From positions 62,001 through 126,000 of the forward strand of contig NIVC01002882.1 of assembly GCA_002269645.1 (NCBI GenBank): 64,000 nt of DNA, in the 5' to 3' direction. Positions 1 through 64,000 of this stretch are shown piece after piece (position 1 is the stretch's first letter; each line of letters begins with the position of its first letter). Source of the stretch: Macrostomum lignano (lineage: Eukaryota). The notes under the pieces are model-generated. The model had not been told where the DNA came from, searched no databases, and saw only the letters and a program-made list of their open reading frames with translations. The position numbers were made by a program, and so were the translations under genes.

Positions 1-118
1 TATCGTAAACTGTGCCTAAACTCTACACGGTACTCTAAAATCTACATTTTTAATATCAACAGTGAGCAAAAGCAGTTTGAAATATTTTTGTATCATAATA
101 ATAACAATACAAGTAATA

Positions 119-335
119 GGGTTGCAGCCTAGTGGTTGGACTCGGGACTTGAAGGTCGAAAGTTCGATTCCCGAACCCACCTGGAACAATTTGTGTCCTT
201 GAGCAAGGTACTCAACTATACATTGCTTCAGTTCACCCAGCATTAGCTTGGGTAATTGAGGGTGTGTGTGGCGACCCCCACCAGTCAATGACTGAATCAT
301 GGATTGAACAGACGTACGCAATTAGCTGCGCAATG
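119..335 (+). mobile_element. tRNA-derived SINE with CORE-like central domain, copy 1
   Basis: A-box-like CAGCCTAGTGG and B-box GTTCGATTCC, then GTGTCCTTGAGCAAG...CTTCAGTTCACCCAGC; same element at 20480, 22186, 34195. Confidence 0.75.
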
Positions 336-833
336 TAATCAATTATTATAGTAACTACGAATATAAACATTTTGTATTAATCATTAATATGTACCATTTT
401 TTATTCAGAATACCTTCAGCAGAATTTTGGAAGCAACGGAATTTGTTATTGACTTTGCTATCCATTGTTTTGTAATTTCTTACACACGCTGAGTATTATC
501 TACAATTTACAAGCTGACACCGCAAAATGCTTTTTTTGTCGAAAAATCTACAAGACTGCCGCCACACTGTAATGGGTTGGATGCTTCAGATGGTTCAGAC
601 AAAGACTGACAGTGTTACTTTTTCAATATCAAAAAGTCTTCTAACATGCATTTTGTGTAAGACCGATGGATGCGGTACAACCTGCATGTACTGCCGTGTT
701 TTCACCAATATTGACTTCATTTAAAGAATCCTGGACCCAGCTTTGCGATGCTATTCGACCAAAGTGTTGGTGATTTGATTTCTCTACAGCGGGCAAAGGC
801 TTCTGACAAATCACAAATAAATTCTTCAAGACC

Positions 834-1410
834 ATGGGCCCAGTTTCTGCACAATGCTGTCAGAAGAAAGATTGTGTCGACTGCAAGCGTATGTAAGTAA
901 TTTTATTCAGAACTGTTAATTGGGTTTTTAGGTGCGCGGCAAGGAAGCCTCTATGTTTGTTGCTCTCCTCAAAGAGGAATTTAAGAAGACACTCAAAAGA
1001 TTCCCGTACGCTCGTAGACTTTTGAGACTAAACTTGTACACATTTAAGGCTTCGCTCCGACAAGTTGTCTTTGGTCAAGGACCTGGATCCTTTCGTGTTC
1101 CATTGACCCTGTCATGCCTCTGTAAAGCAGTTCTTTAACGTTTTGACAATTTTAGAAGAGACAACTGCAATCCGCGAGACGGATGCTGCGTACACCCGAT
1201 GGGCACGTAAGTCGCATTGTTTATCTGCGCAGAATCGCCAGCACGAAGCTCTTTCCCCTACATGCACACTGCTACTCATTTCAGAGGCTGCGAACCCGCT
1301 ACAGACGATGTTGAATGTACAATGCTGTCGGCCATTGCTGGCGATGCTACCATAGATCCTGGAGTTCCAATCGAAGAGCCAAATCTAGCGAGCAGCCGTG
1401 GAGCGGATAA
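834..1410 (+). pseudogene. Decayed Cys-rich exon-like fragments, possibly related to the Cys/His micropeptide family
   Basis: 834-892 reads MGPVSAQCCQKKDCVDCKR then phase-2 GTAAGT; 1156-1206 is AG-bounded, phase 2/2, RDNCNPRDGCCVHPMG; downstream RRC*MYNAVGHCWRCYH; no continuous ORF. Confidence 0.35.
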
Positions 1411-1689
1411 TGCAGCTGACATCAGCATCGATTTTATCTAGCTGTGATCTTCGGGTCATTCTCAATGTCAGCAAAAGCTGACTGCTGACATATTTATACT
1501 TTTATATAAACTATCAATTCCTAAACAATATCTACATTTTGTTTTATTCAGAACAAATATTTTTAATAGCAAACGCTCAAAAACTAAGGTACTGGAAAAT
1601 AGGTAAGGCTAACAAAATTAGAACCCACGCATGTGCTATTTTTGGCCACATGGAAGTTTCCTGTTCTTAGCTTATACACTTTCTATCTT

Positions 1690-1850
1690 ATGTGTACACG
1701 CACTGTAAGTGACATTGTCACACAACCGGTGAGAGACATTACTGCTCATTCCGCTGACTCCCCTGAGCAGGCACACAAGCGCGCGGATACGTACGCAGTC
1801 ATACGTACAGGCAAACACACACACAGGAGTGCACAGCGGCCCAGTGCACC
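1690..1850 (+). repeat. Dispersed ~150 bp repeat
   Basis: Core GCYCATTCCGYNGAC...GAGCA..CAAGCG recurs at 41800-41950 (-), 43180-43255 (+), 60285-60345 (+). Confidence 0.6.
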
Positions 1851-2209
1851 AGTAAACCCAAACCTTGACTTGAATTTGGCCCAAAATTTCTTGAATTTGA
1901 CTTGACTTACACGTCACTGGCAGAGTACAAGTGCCTTGTTTGATAAAAAACATTTTCTTTTTACATTTTTTTGAAAAAGTAATCAAAGTCCTCCTATCGA
2001 GTCCTTGAGTTGCGGTATCCATATATATCATGTAGCTGGAAATTTTCTCTTTTTATGACCATATTATCTACAATATATTTGAAATAACAATGAATAAGCT
2101 AACAACTCTACGCTCGTAAACTCCTTTTGTCCATAAACAGTAAGCAATAGGCAGAAATCTTGTTTGAAACACAAATGTGTCAAGATCAGAGTCAAGATCA
2201 AAAAGATTT

Positions 2210-2790
2210 AGGATGAGAGAGAGTCGGGATCAGGATCGGAGAGTCAGGATGAGAGTGTCATGATCAGAGAGTCAGGATCAGAGAGTCAGGATCAGAGAGT
2301 CAGGATCAGAGAGTCAGGATCAGAGAGTCAGGATCAGAGAGTCAGGATCGGAGAGTCAGGATCAGAGAGTCAGGATCAGAGAGTCAGGATCGGAGAGTCA
2401 GGATCAGAGAGTCAGGTTCAGAGAGTCAGGATCAGAGAGTCGGGATCAGGATCGGAGAATCAGGATCAGAGAGTCGGGATGAGAGAGTCATGATCAGAGA
2501 GTCATGATCAGAGAGTCATGATGAGAGAGTCATGATCAGAGAGTCATGATCAGAGAGTCATGATCAGAGAGTCAGGATCAGAGAGTCATGATCAGAGAGT
2601 CATGATCAGAGAGTCATGATCAGAGAGTCATGATCAGAGAGTCATGATCAGAGAGTCATGATCAGAGAGTCATGATCAGAGAGTCATGATCAGAGAGTCA
2701 GGATCGGAGAGTCATGATCAGAGAGTCGGGATGAGAGAGTCATGATCAGAGAGTCATGATGAGAGAGTCAGGATCAGAGAGTCAGGATCC
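2210..2790. repeat. 14-bp tandem repeat (GAGTCAGGATCAGA / GAGTCATGATCAGA)
   Basis: Direct reading. Confidence 0.95.
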
Positions 2791-3536
2791 AAGTCAGTAT
2801 TTTCAATCTCATAAAACTCTACAAGTGTATTCTCTAATCAATCAGCATTCAGATGCAGCATTTTTTCTCACTAATACCGAAAAATTTATTTATTACCAAA
2901 ACTGACTGTTGACTCGGCAGTTTCGTGAGTACCAAAAATAGCACCCGATCGCTGTACATGCACGAGACATGAGGAACCGAAATCCTTTTCACTAGTCCAG
3001 GAACAGCTGGCGTGTGGTCTATTTTTAGCTCGTAGACAGTGGAAACTACCCACCTAATTTCTGGATTCTCCCAAATCACTAGTAACAGTAGAATGCCACC
3101 AAAGCGGTACTTCTGAGGCATTCTAGTGCCAAATAACATGACGTTAAGGTCTTAATGGCGTAATGCCTGAAAAAAGAGTTAGAATATGCATGGGGCAAGT
3201 AAGCTCGTGATTAATGTCATTTTCATAGATTCCAGAAGCAGAAAAGCGTCAGGGTTAATAATAACAATAACTTCCAAATATCCGAATCAAATCATGACTC
3301 TGCTATGCATTTAGAATGGGGTACTGCTAATCCCTTCTATATATTAATGAATAATTGGTTGGTCAAAGTTGATCCCATCAAGTTTAATATCGAATTTAGT
3401 GAGCTTATTTTCAATTGTCAAGCATGGGCAACCGTGGAAGCACCTGCACTAGCAGTGCTGATTCGCCTGACAATTCGTGCTGTACAGATCCCGACAACTG
3501 CGAACAGTGCCAGTAAGATCTGTACCTTCCTTTGTA

Positions 3537-3955
<419 letters not shown>

Positions 3956-5307
3956 CTCTCCTGAAAGTCAATTAGACATTTTAATTTCATTCATTGTCGG
4001 TGCCAAATGTGCAACTCAATTTTAATCCCGTTTTTCTAGAGAGGTAAAAAGGAAAGCAAGAAGTTTGAAGAAAAAGGAGCCATGCTGTCACAAGCACGCA
4101 GACAAAAAATTGGCACAGGGGTCTAGCTAGATACTGCATTGAGAGACTGCAATGAATTGAGTTGGCCCGAGTAGTGACAACACCTTCACCCATCAACAGT
4201 CCAATAGCGGCAATCATGTTTTAAAGCCGATTCTTTATTCCGAATATATATGACTGCGAGCAAATTTGAGTTTCTTGAGTAATGGCTCGTAAAAATTCAA
4301 GTTTTTTGAAGTCATTGTTCACTAGGACTTTAATACCACCTTTATGTGCTCTTTTTGAAAATTATCAAACTTGTTTTTTCACCTACTCATTAATTGGTGT
4401 TTTTGTTTTTTTATTTTTTTATTAGAGGCGGGGGTTGTGTGCACCCTGGCGGCCTCATTAAAAATTAAAAAATGTAATCTGTGTGCCGAAACCAGTTGAA
4501 AATAAATGCAAAAGAAATCATCATCCCCACAAGTCTATGTATTGTACTCGTAGTCCTGGTTACTATACGAGATACGCTGCATGTACGAGTATTACAAGGT
4601 TATAGCTGACCACAATAAACTGGGAAGACCTCAACGCCTGATCTATACTTAGCACCGGCGTTGGATTCTATATGTACGAGCATAGATTTACCTCGCTGCG
4701 TACAAGCCATAGTGGAACTTAGCTCGTACATTAGTTAGCTACATGGACAGATTTACACTATGTGCAAGCGTACATCCGTTTAATTACTTTCAATCTAGTA
4801 TATTTAGCCGTCTAACTCTGTACGAGTATACTATTTCGTAGTTGAAGTACGCTAAAGCTTTGTTGAATCGTAAAGCACTTTCTACAAGATGATTCAGTTG
4901 TATCGTTAAAGATAGCAGCATTTGGTTAAGATTCTTGAGTGTATCCTTGCTACAATCAAACTTTTATTGTCATCAACTTTCAGTTGTTAATTACCAACCA
5001 ACGGACAAAACTATTGATAGTAGACATTACTCAATCTCTGATTTGAATTGATGTGTTTACTTTCATAGGCTGTGATTTGTACATATACGGAGTAAGTTTT
5101 GGTGTAAGGTACGAGTAGGGTCAAGGTGGACAGAATACATGCTTTTAAAATCACGTAGGTAGAATGGATGAGATCTGTGCTGAGAACAGGATAGATCTGT
5201 TTATAATAGATTCTAACAATGACGTCTACATGTACAGATCGAATGATAGATTTAGTGAGGCACAGTCTCTGGCTATGCTTTCATATTGTTTGTGGAAGTC
5301 GATTTCT

Positions 5308-5472
5308 CGGGCTGACACCATGCTACCCGTGGGGTATTTTCTGCCCCTCGTTGTTAGTGAGTAAGCAAGTCAGTAATTACTTTGACTCTCAGCAGTCAAT
5401 ATCCACTATGTTGTAGCGTAATTTGTTGATAGGATTGCTTGGAGCGAAGGAAGGTGCTGCTGCAATCACTGA
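5308..5472 (+). pseudogene. Type-C Cys micropeptide pseudogene (C1)
   Basis: Exon 1 LTPCYPWGIFCP.. lacks ATG and carries a 1-bp insertion; exon 2 5433-5472 IAWSEGRCCCNH* matches C2/C4 including stop position; shares ~750 bp of upstream sequence (from ~4560). Confidence 0.75.
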
Positions 5473-5499
5473 TCAGTATTTTCCGCCGCTACTGTGACC

Positions 5500-7026
5500 G
5501 CTTCTAACGTCTTGTGTCGGGGATTTAGGGAAGAAACTGTTGAGCATTAGCTCTAGATTCTCTTCAGAGCTCTCTGTGACCGAGCCATCAGGTCTCTTCA
5601 CAACAGAGAGTTTAGAAAAACGGTCATTAGTGATTGCCTTAACCACGCGGGCTACGGGGCGAGAGCCCTCAAGCCCTTCGCAATATTGGCGCCACTTGGC
5701 CGTCTTGGCCCTTCTGACTTGGCCCTTAAACTCGTGGATCGCACGGGTATAGGCCTCGCTATCAGAAGGGTCTTTGGTTTTGAGCGCTCGCCTTTGGAGG
5801 GTCCTGGCTCGGCGCCGAAGGGCCCCGAGCTCTGGGTTCCACCAGGGAGCAGATTTCTTGCCTTTGTAGGCTTTTAGAGGACAGGCTGCTTCAAATGCAG
5901 TGGCCCAGGGAGGAGGCGAGATCATCCACCACCTGGCAGTCTGAGAGGTCACTGGGGGGGGGTCAAGATCCCGAAGGCCACGGCTCAGCTTCGAGCCAAA
6001 GGCGGCCCAATCGGTATTCCTGACGTTCCGACTCCAAGTGACCTTAGGCTTTTGCTTGGTCGGCCCAATGCAAAAACGGATAAAGCGGTGGTCCGAGAGC
6101 GAGTCCTCGTCCCACACTCGCCAGCCCGTAACTGCGGAGAGCAGTCCGGGTGAGGCGATGGTGGTGTCGATGACTTCGGCCCACCGCCCGTTATTGAACG
6201 TTGGTGCATTTCCCACGTTACAGAAATTGAGGTTTGTGCTGCTGACGTAGGCCAGCAGCTCCTCGCCTCTGTTATTGGTGTTCTTGCTGCCCCAATGCAG
6301 GTGGTGTGCGTTCACATCCCCTGCAATGAACAGCTCGACCGACGGGACGCGGCGTAGTCAATGAGGCTGACTAGCGCGTCGCAGACTACTGGGGCATCGC
6401 CTGGGAAATAGGCAGATGCTACCAGCACAGGTTTATTTGGAATGAAGCTATTGATTTGAACAACACAGATGTCCCAAGTCGAGAGATCAGGTCTCATCCA
6501 TGCCTCAAAAGCTTTTGCAGCAAAGACCAGAGATCTTGGGCGACGCTGAGAGTCCGCCATGCAAAAACAGGGGTAGCCAGATGGCACATTATTTGGCTTA
6601 CCTTTAGTCATCCAGGGCTCCTGCACGAAGACCAGGCCCGGAAGCTGTTGCTCTGTCGTGCGCATCAGGTTGACTGACGCCCGCCACGCAGTGCTGGGTG
6701 TTGATCTGCAGATACCAGGTAGCCGCTGGCATCAGTGCAGATCGGGTGTTGCAGTCGCCAGGAGTTCCTCCTCCTCCTCGGCGCTCACCAGCTTCGGGTC
6801 GGGGTCGCCGGTGTCCATGGGCTCCTCTTCAGCAAAAGGCCCCCGATTGGTCGGAAGGCAGTAGGCAGCGTTCGCCGCCCTTCGCCAGCCGGCCACGGGG
6901 TCCTCCGCTTCAGACTGGCCCAATGCCCTGGAGCAGCCAGCCGCCTGGGCAGGGGGGTCCGTCTCCAGTCGGCCCTGCCCCGAGGGGTTGGGCCCAGCTG
7001 GGACGTCCCCACCCTCCGTCCCTCAC
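5500..7026 (-). mobile_element. LINE internal fragment (ORF1 3' end + APE endonuclease part of ORF2), Loa/R1-like
   Basis: ORF2 starts MPAATWYLQINTQHC..LVFVQEPW..GDVNAHHLHWGS..IDTT..SDHRFIRF; frameshifts near 6680 and 6350; ends before RT. Confidence 0.9.
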
Positions 7027-7149
7027 AGTCAGTGAGTGAGTGACAGTCAGTCAGTCAGTCACCCACTCACTCAAGTCAGTCAGTCAGTCACTCACTCACT
7101 CACTCACTCAAGTCAGTCAGTCAGTCATTATTTTTCGTACACTACTAAG

Positions 7150-7279
7150 ACAGGCCAGGAGAGCCGGAAGTTGCTGCTGCGTACATTATTGGCTAAGAAG
7201 TATTCATCGGATTTTTGCGGTTGCTGTAGCAGCAGCTGAGCTTGTTTCTTGTTGCACTGGTATTTTGACGTCAATTTGA
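7150..7279 (+). pseudogene. Type-B Cys micropeptide, orphan exon 2 (B1)
   Basis: TAAG acceptor aligns with B2; QARRAGSCCCVHYWLRSIHRIFAVAVAAA..; exon 1 replaced by LINE fragment; 1-bp insertion in tail; preceded by AGTC repeat as in the B3 intron. Confidence 0.7.
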
Positions 7280-7845
7280 AAATTTTGAAGTCTCAGTGCT
7301 CGCAGAGCCCACAGAAAACTATGCGTACAACTAATAGAGTATCAATGAGTTTTGTTAAATCAGAAGCATATTTCATTTCATTTAAATGTAATTTGGCCTA
7401 CATATAAATGATGTTTCGATAGATACATGTAATTAAGATACGCTGCATGCTCTCACAGACTACAAACTGGAAAGTACCTAATCGCTGATCTATACTTAGC
7501 ACAGGCGTTGGGTTCTATTTTAGTTCAACGTTTTCGGTTTCGCTGCATACTTCAGCTAGTAGCCATAGTGGAACTTACTTGTACATTAGCTAGCTATGCT
7601 CGTACAATAGAAAGGAGACTTACGAGCGTATACTAAAATGTACATTTATAGCTGTACTGTGCATAGTACACCCCGATTAGGGATTTCCAATCTATGCTTA
7701 ATTACAAGCAATACTTAATGTCTAACTCTGTAGAAATACCCATTTGTATATACACTATAGCTTCGTTACGAAAGGGTATTTTGAAGTATTGTTGAATCGT
7801 AAAGCACTTCCTACAAGTATACGGATTTATAGTAAAACTAGTAAC

Positions 7846-7908
7846 CAGGTACAACTTTTTCGCCATGATTTGGCTTGTTTCGCGTCCCGGTAGTTTAAGT
7901 TGTCCCTG
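7846..7908. mobile_element. 63-bp MITE with 12-bp imperfect TIRs and 8-bp TSD
   Basis: CTAGTAAC|CAGGTACAACTT...AAGTTGTCCCTG|CTAGTAAC; absent from the paralogous position near 4890-4920. Confidence 0.8.
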
Positions 7909-8320
7909 CTAGTAACGTTCAGTTAAGATGCTTGGTCGAACGTTTACTACAATTACAACTTTTTTGTCATCAACTTTCAGTTTTTAATTACAAACTAACA
8001 GATAAACTAGCGAATACTCCATCTCTGAGTTGAATCGATTCGCCCAGATGCAGAGCAAATTTCAGTGTAAGGTACGATTAGAGGGCAGATGGTTGGTTAG
8101 AATTATAATTTTCAGTCCACAAAGAATGGATGAGATCTCTGTTTAGAACAGGGTAGATCCATTTAGAATGGAAGGTCCTGGCGTTCCAATACTGTAATGA
8201 CGTCTTCATGGACAGATGATACATTTAATGAAGCACAGCCTCTGGGTGGGTTTTTTACTTTTTGAGTAAGTTGATATTTCTCTAATTTATTTTAAAACTC
8301 ACAACTCGCACTGAGACTAT

Positions 8321-8484
8321 ATGGCGTCAAATTGCTGCCCGTTGGGTATTTTCTGTCCTTTTTGTTGGTAAGTACAGAAGTCAGCAATTTCATTTACTCT
8401 CAGCAGACAGTATCGACTACACTTTAATCGCAATGTGTTTATAGGATTGCTTGGAGCCAAGGAAGGTGCTGCTGTAGGCACTGA
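8321..8484 (+). CDS. Type-C Cys/His micropeptide C2, 28 aa
   Basis: Exons 8321-8367 + 8445-8484, GTAAGT..TAG phase-2 intron: MASNCCPLGIFCPFCWIAWSQGRCCCRH*. Confidence 0.7.
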
Positions 8485-8766
8485 GCAGCATTTGATGCCG
8501 CTGCCGCTGTGTCCACTTCTAACTTCGTGAGGAAGTCGATTGAACAATGTTTGGATCGTAGGCTCGTATTAGTGTTCCTGAAAATCTATTGGTATACTCG
8601 TATTTATCTTTTACATCTTGGCTCAAAACTATTTTTTTTATTTTTAGTTTTTACAACAAAACTTTAATTTTTAATTTCAAATTTTAATTTTTTTTAAACT
8701 GTTTAACAAAATATTAATTAAATCCCCTGTTTTGAATACGAGCTAAATTTGTTTTTTATTGCCCAC

Positions 8767-10829
8767 TTAACCTCTACGCGACGGGTGGGGTTTAGCATCA
8801 CCCCTGTTGCCGACGGCTGTCCCGAAATCGGGACATAGACTATTGGACAGTCGCTAAAGTTGCTGCTGCAGCACCCCCTTTCCCGCCGGTTTCTCTCTGT
8901 GGCGACTGTCTTAGTCATTTCTTAATTTGATCTGCACTTGTCTCTATTTACTTTTTTTTCTCTCTTTGTCCAGTTCAGTCTTGTTATTTTTATCTGTTTC
9001 CCTCGCTGCCTTCTGATTGGCTCTTCAACCTCGCCTCTTTTAGTCGCGAGTTCCATCCCCTTTTTTATTATCTGCACTCCCCCTCCTTAGTTTAATGTCT
9101 TTTAAATATATTCGTTTAGGGCCCTGTCCAATTACAATTAAATAGCCTCTCTTATTTTTCCTGCACTTTCACTCTAACTATATATTTACTGTCTCACTGG
9201 CTGCTGCGCTTACTCGCGTTGTTATTGCCATGGAATCTGAAAACGAATACGCAGCCATTTTCACTGATGACGACTCGCTGGAGTCGCTAGATAGAATCGA
9301 GGACGAGTTGATGGAGGAAGAAGGCGAAGAATAAGAAGAAGAAGAAGAAGGCATGCAGACAGAGGAAGTTGGTGATGTACCAGAGTGGCACTTTGTTCAG
9401 ACTGGAATGGATGCTGTGCCGAATGAAGCCGAGTTTCTGGGAACACCAGGGGTTCACCCAGATTGGAGGCCTCAAGCTTCAGCTGATGGAAACGAAGAGG
9501 AGTTTCTGCGTCTCTACCTCACTGATGGAATCATTGCAAGCGTGAAAACCTGGACGAATCGTAGGGCGTGGAAGATATTCAAGGAGTGCGCTGACGAAGA
9601 GCAGTTGCCGAAGCTGGTAAAGAACTGGAGAGATTGTACAGATGATGAGGTGAGGAAGCTGTTCTGTTGATGGGCCTGGACAAAAAGCCGGAGATCAGCA
9701 GCTACTGGAGCCAGGACCCTGTTTTCCATTGCTCCTTTCTGTCCATGCCCAATGCCCTCCGAGAGATAGGTTCAAGTAGCTGCTTTCCTGCCTTCGTTTC
9801 TACGACTGCACGGATGTCCAGGAAGGGCCCTTGGCCAAGATCCAGCGGACAGGAAGAGCAGCGGAACAAAGACCGTGTATCTCCTGGACACTGCTGGGCA
9901 GGCTGCCTGTGTGAACGTGCCCCGAGTCCGTCGGGGAGGCGAGCAGCAGGTGATCGCAAAGCCAGTGACAGTGGTCACCTACTCGAAGAGTATGGGCGGC
10001 GTGGACCGTATGGATTCGGCAGCGAACCCCTACCTGGCCAGCCGGAAAACGCAGCGCTGGTTTCAGAAACTCGCGTTTTACCTGCTGCTGCTTCTGGTTC
10101 GGAACTCGTGGATCGTCTACCGCCAGCACGGAGGTACCAAGACTTTCGTGGCGTTTCTGCGCAAAGCAGTCAGCATCTTGGTGGAGGAGACTGGCAGGGG
10201 CAGGCGCCATTTCGCTGTCAGGGCAGGCCGTCCTGCAGCAGTCGGACCGGCAGGTGACGGCCCTGCAGTACAGCATTTGCCGACCAAAGCTCCATTGAAC
10301 GCTGCCCATGTTCGGCCGTGCAATCAATGCCGCGTGTGCAGCGAGAACCGAATCGCGAAGAAGACAGTGTACATATGCCCTGATTGTCCGGGAGTACCAG
10401 CACTTTGTATAGGCCAGTACTTCAGAAACTGGCACAGCCAACCGCACTGACTGTTACAGACCTTCTCGTCTTCATGTTTTTTTCTTCCACACCCTCGGTT
10501 GACTTTGCTCTTTCCATTCCTAACCCGCTCCCTTTTTGTCCCCACCCTTGAATAAAATTTAAATATTTATGGAGTACCCTAACAAGGAGCTTTCCGTTGC
10601 TATGGTGTCAATCCAAAATTATCTGTTCTAATCCTGTTTCTGTTCTGTTAGCACTTTCACTTATTTTAAATTAAAATAAAGCTGTGTGTCCCGTTTTTGG
10701 GACATAGCCGTCGGCAACGGCAGTGCAGCGCAGCTGCAGTTTTGACCATAGAGCTTAGTTTTAAGTTTTCGGCTGAAGCAGAAGTGGCTGCTTGTCCCGT
10801 ATTCGGGACATCCGTCGGCTTACCGTTAA
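8767..10829 (+). mobile_element. piggyBac element, internally deleted
   Basis: TTAA at 8767-8770 and 10826-10829; inverted subterminal motif GTTGCCGACGG..GTCCC..GGGAC at both ends; empty-site-like TTAAATAAAAA..TTTTACG.GAC at ~23512. Confidence 0.8.
9230..10450 (+). pseudogene. piggyBac transposase pseudogene
   Basis: Acidic N-terminus, MGLDKKPEISSYWS..RDRF..LRFYD, YSKSMGGVDRMD, C-terminal CRVC..C..C..ALC..W-H domain; stops, frameshifts, and deletion of most of the catalytic core near 9848. Confidence 0.92.
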
Positions 10830-10849
10830 ATAAAAAAAGGTTTTACGAG

Positions 10850-11110
10850 ACGCACCAAAAAGTTCATTCCAGCTATCAGAAAACAAAGTACATGTATCGG
10901 CATTCGTTCTTTGCGTTTGTAAGCCGGAGAGTCGGAACTCGTGGAATTGGAGATGGACTGTGGGGCCGCAACCGTCGTTTTCCACTCAAACGAGACAGGA
11001 GAGGTCCAGGAGAGTTGCCTGTAGTTGAAGATGGGATTTTGCATGGGCGTTCATCGGATATCTATCGAAGTAGAACATGAGAGATACTCGTATAATTTAC
11101 AGATGTTCAT
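10850..11110 (+). repeat. Duplicated segment D of unknown nature
   Basis: Aligns with 23520-23830; both lie just downstream of a type-C gene. Confidence 0.55.
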
Positions 11111-11159
11111 TACGAGAAAGGATCCGAGAGAATCAGGATCAGAACAGTCAGGACCAGAG

Positions 11160-11737
11160 TTTTCACCACTCGGATCAACCAGTGGGTGGCTTCAAAGCAC
11201 AGGGAGAGGTAGGCTAACGCCCCGACTGCCGGCAATCCCGCGCGACTGTCCCCTGTCCTTCCTCCGCCCTGCGCAGGGACCTGCCTGGACTCAACCGCGG
11301 GGACATCAGGGCGGTGACCATGGCTTTCTCGGGTCATGGCTGCTTTGCTAGGCATCGCTACCCCCAGGAGAAAATCCGCAGTGAGGAATGCCCTTTCTGC
11401 CTCTCCGGTGTCGAGAATGCGGAGCACTTCATCTGTGAATGCCCCGCCTTTACTCAGGACAGGCTCAACTACCTCGGCCCAAACCCGGACCTCTTCGACG
11501 TTTTCAGGCCCGAGAATCTCTGCCAGCTCGTCAGCTACCTAAGGGCTACCGGGCGAGCGACAATCCACCTCCTGGACTCTCCGGAGGGGGACCGCGCTGC
11601 GGACACTGGCGCCACCGGAACTCTCTGCGCAACAGCGCAGCACTAGCTGCCCGTGGTCGCCAGGGGTTAGCGAAATGGGCGGCAACGCCTCCTCGCTGTT
11701 TCCGGACGCACGGAGCCCCCTGCAGCTAAGTCAAGTA
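11160..11737 (+). mobile_element. 5'-truncated LINE 3' end (post-RNase H region, CCHC knuckle)
   Basis: [27 protein letters not shown]; close to copy at 19572-20418; tail AAGTCAAGTAAAGTC. Confidence 0.88.
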
Positions 11738-11739
11738 AA

Positions 11740-11950
11740 GTCAGGACCAGAAGAGTCAGGACCAGAAGAGTCAGGACCAGAAGAGTCAGGACCAGAAGAG
11801 TCAGGACCAGAAGAGTCAGGACCAGAAGAGTCAGGACCAGAAGAGTCAGGACCAGAAGAGTCAGGACCAGAAGAGTCAGGACCAGAAGAGTCAGGATCAG
11901 AAGAGTCAGGACCAGAGAGTCAGGACCAGAAGAATCAGGATCAGGATCAG
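11740..11950. repeat. 15-bp tandem repeat (GAGTCAGGACCAGAA)
   Basis: Direct reading. Confidence 0.95.
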
Positions 11951-12438
11951 ACAGTCATATTCATATTGATAAGCTATATTGTATGGCGCCCCTAATAAGA
12001 TATTAAAAATGGCCATTCCCAACAAGCTGTCTTACATCCTTAAATCCCCCTTCTATATAGCGTCGAGCGCTCTTTTTGCGTCCGTGCTTATGAGCGTAAA
12101 TGTTTGTCATGCTTTGAATTTTATTGAAAGCGTTGCCAATTCGAGGTTGTGGCACAATGAAATGAATATCATTTAGCTTCTTTCATCTCCCACCAGAGCT
12201 ACAGAAACACAGTCTACCTCCTACTCTCGTACAGGTAGTGTACCACCTTAGAGTACTACCTTGTTCTGAAAAAACGTTCTGCTTGAGGCTATTGCTGTTC
12301 GAAACGTTTGGAACCAAAATAGCGAGATTTTTTAGAGATAATTGGCAACATAAAGGTTACTGTGGGCCAATGTGGTTTAACAAATTATCAAACAAGTAGC
12401 AATTTTTTACATTGTCAGTTTAAACGAATAAAGACCAA

Positions 12439-12692
12439 ATGGTCTGCATTTGCCGTCGTCCATTGTTGTTTTGTCCGATTTGCTGGTAAGTTTTTAGTGC
12501 TGAAATTTCTTCTTTTAATAAAGAGCGGCGTTATCGAATCAGTCGACCGTTTTATACTGTATATTAAATTTACTCAGGGCGGCCAAGATAGCCGGAAGTT
12601 GCTGCTGCGTACATTGGCGAAGAAGAGTTCATATGGTTTCTGTGGTTGCTGCTGGTGCAGCTGTGCTGTCGGTCGTTGCACTCACAATGTGA
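12439..12692 (+). CDS. Type-B Cys micropeptide B2, 53 aa, hydrophobic C-terminal tail
   Basis: Exons 12439-12485 + 12578-12692, phase 2: MVCICRRPLLFCPICWAAKIAGSCCCVHWRRRVHMVSVVAAGAAVLSVVALTM*. Confidence 0.65.
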
Positions 12693-12897
12693 CATCAATT
12701 TGAATGGTCGGAAGTCTTAGTGCACGCAGAGAGCATGAACTTATTACGTGCAATACATGGTCCTATTGGTTGTATCTATTATTGTGTTAATGAGTTTTGC
12801 TTAATCAGAAGCGAAGCGTCTTCCGTTTGAACTTGAAAATGAATTGCTATTATTGGGCCTATATTTAAATCGTGTTTCTTTGAATACGACTTGAACA

Positions 12898-13153
12898 ACT
12901 CAGCAACATTGAAAAGTCGCCATCACAGAAGATTCCGTCTGTAGTCGCCACTTTTGAGAGTGCAGGTAAAGTCTGTCAATCTTTGCGAGTGACGCAACTC
13001 AGCTACGCCACGCAACAGATGGATTGCGGTGTGCGAGGGTTGGACGGAATTAAGACCGATCAGTTTTCTCGCATCTCGCATATTATTTCAGAATAGTACA
13101 AGAGAAATTGCTCACTGGTGACTTTTAGTGGCGACTTTGCAATGTTGCTGAGT
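12898..13153. mobile_element. 256-bp MITE with 25-bp TIRs
   Basis: ACTCAGCAACATTGAAAAGTCGCCA ... TGGCGACTTTGCAATGTTGCTGAGT (24/25 match); TSD unclear. Confidence 0.8.
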
Positions 13154-13270
13154 ATATTTCTACGAGTATAGCTGATAGTCTGACCTATTTCGAAATAGTT
13201 AAGAAAGTCTAAACTTCATTTTCTCCCAGAACTGTTACTCCTCACAACGAAAATGTTTTAGATAGCTATT

Positions 13271-14600
13271 GGGCCGTATCAAGGACAACTTGTCAAGGAC
13301 AAGGCCATAGAACAATGCTTTTAAACGAGCCTCATACTTTTTTCGCCATGAATTGGCTCGTTTCCGGTCCTGAGTTATCAAGTTGTCCTTGGCCGTATGC
13401 AGAAAGCTTAGTCCAGACTAGCTAGTCCGGACTGGGTAGTTTTGTCTAGGGGCTTCAAATCGGTATGCACAAAAGCTAGTCGCGACTACCGAGATTAGTC
13501 TAGGCTATACTATACTAGTCTAAGCTAGACAGAGCGCCCAACTTTAGCGCCTAGTTTTAATGAATTTTTTAGTTCTATGGTCCAAACCCCTGTAAATGCT
13601 TTCTGTTTATATACTGGGTCGCTAACTTAACCGTTTCTATACTGGTTCTCTGTGCATATGCGTATTCTTCTGAAATGTCAGCGACAACAGACTACGAAAC
13701 AGTTCTTCTTGACGTTCTACAAGGACATTCGGCTTCTGCTTCGGCTTCGGCCCTCTGGGTTTTGATATGGAGTGAGTAGAAAATCGTTCGTAGAGTCGGT
13801 ATCCAGAATCTCCGACTAGATAGCCCTCCGATTGGGCGTCTAGAAGCGATCCGAAAAGAAAACTGTTGCGAAATATTCTCGAGTCATGGACCGAACCAGG
13901 CCATTGAGCAGTTATTTCGAGAAAGAAGTATCTCGCATCGTAGACTGCTTGGACGTTAATAGAGTGGTAGTTTTTACGATTAATGAATTCATCTGGAAAG
14001 TTCTCATCAGATGGCCTTTGAATTCGTACATGCGTACAGTCGATAGCACCGATTACATCTGCCAGTTGACTAATTTGATTAAACCCTGTTGACACTCGCC
14101 TCCGCTCAACACCTGGCTCTGGATAGCGGATGTTATTCAAGCGGAGATTCAGTATCCTGACCACTCCCCAGTAGCAGCGGGACATGGTGCTTTGGTCGAT
14201 ACCTCCAAGAGCAGGTTCTGCTGAAAGCTTCCAGTGCCGAGATAAGATAGTGTCTGGCACAGCTGTAGCATGGGAGTCAGGCTTCTGTTACGCATTGTCG
14301 TCCGTTCGAGATCTGTCTCGACAAGCTCCACAAGTGATAGAAGTGATCTAGGTTCGAACCGAAACAGCCTTTTAATTTCAACCTCCGAGAATTGTTGAAG
14401 TGGCTCCAACCCATGGATGAATGAATAGAATGGATTGCTATTCTGGCTCTGGCTATTTTCGTTTTTGACTCTTTTGCATCCGGTTCCCCCCCGTGCCTTT
14501 TCATTGGTTGATGATTGCCATAGACAATTTTCGGCCTTCGCCCCTTTCTTTCGATGCACAAGCGCTTTCGCTCGTGTTTTGAAATAAAGGGGGGTCGTTC
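13271..14600 (-). mobile_element. PIF/Harbinger element remnant with transposase pseudogene (~13780-14480)
   Basis: LGTGSFQ..GIDQSTMSR..IGAIDCTHVRI..INRKNYHSINVQ..WPGSVHDSRIF..GDSGY (HARBI1-type motifs); frameshifts, C-terminus deleted; terminus GGGCCGTATGCAGAAAGCT with CTAGTC/CTAGAC subterminal repeats. Confidence 0.92.
13280..13391. mobile_element. 112-bp MITE with perfect 13-bp TIRs inserted in the Harbinger terminus
   Basis: GCCGTAT|CAAGGACAACTTG...CAAGTTGTCCTTG|GCCGTAT; internal sequence similar to the 7846-7908 MITE. Confidence 0.85.
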
Positions 14601-17600
14601 TCAAAGCTAGGTCACAACTTTTTGTTATTGCAAAAAAAGTTTATACATCGACCAATAATCGTACAAAAAAAAATTATTTCGACAATTTCTGTAAGAAGCT
14701 GCTACTAAAACCACAAGAAAACTTGAAATTGAGAAGAAATCAAGGCTATTTGTTATTCTTTGTTGCGGAAAATAAACGACAAAAATATTAAAGAGAAAAT
14801 AAAATTTTCTTCCATTTTTATTTTAAATATGCAGTTAAATTACTTTTGCAAAAATAAAAGAACAAGAAATTGACAAAGGAAATGTTTTTGAGCACAGCAT
14901 TTTGTTACTCTGCTCTAAATCCCATACATTTAAAATTATCGTGTGCGAAAAAGTGCGAAATTATTATAGCACGCACTCGAAAGAACTTCGATCAGTTTAA
15001 CTAATCACTGAATTAAGAAGTCTAAATAAGTCTTGAAAGGTTGAATTAAAAATCAAGTTTTCACTATATGTATCTTTTCAAAGGCAAGATGATTCGACAA
15101 ATAAAGAATGTTCATTTTTACCTTGAATAGAATTGTTCATTTTTACATTAAATATAATAAAATCTAACTAATAATAGAAAAAGTCAGGGAACTATCCTTG
15201 AACACCAAAAAGCACATTGTGGATTTAATATCGACTGCATGTTCCTTAATAAATGAATTCAGATACTAGTATATATTTGATTATTTGTAGCATAATTTAT
15301 TAATTTCTGAAAACTATAACTTGCTTGATTTTACTTTAAGTACTCATTACATTAATACTTATACCAAAGCTACATGTACTTAAAATAAAAAATTATAGTT
15401 ACTTATTAGACATTTTACTCCAATTAACTTAAAATAATTCAAATTTATTTTAATTAATTCATTTTTTGAAACTTTTTGAAAACTAGACAAAATTGAATTA
15501 TTTCTGAATTATTGAATTGAATTACCAAAAACCTACTAGCTTAACTAAAATAGCAATTAGTCTTTAAGAAAAGATTTCACTTGTTAATTGAGAAAAATGA
15601 GGATGTGCGAGGTGTAAAAATGCGAAAGAGCATGCAGGAAACAGAGACAAACAAAAATGTAGGTAAAAGACACTGCACACGCACATAATATGATAACCAG
15701 ACATAATGCGCACACTGAAACACCAGTAGCAATGACGCCCAAGCTTTTGATGATCACAAGCGAAAAGGCAAAACCCAGCCATCAATCAAAGAAGTAGACT
15801 ATAGCACGTATCTTGAGTGCATCACGCATTTTTTGCAGAGAAGCTCGAAAATTAACATTGTATTCTGTGCACAACCACCAACTGCGACAGGGTCTGCCGG
15901 GGGATTTGTGGGCACGCGGTCGCGGATACAAATCGGAGGAGTCGCTGACCAATCTGAAATTACATGCTAGTACATGTAATTTTGTGTATTAATATATTTA
16001 GCCCGCTTTATTTCTATGCTCTCGTCCGCCTCTCGTTAATGCATCCCCAGACTCATGCAATAATCAAACTTATGATCGAACTATGCATGGCTTCCGTCCC
16101 TCGCTTTGAATCTCTCACCTCCCCATAGTTCCATCAACCTTACCGTAGTGGCTTCCTATGCAAAAATCATCCCTCCGCATCTTACACAGGCTACTTCAGG
16201 CTGTAGACTGTACTACACTATTAATTAGTTGCGCTAAGGAATCTACATGTATTTGCTCGCAGCGCAGCGCGCTGCTCAAATAAGTTTAGATCTATCTAGA
16301 TCTAGTAATTTCAGGTTTGTCCATAGACTAGAGCTCATGAGATGAGAATTCCATTAACTAGTACATTTAATATGAATGAACTGCGTGTGTGTGTGCTGTG
16401 CATACATATGTATAATATACGAGTAGTTTATGGGCCAAATTATTGTGTGGCACAATTCTTGGCATCACTCAGCAGGCACAAGATGCAGTTAAGCAGCGCA
16501 CGAAAATTCTACAAAAGAAATTGAGCCTGGTTGAGGTGATGCGAGGAGGCAGATCCACACAATCTCAGTGAATACACCAGACTGCACCAGATACGAGTCC
16601 AGTCGAATGTGCGCACTGGTCTAAGCAGCACACGCATGTCCTCCTGACAATGACGGCACCTAGCTTCGTCCAAGCCTTTGCCAGCGTCACTGACAGCGTC
16701 AATACTACCATGCAGTGCCACCTGCAGCACCGACAACGGCAATTCCTCCAGTTAGCCCACAACAGTGGCTAAACTGAGGGACAGGGAACCTACCCGTAGA
16801 AGACACACACATACACACACAGCACCGGCAGCAGCACTCTGACAGCATAACCTAAAGCTCCATGAGCTCAGTTTTCAAGCATTGAAGAAGCAGAAGCAGT
16901 CATCTTGAATCCAGGGATCAGGAAGAGTGTTGCATGTCCGACATGTGCTGTTTCCGTGGCAAAAGGTGATGGAGCAAATTAATCAACACTTACTATCTAG
17001 CTCGTATTAAGACAAAAAAACTGAGGCAAGCTGGGATTAAACCAAAGAAAATTTTTTACTATACTTTTTTACCATACTTTTACTATACTTCTATAGTATA
17101 GTAGAGAGGTACTCTATTTAAATGCAGTAAGAAGTGAAACAAATTTATATATTTAATTATTAAATTAAATTAATTCAAGGTAAATAACTAATTTAACCAA
17201 TTTATTAGGAGTATTTAATATTATAATAAATTGATTTTTATACCTTATACGAAATAAGCTCTACATTCATTTCTTAGCTTGGGGCCCATCTGTATAAGGT
17301 CAGTTTCTTCAAAATGCTGATTAATTAATTAAGGCCTGTTGTCTTTAATTAAATTTATAAGGGCATCTTAGAAGTTAATATTACTATATAATACATGTAT
17401 AATATTATTACTATATTATAATAATATAGTTGCAATTTTAATGACTATTGAATAAGTCTAAATGCTTCCCCTATTGACTTTAAATATATGGTATCTTTCC
17501 CTTCAGAAAAAATTTGCATAGAATGACTTGATGAAAACAAAAAAAATCATTTCGAGATACACATTTGCTGATCATTCAGGTCAAATTTCAAGGTCCAGTT

Positions 17601-18694
17601 TTGCACATGTTTCTCTGTAGCTTGGTTACAAGGATTCTAATAAAAATATAATAAATATGTCCAATGAACTAACTGATACATAGCCAAATTGAAGTATTTT
17701 CAAAAACAAAAAAAATCATTTGCTCAGTTTACTTTACTGGATATCTGTGTAAAATTTCAGCTCAAAAGGTGCTCCATGGAGAATGCTAGTGTGGTTACAG
17801 GATATTTATTTTGTGCTTCAAAGTAGGAGTTTATTGCGATGCATGGTTGCTTTTAATTATTTTTATCAACAATAGTGCTCTATTTCATAACAATTTTTTA
17901 CAAAAAGATAATAAGACATGTTTTTCTAATTATCTGCATCAAAATGTATCATTTTAAGCGCACATTCTAGACGTCAGCTGAAAAATACATTTTGTGAGAT
18001 GAGAAGAGGCTATCCCACCGGAAATGCTAGGCGTACAATTAAGCGTCTATAAAATAATTTATAGTGCAGTTTATTAAGCTTTAAAAAATCTTAAATTAAA
18101 TTTACATAAGCTTTCATTTTAAATGTAATATAGCAAGGTTTCAACACAACAACAACTTTTTTTAGCTACAGACATCTTGTAGTATCAAAAATTAACATCG
18201 GTAAAATGATTGAATTTGAATTTTTTCATCGCTAATTATCGCTTAATACCGCCAGATGATTAAAAACACTTTTGCATGATAAAGTTCAACCCAAAAATTA
18301 TCTTTATTCACAGATAAAAGTGTCCTATTATTTTCAATATGGCAGTAACAATAGTAAATGTTCGGAAAATTGTTAAAATTTTTGCTCCTCCTAGAATTTG
18401 CGAACGACCCACGGGGAAGACCTACAAGCACGATTCGAGAGTCGATTCGTCTACAATAAAATCAGTTCTTTGCGCTTGTTGTTGTAGCATTATTATTATT
18501 ATTATTATTATTGTAGCATTGTCATCGCACCCTCATCATCACCCTCGACATGAAAATCTGAAATCATTACTGTTGTAACTTGCAGGGGATTTGTTATCAT
18601 TCCTCTGCTTCAATTAACAACTTCAATTGACAAACAAGTAACCAGAGAATATCGAGCGCTCGATATTCTCTGCAAGTAACTGACATTCTCAGTT

Positions 18695-19185
18695 CTTTGC
18701 GCTTGTGCATCGAAAGAAAGGGGCGAAGGCCGAAAACTGTCCATGGCAATCACCAACCAATGAAAAGGCACGGGGGGAACCGGATGCAAAAGAGTCAAAA
18801 ACGAAAATAGCCAGAGCCAGAATAGCAATCCATTCTATTCATTCATCCATGCTCCAACCGATCACGAAATATGCGTTGTCGACGGAGGTCTCGCTGAACT
18901 AAATCTATCGCAACCAAAATATTCATTTCTTTCAATCGTCTAAGGGCGTAGGCAATGCAAAATTAGCTATCAAGACAGCTCTAGAGCAGGTTAGGTTTTG
19001 TCTAGTCCAGGCTAACTAGTCAAAGTTTTTATGCATACCAAAGTAAGACTAAACTACCATAGACAGAACTAGGGTAGTTTTTCTATGCTAGACCGGTCTA
19101 AATTTGTGTTTCTGCATACCAAATCCGAGTCCAGACTAGCTTTTCAAGACCGGACTACCCTAGACAGAGCTTTGTGCATACGGCC
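18695..19185 (+). mobile_element. Second, deleted Harbinger copy in inverted orientation
   Basis: 18695-18860 is the reverse complement of ~14405-14575; terminus AGCTTTGTGCATACGGCCC matches the 13271 end. Confidence 0.85.
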
Positions 19186-19329
19186 CATCTACGAGTTACG
19201 TTTTAGAAACTGATGAAGACAAACTGTAAGTTTTTTAGATTAGGTGCGTTAATTTAAGATTAAAATAAATAAAATGATATGAATCCATATATTTCTATCA
19301 AATATTTTTAATGCTCACTAAAGTCTTAC

Positions 19330-20418
<1,089 letters not shown>

Positions 20419-20479
20419 CAACAACAACAATAATAATAATAATGCCATTATTAATAGTGATCGATAAAATAATAAATGA

Positions 20480-20745
20480 TTACACCTGCCACAATGAGCA
20501 GATGTGCAACCGACAGCTCAGCCGCAGCTATTGCGCGGCGCATCTGAAGGCTGCGTACGGCTGTTCAGTCCAAGGACTGGCTGATCACCACACACACCCT
20601 CAATTACCCCAGCTAATGCTGGCACCAATTTTACAGCTGGGTGAACTGACGCAATGCAGAGTAATGTGTCTTGCTCAAGGACACAAATTGTTCCGAGTGG
20701 TTTTAGAATCGAACCTCCGACCTTTCAGTCGTCGTGCTAACTACT
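20480..20745 (-). mobile_element. tRNA/CORE-like SINE copy 2
   Basis: Reverse complement aligns with copies 1, 3, 4. Confidence 0.8.
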
Positions 20746-21044
20746 AATCTACAATCCCGACTTGATTTCTATTGAAATCGATGTCAGTCAGGGGTATGAA
20801 GCCAGGAAGATGCAAATCCTTAAGCTTGTATCGGACCCATCGAATGGCATAGACAGGCTACTACCTTGTTCTGGAAGCTGGAAACTGTTTGAGCTGCTTG
20901 AGTCTATTGTTGTTCAAAGCGTCTGCAACAAAAATAATCTTCCCCAGAGATGGCTTACAACATAAAGCGCTTGCTATTAAATTACCAAAGAGCAGTAAAA
21001 CTCAGATATTTGTTATACAGCCAGTTTAAAAGAGTAAAGAGCGA

Positions 21045-21881
21045 ATGTTCTGCGCTTGCCCTATTCCTCTTTGTCCATTGTGCGTGTAAGTTTTTGCTGC
21101 TGATACTTTTCTGCTACTACGAGCGTACATGGTGGCGTTAATTCAGTCAGTCAGTCAGTCAGTCAGTCAGTCAGTCAGTCAGTCAGTCTAACAGTCAGTC
21201 AGGCAGTCAGTCAGTCAGTCAGTCAGTCAGTCAGTCAGTCAGTCAGTCAGTCAGTCAGTCAGTCTAACAGTCAGTCAGGCAGTCAGTCAGTCAGTCAGTC
21301 AGTCAGTCAGTCAGTCAGTCAGTCAGTCAGTCAGTCAGTCAGTCAGTCAGTCAGTCAGTCAGTCAGTCAGTCAGTCAGTCAGTCAGTCAGTCAGTCAGTC
21401 AGTCAGTCAGTCAGTCAGTCGGTCAGTCAGTCAGTCAGTCAGTCAGTCAGTCAGTCAGTCAGTCAGTCAGTCAGTCAGTCAGTCAGTCAGTCAGTCAGTC
21501 AGTCAGTCAGTCAGTCAGTCAGTCAGTCAGTCAGTCAGTCAGTCAGTCAGTCAGTCTAACAGTCAGTCAGGCAGTCAGTCAGTCTAACAGTCAGTCAGGC
21601 AGTCAGTCAGTCAGTCAGTCAGTCAGTCAGTCAGTCAGTCAGTCAGTCAGTCAGTCAGTCAGTCAGTCAGTCAGTCAGTCAGTCAGTCAGTCAGTCAGTC
21701 AGTCAGTCAGTCAGTCAGTCAGTCAGTCAGTCAGTCAATATTATTTTTCTACATTTCTACACCATTCAGAATCGCTGTGACATTCGGAAGTTGCTGCTGC
21801 GTACATTGGGGAAGAGTTCATCTGGTTTCTGCGGCTGCTGCTGGTGCAGCTGTGTTGTCGGTTGTTGTTTTTATGCTGTGA
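21045..21881 (+). CDS. Type-B Cys micropeptide B3, 50 aa
   Basis: Exons 21045-21085 + 21770-21881, phase 2, intron filled by (AGTC)n 21143-21737: MFCACPIPLCPLCVIAVTFGSCCCVHWGRVHLVSAAAAGAAVLSVVVFML*. Confidence 0.65.
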
Positions 21882-22185
21882 AGTCAATTTGAAAGATCTG
21901 AAGGTTTAGTTTACGCAGAGAACATGATCGTAGTCTATGCTGAACATGTATCAATGAGTTTTGCTTAATCAGTAGCATCTTCCATTTGGACTTGGAATTC
22001 GATTGTCATTAGACCAATGTTTAAATCGTGTTTCGATGGATATTTCCATAATGATATTGAACCAGCTGATACCTAATTCTATAATTTGATTAAGAAAGTA
22101 TTAGATTCTGTTTTAGAAACTGACAAAGAGAAACAGTACGTTGTTAATTGGGCGTTAATTTAATTTAAATAATAATATTAATAAT

Positions 22186-22420
22186 TGATTACACCTGCTC
22201 CAATTGGCGGCCCATCTGAAGGCTGCGTACGGCTGTTCAGTCCAAGGACTGGCGGGGGGTCGCCACACACCCTCAATTACCCCAGCTAATGCTGGCACCA
22301 ATTTTACAGCTGAGTGAACTGAAGCAATGCAAGAGTTAAGTGTCTTGCTCAAGGACACAAATTGTTCCAGTGAGATCGGGAATCGAACCCCCGACCTTCA
22401 AGTCGTGAGCCCGAGGCTAC
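22186..22420 (-). mobile_element. tRNA/CORE-like SINE copy 3
   Basis: Reverse complement aligns with the other copies; B-box GGTTCGATTCC. Confidence 0.8.
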
Positions 22421-23127
22421 AACCCTTAGCCTAGTGGTTAGAACATGAATCTATAGATTAATCTAATCTAATCTATAGATCTAATCTATAGATCTTAGAT
22501 CCACTAAAGCCATTTACATTGTAGTCCTACTTACTACGCATACACTACATGCAGTCGCTGAGTACAATAAACTGTGAAGTACCTCATCGTCTTAACTTAG
22601 CACAGGCATTGATATTATTTATAGTTCGTCATTTTCGGTTTCGCTGCGTACTACGAGTATCGCCATTGTGGAATTTACGAGTATATTAGCTAGCTACGAT
22701 GGACATGAGTCTTATACTATGTACAGTACATCTACTTCGTGTACAGCTGCACTATGCATTGAACAAACGATAAAGGATTTCCAATCCAGTAAAATTAACA
22801 AACCAACAGGCTAACTAGCAAATACTCGACTCTGATTTGCATTGATTCGCTCAGATGCACAGCAAATTTCGGTGAAAGGTACGAGTAGTGGGGGGGGGCA
22901 GGTGGACAGAATACATAATTTTCAACCCACCTAGAATGGATGAGATCTCTGCTGAGAACAGGGTAGAACCGTGTAGAACAGAAGGTTCTGGGATAACAGT
23001 TCTGGGAATGACGTCTACATGTACAGATGATGCATTTAATGAGCCACAGCCTTCGACTAGGCTTTCTTACTTTTTATGGAAATAGATTTCGTTAATTTCT
23101 TTTAAACTGACGTTACGCGCCGAAACT

Positions 23128-23291
23128 ATGTTGACACCATGCTGTCCGTGGGGTATTTTATGCGGCAATTGTCGGTAAGTACAGAAGTCAGTAATTACAT
23201 TCACTCTCAGCAGTCAATAGCGACTAAATTTTAACCGCAATGTGTTGATAGGGCTGCTTGGAGAGAAGGAAGGTGTTGCTGCAGGCACTGA
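23128..23291 (+). CDS. Type-C Cys/His micropeptide C4, 28 aa
   Basis: Exons 23128-23174 + 23252-23291, phase 2: MLTPCCPWGILCGNCRAAWREGRCCCRH*; same exon lengths and stop as C2. Confidence 0.72.
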
Positions 23292-24064
23292 GAAGCTGTG
23301 ACCACTTTTGAATTCTTCAGATGTCGATTAAAACCTGTTCATGACACTTTACTTGTATATTCATCTCTGACATATTGGCTTAAAAACATCTTTTGAAAAA
23401 CTTTATTTTCTGAAGAAGAATTTGTTTTAGTTTTAAACAAATTTTCTTTTTTTTCTTAAAATATCTAAAACTCTTTATTAACTAAAGGCGTTTTCAGTTT
23501 TCGCTCTGTTTTTAAATAAAAATGATTTTACGTGACACAGCAAAGTTGTGACACATGACACGTCATCAGAAAACATACATTTGGTCTCTTTTACGTCTCG
23601 CAGCCTTAGAATAGCATTCAGAAACTCGAGGAATGTGCGATGGACTGCGGGGCCAGTGAGAAGTTGGAAGTGGTTGAGTTGGCTGGGGGATTCGCCTATA
23701 GTCGAACATGGAACTTTGTGTGGGCGTTCATCAGGAGTCTACCGAAGGTACCAGCTTGCAAGACTACTATGAGTAGCATATGAGAGAACGTGAACTCTAT
23801 GATTTACAGATGCTCATTGCAATCGTTACGGTAGCAGACCTCTACCACGATCTCTACCAAAACAAAAGGATTTAATGAGGCAGTGTCTAGCTTAGTAATA
23901 TATAGTAAATCCTTGGGTTAATTATTTCCCTAATGAATAAATAAAAAGCAAAATAAAGGTAAGCGCTGACTTAAGACTCTAGCAATAAGCAAAATGCGTA
24001 TTGGCCCAAAATTAGTAATTAGTAAATTAGTAATTAGTAATGATTACAAACAAGAGTCTATAAG

Positions 24065-24660
24065 AGAGCTGCAGGGACCTGTAGAGCGCGTCGAGGGCTC
24101 GGTCTGGTGTGTCGGTCATCTGCACCGCTTCCATGCCGTACAGGAGGACCGGCTCCACGGCCGCTCAGAAGAGGCGCACCTTCAGGCCGTCCCTCGCAGC
24201 TGAGTTGAAGACATTCGGACCGAGCAGGTGCGCCGGGCGCCTAGATTTGATTCCTCTTGTCGGAGACCGGAGACGATGGAGTCTGCGGACTCGTTGCTAA
24301 AGCGATCCGAGGTACCGGAAGTCCTCACCACACACGGCGATGGCGTCTCTGTTAGGCAGCGCAAGTGCCCACGTGCATCCCCTCTGTCTTGTGTGTTGAC
24401 CGGGTGCGCCCTGTCCTGAAGAGCCCTCAAGAGCGCCTTGTCAACGGCGTACGCGAGAGCAGGCAGCGGAACACCAGGATGTTGCAGGAGTTTCGCGTGG
24501 AACTAGCAAGTAGCTGTCGTCCTCTTGAAGGAAGCGGCAGAGCACATAATCCACAACCCTGATGAAAAGCAGGGGAACCAGCCTGTCGCCCTGCATGACG
24601 CTGGAGGCTGTGCTGCATTGGAATCAGTGTTCAGGTCCATAACCGTATTTACCAGTGCAG
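24065..24660 (-). mobile_element. RTE/RTEX-like LINE reverse transcriptase fragment
   Basis: VMQGDRLVPLLFIRVVDYV..LAYAVD (decayed YADD)..DFRYLGS..LKVRLF*AAVEPVLLYG. Confidence 0.8.
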
Positions 24661-24682
24661 CGGGAACAGCAGTAGTAGGACC

Positions 24683-25130
24683 ATGGCGCTGAGCGCCAGA
24701 CCACTCGACCAGTCCGACTCAGTTGCCGCCGACTGCTGGGACCGTCTCCTCGACCTCCAAAGAGCTGGCATCAAGACCAAATTCATCTGGGTCCCGGCTC
24801 ACTGCGGCGTGTCCGGCAACGAAGCCGCGGACGAGGCGGCCAACCGAGCTGCCGCCCTGGACCAAAGCCGCGCGCCAATTCAACTCAGCGCCGCCAAGGC
24901 AGCCATCCGCCGCTGCAGACGCGCGCTCGACACCGCCGCCACGGGACCGGCCTGGCCTCCCGCAACGGACCTGCCTAGGAAGCACCAGGTGCTCATCAAC
25001 CAACTCCGGGCGGGGACCAGCATCATCAATGGTACCACCCGTCACCGCATGGGACTCGACACGTCGCTCCTCTGCCCCGACTGCGGCGCGGAGGACACCG
25101 TCGATCACCTAATCTACCACTGGAGGCGCG
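24683..25130 (+). mobile_element. LINE RNase H + zinc knuckle fragment (I/Ingi-like)
   Basis: FIWVPAHCGVSGNEAADEAA..QLRAG..CPDCG..DTVDHL. Confidence 0.85.
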
Positions 25131-25289
25131 GGGACGGATCGAGAGCACTCAGCGGCACGCCGGTGACATGAGCTGGTGCTGGATCTCGGTCCGCTGGACG
25201 TAGGTGCTCTGCAGCTGGACCAGAGCAGTACTGTCCTGGTCGCTGTCGTGGCCGTGAATGACAGTGGCTCGAGTGGGACAATTTCCAGG

Positions 25290-25620
25290 TCGTATGGTTG
25301 ATTAGATTTGCTGTCGTGAATTTTGTCGTGAGCAAGAATCCCACAAAGACAGAGGTCCTCCACGACACCATGGGTCACCTGCTGGATGTAAATCCATCCT
25401 ATGATCTTGTTTTTGTTTTCGGTGACTTCAATGCGCCTCTGCCCTTAACGGCACTATGAGGCAGCGTCTCTGCAAACTCCCCAACTTTCTTTGGCCCCAG
25501 CGGGCGGACCAGGCGGTTAGACAGGGTCTTCTGCCCCTTTGCTCTCCGGTCCAGAGGGCACAGAGTGACCAACATCCGCCCTATTTGCTTGAAGTCCGAC
25601 ATCGACTAACGCTGGACCTG
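25290..25620 (+). mobile_element. LINE APE endonuclease fragment (RTE-like)
   Basis: LVFVFGDFNAPL..RLDRVF..SDID. Confidence 0.65.
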
Positions 25621-25784
25621 AGAAACCCGAAGACTCGGACAGCCTTCCATGGCCGTCCTGGCAAAGGTTCCCAGTAAGTCAGACCTCAAAATAAGTGGCT
25701 CGGGAAGAAAGGCAAGAAAGACTCCGCGTTGGTAAGAACCAATTATTTGAGGAATGTGAGCCCCAAAATGCTCACTGATCTGAG

Positions 25785-26012
25785 AGAGTCAGGATGAGAG
25801 AGATTCAGGTTGAGAGAGAGTCAGGATGAAAGAGATTCAGGTTGAGAGAGAGAGTCAGGATGAGAGAGATTCAGGATGAGAAAGATTCAGGTTGAGAGAG
25901 AGTCAGGATGAAAGAGATTCAGGTTGAGAGAGAGAGTCAGGTTGAGAGAGATTCAGGTTGAGAGAGAGGATGAGAGAGAGTCAGGATGAGAGAGTCAGGG
26001 TCAGAAAATCAA

Positions 26013-26048
<36 letters not shown>

Positions 26049-26173
26049 GATCAGAAAATCAAGATGAGAGAGAGAGAGAGAGAGTCAGGATCAGAGAATC
26101 AAGATGAGAGAGAAAGAGTCAGGATCAGAGAATCAAGATGAGAGAGAAAGAGTCAGGATCAGAGAATCAAGAT

Positions 26174-26204
<31 letters not shown>

Positions 26205-26337
26205 GATCAGAAAATCAAGATGAGAGAGAGAGAGAGAGAGAGAGAGTCAGGATCAGAAAATCAAGATGAGAGAGAGAGAGAGTCAGGATCAGAGAATCAA
26301 GATGAGAGAGAGAGAGTCAGGATCAGAGAATCAAGAT

Positions 26338-26368
<31 letters not shown>

Positions 26369-26416
26369 GATCAGAAAATCAAGATGAGAGAGAAAGAGTC
26401 AGGATCAGAGAATCAA

Positions 26417-26454
<38 letters not shown>

Positions 26455-26468
26455 GATCAGAAAATCAA

Positions 26469-26508
<40 letters not shown>

Positions 26509-26556
26509 GATCAGAGAATCAAGATGAGAGAGAAAGAGTCAGGATCAGAGAATCAA

Positions 26557-26602
<46 letters not shown>

Positions 26603-26619
26603 GATCAGAAAATCAAGAT

Positions 26620-26650
<31 letters not shown>

Positions 26651-26795
26651 GATCAGAAAATCAAGATGAGAGAGAGAGAGAGTCAGGATCAGAGAATCAA
26701 GATGAGAGAGAGAGAGTCAGGATCAGAGAATCAAGATGAGAGAGAGAGAGTCAGGATGAGAGAGAGTCAGGATGAGAGAGAGTCAGGTTGAGAGT
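25785..26795. repeat. Compound GAGTCAGGATCAGAGAATCAAGAT(GA)n tandem repeat
   Basis: Direct reading. Confidence 0.95.
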
Positions 26796-27111
26796 GACTC
26801 TATCAAATAGTATCAATCATTTAGAATTAAAATGCTTTCCCTTCTCTAACGAAAGCCCAACAATGCATTTCTACCGTATACGAGTAGACAGAGCACCTAT
26901 GCATCTGCTAAAAAACGCTTATCTGCTAAAGAGCGTAAAATCGCATAACTTTTAAATCGAACCGATAGAAGTGCATAATTTGTTTTTATATTTTTTTCGT
27001 CGATTCTCAAATAATTTTTTTCACTCCCAGACAAATTTCAATCAACAGTCCTGCTATAAAATGCCTTGAAGCAGATGGAGTTGCCGATTCACTTAGGCAG
27101 GCAGCTTTGTC

Positions 27112-27852
27112 ATGGGACACGAGGGGCCCTGCTGTCACGGCTGCTCCGAGTGCAGGTGAGACTGGGGGGGGGACTGAATGACCTTATCCACGTGGTTTCA
27201 TAATCTTATGAGCTGGCTCATGAACTCACTCATGAACTCACTCATGAACTCACTCATGATCTCACTCATGAATTCACTCATGAACTCACTCATGAACTCA
27301 CTCATGAACTCACTCATGAACTCACTCATGAACTCACTCATGAACTTACCCGCTCCCCCACTCACAGGACAGTCCGCAGCTACCAGAAATGGAAGTTCAG
27401 TGCCAGCCAGTCGAGGCCCTGCTGCTGCCTGGCAGTCCCCTCCAAACGGTGCTGCCACGCGCGGGGGTGCAGCAAATGCGACAAGAAGGTGTCAGTTCAA
27501 GTGGCATCACTGCAATATTGGGATATGAAAGTCTCTGCGAAACTAAAAAGGAAGAAGAAGAGGGAGAGAGGGAGAGGTGGATAGAGAAAGAAAGGGAGAG
27601 GGAGAGAGGAGGGAGAGAGGGAGTCGGGAGGGAGAGAGGGAGAGGGCGAGAGGGAGAGAAGGGGAGAGAGAGTGGAGGGAGAGGGCGAGTCAGTGTCGAT
27701 TACGAGCGCAGATGCCAAGTTCTTACTGAAATCTCACACCCCTTAGCATTTTTAACTCAACTCCCCTTAACTCCAATTGCAGCCTGAAGGGCTACTGCTG
27801 TTGCAAGCACTACTATTTCAAGACGCACAGCGAAGCCTGCGGGATTCTTTAA
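27112..27852 (+). CDS. Type-A Cys/His-rich gene A1 (exon-2 donor unresolved)
   Basis: TATAAAA at ~27055; exon 27112-27155, exon from 27368, last exon 27783-27852: MGHEGPCCHGCSECRTVRSYQKWKFSASQSRPCCCLAVPSKRCCHARGCSKCDKK...LKGYCCCKHYYFKTHSEACGIL*; intron 1 holds a 12-mer repeat (27217-27345). Confidence 0.55.
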
Positions 27853-28402
27853 TCTAAGAAGTGCCATGATGCTTCTTGACAAATCGAACAAAACACTGAC
27901 ATCAAGTGCAACGTCATATTTTTTTATACAAAACCTTTTTTTCAAATCTAAGCGCTACGAATTACGAGTATCATAAAAACTACGAAAAAAACAAATCTAG
28001 GCGCGCATACATATTTTAGCTACTGTTAGTAGTCTGTAAAGAAATTTGCTTTAATAAGATGTTGAATTCGATTGATAAAATGACAATTTGTTGTTTACTG
28101 AATTATTGATGAGTGTTAATTTTTTCTTTAAGTCTCGTAACAATTATTATCTCATAAAATAATTTACATGTAACTGGATGCAATAAATGCATGATACTTT
28201 ACTTACTTAAGCAGTTGCCAGCATCTCAGAACTATACTTTTTACATACTGCTGCTCCTAGGAAAAGTCCTAACAACAGGGTACTTCCCTGTGATCGCGCG
28301 ATTACATGCATACATAAATTGTGAACAGCATGGCAGTGTATCTGGAAAAGAGCTTTGTCTGCACACGTTTAGAAATTATTTAAAGTCAAACATTGTCTAA
28401 CA

Positions 28403-29475
28403 ATGGAGTGCTGCAGAAGACGCAACTGCAATTATTGCTTGTGAGTCACTCGCTATCGAGGTATCTTGACTGGCTGTCTCACAGGTTAGGAGTGTAATAT
28501 TGCTTGTCTAACAGGTATAACCGAGTTTTTCTGAAAGGTATTAACCTTCATCTAACAGTTAATAACCTTTCTAACAGGTATTAACCTTCGTCTAACAGGT
28601 GTATTAACCTTCGTCTAACAGGTATTAACCTTTATCTAACAGGTGTATTAACCTTCGTCTAACAGGTATTAACCTTTATCTAACAGGTGTATTAACCTTC
28701 GTCTAACAGGTATTAACCTTCGTCTAACAGGTGTATTAACCTTCGTCTAACAGGTATTAACCTTTATCTAACAGGTGTATTAACCTTCGTCTAACAGGTG
28801 TATTAACCTTCGTCTAACAGGTGTATTAACCTTCGTCTAACAGGTATTAACCTTCGTCTAACAGGTATTAACCTTCGTCTAACAGGTATTAACCTTCGTC
28901 TAACAGGTATTAACCTTTGTCTAACAGGTGTATTAACCTTCGTCTAACAGGTATTAACCTTTGTCTAACAGGTGTATTAACCTTCGTCTAACAGGTATTA
29001 ACCTTTGTCTAACAGGTAATAACCTTCGTCTAACAGGTATTAACCTTCTCTGACAGGTATTAACCTTTATCTAACGGGTAATTACTTATCTAGCAGGTAT
29101 TAACCTTCATCTGGCAGGTATTAACCTAACCTATTTACCATATGCATATAAATTTCTACGCAATCTCAACGTAGAAGAATCGAAGATTACGCCATCATGC
29201 GCGATGTTCGAGTACCCTGCTGCTGCAGACACCCCGGCTGGCTTCATCCAAATGATCTGGATTCCTGCTGCTACAACCGCTGGTGCGAGCTCTGCTATGA
29301 TCGAAATTGGTAAGTTATTAACTGATTAAGCAATCATTTCCTAAAGATGCTCAAAGCTGAAAACCTGCATCTTGAACTTGTAAATTTCAGCTTCGACGGT
29401 CCCAGAAGACGGAACAGTAGAAACGGCTATCCTCATTGCTGTTGCAAGCACCACTTTTATGAGTACGAGAGCTAA
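28403..29475 (+). CDS. Type-A Cys/His-rich gene A2, 85 aa
   Basis: Exons 28403-28440, 29175-29309, 29391-29475, both introns phase 2: MECCRRRNCNYCLRIEDYAIMRDVRVPCCCRHPGWLHPNDLDSCCYNRWCELCYDRNCFDGPRRRNSRNGYPHCCCKHHFYEYES*. Confidence 0.82.
28505..29130. repeat. 21/23-bp tandem repeat (TTAACCTTCGTCTAACAGGTA) in A2 intron 1
   Basis: Direct reading. Confidence 0.95.
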
Positions 29476-29937
29476 GAAGATTGGAAGCAAAAGTGGCTGG
29501 AAAATTGATTAAACCAATATCTGCAATATGAGGTAAACTGACACAGAATATCGGTGAAATTCTGAATTAATTGAGTCAAATACTCATTTTCACATTTCTG
29601 TTTTGATTTAACTGTTGAAATCGGTTATAAACGCGGTAGATCCCAGTTCTATTTTTAGCCTTGAGCGCTTTCCAATTTCTATTTTTAGCACAGATTTCAG
29701 TGTACAGATGTCAGTGTTCCATGTACTTTATTTTGATTTAATGCACGAAATTCTACTTCATATTTACGGTATTTAAAGTTTATTTTTTTAATAAACTAGC
29801 TAATTGTGATCGGTTATACATATAATCCATGCCATCTGCATCACTTTAACTACATTTAAAAAATACGAGTCACTTTTAGAGCTTTGCATTTCTTTGAGTA
29901 TTGTCAACTCGGGGCGGTTAAAACAGTGGATCATTAT

Positions 29938-30628
29938 AGAATAGGGTAAATACCTGTAGAATAGGGTAGATCCCTGTAGAATAGGGTAGATCCCTGTAGA
30001 ATAGGGTAAATCCCTGTAGAATAGGGTAGATCCCTGTAGAATAGGGTAAATACCTGTAGAATAGGGTAGATCCCTGTAGAATAGGGTAGATCCCTGTAGA
30101 ATAGGGTAAATCCCTGTAGAATAGGGTAGATCCCTGTAGAATAGGGTAAATACCTGTAGAATAGGGTAAATACCTGTAGAATAGGGTAGATCCCTGTAGA
30201 ATAGGGTAGATACCTGCAGAATGGGGTATATTCTGTAGAATGGGGTAGATACCTGTAGAATGGGGTAGATTCTGCAGAATGGGGTAGATCCCTGTAGAAT
30301 AGGGTAGATCCCTGTAGAATAGGGTAGATCCCTGTAGAATAGGTTAGATACCTGTAGAATGGGGTAGATCCTGCAGAATGGGGTAGATCCCTGTAGAATA
30401 GGGTAGATACCTGTAGATTGGGGTAGATACCTGTAGAATAGGGTAAATACCTGTAGAATGGGGTAGATACCTGTAGAATAGGGTAAATACCTGTAGAATG
30501 GGGTAGATCCCTGTAGAATAGGGTAGATACCTGTAGATTGGGGTAGATCCCTGTAGAATAGGGTAGATACCTGTAGATTGGGGTAGATACCTGTAGAATA
30601 GGGTAAATACCTGTAGAATGGGGTAGAT
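29938..30628. repeat. 20-bp tandem repeat (CTGTAGAATAGGGTAGATCC)
   Basis: Direct reading. Confidence 0.95.
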
Positions 30629-30677
30629 CATGTTGGCACCAGGTTGATCAAGGGTAAAACGAGATTGATTGGATCGA

Positions 30678-31125
30678 GAACTGACGTTCCTGACAACCCA
30701 AACTGATATTCCTTACTGTACAACCCAAACTGACGTTCCTGACAACCCAAACTGACGTTCCTGACAACCCAAACTGACGTTCCTGACAACCCAAACTGAC
30801 GTTCCTGACAACCCAAACTGACGTTCCTGACAACCCAATCTGACATTCCTGACAACCCAAACTGACGTTCCTGACAACCCAAACTGACGTTCCTGACAAC
30901 CCAAACTGACGTTCCTGGCAACCCAAACTGACGTTCCTGGCAACCCAAACTGACGTTCCTGGCAACCCAAACTGACGTTCCTGACAACCCAAACTGACGT
31001 TCCTGGCAACCCAAACTGACGTTCCTGACAACCCAATCTGACGTTCCTGACAACCCAAACTGACGTTCCTGACAACCCAAACTGACGTTCCTGACAATCC
31101 AAACTGACGTTCCTGACAACCCAAA
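30678..31125. repeat. 22-bp tandem repeat (CTGACGTTCCTGACAACCCAAA)
   Basis: Direct reading. Confidence 0.95.
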
Positions 31126-31732
31126 CGGGACCAAAGTGACTTAAGTTGTGTTTCTGAGTAAAGGAGTCAGTAGAGAATCTAAACAGGTGCATATAGTCAG
31201 AGTTGCTGACTTTTTCGATTTTCGTTTTCACTAATCTTTACTGTTTTTTCTATTTCTATAACTAACGCAGCACAAATTTAACGATCTGACGACAACAGGT
31301 AGTTCCGGGTGGACTTGCACGCTTTACAAGTCTAAGGATTCTGAATGAAGTTTTGAAATGAGACTTAACTGCTACTGCAAATGCCGCTTGTGTTAGCCAA
31401 CAGTTTGTCCTGACCCAGGAAACTTATCTATTGATTTGAGATTTTGGATCTCTAAAGAATCAAAAGGTTAATGGGAAGTTTTATCCAAGTGTAAGCGTCT
31501 CCAGTGACATGTGTCGAATGTTCAACCGACTTGAGTTGAAAAGCGATTTTCTAAAGTTTGAGTCAACATTGAAACACTGTGAATTATCGGGAGGCCTTAC
31601 CGTTTAATGATTGCAACAATAATTTTCAAAACGTAAACACCACGTGGTCCACTAAGCATGGAAGGTCAGCTTGCTGCTCAAGGTACAACACTCCTTCTTA
31701 CAGGGCAGTACCTTCTGGGTCATCAGTATTAT

Positions 31733-31765
31733 GGTACTGCCTGGTTTGATTATTTCTATTTAAAA
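31733..31765 (+). promoter_or_regulatory. GGTACTGCCT-N14-TATA-like promoter of A3
   Basis: Motif 31733-31742, TATTTAAAA from 31757. Confidence 0.6.
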
Positions 31766-31847
31766 CTTTGACTTTGACGAGCTGTATTGAGGGAGGAATT
31801 CCGGTCTCAAATCATTGTAAGGATCACCAGCGGCTTCCAGTGAGGCA

Positions 31848-32324
31848 ATGTCGACCTACTCTGCAGCAGGCTGTTGCAACTGCGTGAAAAAACGGAACGA
31901 CTGCGAAAACTGCGCGTAAGATATGGATTCACTGTTCGACGTTTATTCGGCGATTAATTTTATTTTTCAACTTTCAAGCTTATCAACTTTGAAAATTTCA
32001 GACGGACCAAGGCTTACGTTGCTTGGCAGAATACTAAGCTGGGTCCTCACGAGCAGCAGAGGCCTCCCTGCTGCTACATTCATCACGGGAAGAACCTCAC
32101 TGATGGCATGTGCTGCGACACAAATACCTGCCCAGTCTGCGTAAAACATCACAGGTTTGTGGAACCCATTTTGATATTTTGACAAAATTTCAATGACAGC
32201 TCTGCGCTTAGGAATCAACCGAAAATCTTTTTCAGCTTCTTTTTTTCCGGACGGGAAAAATCAACGACCTTATCCAGATTGTTGCTGCAAGCACAACGGC
32301 AAGTCGTGGAATTATAAAAAGTGA
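31848..32324 (+). CDS. Type-A Cys/His-rich gene A3 (1-bp frameshift in a T-run of exon 3)
   Basis: Exons 31848-31915, 32002-32154, 32236-32324: MSTYSAAGCCNCVKKRNDCENCARTKAYVAWQNTKLGPHEQQRPPCCYIHHGKNLTDGMCCDTNTCPVCVKHHSFFFPDGKNQRPYPDCCCKHNGKSWNYKK* after removing one T at 32240-32246. Confidence 0.75.
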
Positions 32325-33059
32325 TTAACTCTTAATTAACACTGACTGAACCAATTATGAGCTTAATATGTGCTCATTGCATTACAAGCATGACCTAATC
32401 AATGCTATCAGTGCGTGGCTGCTTATAAAGAATTGAAACGTCTTGTATTCGTAACTTGAAATTAAATAAATCATGAAATTTTGCACCGTGTTATCCATCT
32501 CGAACACAACAAGTATTTAGAGAACGGTGACTATCCGTAGCATAAATGCCTCTTGAGCAAATGCCTGACGTTTTTTCAAAACTGCCATAGTTAGCCTCAA
32601 TTAAAGCATTGTTTTTGTGTATGAAAAATAAATTAGACAGAAGTTAAAAAGTAGCCAAAAAGTCACCCACATCTACAACCCAATCGTTTAAAGTCCAAAA
32701 GTATTATTAGCTACTCAGTTGTTGCACGAAGTCTAGTTGTGTACTTTTACAAATTTACCATAGACAGTTGAACTTTTAGAAATTCTCTGCAATAATGCTC
32801 GTACTCGCAACTATAAAGTTTTATTTGCTGGCTATTTTTATAAAAGTACATTGGTTTTACTGCATTGACGACGTGTACAACACGTGCGTACACACACTAC
32901 TACGCGGTAGATTCCTGTTCTATTTTTAGAAATGATGTCCATTTTTTCCGAGAGAAAGCACACACGCTTTGAGAAAAACACCAAGTGTAAAGCCGGAAGG
33001 AATGCCACAGCTTGTAGTTGACCACCTACCAAGTTTCTGACAGTAGTGGCTCATGTTAG

Positions 33060-33615
33060 AGAGATTAGTGGGTCACGCTGCAGATATTAGTGGGTCACGC
33101 TACAGAGATTAGTGGGTCACTCTAGAGAGATTAGTGGGTCATGCTACAGAGATTAGTGGGTCACGCTACAGAGACTAGTGCGTCACGCTAGAGAAACTAG
33201 TGGGTCACGCTAGAGAGATTAGTGGGTCACGCTAGAGAGACTAGTGGGTCACGCTAGAGAGATTAGTGGGTCAGGCTAGATAGATTAGTGGGTCACGCTA
33301 GAGAGATTAGTGGGTCAGGCTAGATAGATTAGTGGGTCACGCTAGAGAGATTAGTGGGTCACGCTAGAGAGATTAGTGGGTCACGCTAGAGAAACTAGTG
33401 GGTCACGCTAGAGAGATTAGTGGGTCACGCTAGAGAGACTAGTGGGTCACGCTAGAGAGATTAGTGGGTCACGCTAGATAGATTAGTGGGTCACGCTAGA
33501 GAGATTAGTGGGTCAGGCTAGATAGATTAGTGGGTCACGCTAGAGAGATTAGTGAGTCACGCTAGAGAGACTAGTGGGTCACGCTAGAGAGATTAGTGAG
33601 TCGTGATAGAGAGAT
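33060..33615. repeat. 22-bp tandem repeat (GATTAGTGGGTCACGCTAGAGA)
   Basis: Direct reading. Confidence 0.95.
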
Positions 33616-33721
33616 TTGTGTTTCAAGCTAGAAATATGGCATGATTCATAAATGACGTAACTACAATAAAAGATGAGGCAGTTCCCTGTACCTGCCAAGT
33701 ATGCTACCTAATTGACCTCAG

Positions 33722-33752
33722 GGTACTGCCTCATAAACATATTGCTATAAAT
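33722..33752 (+). promoter_or_regulatory. GGTACTGCCT-N14-TATA promoter of A4
   Basis: Motif 33722-33731, TATAAAT from 33746. Confidence 0.65.
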
Positions 33753-33840
33753 GTTTTTATGCTAACAGGTAAGCAAGTTTATGATTTTTTATCTTTATCT
33801 CAACTATACAGCATCTTTATGAAGAGTCTGCTCAATTGAA

Positions 33841-34637
33841 ATGTCATCTTGCTGCTATTGTGTTAATCGAAGGCAAAGATGCCGGCGATGCAGGTAAAGT
33901 CGCTCACACACATCATACTAGAGCTGCAAACTAAGGAAAACATTAAAATTGATTTTTTTGCACGCAAAATTTCAGGTTCATGCAAGATTATATCGACTGG
34001 AAGAACAACCAGTTGACATACAACCAACAACCAGAGCGGACTCCGTGTTGTCATATTCACCATACACTCGAAAGTCTTACTGACGATGGCTGTTGCGACC
34101 CGGACAGATGCCAAGTTTGCATCAACAAGAGAAGGTACGTACTCTAGATTTATTAAACAACGCCAAAGTGATAATGCCAACTGACTCTTCGCTCTATTAT
34201 CAGAGCGTCGAACTCACGACTGAAAGGTCGGAGGTTCGACTCCCAAACCAACTCGGAACAATGTGTGTCCTTGAGCAAGAGACACTCAACTCTGCATTGT
34301 TTCAGTTCACCCAGCTGTAAAATGGGTGCCAGCATTAGCTGGGGTAATTGAGGGTGTGTGGCGACCCCCCAGTCCTTGGACTGAACAGCCGTACGCAGCC
34401 TTCAGCTGCGGCTGAGCTGTCGGTTGCACATCCGCCCAGTCCATTAAGACAGGTGTAGCTCGTAATTAGCTATATTAATTTAAAATCTTCGCTCTAAGGA
34501 TCAACATTAATTTAAGCATATGATACGATTTTTTCAGTGAATTTTACCACAATGGAAACCGCAGACCGCGTCCAAACTGCTGTTGCTACCATTTCTACTG
34601 GCATCAGTGCCAGACTCCGAGCTGCTCAGTTCTATGA
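33841..34637 (+). CDS. Type-A Cys/His-rich gene A4, 103 aa
   Basis: Exons 33841-33893, 33976-34134, 34538-34637, phase 2/2: MSSCCYCVNRRQRCRRCRFMQDYIDWKNNQLTYNQQPERTPCCHIHHTLESLTDDGCCDPDRCQVCINKRSEFYHNGNRRPRPNCCCYHFYWHQCQTPSCSVL*. Confidence 0.83.
34195..34460 (+). mobile_element. tRNA/CORE-like SINE copy 4, inside A4 intron 2
   Basis: GGTTCGACTCC B-box, GTGTCCTTGAGCAAG..CAGCTGTAAAATGGGTG. Confidence 0.8.
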
Positions 34638-35012
34638 GATCATTGAGTTCAGGAACTGCTGCCGCCATCAGTTTGACTGATCGAATGAAAATTACTTCAT
34701 TTTTTCATTTTTGTTTGACTCGATCATTGACTTTTCAGCTTTGAATTTTTACGAAATACGTGTTGTAGACCTAGAGTGTGAACTGTTTATTTATGTTATC
34801 TTTAAAAATCGATCTTTATTTCGCAAGAATTGTAACCTATGGATTAGCGACCAACAGGTGAATACAGCTGTTCTCTACCAATAAACTCATCAACTGAGAC
34901 TCACGAAAGGACTTACTAATTCACTTATGGACTTGCAAAGAACTCACCCAATCTTTAAGCAAAATAGATCATAAAATGCTTGTAAAAACCATGCCTGTGA
35001 CAAAACCCTAAG

Positions 35013-36003
35013 ATTAGGGTCATGTAGCCGTCACGATGGGTCATGTAGCAGTCGTGTTAGTGACATGCAGCAGTCATGTTAGGGTCATGCAGCAGTCATG
35101 TAAGGGTCATGCAGCAGTCTTGTTAGGGTCATGCAGCAGTCATGTTAGGGTCATGCAGCAGTCATGTTAGGGTCATGCAGCAGTCATGTTAGGGTCATGC
35201 AGCAGTCACGTTAGGGTCCATGCAGCAGTCATGTTAGGGTCATGCAGCAGTCATGTTAGGATCATGCAGCAGTCACGTTAGGGTCCATGCAGCAGTCATG
35301 TTAGGGTCATGCAGCAGTCATGTTAGGGTCATGCAGCAGTCATGTTAGGGTCATGCAGCAGTCATGTTAGGGTCATGCAGCAGTCACGTTAGGGTCATGC
35401 AGCAGTCATGTTAGGGTCATGCAGCAGTCATGTAAGGGTCATGCAGCAGTCTTGTTAGAGTCATACAGCAGTCATGTTAGAGTCATGCAGCAGTGATGTT
35501 AGGGTCATGCAGCAGTCATGTAAGGGTCATGCAGCAGTGATGTTAGGGTCATGCAGCAGTCATGTAAGGGTCATTCAGCAGTCTTGTTAGAGTCATGCAG
35601 CAGTCATGTTAGGGTCATGCACCGGTCATGCTAGAGTCATGCAGCATTCATGTTAGGGTCCATGCAGCATTCATGTTAGGGTCATGCAGCAGTCTTGTTA
35701 GGGTCATACAGCAGTGACGGTGGGTCATGCAGCAGTCACGTTAGGGTCATGCAGCAGTCATGTTAGGGTCATGCAGCAGTCATGTTAGGGTCATGCAGCA
35801 GTCATGTTAGGGTCATGCAGCAGTCATGTTAGGGTCATGCAGCAGTCATGTTAGGGTCATGCAGCAGTTACGTTAGGGTCATGCAGCAGTCACGTTAGGG
35901 TCATACAGCAGTCACGTTAGGGTCATACAGCAGTCGTGTTCTGATCATGCAGCAGTCATGTTAGGGTCATGCAGCAGTCATGTTAGGGTCATGCAGCAGT
36001 CAC
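35013..36003. repeat. 22-bp tandem repeat (GCAGCAGTCATGTTAGGGTCAT)
   Basis: Direct reading. Confidence 0.95.
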
Positions 36004-36081
36004 GGTGTGTCAGATGTGTTTTTCTTGTTGCTTAATAAGGTACTGACTAAACTGGATCATGAATTGCAACTGAGTTAAGGA

Positions 36082-36113
36082 GGTACTGCCTAATAATCTC
36101 ATGAGTATAAAAA
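36082..36113 (+). promoter_or_regulatory. GGTACTGCCT-N14-TATA promoter of A5
   Basis: Motif 36082-36091, TATAAAAA from 36106. Confidence 0.65.
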
Positions 36114-36216
36114 GCAGTGCCGTCTTGTCGATCAGTGGCTGCATGAATTTAAAAGAAATTGATTTAGCTACCTTGTTCCAACTGCAATCTGTTGAGTGAT
36201 TTAACTCCTAATAGAA

Positions 36217-36661
36217 ATGTCAAGCTGCTGTCGTTGCGTAGGACACCAAAGATGCGTCCGCTGCGTGTAAGTAGCGTCTGAATCATTTCTGTGTTGCTCC
36301 AGTTTATCTGAATTCGGTGTCCTTCATTTCGAAAAAAAAACATTTCAGCCTGATGAGGAAATACATTGAATGGCAAAGCAAAGCACTGAGCAGAGGTATG
36401 AGGACCCAGTGCTGCTATCTTCATCACGAGCAGGATATTCTGGCTGATGACGGTTGCTGCAAAAGAAATTGCAGTGTTTGCAACAACAACCGCAGGTTAG
36501 CTCATTTTTTGTTTTAGATATTATATAGCCTCTTAGCAACACGAAAAATATTGTAAATTTGCCTTTTCAGCAAGTACTTCTACAGCGGCAATCAACGCAA
36601 CGAGTACCCCAACTGCTGCTGCTACCATTTCTTTCCAAGTAAATATCGGGTCAATGATTAG
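36217..36661 (+). CDS. Type-A Cys/His-rich gene A5, 95 aa
   Basis: Exons 36217-36266, 36349-36495, 36571-36661, phase 2/2: MSSCCRCVGHQRCVRCVLMRKYIEWQSKALSRGMRTQCCYLHHEQDILADDGCCKRNCSVCNNNRSKYFYSGNQRNEYPNCCCYHFFPSKYRVND*. Confidence 0.83.
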
Positions 36662-37367
36662 ACAGGTACAGATCGACATGGATTGTTTGACTACAGAACC
36701 ACAATAATACGTTTTTTATAGTGTTATTTCACAATACGTCCCGTATTGTGATTATCAATAACCATTTCACTGCTAACTAAAAATCTTGAGTACCAAAACA
36801 TAAGACGTCATTATTTTCAAAAGGCGATAACAATACGAGTCATTTTTGAAGAATTCATAATTCACTTTCGGTTGCTGAAAGAATTCACATTTTGGATAAT
36901 TTTTTACCAATTCAACAAATAATCGATTGTCATATTGATGCAAGGAAGTGTATTAAAACAAATATACAATTATTCGGAATGCATGCGATTTCACATTCAT
37001 ATCTTTTTGAATATTTTTTTCCGCGTTCTAGCTTGTCAATAAATCGTTATGAAAACGAAAACTCTGAAAAACGTCAGTACAAAACATTCAATCTACTCTT
37101 TAGGTGTCTTTTCGGACACAAACACGGTAGATTCCTGTTCTATTTTAATAAGTGACAAAACCATCGCCTATGGGTTGGCCTCTTTTAGGCGTGACGCTTT
37201 ATTTTAATTTAGCAACAAAATTCAACTAAAATTCAAAATAGATTTGGGAAGTCGTCTATACATGCTGATGTGGCACCGTTCATAGTGACAATGACTTTTG
37301 AGAAACACTCAGTTACTCATTCATGCAGTCACCCACTCAGAGAACTAAGACACACTATTGACAAATA

Positions 37368-37775
<408 letters not shown>

Positions 37776-38216
37776 CTAAAATGTTAATCCCCCTTGAGCC
37801 ATGGCATCTCAGCAACTCCCCCTTGAGCCATGGCATCTCATCTTTTGCTATAACAACATCTTTAGACTCTTGGAGCAGAAAAATCTGTGGTTGAGTTGAA
37901 GTTAAAATCGCTGAACTGGTCCTTGTTAGAAGATGAAAAATGAAACTATTTGAGTTTTGCAGCTGAAAAACTTGCAGAATGTTTAATAACGAAAACGGCA
38001 TTTATTATCAGCAGTGAAATGTTTGTCAGTTTCATAGCTCTATTTAGCCATGAATCAGTTGAACCAGAGCTACTGGGAACAACCGCTTTAATCTTACAAT
38101 GCAGTACCGTGTAAACGGGTGTAGCTCGTATATGAATGGGATGCATTTTTAGTTTCCTTCAATGCTAGAAACTGCCTCAAGGAATTGCTTTTTGTTACCA
38201 GCTAAAAAGCTTAAGA

Positions 38217-38655
38217 ATGGTGGACTGCTGCAGCGGCAAATCGTTGTTTTTTTGGGATTGCGAAAATTGCACGTAAGTCAATCCAGCTGACATCTGAAAT
38301 TATTTTAATTTGAATTAGTCACTAAAAAGCGCCAGAGATATCCTGCTAACTTTCAGTAAGGTGAAGGACTTTGCCGCATTCTGGCACAATAATGGAGGCA
38401 ACGGAAGACTGTCTTGCAAGTGTTGCAAGCACTTCAGCAGCAATGCTGGATGCTACATTGTTTCCAACTGCAATGTGTGCAAGAAGTTCGGCTGGTGAGG
38501 ATGCCATGGGCAAATACTAGTACTAGCAGCTCTGTATATTTTTCCATACACATTTCTGTTGTTCTTACTCAAAATTTGGTTAAAATTTTAGTGCCAAAGA
38601 CAAGGACCACCCGAACTGCTGCTGCAGGCACTACTACATGTCTGGAGGACGATAA
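38217..38655 (+). CDS. Type-A Cys/His-rich gene A6, 85 aa
   Basis: Exons 38217-38272, 38357-38494, 38592-38655, phase 2/2: MVDCCSGKSLFFWDCENCTKVKDFAAFWHNNGGNGRLSCKCCKHFSSNAGCYIVSNCNVCKKFGCAKDKDHPNCCCRHYYMSGGR*. Confidence 0.8.
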
Positions 38656-38889
38656 TTAAGAATGCTAACGATTAACGGCTGAAAACTGACTTGTAACCCA
38701 TGACGCTTTATTTTTATTCTCTTATTTCTGACTAAAATTGAAAATAAATTTCGGAAAATCGTTCATTACAGTGTCAACTTGGTTGATGTGGCACCGTTTA
38801 CAGTAATATCTTTTTGAAAAACAAGTTCACTTTACCAAGAACTTTTTGTCAAATTTTACCAAGTTGAAGAGAGCTAAGCTACGTGTAGC

Positions 38890-39212
38890 TCACTCATGCA
38901 GTCACTCACTCATGCAGTCACTCATGCAGTCACTCACTCATGCAGTCACTCACTCATGCAGTCACTCACTCATGCAGTCACTCACTCATGCAGTCACTCA
39001 CTCATGCAGTCACTCACTCATGCAGTCACTCACTCATGCAGTCACTCACTCATGCAGTCACTCACTCATGCAGTCACTCACTCATGCAGTCACTCACTCA
39101 TGCAGTCACTCACTCATGCAGTCACTCACTCATGCAGTCACTCCTTCATGCAGTCACTCTCTCATGCAGTCACTCACTCATACAGTCATTCGCTCACGCA
39201 GTCACTCTCTCA
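38890..39212. repeat. 16-bp tandem repeat (CATGCAGTCACTCACT)
   Basis: Direct reading. Confidence 0.95.
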
Positions 39213-39712
39213 TGCATTATCAACAGCTGTTAAAGTGTTAAATTTGATTTAAATTTTGCCTCGTGACCACACTTGCACCCTCCCCCGAAAAGTGGGAGTG
39301 GAATGCCTAGTCTATCGTACTAAGTTTTGGTCTAAACCACTGCTATACTATTGTGCGCTCTTGTACAGCATTGGCACAGCTGTGACTCCGCCACTATGAA
39401 CATTTTTCCTACCAAGGGACAGAGAGTAGCTCCTTCGTATATTGCAAGGGGTGGTTCCCCGTTCTATTTTTAGCCATGGCGCATTCGCCTGGTATAGAAT
39501 ATGTCTAATGCTTTGTACTGTTAAACTTTAATTTATAGCGTTTTTAGTAAATATCTAAATCAAAATGTAAGCTTACATATGTTTGCCGAATGAGTGCAGA
39601 GATTGTGTCTTGAACATGTATATTCTTTCATGTACCTTCAATTTTTGTATTTTGTGTCCTCGATTTAGTCGTATTTATTAGCATTCCTCAGTTTTCTTTT
39701 CCGGCGTTCATA

Positions 39713-40950
39713 ATGTGTCTCTGATGTTGATGGAATGTGTGCTCAATATATGGCATATTGATCTGTGCTCAGTGTGTCTTTGATGTTGATTGAATGTGTG
39801 CTCAATATGGCATATTGATCTGTGCTCAGCGTGTCTTTGATGTGGATTGAATGTGTGCTCAATATATGGCATATTGATCTGTGCTCAGTGTGTCTCTGAT
39901 GTCGATTGAATGTGTGCTCAATATATGGCGTATTGATCTGTGCTCAGTGTGTCTTTGATGTTGATTGAATGTGTGCTCAATATATGGCATATTGATCTGT
40001 GCTCAGTGTGTCTCTGATGTCGATTGAATGTGTGCTCAATATATGGCATATTGGTATGCCCTCAGTGTGTCTCTGATGTTGATTGAATGTGTGCTCAATA
40101 TATGGCATATTGATCTGTGCTCAGTGTGTCTCTGATGTTGATTGAATGTGTGCTCAATATATGGCATATTGGTATGCCCTCAGTGTGTCTCTGATGTTGA
40201 TTGAATGTGTGCTCAATATATGGCATATTGATCTGTGCTCAGTGTGTCTCTGATGTTGATTGAATGTGTGCTCAATATATGGCATATTGATCTGTGCTCA
40301 GTGTGTCTCTGATGTTGATTGAATGTGTGCTCAATATATGGCATATTGATCTGTGCTCAGTGTGTCTTTGATGTTGATTGAATGTGTGCTCAATATATGG
40401 CATATTGATCTGTGCTCAGTGTGTCTCTGATGTTGATTGAATGTGTGCTCAATATATGGCATATTGATCTGTGCTCAGTGTGTCTCTGATGTTGATTGAA
40501 TGTGTGCTCAATATATGGCATATTGGTATGCCCTCAGTGTGTCTCTGATGTTGATTGAATGTGTGCTCAATATATGGCATATTGATCTGTGCTCAGTGTG
40601 TCTCTGATGTTGATTGAATGTGTGCTCAATATATGGCATATTGATCTGTGCTCAGCGTGTCTCTGATGTTGATTGAATGTGTGCTCAATATATGGCATAT
40701 TGATCTGTGCTCAGCGTGTCTTTGATGTTGATTGAATGTGTGCTCAATATATGGCATATTGATCTGTGCTCAGTGTGTCTTTGATGTTGATTGAATGTGT
40801 GCTCAATATATGGCATATTGATCTGTGCTCAGTGTGTCTTTGATGTTGATTGAATGTGTGCTCAATATATGGCATATTGATCTGTGCTCAGTGTGTATTT
40901 GATGTTGATTGAATGTGTGCTCAATATATGAAATATTGATGTCCTCAGTG
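39713..40950. repeat. ~59-bp minisatellite, about 21 copies
   Basis: Unit GTGTCTCTGATGTTGATTGAATGTGTGCTCAATATATGGCATATTGATCTGTGCTCAGT. Confidence 0.95.
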
Positions 40951-41499
40951 TCTTTTTATTTGCTTTTATGATGTCTTTGATGTCTTTGATGTCTCTTCAG
41001 CATGTCTTCTAGGTGTCCTCATCACATTAGCCCATGGTGCACATGCATGTGTCAGTATAAAACTTACCTACTCGTAGATCCTCATACTCATAGTCACGGA
41101 AAGTTTAAAAAGTTACATAGAAAAAAATGAGTTTTTCATACAAAATAATTCTTTAAGATTCTTTATATACGCTCGTACATATCGCAAAAACCTAATTAAG
41201 AACTTGCGCCAGTGCCTTGAAGCGTACATATGGTGCATCTGTGTACTCCCCCCGATCCTGCAGTCAGAAAGTCCCAACATAATGGACAATTTTCAGGCTA
41301 GACTATGTAAATTGTCAAAACAGCACCATTGCATTGTAGAGTAGAGTCATCTAAAATTAGTCGTGACCTAAGCAAAACTTTAGTCCCTTGTTAGACTAGT
41401 TAAACTGGTGACGTATTTACTACTAGTTGAGTACGAGGTAGTAGTTTATTGAGCATATGCCATCATTCTGAATCTGGCATATGATTCTTTAGTATCAAA

Positions 41500-41701
<202 letters not shown>

Positions 41702-42459
41702 CGCAACACACGACCGTTGGTTCGAATTCATGCGCGACCATATTCAAGGCACAGACAGTGTACATGCCTGAAGATGAGAAAGTCAGGGCACCTGTACACC
41801 CTGTGTGAGCGTGTGTGTGAGTACCCGCCTGCGTACAGTATTGGTGCGCTTGTGTGCCTGCTCGCTCAGAAAAGTCGGCGGAATGGGCAGCAATGCCTCT
41901 CGCTGGTTGTGTGACAGCGTCGCTTAAAGTGCGCCAGGGTGCACACATTCCCCGTCTAAAGCTAAAAACCTTAACCTAATCCCTAATCTACCATTAACTA
42001 AAATCCAAACCCAGACACATCCAAAAATGGAGCGACGAATGGCCGACGGCAAAAAAGATGAAATAAAACGCATGAAAATAGTTCTGTAGTCTTAATTGGC
42101 TTAAAGGAAAACACTAGGCACTGAGGCAATTGTTGTTTTTAGTCAAAAAAGTTGTTGTTTTCTAAAAATAAAGTACCTGCAATTCTGGGACAAGTTTAGC
42201 ATATGGTAGGATGAGGAGATACATGTACAGTTACTTCGGTGGTAGTTTGTTAAATTACTTCATAATAAGAGTTCAAGAAACTTGGTAAGTATTACACCGT
42301 ATCGATAAAAAACAGGACATCCTACAGACTCAAGAGCAATATGGAGCTCAAAATTAGATGCACTCTATCATCATCATCAAAAGGTGCTATCTTCTAAAAC
42401 TGGGTGCGTCTGAACTTCATCTGGAAAAAAACTTAATATCCAATATAAGCTCGTTAGTC

Positions 42460-43029
42460 TCACTGCCTGAGCATGCACTCAAAGGTCTTCATGGAGTAAT
42501 CCAGTTTAAGCGCACTACCCTTCGTATCGAACAGGTAATAGAATATGCCTGTAGTATTCAGTGCAGCAGGTGGGAGCAGGTAAACACCGTTAGGATTGAT
42601 GAAGTTGCACCAGCCGAACCAGCCAGCTGATCTCTGTTGGGCGCAGCTGCAGCCACAGTCGTCATTGTCGGAGTCCGGAGTGCTGAACTGCCAGTTGTTC
42701 GGCGAGTGCTTCGCAAAAGTACGCTGTCCGACACTCGACCTGCTCGCGTCCAGGGGTCCCATCGAGCACCTGTACTTGTCGCTCGCTGGGCCAACAGAGA
42801 ACGGAGAATTCTCAGCCCAGTACCAGGTGCCGTTCCAGTCGCTGAACTCCCAGCGGACTCTCCACACTCCAGTGGCGGTGAGCTGGTGGAGCTGCTCCAG
42901 CCCCATCCAGTAGTTGAGACTCTCGCCCTGACCGAATCCGCTCGCGTAGTCCGTCCAGTTCCGGTTGAAGCTGACGGAGCCGTCGACTCGGTGCTGGAAG
43001 GTCGTCCAGCACTTCACCGGCTCCCTCAT
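42460..43029 (-). CDS. Fibrinogen-related domain (FReD) protein, terminal exon
   Basis: WTTFQHRVDGSVSFNRNWTDYASGFG..YWMGLEQLHQLT..FSTPDSDNDD..C..Q..AGWF..C..NPNGVY; CAG acceptor at 43030-43032. Confidence 0.9.
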   Translation of the reverse strand: MREPVKCWTTFQHRVDGSVSFNRNWTDYASGFGQGESLNYWMGLEQLHQLTATGVWRVRWEFSDWNGTWYWAENSPFSVGPASDKYRCSMGPLDASRSSVGQRTFAKHSPNNWQFSTPDSDNDDCGCSCAQQRSAGWFGWCNFINPNGVYLLPPAALNTTGIFYYLFDTKGSALKLDYSMKTFECMLRQ

Positions 43030-44188
43030 CTGCAGGGGCGCAAAAGTGCTGCATTTGTTTCTCCAGATCAAACGCAATCCTCACTTTAGAAGTGTTCAAG
43101 CGCACTTAGGCTTTATATAATAGATAATAGTTTCTAGGAGGGCGACATCGTCTCACGACATCCTGCGCTGAAGCTATTCTGCCCATTCCGTTGACTCCCG
43201 AGCACATGCAAGCGTGCCAATACCGTAAACACGCACACACGGGGTGTACATCGGCCCTGACTTTCTAATCGTCTGGAATGTACAGTCTCTGCGTCTTAGA
43301 GTTGTCCGCATGGCTGTGAATCGCCCGATCAGTAAGTTGATGCACAGCCCTCTGGCCTACTGTGTGAGCCGCTTTCAAGATCACTAGCAAGTAACTCACG
43401 CGCCACACTATGGCCTCTCTGTTGTGTAGCCAAGGCTTGAAGTTTTCCAGTTGAGTTGAAGTGCTAGGTGCGCACAGTTGCTTTTTTTATATTTTCGTTA
43501 TTTAAAAAAAACTACATGATCGATATTTTAACTACACTAGAAAAACTGCACGATCGATAAATTCAAGAGCTAGAGATATCACGTGATTAATAATACATTA
43601 TACAGATAATTTATCAGCTACTCTACTTAAAGTGGCAGTATAAGTAATAGACAATAATAATAATATAGGTAGCATTTACGTTATACTTGAAATTCGTAAA
43701 ATATTATCTATCATTAAGTTGGTCTGTCAGGTTACACGACACAACACTCTCCAACCGACATGTACCTGTTGCTCATTCGCTACGAGTTGTACAACCCACA
43801 GCCGGTGCAGGAGGTGTCGCTTCTAACGCCGCAATCAACCGTCGAGGACAGTCGAGAGGACAGGCTGTTTTTCTGCGACGCTGTCGCTCTTTTCAGGCTT
43901 TTGTGCCAGCAAGTTTTCTTGTATTTTTGTTGAGACATCATCTTGTCTTCTTCAGGGGGCGCACTTGTCGTTTTTAATATTCTTGACTACATCCTGTGGA
44001 CTGCTAAGAAAGCTGCATGACCAGCTGGTTGTCCTGTTGACAAAGGTCAGCCATGCTCAACATTGAAATGACCCAAAAACATGAGTCAACTGGCATCCTG
44101 AGCATTGTTGCTGCTATCTGACCCGAGACTGTTAGACAGTACTTTATTAAATCTGAGACTTGACCCTCGGATATTTCATCTCACTCAC

Positions 44189-44479
44189 CCACAGCTGAAG
44201 CAGGCTGGAGTCTCTGGCGTGCCGGCACTTCCTGCAGGCGTCCATCGCTCCCCGATCGCAGGCCAGCAGCGAGCAGGAGCCCGAGGCAGCGTCGAAGCGG
44301 ACGGCGTCCGCGTTCTCAGTGACCGCAGTACAGTGAATGTCGCTGCTGGCCTGCTTCACCGCCAGCACCCGGTACTCGGCGAGGTCGCCTCGCTGGCGCT
44401 TCCAGCCGGAGTTTGCGGCCACAGCAGTCGCCATGACAGCGCAGATGAAGCTAAGAGTCAATGCTTGAGCCATCGCCAT
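44189..44479 (-). CDS. Probable first exon of the FReD gene: signal peptide + PAN/apple-like segment
   Basis: MAMAQALTLSFICAVMATAVAA..SDIHC..AVRFDAASGSCSLL; GTGAGT donor at 44188; linkage to the FReD exon inferred from position only. Confidence 0.5.
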
Positions 44480-44850
44480 TTACACTACAGCTGCTTGGAG
44501 AACTGGGAGGGAAAAGTTGGGAGGCAAGAGCGGGCAGAAGCTGGTTAAATTTTATGTTGAAGCTGGGTTGCTGGGCGACGGAGAACAAAGCTCTGGAGAA
44601 TGAGTCTGCTGAAGCTCTGCTTGCAGTGAAATAGGGAACCCTCAACTGCAACTTTTTCTTCTTATCAGCTTTTTTCGCAGCTGTATTGGACGGATGTTTG
44701 CCCTACAAAAGTGAAAACTAGAATTTCTTTAGGATTAGAAATTCTCTTGTTCAAATGCCTTTTTGGTGATTCACTGCTGCTGAGGTGACAGACACCTCTC
44801 CTTGAATACAGGCATTGAAGTATTAGACAATGGGCTCCCTGAAGGAGGAT

Positions 44851-45270
<420 letters not shown>

Positions 45271-46604
45271 CAGAATGCTGTCTAGACTCCAAGTCTACAG
45301 CCTTACTAACAGTAGCACAGTTGGCAGCAAATGTCGAAATCCCCAAAACCCGCAGCTTTGCGGACTGGACGGGTTTGGCACCTGCGAGAAATGCTCAAAT
45401 CTGTGCATTCAGGTGAGTCAGTGATACTATGACTTTGTAAAGATGACTTAATAAAATAAGTTTCACTTCCACAAACTGCGCAAATGTCGAAAAGCATTTA
45501 CGTTTAAAGCATTTCATTTACAAATTTGATTTGTTCCGGCATTGGACGTTGTCCCAAGTTGTTATCAAAAATTTACGTAACTTGTGGGTCTGCATCTTAC
45601 TGAAATAAAAAATAGCGTATAAAAATATCCGTGACGATTAAAAGCAAGAAATTTGATAGTTTAATTTCTCAGAAAAGATGCAGATTAGTGCAGAATGAGT
45701 CTTCATTCCCGAAAATGCATTCCCTCACGTCAGTAGCAGACAGGCTTAAAAGCTGTTGCATTGGCCAGCTGCAGGACGCAGCACTGCTCACCTCATCTAG
45801 CAATTTTCTGTGCTTCAACCCTATCTACCAGCATTCTGCCTCCGCTCCAGCATGCTGGCAGCCTGTCGGACAGAGAGGTGAGGAGCGCCTGCCTGTTATG
45901 CCAGACGGGGGCGGCGGCCCCAGAATTGCCATGCAGACCCCCCTGCTCTGCTCAAATACTCAGAGCCATATAACTATGGCAGCCATGCTGACTGTCCCAG
46001 GGATAGTGCTGGGCGGAAAAATATCCCTGTTGGTGGAGGGGGCGAGAGTCGACTGGAGGGGGAGAGGGAGAGAGGAAGGTTGGGGAGGCAGACAGGCAGG
46101 AGACAGGCCTGCATGGGAGGCGGAGGAGGCGGTGGGAACTCCAGGATTAAAGCGACAGAAAAGGTGTGCGGCTGCTGCTGCTCCAATGAGAGCTCCAGCA
46201 AACCGGCAGACTCAACAGTTCTGAGTTGAGCACCCCGTCCTGTCCAATACAATACTTGCTAGAAGTCAAAGGAATTACAACACAAACAGTGTTGGTGTTG
46301 GTCCCAAACGGAAGTAAGGAATAAACTAAACTAACAAATCTTTCTAGATCCGCAGACACCACAGCTGTGGGTAGCAAAGTACGGCATACGCTGCAGTCAA
46401 AAGCACTACTGGTCTGTTAGTATAAAACCGGTTGCAAGAAGCGTCTTCGAATTTGTAAAGGTAATTTTTAATATTTTAATTCGTTTATGTTTTGACTACG
46501 AGAGAAAATTAAAATTGTATCAATAAAACTTTTTAAACCACATGGCTTCTTTATCATTCAACAGCCATACCTAATAAACCTGACCAATTAGCAGTCAAAT
46601 AAAA

Positions 46605-47245
46605 CAGTTACCCCAATACACCTGGTCTAAAAGCAATCAAATAAGATAGTTACCCCAATACACCCGGTCAATAAGCAGTCAATTAAAACAGCCACCCCAA
46701 TACACCTGGTCAATAAGCAGTCAATTAAAACAGCCACCCCAATACACCTGGTCAATTAGTAATCAATTAGAACAGCCACACCAATGCACCTGGTCAATTA
46801 ATAATCAATTAGAACAGCCACACCAATACACCTGGTCAATTAGTAATCAATTAGAACAGCCACACCAATGCACCTGGTCAATTAGTAATCAATTAGAACA
46901 GCCACACCAATACACCTGGTCAATTAGTAATCAATTAGAACAGCCACCCCAATACACCTGGTCAATTAGTAATCAATTAGACCAGCCACACCAATACACC
47001 TGGTCAATTAGTAATCAATTAGAACAGCCACCCCAATACACCTGGTCAATTAGTAATCAATTAGAACAGCCACACCAATACACCTGGTCAATTAGTAATC
47101 AATTAGACCAGCCACACCAATACACCTGGTCAATTAGTAATCAATTAGAACAGCCACCCCAATACACCTGGTCAATTAGTAATCAATTAGAACAGCCACA
47201 CCAATACACCTGGTCAATTAGTAATCAATTAGAACAGCCACCTTA
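46605..47245. repeat. 42-bp minisatellite
   Basis: Unit AATACACCTGGTCAATTAGTAATCAATTAGAACAGCCACACC. Confidence 0.93.
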
Positions 47246-47737
47246 TACACCTTTCTAATTAGCAGCCAAATAATACAGCAACAATAATACATATCCTTTT
47301 CCGAGCAGGCCTCGAAATACCGAAAGATGCAGCCAGACTGTTAAAAATATTTTTGCTGAAAAAGTACGATATTTAGCATCGCGAAAGCAACCCGGGATGT
47401 CAAATAATACCTGCCGCTCGGTTTATCCACCAGAATTTCCGAGTGTATTCATACACGCATTGTGAATCTTTGAATAGCTAGCTTTTTTTCCAAGAACGCG
47501 CCTCGTCGCGCGACGCAAATCAGCGGGAGTCTCAGGTGTGCTCATCCTCTTTTCCCAGTGGATTCTCTTTGATCTTGTCTGCTAGGATACTGCAGGTTTT
47601 GCTTGATTCTTGCCTAATTAAATCTATTCGTTATTTATTAGCTCTGCTGTCCCGCAGGTGGCAATGAAATAAAAATCTTTTTTGTCCGTTGTAGCAAATC
47701 TCAGTAAATAAAATTATGTTTTAAAACACTTGCTCGG

Positions 47738-47750
47738 ATAGATAGATAGG

Positions 47751-47827
<77 letters not shown>

Positions 47828-47835
47828 GGATAGAT
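47738..47835. repeat. (GATA)n microsatellite
   Basis: Direct reading. Confidence 0.97.
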
Positions 47836-47871
47836 AAATCGATAACCGCCAGCTTCACTCGCACATGCAGC

Positions 47872-50324
47872 ATGTCTTCATCCAAGGCGGAGGACGGTCT
47901 CACAGAGGAGCAGATCGAGGAGTTCCGTGAGGCCTTCTCACTATTCGACAAGGATGGAGACGGCACCATCACGAACAAGGAGTTGGCAGTTGTCATGCAA
48001 GCTCTGGGACAAAATCCCACACCTGAGGAGCTTAAGGTGAGCCAAATCTAGTTTATGACTGAGTGAGCTAGCAGTCTAGATTATGACTGAGTGAACTCGC
48101 ACTCTAGATTATGACTGAGTGAGCTAGCAGTCTAGATTATGACTGAGTGAACTGGCAGTCTAGATTATGACTGAGTGAACTGGCAGTCTAGTTTATGACT
48201 GAGTGAACTAGCAGTCTAGATTATGACTGAGTGAACTATCAGTCTAGATTATGACTGAGTGAACTAGCAGTCTAGATTATGACTGAGTGAACTAGCAGTC
48301 TAGATTATGACTGAGTGAACTAGCAGTCTAGATTATGACTGAGTGAACTAGCAGTCTAGATTATGACTGAGTTAACTGGCACTCTAGATTATGACTGAGT
48401 GAACTGGCAGTCTAGTTTATGACTGAAATCATCGTCTACTTTCGAAGATCGCATGGCCATCTCTCTCTCTCCCCCAGTGGACAAAGCAGTTCGCCTGTAC
48501 GCATACGCTATGACACAGCGACATTCTCAGAGATTACAGAATACATTTGCTAATGAACCAATACCTAGGAGTGACTCTATACATGTATGCTTCTTTATAT
48601 CGTGGAAAAAAGCTGCATGCATCTAAGAATTTTTGTGTCGCAGAGAGAGAGACAGAGAAGCAGATGGAAATGCATTACCAAACTGCATGCCAGTGCTCCC
48701 GCATATTACTCATCATTGCTAGCGACTGTGGGTTCCATATAGGAACTTGATGGGATCTGTTCCGTGCAATCGCTACGAGAGGAGGCTGTACTCAATGCAT
48801 TGAGAGCTCTTGCTAGCAATTTTATTTTGCATCATAGCAGCAGCTCCTACTCACGTGAGCACTGCGTCCCAGAGCCACATGAGTGGTTGGTGAAGGCCAA
48901 ATTTATATTAATTCTTAATTAGTGATGCCCCATCATTTCGGCTAGAGGATACGGCGTTTTATGCCGCCAGTTTGTAAAACTATTAATGCTCCAGTGGTAT
49001 GAGGGGAATAGACCTGCGTTTAATGGGGTTTGACCTGGCGTGGGGATGAGGGAGGGCTGCCGCTGGGGCTGGGCGGGTTGGGGTGGGGTGCAAATAGGGA
49101 TCGCAGTCTGATAATTGCTTTGAGTCTCAGAAAAACTGCGTTGCCATCTGCATTAACCTTGGTTCTCAACCATTCAGCGATGGAAGGCTGATGATGCAGA
49201 GGAGACTGTAGATGCTGTAAATGAGACGGTAGATGCTGTAGAGGGATACTGTAGATGCTGTAACTGAGATGGTAGATGCTTTAGATGAGACTATAGATGC
49301 TGCAGATGAGACTTTGATGCTGTAAATGAGACTGTAGATCCAGGTGTAGATGAGACTGTAGATGCTGTAGATGAGACTGTAGATGCTGTAGATGAGACTG
49401 TAGATGCTGTAGATGAGACTGTAGATGCTATAGGTGATCACTGTAGATGCTGTAGATGAGTCTGTAGATGAGACTGTAGATGCTGCAGATGAGTTTGTAA
49501 ATGAGACTGTAGATGCTATAGGTGATCACTGTAGATGCTGTAAATGAGACTGTAGATGCTATAGGTGATCACTGTAGATGCTGTAAATGAGACTGTAGAT
49601 GCTGTAGATGAGACTGCAGATGCTGTAAATGAGACTGTAGATGCTATAGGTGATCACTGTAGATGCTGTAAATGAGACTGTAGATGCTGTAGATGAGACT
49701 GTAGATGCTGTAGATGAGACTGCAGATGCTGTAGATGAGACTGCAGATGCTGTAGATGAGACTGCAGATGCTGTAAATGAGACTGTAGATGCTGCCTTGT
49801 GGCTGTAAAAGTAGATGAGGCTGTATAAGGAAGGCAGCTGCACTCAGTGGTGCAGGACCTAAAAAATCAGTGACCTGTCAGCACTCCGCAACCCCAACAA
49901 TCCCCAGGAGATGATCCGCGAGGTTGATCAGGACGGCTCCGGCAGCATTGAATTCGACGAATTTCTCGACATGATGAAGAAGCAAATGAACAGCTCCGAC
50001 TCCGAGGAGGAGGTCCGACGCGCCTTCCGCCTGTTCGACGCTGACGGAGACGGCTTCCTGAGCGCCACCGAGCTGCGCCAGGTGATGCAGAACCTCGGCG
50101 AGAGGCTCACAGCCGAGGAGGTCGAGGCGATGATCGAGGAGGCTGACACCGACCGCGACGGCCAGGTGAGCTACGTAGAGTTTGCCAAGATCATGGGCGT
50201 CTGTGTTGGAGGCGGCGGTGGTGGCAGTGGCGGCGGCGGTGGCACCGACGAAGATCAAGGCGAACCCGGAGCGGCCACCGGCAGCGGCGGACCTTGCAGA
50301 AGCAAGGAGGGCACAGCTGTGTGA
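47872..50324 (+). CDS. Calmodulin-like protein, four EF hands, ~193 aa with Gly-rich C-terminal extension
   Basis: Exons 47872-48036 + 49908-50324 (phase 0): [32 protein letters not shown]|[43 protein letters not shown]; intron holds 28-mer (48047-48425) and 21-mer (49200-49795) repeats. Confidence 0.93.
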
Positions 50325-50579
50325 CCAGCTGCGTGTAGACATTTTTGGTTTTATGTCGAATTTTTACAATCTGTTAACTCCTCACAAGTAACATTGGGTG
50401 ATGACAAGCGCGAGTTTGCCAAGTAGGTCAGCTGTTCTTGTCATGTTCAACTCCAAAGAGATTGAAGCACGAGTCAAGAAAGAGTCAAGCCCAGTTCGTT
50501 TACCAGAATAGGAGCAGTGCATGGCGAAGACAGCTAGGGATTTTAATTGGATGAAGCAACCCTAAAATAAGCGCCTAGG

Positions 50580-51042
50580 TGTCTCTTGGGGGGCGCCTGT
50601 GTCTCTCGGTTGGCGCCCGTCTCTTGGTGGGTGCCCCTGTCTCTTGGTGGGTGCCCCTGTCTCTTGGTGGGCGCCCCTGTCTCTTGGTGGGTGCCCCTGT
50701 CTCTTGGTGGGCGCCCCTGTCTCTTGGTGGGTGCCCCTGTCTCTTGGTGGGTGCCCCTGTCTCTTGGTGGGTGCCCCGGTCTCTTGGTGGGCGCCCTTGT
50801 CTCTTGGTGGGCGCCCTTGTCTCTTGGTGGGCGCCCCTGTCTCTTGGTTGGCGCCCCTGTCTCTTGATTGGCGCCCCTGTCTCTTGGTGGGTGCCCCTGT
50901 CTCTTGGTTGGCGCCCCTGTCTCTTGATTGGCGCCCCTGTCTCTTGGTTGGCGCCCCTGTCTCTTGGTGGGTGCCTCTGTCTCTTGGTGGGTGCCTCTGT
51001 CTCTTGGTGGGTGCCCCTGTCTCTTGGTAGGTGCCCCTGTCT
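50580..51042. repeat. 20-bp tandem repeat (GTCTCTTGGTGGGCGCCCCT)
   Basis: Direct reading. Confidence 0.95.
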
Positions 51043-51554
51043 CTAGCAGATGATACTCCAGATCCGTCAGTCAACTTTGGCCATAGATATTAAGCTACGA
51101 TCATCGTCATAATTTGAAAGATAAATTATTAATTACCATCCTATTTCGTCATAGTGAGTTATCAAAATTTAATGAAAAATTTTTCAGACATGTTGCCCAG
51201 TACAGTATAAAAGTTATTTATTTATCAAAACAGCTTTGTTATCTTTAAATGTAATTTAAAAATTTTGAAGCATTCAAATTTTTTGCCTAAATCTGTGTGC
51301 GCTTTTATGTTCAACAGATCAGACGAGAGGCTCTTTCTTCAAAGAGACGTACGTGTCTTCATTTATTTTGAATCGCGAAAAGTTTAACCCACAGCGCACA
51401 GTTAATAATTCTTATCGCATGTTGTTATTCACCAAGAAAATAAATAAGGGTAATATATTGCTATTTAAACGTAAAACGAATCACAAAATAATCTTTGTTC
51501 TTTTCTGAACATAAAGGAGCATGAAAGATCGGATTTAAAGGAAGCTTGAGCATA

Positions 51555-51788
51555 GAGGCTGTAATGGAGCCTGTAAAGGAGACTGTAAAGGCTGCAATGG
51601 AGACTGTAAAGGCTGCAATGGAGACTGTAAAGGCTGTACTGGAACCTGTAGAGACCTGTAGAGACTGTCAACATAACCTGTAGAGACCTGTAGAGACTGT
51701 CAACATAACCTGTAGAGACCTGTAGAGACTGTCAACATAACCTGTAGAGACCTGTAGAGACTGTCAACATAACCTGTAGAGACCTGTG
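51555..51788. repeat. Short tandem repeats including a 30-mer (ACCTGTAGAGACCTGTAGAGACTGTCAACATA-like)
   Basis: Direct reading. Confidence 0.85.
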
Positions 51789-53144
51789 AAAAGTCTAGAT
51801 TTCCATGAAAAGACCGTCTAAGGACTGAAAGGGACAAAAAAGAGATACTTGAAAGATTAATATAAATATGAATGATGTAATAATTTTTAGATAACAAAAC
51901 AACTTGTAAGTAAACGAATAACATTCAGCTGTAATTAAATCACTTTTCCCAGTTTTTATTATCAAATTTACCATAAATTCACTTGCTGAAATACAATTCC
52001 AATTTTATATACGAGTATATTTTTTATTCCGCCATAACATTTTGTTCACAACTTTAAGATACACAAACAGACGTAATTAGGGTTATGGTGCCACTATTAG
52101 TAGTATCAGTATTAGAAGTCGAAGATAACATTAAAAAAGACACGACAAGTAATAAAAATCGTTCAATAGTCGATATGCACTACTTATAGAGTTTTTCTAC
52201 TCATAGCAGTAGTGCGATACGGGTAGGGGCAAAACATGAGTTAGGAATGTGCAAGCAATAAAAGTGTCAATCAGCAAGGCAGAGCAGAAGTTTCTATTTA
52301 CAAGTTACTGGACCCAATATCGATAAAAGAACATCTCCTCCAATGCCTCGCAGAGATGAAAGTACGACAAAATTGATTGAAAAATTTAAGCAGAAAAACA
52401 CACACAGTGCCGATATGTTGTTCAATACATGCAAATTGAGATTTTAGCTGTATATTGATATTTGATATTCAAAATTGTTTTGGAATGACTTGCGTAAAAA
52501 CAATCGATACATGCGCTTGATACTACTGCAGGCACTTCTGCTGCATGGAGATGATTGATCAGTAAAACTGATGAAGATTTTGTAGATAGAAGAAATTGGC
52601 AACAAGTACCAAGTAGTTGACAAAATAGGAAAAACACAGGTTAATAAAGAAAAAAGTTTACAAATTGAAAAACGTATACACAACTGACAAATATAGGAAT
52701 GTGTTTAGAATAAATAATAGTGGAGTACAAGTGTCAGCTGTGAAGAAGAGAATCCGGCGTACTTTTAAAAGGAATGTACTTTTACATGACAGCAAAATTG
52801 TTTCGTATAAAAACCGTTGATTTGCAGCTGCTAAAACTCAGTAAAGCAAAGTACAATATAGTTATAATTGGATAAGTTGTATTGAATTTCGTTGGACAAT
52901 TTGCGCTTTGTTAAGTTTTTTTCGATACATATCGTCTCGCATTTTTTTGAAATTAAAAAAGCTATGATTTTGTTTTGAACTCTACTTAAATATATTCAGT
53001 AGTACCAATTCGGCTGACAAATTGTCCAAAAATTATAAGTAGAGCTACTTACTAGTTAAACAGTAGTATTTGATATATATTGGTGATCGAATGTTCGCGA
53101 AAAGCAGACTATATAAATAATTTCTTTAATGATAAAAAAAGATG

Positions 53145-56100
53145 TTAAAAAGTCAGTTGACCGGTAAGCCAGGGTGAGACGAGGGCGAGGGCCACGGCTG
53201 CCAGAGTGGGCAGCAGGCTGGAAGCGGAGCCTTCACGGCAGGTCAGCATCCGGTAGCTGCAATGGTAGAGTTGAGGTGCTGGTTGATACTGGTGTGGGGT
53301 GGTTTATTGTCAACAAACTGATCATGTGACTATCATTATATCAATTATCTAATCAGGTGACTATTGTATCACCGATCTAATCAGGTGACTATTGTATCAC
53401 TGATCTAATTACGTGACTATTGTATCACTGATCTAATCAGGTGACTATTGTATCACTGATCTAATTACGTGACTATTGTATCACTGATCTAATCAGGTGA
53501 CTATTGTATCACTGATCTAATTACGTGACTATTGTATCACTGATCTAATCAGGTGACTAATGCATCACTGATCTAATCACGTGACTAATGCATCACTGAT
53601 CTAATCACATGACTAATGCATCACTGATCTAATCACGTGACTAATGCATCACTGATCTAATCACGTGACTATGAAATAACTGATCTAATCACGTGACTAT
53701 TAAATCACTGATCTAATCACGTGACTATTAAATCACTGATCTAATCACGAGACTATGAAATCACTGATCTAATCACGTGGCTATTAAATCACTGATCTAA
53801 TCACGTGACCATTTACACGACCGATCTAGACAAAAATGCCAGACAGAAAACCCAACTCACTAATTCTGCTCATTGTTAACCATCTTCTCGTAGTTCTGCG
53901 ACACCATACCGCCGGCGTGGAACCAAATCGACACGTCGTTAAACGGATATTCGTAGCCCTGCCGGCACTCGCACTTGTAGCTGTCCAACGCAAAGCGATT
54001 ATTAATAATCGGCACGCACTGAAAAATTGCAACCAATTAGCAGGTGTGAAAGATAAACGCTAAACCCCGATTTGAGTGTCAGGCGAAAACATATCATCGA
54101 GGTCAATTAAGGATAAGGTGAACACGGGACTAACGGGAACGATGCTTACTAACTGGTCACCTTTGGCACCAATTAAATCGTCAAAGTTCGTCTTCTACCT
54201 GAGAAAGAGAAAAGAAGCACACAGCACTGGCTTCCGTGACGATTCCATCAGTGCCAAGGGCGGACTCGAGTCAGTTTGGTAGAAGTAGCGTTGTACATGC
54301 ATTTATGTATTAGTTTGAGCATTTACTGTAGGTAAAATATAACATACTTAACTGTTACTGAGTGGGTCTAACAGCTACTGACTCTGTGTCTAACAGTCAC
54401 TGACCTCGTATCTAACAGCCACTGACCTCGTGTCTAACAGCTACTGACCTCGTGTCTAACAGTCACTCTGTGTCTAAAAGTCACTGATCTCGTGTCTAAC
54501 AGCTACTAACCTTGTGTCTAACAGTCACTGACCTCGTGTCTAACAGCTACTGACCTCGTGTCTAACAGTCACTCTGTGTCTAAAAGTCACTGACCTCGTG
54601 TCTAACAGCTACTGACCTCGTGTCTAACAGCTACTGACTCTGTGTCTAACAGTCACTGACCTCGTGTCTAACAGCTACTGACTCTGTGTCTAACAGTCAC
54701 TGACCTCGTGTCTAACAGTCACTGACCTCGTGTCTAACAGCTACTGACTCTGTGTCTAACAGTCACTGACCTCGTGTCTAACAGTCACTGATCTCGTGTC
54801 TAACAGCTACTGACTCTGTGTCTAACAGCTACTGACTCTGTGTCTAACAGTCACTGACCTCGTGTCTAACAGTCACTGACCTCGTGTCTAACAGTCACTG
54901 ACCTCGTGTCTAACAGCTACTGACTCTGTGTCTAACAGCTACTGACTCTGTGTCTAACAGTCACTGACCTCGTGTCTAACAGTCACTGACCTCGTGTCTA
55001 ACAGCTACTGACTCTGTGTCTAACAGTCACTGACCTCGTGTCTAACAGTCACTCTGTGTCTAACAGTCACTGATCTCGTGTCTAACAGCTACTGACCTCG
55101 TGTCTAACGGTCACTGACCTCGTGTCTAACAGCTACTGACCTCGTGTCTAACTGTCACTCTGTGTCTAAAAGTCACTGACCTCGTGTCTAACAGCTACTG
55201 ACCTCGTGTCTAACAGTCACTGACATCGTGTCTAACAGCTACTGACTCCGTGTCTAACAGTCACTGACCTCGTGTCTAACAGCTACTGACTCTGTGTCTA
55301 ACAGTCACTGACCTCGTGTCAAACAGCTACTGACTCTGTGTCTAACAGTCACTGACCTCGTGTCTAACAGCTACTGACCTCGTGTCTAACAGTCACTGAT
55401 CTCGTGTCTAACAGCTACTGAATTTGTGTCTAACAATTACTCATTGTATCTAACAGCTACACACTGTGTCTAACACCAACAATGACAGTGTCTAGCAGCC
55501 ATATATCTCGAAACCAGCCCCAGCCCCAGCCCCCAGACTCACATAAGTAGTTTCATAGTGGCACGGGGCAGTGTTCTTAAAGTAATTAGCCTCGTAGAAG
55601 TTGGACGGGCACATGTTGATGTCCATCTTGGACAGGGGAACACTGACGGTCACCACACCGCTGAATTCCAAGGATTTGTAGGGCGATATGCCGAAAAATG
55701 GGACGGCAACGGTTATGACCCAGGCGTTAAGGTGACGCTTGTTGGGGTCCTTGTCCTTGTTACAGTCAAAGTAGGGCTTGGACCAGTAGATGTCCTCGTA
55801 TCTGGGCGCTCGATAATAGATCGGGAATCGCTGGAAAGGCTTAGACGAAGTGCCGTTCAGGTCGAAGCGAACGAACGGCTTGGTGACAAACTTCTCAAGA
55901 CCGTAGGTGTTGGAGGCCCAGCGCTCTTTGAGTAGCTGGAGGGCGATGGGATATAAGAAGTAGCCATTGAAGATTATGAAGAATGAAGGATTACGACAAA
56001 AGGCGAATAGTGAAGCCTTTGAATGTAGATATGGGATCTGGGAATATGGGATCTGGGAATATGGGATCTGGGATTATGGGATCTGGGAATATGGGATCTG

Positions 56101-59100
56101 GTATTATGGGATCTGTAAATATGATACCTAGGAATATGGCCATATGGGATCTGGGGTAACATTTGGGAATATGGGATTCTAGATAATGAGATCTTGGAAT
56201 ATGGGATTTAGGACTTTTGGATCTGGGAACATGGGATTCGGGATTATGGGATCTGGGAATATGGGATTTGGGACACTGGGATCTGGGAATAGGGATTGTG
56301 AAATTTAGGCATAGGGATTATGGCATCTGGGAATAGGGATTATGCTATCTGGGAATAGGGATTATGCTATCTGGGAATAGGGATTATGGGATCTGGGAAT
56401 ACGGATTATCGGAATTGGGAATGGGATTATGTGATCTGGGAATACGGATTATGGGATCTGGGAATAGGAATTATGAAATCTGGGCATATGGATTATGGGA
56501 TTTGGGAATAGGGATTATGGGATCTGGGAATACGGATTCTAAGACTAACCTTGAACCAGTCGCGCTCATAGTAGGCCCGAGCTGCCTCCCAGCCTGCAGC
56601 GTCCTCGGCAACAAAGCTTAGCTCGCGCTGTTTCTGATCCGTCCGCTGCTCCGAACCCAGCTTGTAGGCCGTGGGACCAAAATACTCAACTTTGTTGCGC
56701 AATTTCGGATTAAAAAATGCGTCCCGATCGTAATAGACACCAGACGACAAGATCCAGTGATCCGCCATGATGTTTGAGAACACCTCGCCATAGATCTGGT
56801 GCTCGTTCAGATATTTGTCACCATGGACACCGCCGTAGATTTCGTCCGGATTCACGTTCTGTTGGAAGGCGCTCAAGAAATGCGCCAACCTGATCGGTGA
56901 TGGCGGAGGGTGGGGAACTGCGATTTATCACCTGACAATTAAGGGGTAAATCAATAAAAAAATACAATTATAGAAGAAAGTCAAGACCCCTTTGGTAAAG
57001 ACCAAAAAGAATGGTCTTTAGAGTCTAAGGACTTAAGAAGAATAGTCCTTGAAGAACCCGAGGACCTGGGAAGAATATTTCTTAAAACTAAGGCCCTTAA
57101 GAACCTAGGGAGAAAGGTCCTTAACGATCCGAGGACCTAGGAAGAATGGTCCTTAACGATCCGAGGACCTAAGAAGAATGGTCCTTAACGATCCGAGGAC
57201 CTAGGAAGAATGGTCCTTAACGATCCGAGGACCTAGGAAGAATGGTCCTTAACGATCCGAGGACCTAGGAAGAATGGTCCTTAACGATCCGAGGACCTAG
57301 GAAGAATGGTCCTTAACGATCCGAGGACCTAGGAAGAATGGTCCTTAACGATCCGAGGACCTAGGAAGAATGGTCCTAAACGATCCGAGGACCTAGGAAG
57401 AATGGTCCTTAACGATCCGAGGACCTAGGAAGAATGGTCCTTAACGATCCGAGGACCTAGGAAGAATGGTCCTTAACGATCCGAGGACCTAGGAAGAATG
57501 GTCCTTAACGATCCGAGGACCTAGGAAGAATGGTCCTTAACGATCCGAGGACCTAGGAAGAATGGTCCTTAACGATCCGAGGACCTAGGAAGAATGGTCC
57601 TTAACGATCCGAGGACCTAGGAAGAATGGTCCTTAACGATCCGAGGACCTAGGAAGAATGGTCCTAAACGATCCGAGGACCTAGGAAGAATGGTTCTTAA
57701 CGATCCGAGGACCTAGGAAGAATGGTCCTTAACGATCCGAGGACCTAGGAAGAATGGTCCTTAACGATCCGAGGACCTAGGAAGAATGGTCCTAAACGAT
57801 CCGAGGACCTAGGAAGAATGGTCCTAAACGATCCGAGGACCTAGGAAAAATGGTCCTTAAGAATCGGAGGGCTTGGGAAGAATGGTCCTTAAGAATCGGA
57901 GGGCTTGGGAAGAATGGTCCTTAAGAATCGGAGGGCTTGGGAAGAATGGTCCTTAAGAATCGGAGGGCTTGGGAAGAATGGTCCTTAAGAATCGGAGGGC
58001 TTGGGAAGAATGGTCCTTAAGAATCGGAGGGCTTGGGAAGAATGGTCCTTAAGAATCGGAGGGCTTGGGAAGAATGGTCCTTAAGAATCGGAGGGCTTGG
58101 GAAGAATGGTCCTTAAGAATCGGAGGGCTTGGGAAGAATGGTCCTTAAGAATCGGAGGGCTTGGGAAGAATGGTCCTTAACGATCCGAGGACCTAGGAAA
58201 AATGGTCCTTAACGATCCGAGGACCTAGGAAAAATGGTCCTTAAGAATCGGAGGGCTTGGGAAGAATGGTCCTTAAGAATCGGAGGGCTTGGGAAGAATG
58301 GTCCTTAAACAGCCGAGAACCTCTAAGTCAGCACACCCAGACTCACCTCAGAGCAGTTCTCGCCTGCACCTCGAACTGTTTATCAGCACCGAAGCCGACT
58401 TCTCCGGGCAGCACCAGTCGATCCGGAGGCTGGGCACCGCAGTTCTCAGGCGTGATAGATACGTACTGCCTCATCAAAGCTTTCACAGCGTTGTACCGAT
58501 CAGAGGAGAAGCTGGACAGCCGGCCCAGGTAATAGATATTCTGCTCGCCATAGTCGGCAATTGTTTCGATATTTCGCTTCACTCGAGATTTGCGCTCGTC
58601 TAACAGGCGCTGAGTGGCCTCGGGCAGCGGATGGCGCGGCAGCAGCTTAGTGCTGACAATGCTGGGACTGGCCGTGGAGTTCTGGGCAGCGGATGAGCCG
58701 CCCGTGGCATTCCTCAGATAGCTCACTGCGGCGGACACGGCAGACTTAGCCAGTTGGACAAATCGCCTGACCCCAGTTCGTTGCAGTTTAGCCTGAGCGG
58801 CCGCCTGCTGATCCTGACGGTCGTGCTCTTCAGCTCGAACCCGGAGCTCCGTCATGCTGCTGGCGTTGTACAGCCGCATCAGCTGGACTAGCAGCTTCAC
58901 ATCGTCAGCTGATCGTTTCCGGCGCCGATTGCCAGTTCCGGAATTGGAAATGCCCGACTGGGTGAGCCGGTGAATTCGCCATCTAACTGGGATGCACTCG
59001 AATCGTTTGGCCTCCTCGTCCGAGGCCTGCTCAATGTTGCGGCCAAGGAAGGGGCCGTTCTGCCAGTAGGGGTAGCGGAAACCCGGCAGGCAGTGGCACA

Positions 59101-62100
59101 TGTAGCCGCCCCGTTGGAAACCGTAGCCGGGCAGGGGCTCGCACTGGAATCGGGAATATCGTTAATACTTGATCCTCAATAGATTATCATTAATCCTTAT
59201 TTTTCAAAAGCACTTACTGTAGTGGTTGAACCACACCTGGCCACGCCGCTCAGGTAAGTGTGATCCGGCGACTCCACCCCTCTCTTGCAGGGGTCAAAGT
59301 CGATGCGGCGGAAGTCAATGTCCGACGTGGACACCGCTACGTACCTGAGGGGGGCAGGCACGTGTTTGGAATTGATAAGGTTGGAGGCTGAACCAGCAAC
59401 TGACACTCTGGAAGGCTAGCCCAGAAACTGAGGATTTGGAGTGCTTGCTGGCCCAACAACTGAGGATCTGGAAGGCTGGCCCAGCATCTGAGGATCTGGG
59501 AGGCTGGCTCAGCAACTGAGGATTAGGGAGGCTGGCTCAGCAACTGAGGATCCGGGGGGCTGGCCCAGCAACTGAGGATCTGGGGGGCTGGCCCAGCAAC
59601 TGAGGATCTGGGGGGCTGGCCCAGCAACTGAGGATCTGGGAGGCTGGCCCAGCAACTGAGGATCTGGGAGGCTGGCCCAGCAACTGAGGATCTGGGAGGC
59701 TGGCTCAGCAACTGAGGATCTGGGAGGCTGGCCCAGCAACTGAGGATCTGGGAGGCTGGCCCAGCAACTGAGGATCTGGGAGGCTGGCCCAGCAACTGAG
59801 GATCTGGGAGGCTGGCCCAGCAACTGAGGATGTGGGAGGCTGGCCCAGCAACTGAGGATGTGGGAGGCTGGCCCAGCAACTGGGGATGTGGGAGGCTGGC
59901 CCAGCAACTGAGGATGTGTGAGAAAACAGCCAGAAGAGAAGCAGGAAGCTACTTCAGACAAGCTATATAAGTCCTAAGAGTCAGAGCCGCCCAGATGCGC
60001 GCGCAGCCATTTACGCATTCAAGCAGACTTAACTGCAAACAAGCCCGACAACAGCTGGCTGAGGCCAGCCAATCAGAATAGAAAATGGTCCTGAACAATT
60101 TCTAAATTACTTCAAACAGCTCCCAGCCTACTCAAGCCTTCACGTTCATCAATTATAATTAAAATCGAATCAACAGTTTTGCCTAGGAGCTGTTAAAATA
60201 GAACAATTACGCAAAATTATTCTCAAAATACACAGATGCTTAAGCCAATCAATGGATGTTTGAATGGATGATCAATGGAGCAAGCAGTCATGCCCATTCC
60301 GCAGACACTTGAGAAAGCAGGCGCACACGCTCACACAGGGCGTATGACTACCCTTTTCAAAGCTTAGTTCAATTTTCACTGGCCATGTATAGTGCTAGAA
60401 AGTTATTGACGATACATATCGGCGGAGAGTCATTATTGTCGGCTTCATTTTTATATATCTTTATCTCCCTCTCTCTTATCTTCCCTCTCTTCAATCTGCC
60501 TCTCTCCTGTCTCCCTCTCTCTTATCTGCCTCTCTCTTATCTGCCTCTCTCCTGTCTCCCTCACTCTTATCTGCCTCTCTCCGGTCTCCCTCTCTCTTAT
60601 CTGCCTCTCTCCTGTCTCCCTCTCTCTTATCTGCCTCTCTCCTGTCTCCCTCTCTCTTATCTGCCTCTCTCTCTCTTATCTGCCTCTCTCCTGTCTCCCT
60701 CTCTCCTGTATCCCTCTCTCTTATCTCCCTCTCTCTTATCTGCCTCTCTCCTGTCTCCCTCTCTCTTATCTGCCTCTCTCCTGTCTCCCTCTCTCTTATC
60801 TGCCTCTCTCCTGTATCCCTCTCTCTTATCTCCCTCTCTCTTATCTGCCTCTCTCCTGTCTCCCTCTCTCTTATCTGCCTCTCTCCTGTCTCCCTCTCTC
60901 TTATCTGCCTCTTTCCTGTCTCCCTCTCTCTTATCTGCCTCTCTCCTGTCTCCCTCTCTCTTATCTGCCTCTCTCCTGTCTCCCTCTCTCTCATCTGCCT
61001 CTCTCCTGTATCCCTCTCTCTTATCTCCCTCTCTCTCATCTCCCTCTCTCTTATCTCCCTCTCTCTCATCTCCCTCTCTCATCTTTCCCATCTCTATCCA
61101 ATAAACAGCCAGCAAGACAGGCACTCACTTGGGACTGCGCAGGTTAGTCTCGATACTGTAGCGCCTCATAAAGTCGATAACGGGGCCAACACTGCTGACT
61201 AGCCACATGTTGGTCCTGCCGCAGTCGAAGTAGGGCCTACTAAAGTACACAGGATGATAATTCTCTTGAATGCCAGGCGATGGCGGGCCGAAGAACCTTC
61301 GAGTCACGTTGGGAGTTTTGCCCATCACGCCGGGGGAGCTAGAGTTGTAGATGTTGTAGTCGTACTGGTGCTTGGCTTGGTTGTCCGTTCTGCGCGGGCG
61401 GGTGACAGCAAGGTGACAGAATGATATACACTGCGATACAAATTTGTCAGTACATTCTCGCATCTACCTACTACTTTATCTACTTACTTTACAAACTAGT
61501 AAAGTAGTCTAGTAAATCGGATTAATTGTCATTCTCAAATATAAAATCTGCTCAATCCTTTATCCAGAAGCTGCTCAATCATTTATCCAGAAGCTGCTCA
61601 ATCCTTTATCCAGAAGCTGCTCAATCCTTTATCCTGAAGCTGCTCAATCATTTATCCTGAAGCTGCTCAATCCTTTATCCAGAAGCTGCTCAATCCTTTA
61701 TCTTGAAGCTGCTCAATCCTTTATCCTGAAGCTGCTCAATTCTCTATCCTGAAGCTGCTCAATCCTTTATCTTGAAGCTGCTCAATCCTTTATCCTAAAG
61801 CTCTTCAACCCTCTATCTAAGCTACCAAATGTACTCTAACAGATTCATTAAAAAATCTGCGTTAGAAAAAGGGGCAGTTCTACCTGAGATCTGGTATGAA
61901 GTCAATCTTAATCCTAGGATCGGGATCGTACAAGAACAGCGGATTAAGCCGGTGCCATCTAGCCGTGTAGTTGTGATTCGGCCCGGCGCCCAGGTCCTCC
62001 ACTATAATAGTGTTATTGGTGGGCTCGCGCAGCCAGTTAACATTATCCTGATAGTCGTCCAGCCGCCAGGCCTTCGGTCCAAACAGCGGCAGAGTCTGGT

Positions 62101-62581
62101 TAAAATTGAGTATAGTAGGAAACCAGTTGGCGTACTGGCAGTGAGTGTCAAACAGAATGGATGAACCATTGAGCAGGCCAGGCGCTGAGGTCACGGTAGC
62201 AGCTGAGCTCAGGTAATAGTACATGAATCCTGGCAACAAAGGAAAATCAAATTCAGACTCGTTCAATCGCTGCAGGATATAGGAGAAGAAGTAGCCTCGG
62301 TTCAGCGCCATGTTGTGCAGATGGATCAGCTTAGTTCGATTGGGGAATACCACAATCTGAGGCAGAACGTTAAACTTGGGCACCTGACCCAGAGTGTTCA
62401 CTGGCAGCCGCAGCGAGTCAATGCTCATCTCTTTGCAATTCTTTTCATCCACGCTGATCATTTTCTCCATGATCAAATCGAAATTGTCCCTGTGCATCCA
62501 ATCGTAGGGACCAATAGCGATTGAATAGCCAATTAGCAGGCAGGCTGCCGACACTGCGATGGCCAAACTGCCGCGGCCCAT
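53145..62581 (-). CDS. Secreted/GPI-type protein with two GPR158/GPR179-like ectodomains (Cache + EGF-like), 961 aa, no 7TM
   Basis: Exons 62581-61884, 61389-61129, 59344-59218, 59143-58347, 56889-56550, 55935-55543, 54018-53861, 53256-53145; all GT-AG, phases consistent, 2886 nt; repeated PYFDC..W and C.P....F....Y.C.C..G motifs; N-terminal signal peptide; hydrophobic C-terminus. Confidence 0.88.
53325..53828. repeat. 28-bp intronic minisatellite
   Basis: Unit GTGACTATTGTATCACTGATCTAATCAC. Confidence 0.93.
54365..55495. repeat. ~22-bp intronic minisatellite
   Basis: Unit CTAACAGTCACTGACCTCGTGT and variants. Confidence 0.93.
56030..56540. repeat. Degenerate 15-bp intronic repeat (GGGATCTGGGAATAT)
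   Basis: Direct reading. Confidence 0.9.
57110..58310. repeat. 32-bp intronic minisatellite with two variant blocks
   Basis: AGGAAGAATGGTCCTTAACGATCCGAGGACCT, switching at ~57850 to GGGAAGAATGGTCCTTAAGAATCGGAGGGCTT. Confidence 0.95.
59420..59920. repeat. 28-bp intronic minisatellite
   Basis: Unit GGCTGGCCCAGCAACTGAGGATCTGGGA. Confidence 0.95.
60440..61095. repeat. CT-rich 15/30-bp intronic repeat
   Basis: TCTCTTATCTGCCTCTCTCCTGTCTCCCTC. Confidence 0.93.
61550..61820. repeat. 23-bp intronic minisatellite
   Basis: Unit AAGCTGCTCAATCCTTTATCCAG. Confidence 0.93.
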
Positions 62582-63287
62582 TTTGATACTACTGCATGCA
62601 GTAAGTAGGCAGGTTAAGCGTTTTAATTTCTTATTTATTATACTATTATAAACAAGAGTAATTCCTATAGATTTACATTCTGTAAAAACAATTTATTGAT
62701 AGAAAATATGTCCAAAAGTCTGTTTGCAACATTTTGACTTTGATTTGAACTTTGAAGTTATCTTTTCCTTTTTGTTTTCATGTGGTTAGCAAAGAATCTT
62801 GGGTATACAACTATATCCCACTAGCATTAGTATTAGTAAGGTTGTCCAAAGTCAGAACTGCATCCAAGAATGCTTTTAGTCCACAGGTCCTATGTGAAAG
62901 GTTTTGAAATATTTGTAGGTTGAACACAAACTTTGACTTTGTACTAAAGAATAAATTCATTGACATGTGATTGACAATGACATTGCACTGTTGAAATATT
63001 GGATCTATCTAGATATTCTAAGGCCCACTACAAATGGGTCACATTTGGCACTAAATTGATGAATTAAAAGCTTATTAATTTCCTAGCTGAATAGCAAAAA
63101 AATAGCACATACTCTAAAATATAGAGAATAACATTTTTACTTAACTATTTATTTAGCAAAGTTATTTTTTTTTGCAAAAAAACCCATTTTCATTCAACTT
63201 TACCTTTTATATACATGTTGGCAAATCATAGGACCCTCAATGAAGACCATATTAATTTTTAAAGGAAATTAATTCTGCTTTAAATAG

Positions 63288-63925
63288 AACTATAACTATT
63301 TATAAGAACTATAACTATTTATGAGAACTATAACTATTTATGAAAACTATAACTATTTATGAGAACTATAACTATTTATGAGAACTATAACTATTTATTT
63401 ATGAGAACTATAACTATTTATGAAAACTATAACTATTTATGAAAACTATAACTATTTATGAAAACTATAACTATTTATGAGAACTATAACTATTTATGAA
63501 AACTATAACTTTTTATGAGAACTATAACTATTTATGAAAACTATAACTATTTATGAGAACTATAACTATTTATGAAAACTATAACTATTTATGAGAACTA
63601 TAACTATTTATGAAAACTATAACTATTTATGAGAACTATAACTATTTATGAAAACTACAACTATTTATGAAAACTATAACTATTTATGAGAACTATAACT
63701 ATTTATTTATGAGAACTATAACTATTTATGAAAACTATAACTATTTATGAGAACTATAACTATTTATGAGAACTAAAACTATTTATGAGAACTATAACTA
63801 TTTATGAGAACTATAACTATTTATGAGAACTATAACTATTTATGAGAACTATAACTATTTATGAGAACTATAACTATTTATGAGAACAAAAACTATTTAT
63901 GAGAACTATAACTATTTATGAGAAC
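63288..63925. repeat. 19-bp tandem repeat (GAGAACTATAACTATTTAT)
   Basis: Direct reading. Confidence 0.95.
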
Positions 63926-64000
63926 AAACATTTTAGAAAATAAAAATATCAGAAAAAAATATTGGATAAACTTGAAGTCCCATGTGCCTTAGCCTTTTAA

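What the first reader, a model, noticed from the sequence alone, without database searches (positions are those of the whole stretch)
31704..36113. Shared promoter grammar: GGTACTGCCT exactly 14 bp before the TATA box in A3, A4, A5
Seen: GGTACTGCCT at 31733, 33722 and 36082, each followed after 14 unrelated bases by TATTTAAAA/TATAAAT/TATAAAA. Extra copies or variants: GGCAGTACC (reverse) 31704, GGTACTGAC 36039, GCAGTACC 38101 upstream of A6, GGTACTTCC ~28279 upstream of A2. Surrounding sequence is not alignable. Inference: a binding site for a dedicated transcription factor co-regulating the cluster; I cannot assign the factor.
Basis: partly seen in the sequence, partly recalled or inferred. 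Interest (0 to 1): 0.7.

Follow-up and report, generated by a model that had tools for sequence, protein, structure and literature searches.

The report
Shared promoter motif in flatworm gene cluster
Three neighbouring copies of a small cysteine-rich protein gene in the flatworm Macrostomum lignano keep the same 10-letter DNA word exactly 14 letters upstream of their TATA box while the rest of their promoters has diverged to random, so it is most likely an ordinary but previously undescribed transcription-factor binding site.

Summary
GGTACTGCCT occurs exactly three times in 64 kb (0.09 expected), at 31733, 33722 and 36082. Each copy lies 14 nt upstream of a TATA box and 91-111 nt upstream of the ATG of genes A3, A4 and A5.

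The window is Macrostomum lignano contig NIVC01002882.1. A1-A6 are six head-to-tail, three-exon paralogs. They encode 77-103 aa cysteine-rich proteins found only in this species.

Aligned on the motif, the three promoters are 25-32% identical outside the 10-mer, which is random. Neutral retention and chance are therefore excluded (about 3e-10 for a shared 10-mer in register). Seven of the eight copies with at most one mismatch lie within 130 nt upstream of the family's TATA boxes.

A3-A5 each carry a second, degenerate copy 30-46 nt further upstream, in either orientation. A2 and A6 have one variant copy at other spacings, and A1 has none.

The best reading is a selectively maintained proximal-promoter element, probably a transcription-factor site that acts in a fixed position relative to TBP/TFIID. 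Factor binding, co-expression and the exact transcription start sites remain untested. "Dedicated" and "cluster-wide" are not shown. This is a new member of a known kind, of moderate interest mainly because M. lignano transgenesis makes it easy to test.

The parts
31733..31742 (+). A3 proximal copy, GGTACTGCCT, 14 nt before the TATA
31703..31712 (-). A3 distal inverted copy, GGTACTGCCC, 30 nt upstream of the proximal copy
31757..31765 (+). A3 TATA-like box, TATTTAAAA, 91 nt before the ATG
31848..32323 (+). A3 gene (exons 31848-31915, 32002-32154, 32236-32323). Equivalent to BOX15_Mlig005498g2 (P0001) apart from one extra T in the T-run of exon 3, which shifts the frame in this copy
33722..33731 (+). 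A4 proximal copy, GGTACTGCCT, 14 nt before the TATA
33676..33685 (-). A4 distal inverted copy, GGAACTGCCT. With its flanks it matches the proximal copy at 15 of 16 positions (CAGGG[T/A]ACTGCCTCAT)
33688..33696 (+). A4 weak third copy, GTACCTGCC (one extra base)
33746..33752 (+). A4 TATA box, TATAAAT, 95 nt before the ATG
33841..34637 (+). A4 gene (exons 33841-33893, 33976-34134, 34538-34637), 103 aa. This is my own gene model; intron 2 holds a tRNA-derived SINE
36082..36091 (+). A5 proximal copy, GGTACTGCCT, 14 nt before the TATA
36039..36048 (+). A5 distal direct copy, GGTACTGACT. It varies among genome copies (AGTACTGAC in L002, GGTACTGGC in L001)
36106..36113 (+). A5 TATA box, TATAAAAA, 111 nt before the ATG. 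An initiator-like TCAGT lies at 36134-36138, with its A 30 nt after the first T of the TATA
36217..36661 (+). A5 gene (exons 36217-36266, 36349-36495, 36571-36661). The translation equals BOX15_Mlig028464g1 (P0007) exactly
38099..38108 (-). A6 inverted variant, GGTACTGCAT, 20 nt before TATATGAA (38129)
38217..38655 (+). A6 gene (exons 38217-38272, 38357-38494, 38592-38655). The translation equals BOX15_Mlig002597g1 (P0004)
28279..28288 (+). A2 variant, GGTACTTCCC, 24 nt before CATAAAT (28313)
28403..29475 (+). A2 gene (exons 28403-28440, 29175-29309, 29391-29475). The translation equals BOX15_Mlig004807g1 (P0005)
27112..27852 (+). A1 gene, the most divergent paralog. It has a TATAAAAT at 27055 but no copy of the motif

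Best explanation
GGTACTGCCT is a promoter-proximal cis-regulatory element of a lineage-specific, tandemly duplicated gene family in Macrostomum lignano.

Shown:
- A3, A4 and A5 keep the exact 10-mer on the coding strand, 14 bp upstream of the TATA box.
- All other promoter sequence in these three genes has diverged to random.
- Each of the three promoters carries a second, degenerate copy 30-46 bp further upstream, in either orientation.
- A2, A6 and the A7 paralog carry single variants (consensus GG[T/A]ACT[G/T/A][C/A]C) at other distances.

Inferred:
- A sequence-specific DNA-binding protein recognises the element.
- The fixed distance from the TATA box (about -55 to -46 from a start site roughly 30 bp after the TATA) lets it contact or stabilise TBP/TFIID-TFIIA/B on one face of the helix. 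This would give the three genes a common, probably tissue-specific, transcriptional input.
- The distal copies add cooperative or redundant binding.

The factor and the tissue are unknown. The only hint is a source label, 'Sperm protein', on one fused gene model.
For: - Exact 10-mer: 3 matches against 0.09 expected.
- Identical 14-nt gap to the TATA in all three genes.
- Flanks at random identity, 25-32%, although the proteins are only 41-52% identical. The duplications are therefore old and neutral sequence is saturated.
- Probability of a 10-mer shared in register by three random 150-nt promoters is about 3e-10, or about 6e-6 with any offsets.
- 7 of the 8 hits with at most one mismatch in 64 kb lie within 130 nt upstream of family TATA boxes, which make up 1.2% of the window (P about 3e-13).
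- A de novo k-mer scan of seven promoters gives GCAGTACC as the top shared 8-mer, ahead of everything except the TATA.
- The module is intact in every genome copy fetched, including a roughly 85%-identical A5-like paralog on another contig. There the motif sits in the longest invariant block upstream of the TATA.
- In A6, window and L002 differ at 10 of 140 promoter positions, but none lies between the motif and the TATA.
- The gene models derive from a transcriptome-based annotation. One partial CDS starts 40 nt after the A6 TATA, which fits a TATA-directed start.
- In A4 and A5, only about 110 and 100 bp of unique DNA separate the upstream minisatellite from the TATA. The regulatory region is therefore probably compact.
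Against: - There is no binding, expression or transcription start data for these genes. I found none in the papers and supplements searched.
- A1 lacks the motif. A2 and A6 have different spacing or orientation, so a single rule does not cover the cluster.
- The independent evidence comes from three paralogs only. The other genome copies are near-identical or recently converted and add little.
- The motif could not be compared with a transcription-factor motif database, and the rest of the genome could not be scanned.
- The A4 leader would contain two short upstream ORFs if transcription starts about 30 nt after its TATA. That is unusual but not excluding.
Confidence: 0.7

Rival explanations
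1. The 10-mer and the TATA together form a bipartite core promoter. It would be read by a specialised basal complex (a SNAPc-like or tissue-specific TBP/TAF variant) rather than by a conventional activator, and the strict 14-bp spacing would be the defining feature.
For: Identical spacing in three otherwise unrelated promoters. In the fixed-spacing copies the orientation is always the same. No other shared promoter sequence exists.
Against: Only 10 bp are conserved, shorter than known PSE-type elements. The degenerate copies work, if at all, in both orientations and at 20-60 bp from the TATA, which is typical of activator sites. The downstream genes are spliced protein-coding genes, and no small RNA is present.
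Confidence: 0.13
2. The motif is a neutral leftover of the ancestral promoter, or a product of short-tract gene conversion between paralogs, with no function of its own.
For: The genes are tandem duplicates. Recombination or conversion does occur in this cluster: the L001 A3-like copy is 94-100% identical to the window's A3 over window 30900-32100, and only 78-90% identical over the next 300 nt.
Against: Flanks on both sides are at random identity. A neutral relic would not leave exactly 10 of 10 bases in three genes and nothing else. Conversion tracts are normally much longer than 10 bp and would carry the 14-nt spacer, which is unrelated among the genes. The extra degenerate copies in both orientations are not explained.
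Confidence: 0.05
3. The motif is a general, genome-wide M. lignano promoter or chromatin element (for example an insulator or nucleosome-positioning word) that merely happens to be visible here.
For: The genome could not be scanned. One extra GGTACTGCCC lies outside a promoter, at L001 19140.
Against: Within 64 kb the motif is absent upstream of the other genes (EF-hand gene, fibrinogen-like gene, the 56-62 kb gene). The only outside hit with at most one mismatch lies in a coding ORF.
Confidence: 0.07
4. Chance coincidence.
For: None beyond the small number of genes.
Against: 0 of 100 shuffles reach 3 exact copies. The probabilities for in-register sharing and for clustering in promoters are 3e-10 and 3e-13.
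Confidence: 0.01

Closest known systems
Chorion-gene hexamer TCACGT of silkmoth and Drosophila eggshell gene clusters
   Same: A short word shared by the promoters of clustered, co-ordinately expressed structural-protein paralogs. It lies a short distance upstream of the TATA box, in promoters that otherwise differ, and is essential for expression (PMC4639761; the spacing to the TATA is from my own knowledge).
   Different: Different sequence and different phylum. In chorion genes function and binding factors were shown experimentally; here nothing is tested. The chorion promoters are bidirectional between gene pairs, whereas here the genes are head-to-tail.
ELT-1 (GATA) element of the C. elegans major sperm protein multigene family
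   Same: A promoter element largely confined to one lineage-specific multigene family of small proteins. According to PMC3343087, the ELT-1 element is present in under 5% of sperm genes, mostly MSP genes.
   Different: The GATA motif has a known factor. Our motif contains no GATA, and sperm expression of our family is only hinted at by a database label.
Position-dependent proximal activator elements next to a TATA box, such as the histone H2B octamer or the Drosophila beta2-tubulin beta2UE1 at about -50 (own knowledge, not tested here)
   Same: A 8-14 bp element at about -50, with constrained distance to the core promoter, sufficient together with a short promoter for gene-class-specific or tissue-specific expression.
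   Different: No sequence similarity. No functional data for the M. lignano element.
snRNA-type PSE-TATA promoters (SNAPc; own knowledge)
   Same: Fixed spacing between an upstream element at about -55 and a TATA box.
   Different: The downstream genes are spliced mRNA genes, not small RNAs. The conserved block is only 10 bp, and the extra copies occur in either orientation.

Membership tests
Promoter-proximal transcription-factor binding site shared by paralogs | Over-represented relative to chance and concentrated in promoters | tested here: met
   3 exact copies against 0.09 expected. 7 of 8 hits with at most one mismatch lie in 1.2% of the window.
Promoter-proximal transcription-factor binding site shared by paralogs | Conserved beyond neutral expectation while the flanks diverge | tested here: met
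   Flanks are 25-32% identical, against 10 of 10 in three genes. P about 3e-10.
Promoter-proximal transcription-factor binding site shared by paralogs | Lies upstream of the transcription start site | tested here: inconclusive
   It is upstream of TATA boxes that lie 88-111 nt before the ATGs. For A6, an annotated partial CDS starts 40 nt after the TATA. No 5'-end data are available for A3-A5.
Promoter-proximal transcription-factor binding site shared by paralogs | Bound by a sequence-specific protein, and mutation changes expression | not testable with these tools
   Needs EMSA, one-hybrid and transgenic reporters.
Promoter-proximal transcription-factor binding site shared by paralogs | Target genes are co-expressed | tested here: inconclusive
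   The gene ids were not found in any full text or in the supplements of five M. lignano papers.
Known transcription-factor motif (JASPAR/CIS-BP) | Significant match to a catalogued matrix | not testable with these tools
   No motif library was on hand. A literature string search returned only primers and unrelated sequences.
snRNA-type PSE-TATA promoter | Drives a small non-coding RNA gene | tested here: not met
   No Rfam or tRNA hit in the window. Downstream are three-exon coding genes whose translations equal annotated proteins.
snRNA-type PSE-TATA promoter | Fixed distance between the upstream element and the TATA | tested here: met
   14 nt in A3, A4, A5 and in all their genome copies.
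Transposon-derived promoter (LTR or MITE end) | Similarity extends over the element, and repeated flanks are present | tested here: not met
   No similarity beyond the 10-mer and the TATA.
TFIIB recognition element (BREu) | Immediately abuts the TATA; consensus SSRCGCC | tested here: not met
   A 14-nt unrelated spacer intervenes and the sequence is different. The consensus is from my own knowledge.

The most novel reading that the evidence does not exclude
GGTACTGCCT-N14-TATA is a new bipartite core-promoter class in macrostomid flatworms. It would be read by a specialised, possibly germline-specific, basal transcription complex, and would mark a wider set of lineage-specific (perhaps sperm) genes across the genome rather than just this cluster.
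Probability: 0.1. Interest if true: 0.6.

Novelty: new member of a known kind. Interest (0 to 1): 0.35.

Why it matters
I found no cis-regulatory motif described for M. lignano in the papers I searched. This species is reported as the only flatworm with stable transgenesis (PMC8717057), and published reporters use 1-2.5 kb upstream fragments (PMC5730564).

A 10-bp element with a strict position relative to the TATA box, inside promoters with only about 100 bp of unique sequence, would give two things. It would be a directly testable minimal tissue-specific promoter, and a handle (by one-hybrid or pull-down) on a flatworm transcription factor.

It is also a clean example of a 'paralogous footprint'. 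Three old duplicates have kept nothing of their promoter except this word and the TATA box. The principle itself, a family-specific proximal element, is well known.

Tried and rejected
- **Expression data.** I searched full texts for the six gene ids and the supplements of five M. lignano papers. Nothing was found.
- **Cloned promoters.** I searched the cloned tissue-specific promoters in the supplement of PMC5730564 for the motif. No occurrence.
- **Literature search for the motif string**. It returned only primers and unrelated sequences.
- **Transcript contigs for 5' ends.** P0007 returned only the genome contig. No RNA-derived contigs exist for any family member.
- **Wider homologs.** The word-indexed search and the exhaustive HMM search of 1.84 billion representatives found M. 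lignano proteins only. There was no PDB sequence match.
- **Structure prediction.** Mean pLDDT was 46.5, which is unusable, so I ran no fold search.
- **Footprinting with the diverged genome copy L001.** The A3 promoter there is 94-100% identical because of recent recombination or conversion, so it is not independent. The A5-like copy is about 85% identical throughout, which gives low resolution.
- **Small-RNA promoter idea.** Rejected because there are no Rfam or tRNA hits.
- **Resemblances recalled from memory** (Tramtrack GGTCCTGC, NF-kB, ETS, Myb, SIX, THAP, the X-box). Each fails at core positions. I treat them as leads only, not as tests.
- **Proximity to minisatellites.** Judged uninformative, because tandem arrays cover 26% of the window.
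Full report
**1. Observation**

GGTACTGCCT occurs exactly three times in the 64-kb window, at 31733, 33722 and 36082, all on the + strand. Dinucleotide shuffles give 0.09 on average and never three.

Reading the sequence and anchoring on the TATA boxes shows the same 14-nt gap in each case:
- A3: GGTTTGATTATTTC, then TATTTAAA at 31757.
- A4: CATAAACATATTGC, then TATAAAT at 33746.
- A5: AATAATCTCATGAG, then TATAAAA at 36106.

**2. What the locus is**

The window is eukaryotic. A profile of the six conceptually spliced proteins hits only Macrostomum lignano hypothetical proteins. The spliced A2, A5 and A6 translations equal BOX15_Mlig004807g1, Mlig028464g1 and Mlig002597g1 exactly. Contig look-ups place the window at NIVC01002882.1:62001-126000.

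A1-A6 (27112-38655) are six head-to-tail, three-exon genes for proteins of 77-103 aa. Thirteen Cys and one His are invariant, and I saw no N-terminal signal-peptide-like stretch (by eye; not tested).

An exhaustive HMM search of 1.84 billion representative proteins finds no relative outside this species. There is no PDB sequence match, and the AlphaFold model is unusable (pLDDT 46.5). The only functional hint is the label 'Sperm protein', which one source gives to a fused A3-like/A2 gene model (P0008). This is a label, not evidence.

The annotation derives from a transcriptome assembly with experimentally supported gene boundaries (PMC5730564). The genes are therefore transcribed.

**3. Is the shared word more than chance or common descent?**

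- *Flanks.* Anchored on the motif without gaps (-90 to +140), A3/A4/A5 are 25.5%, 31.8% and 26.4% identical outside the 10-mer. The random expectation from base composition is 25.7%. The proteins are only 41-52% identical, so neutral sequence is saturated.
- *Probability.* The chance that three random 150-nt promoters share a 10-mer in the same register is about 3e-10. With any offsets it is about 6e-6.
- *Concentration in promoters.* Of the eight copies in the window with at most one mismatch, seven lie within 130 nt upstream of the family's TATA boxes. That region is 1.2% of the sequence (P about 3e-13). The eighth, at 58462, lies inside a coding ORF on the other strand.
- *Unbiased scan.* A k-mer scan of seven family promoters returns GCAGTACC (A3-A6) as the top shared 8-mer. 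GCAGTA and AGTACC also occur in A2. Otherwise only TATA words are shared.

I therefore reject chance, a neutral relic and a transposon-derived promoter.

**4. Anatomy**

| Gene | Copies of the motif |
|---|---|
| A3, A4, A5 | Proximal copy: exact, on the coding strand, 14-nt gap to the TATA |
| A3 | Distal copy: inverted GGTACTGCCC, 30 nt upstream of the proximal copy |
| A4 | Distal copy: inverted GGAACTGCCT, 46 nt upstream; with its flanks it matches the proximal copy at 15 of 16 positions |
| A5 | Distal copy: direct GGTACTGACT, 43 nt upstream |
| A2 | One direct variant, GGTACTTCCC, 24 nt before CATAAAT |
| A6 | One inverted variant, GGTACTGCAT, 20 nt before TATATGAA |
| A7 (intact only in L001) | Inverted GGAACTACC, about 50 nt before a TATA-like word |
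| A1 | None |

The consensus is GG[T/A]ACT[G/T/A][C/A]C. In A4 and A5, only about 110 and 100 bp of unique DNA lie between the upstream minisatellite and the TATA.

**5. Other genome copies**

Two further contigs carry the cluster. L002 (NIVC01000905.1) is nearly identical. L001 (NIVC01000551.1) is rearranged and more diverged.

The motif-N14-TATA module is intact in every copy of A3, A4 and A5. This adds little independent evidence, for three reasons:
- The L001 A3-like gene is 94-100% identical to the window up to about 32100 and only 78-90% identical over the next 300 nt. That indicates recent recombination or conversion.
- The A3 and A4 promoters of L002 are identical to the window.
- The A5-like copy in L001 is about 85% identical throughout.

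Still, in that A5-like copy the motif lies in the longest invariant block upstream of the TATA, while the distal copy varies. In A6, the 10 differences between window and L002 all lie upstream of the motif-to-TATA block.

**6. Transcription start**

No 5'-end data could be reached. The evidence is indirect:
- The partial CDS of the L002 A6 copy (P0006) begins at the equivalent of window 38169, 40 nt after the first T of the TATA.
- A5 has TCAGT at 36134-36138, with its A 30 nt after the first T of the TATA.
- The TATA boxes lie 57-111 nt before the ATGs.

This fits TATA-directed initiation but does not prove it. A4 would carry two short upstream ORFs in its leader.

**7. Mechanism**

The best-supported reading (confidence 0.7) is a proximal-promoter binding site for a sequence-specific factor. 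In the A3-A5 subfamily it acts in a fixed position relative to TBP/TFIID, helped by a second, looser copy upstream.

A stricter version (0.13) is that the word and the TATA form a bipartite core promoter read by a specialised basal complex. The orientation-independent, variably spaced degenerate copies argue for an activator-type site. The identical spacing of the exact copies keeps the stricter version alive.

**8. Comparison with known systems**

The closest analogues are family-specific proximal elements:
- The chorion hexamer TCACGT, shared by clustered eggshell genes and essential for their expression (PMC4639761).
- The ELT-1 element, largely confined to the nematode MSP multigene family (PMC3343087).
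- Position-dependent elements next to TATA boxes, such as the H2B octamer and beta2UE1 (own knowledge).

An snRNA-type PSE-TATA promoter shares the fixed spacing but fails on gene type.

I could not compare the motif with a transcription-factor matrix library. The resemblances I recalled (Tramtrack, NF-kB, ETS, Myb, SIX, THAP) fail at core positions and are leads only. A text search for the string gave nothing relevant.

**9. Verdict**

The sequence evidence supports a functional cis-element. Neither 'dedicated factor' nor 'co-regulating the cluster' is shown, and A1 lies outside the pattern.

This is a new member of a well-known kind of element. Interest is moderate (0.35), mostly because it is short, sharply defined and directly testable in a transgenic flatworm.

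Noticed in passing
window 32240-32246: The T-run in A3 exon 3 has 7 T in the window (and in L003) but 6 T in L002 and L001. This shifts the frame of the last exon. A3 is not called as a gene on this contig. It is either a real frameshift or a homopolymer assembly error.
   Followed up: partly
window ~31290-31480; L001 15263-16636: A relic of a seventh family member (A7) lies upstream of A3 in the window; its exon 1 region is deleted. An intact three-exon copy exists only on contig NIVC01000551.1.
   Followed up: partly
L001 9000-10700 vs window 30900-32700: The A3-like gene of L001 is a mosaic. It is 94-100% identical to the window through the promoter, exon 1, intron 1 and most of exon 2. It is then 78-90% identical over the next 300 nt and unalignable beyond about 32400. 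This suggests recent gene conversion or unequal exchange. In L001 the gene also sits between exon 1 and exons 2-3 of the A2 copy.
   Followed up: partly
window ~34200-34450; L001 ~18716-18990: A tRNA-derived SINE lies in intron 2 of A4. The same SINE family is inserted in the last exon of the A5-like copy in L001, which also has a 19-nt deletion at the predicted start site, so that copy is probably a pseudogene.
   Followed up: no
whole window (29 arrays, e.g. 29937-31126, 33044-33632, 35014-36002, 39714-40951): Tandem arrays with 4-59 bp units cover 26% of the window. Every intergenic spacer of the cluster, and A2 intron 1 and A1 intron 1, hold a different minisatellite. (CAGA)n/(TGTC)n arrays recur six times.
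   Followed up: partly
P0008 (UniRef A0A1I8HKB7): A 148-aa gene model from an older annotation fuses A3-like exons 1-2 to A2 exons 2-3 and is named 'Sperm protein' by its source. P0001 is labelled 'DUF2769 domain-containing', although no Pfam hit is on record.
   Followed up: no
window 33653-33660 and 28360-28366: A CRE-like TGACGTAA lies 93 nt before the A4 TATA, and a metal-response-element-like TGCACAC lies in the A2 leader. Both are single occurrences and may be chance.
   Followed up: no
window 33781-33840 and 36143-36199: There are short upstream ORFs in the predicted leaders of A4 (13 and 6 codons) and A5 (18 codons, starting 7 nt after the predicted start site).
   Followed up: no
window 5473-6665(-), 9875-10450(+), 13637-14260(-), 19406-20299(+), 24683-25171(+): Fragments of mobile elements: non-LTR retrotransposon endonuclease/RT and RNase H ORFs, and ORFs resembling piggyBac-like and Harbinger-like transposases. 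These were identified by eye from the ORF translations only.
   Followed up: no
window 49911-50324(+), 42460-43077(-), 56493-62581(-): Other genes: an EF-hand (calmodulin/troponin C-like) exon, a fibrinogen-related-domain exon, and a multi-exon gene with an N-terminal hydrophobic segment. None has the motif upstream. The copy at 58462 (CGTACTGCCT) lies inside a coding ORF of the last gene.
   Followed up: partly
L001 19140-19149: An extra GGTACTGCCC lies downstream of the A5-like gene, not next to a TATA box or a family gene. Its meaning is unknown.
   Followed up: no
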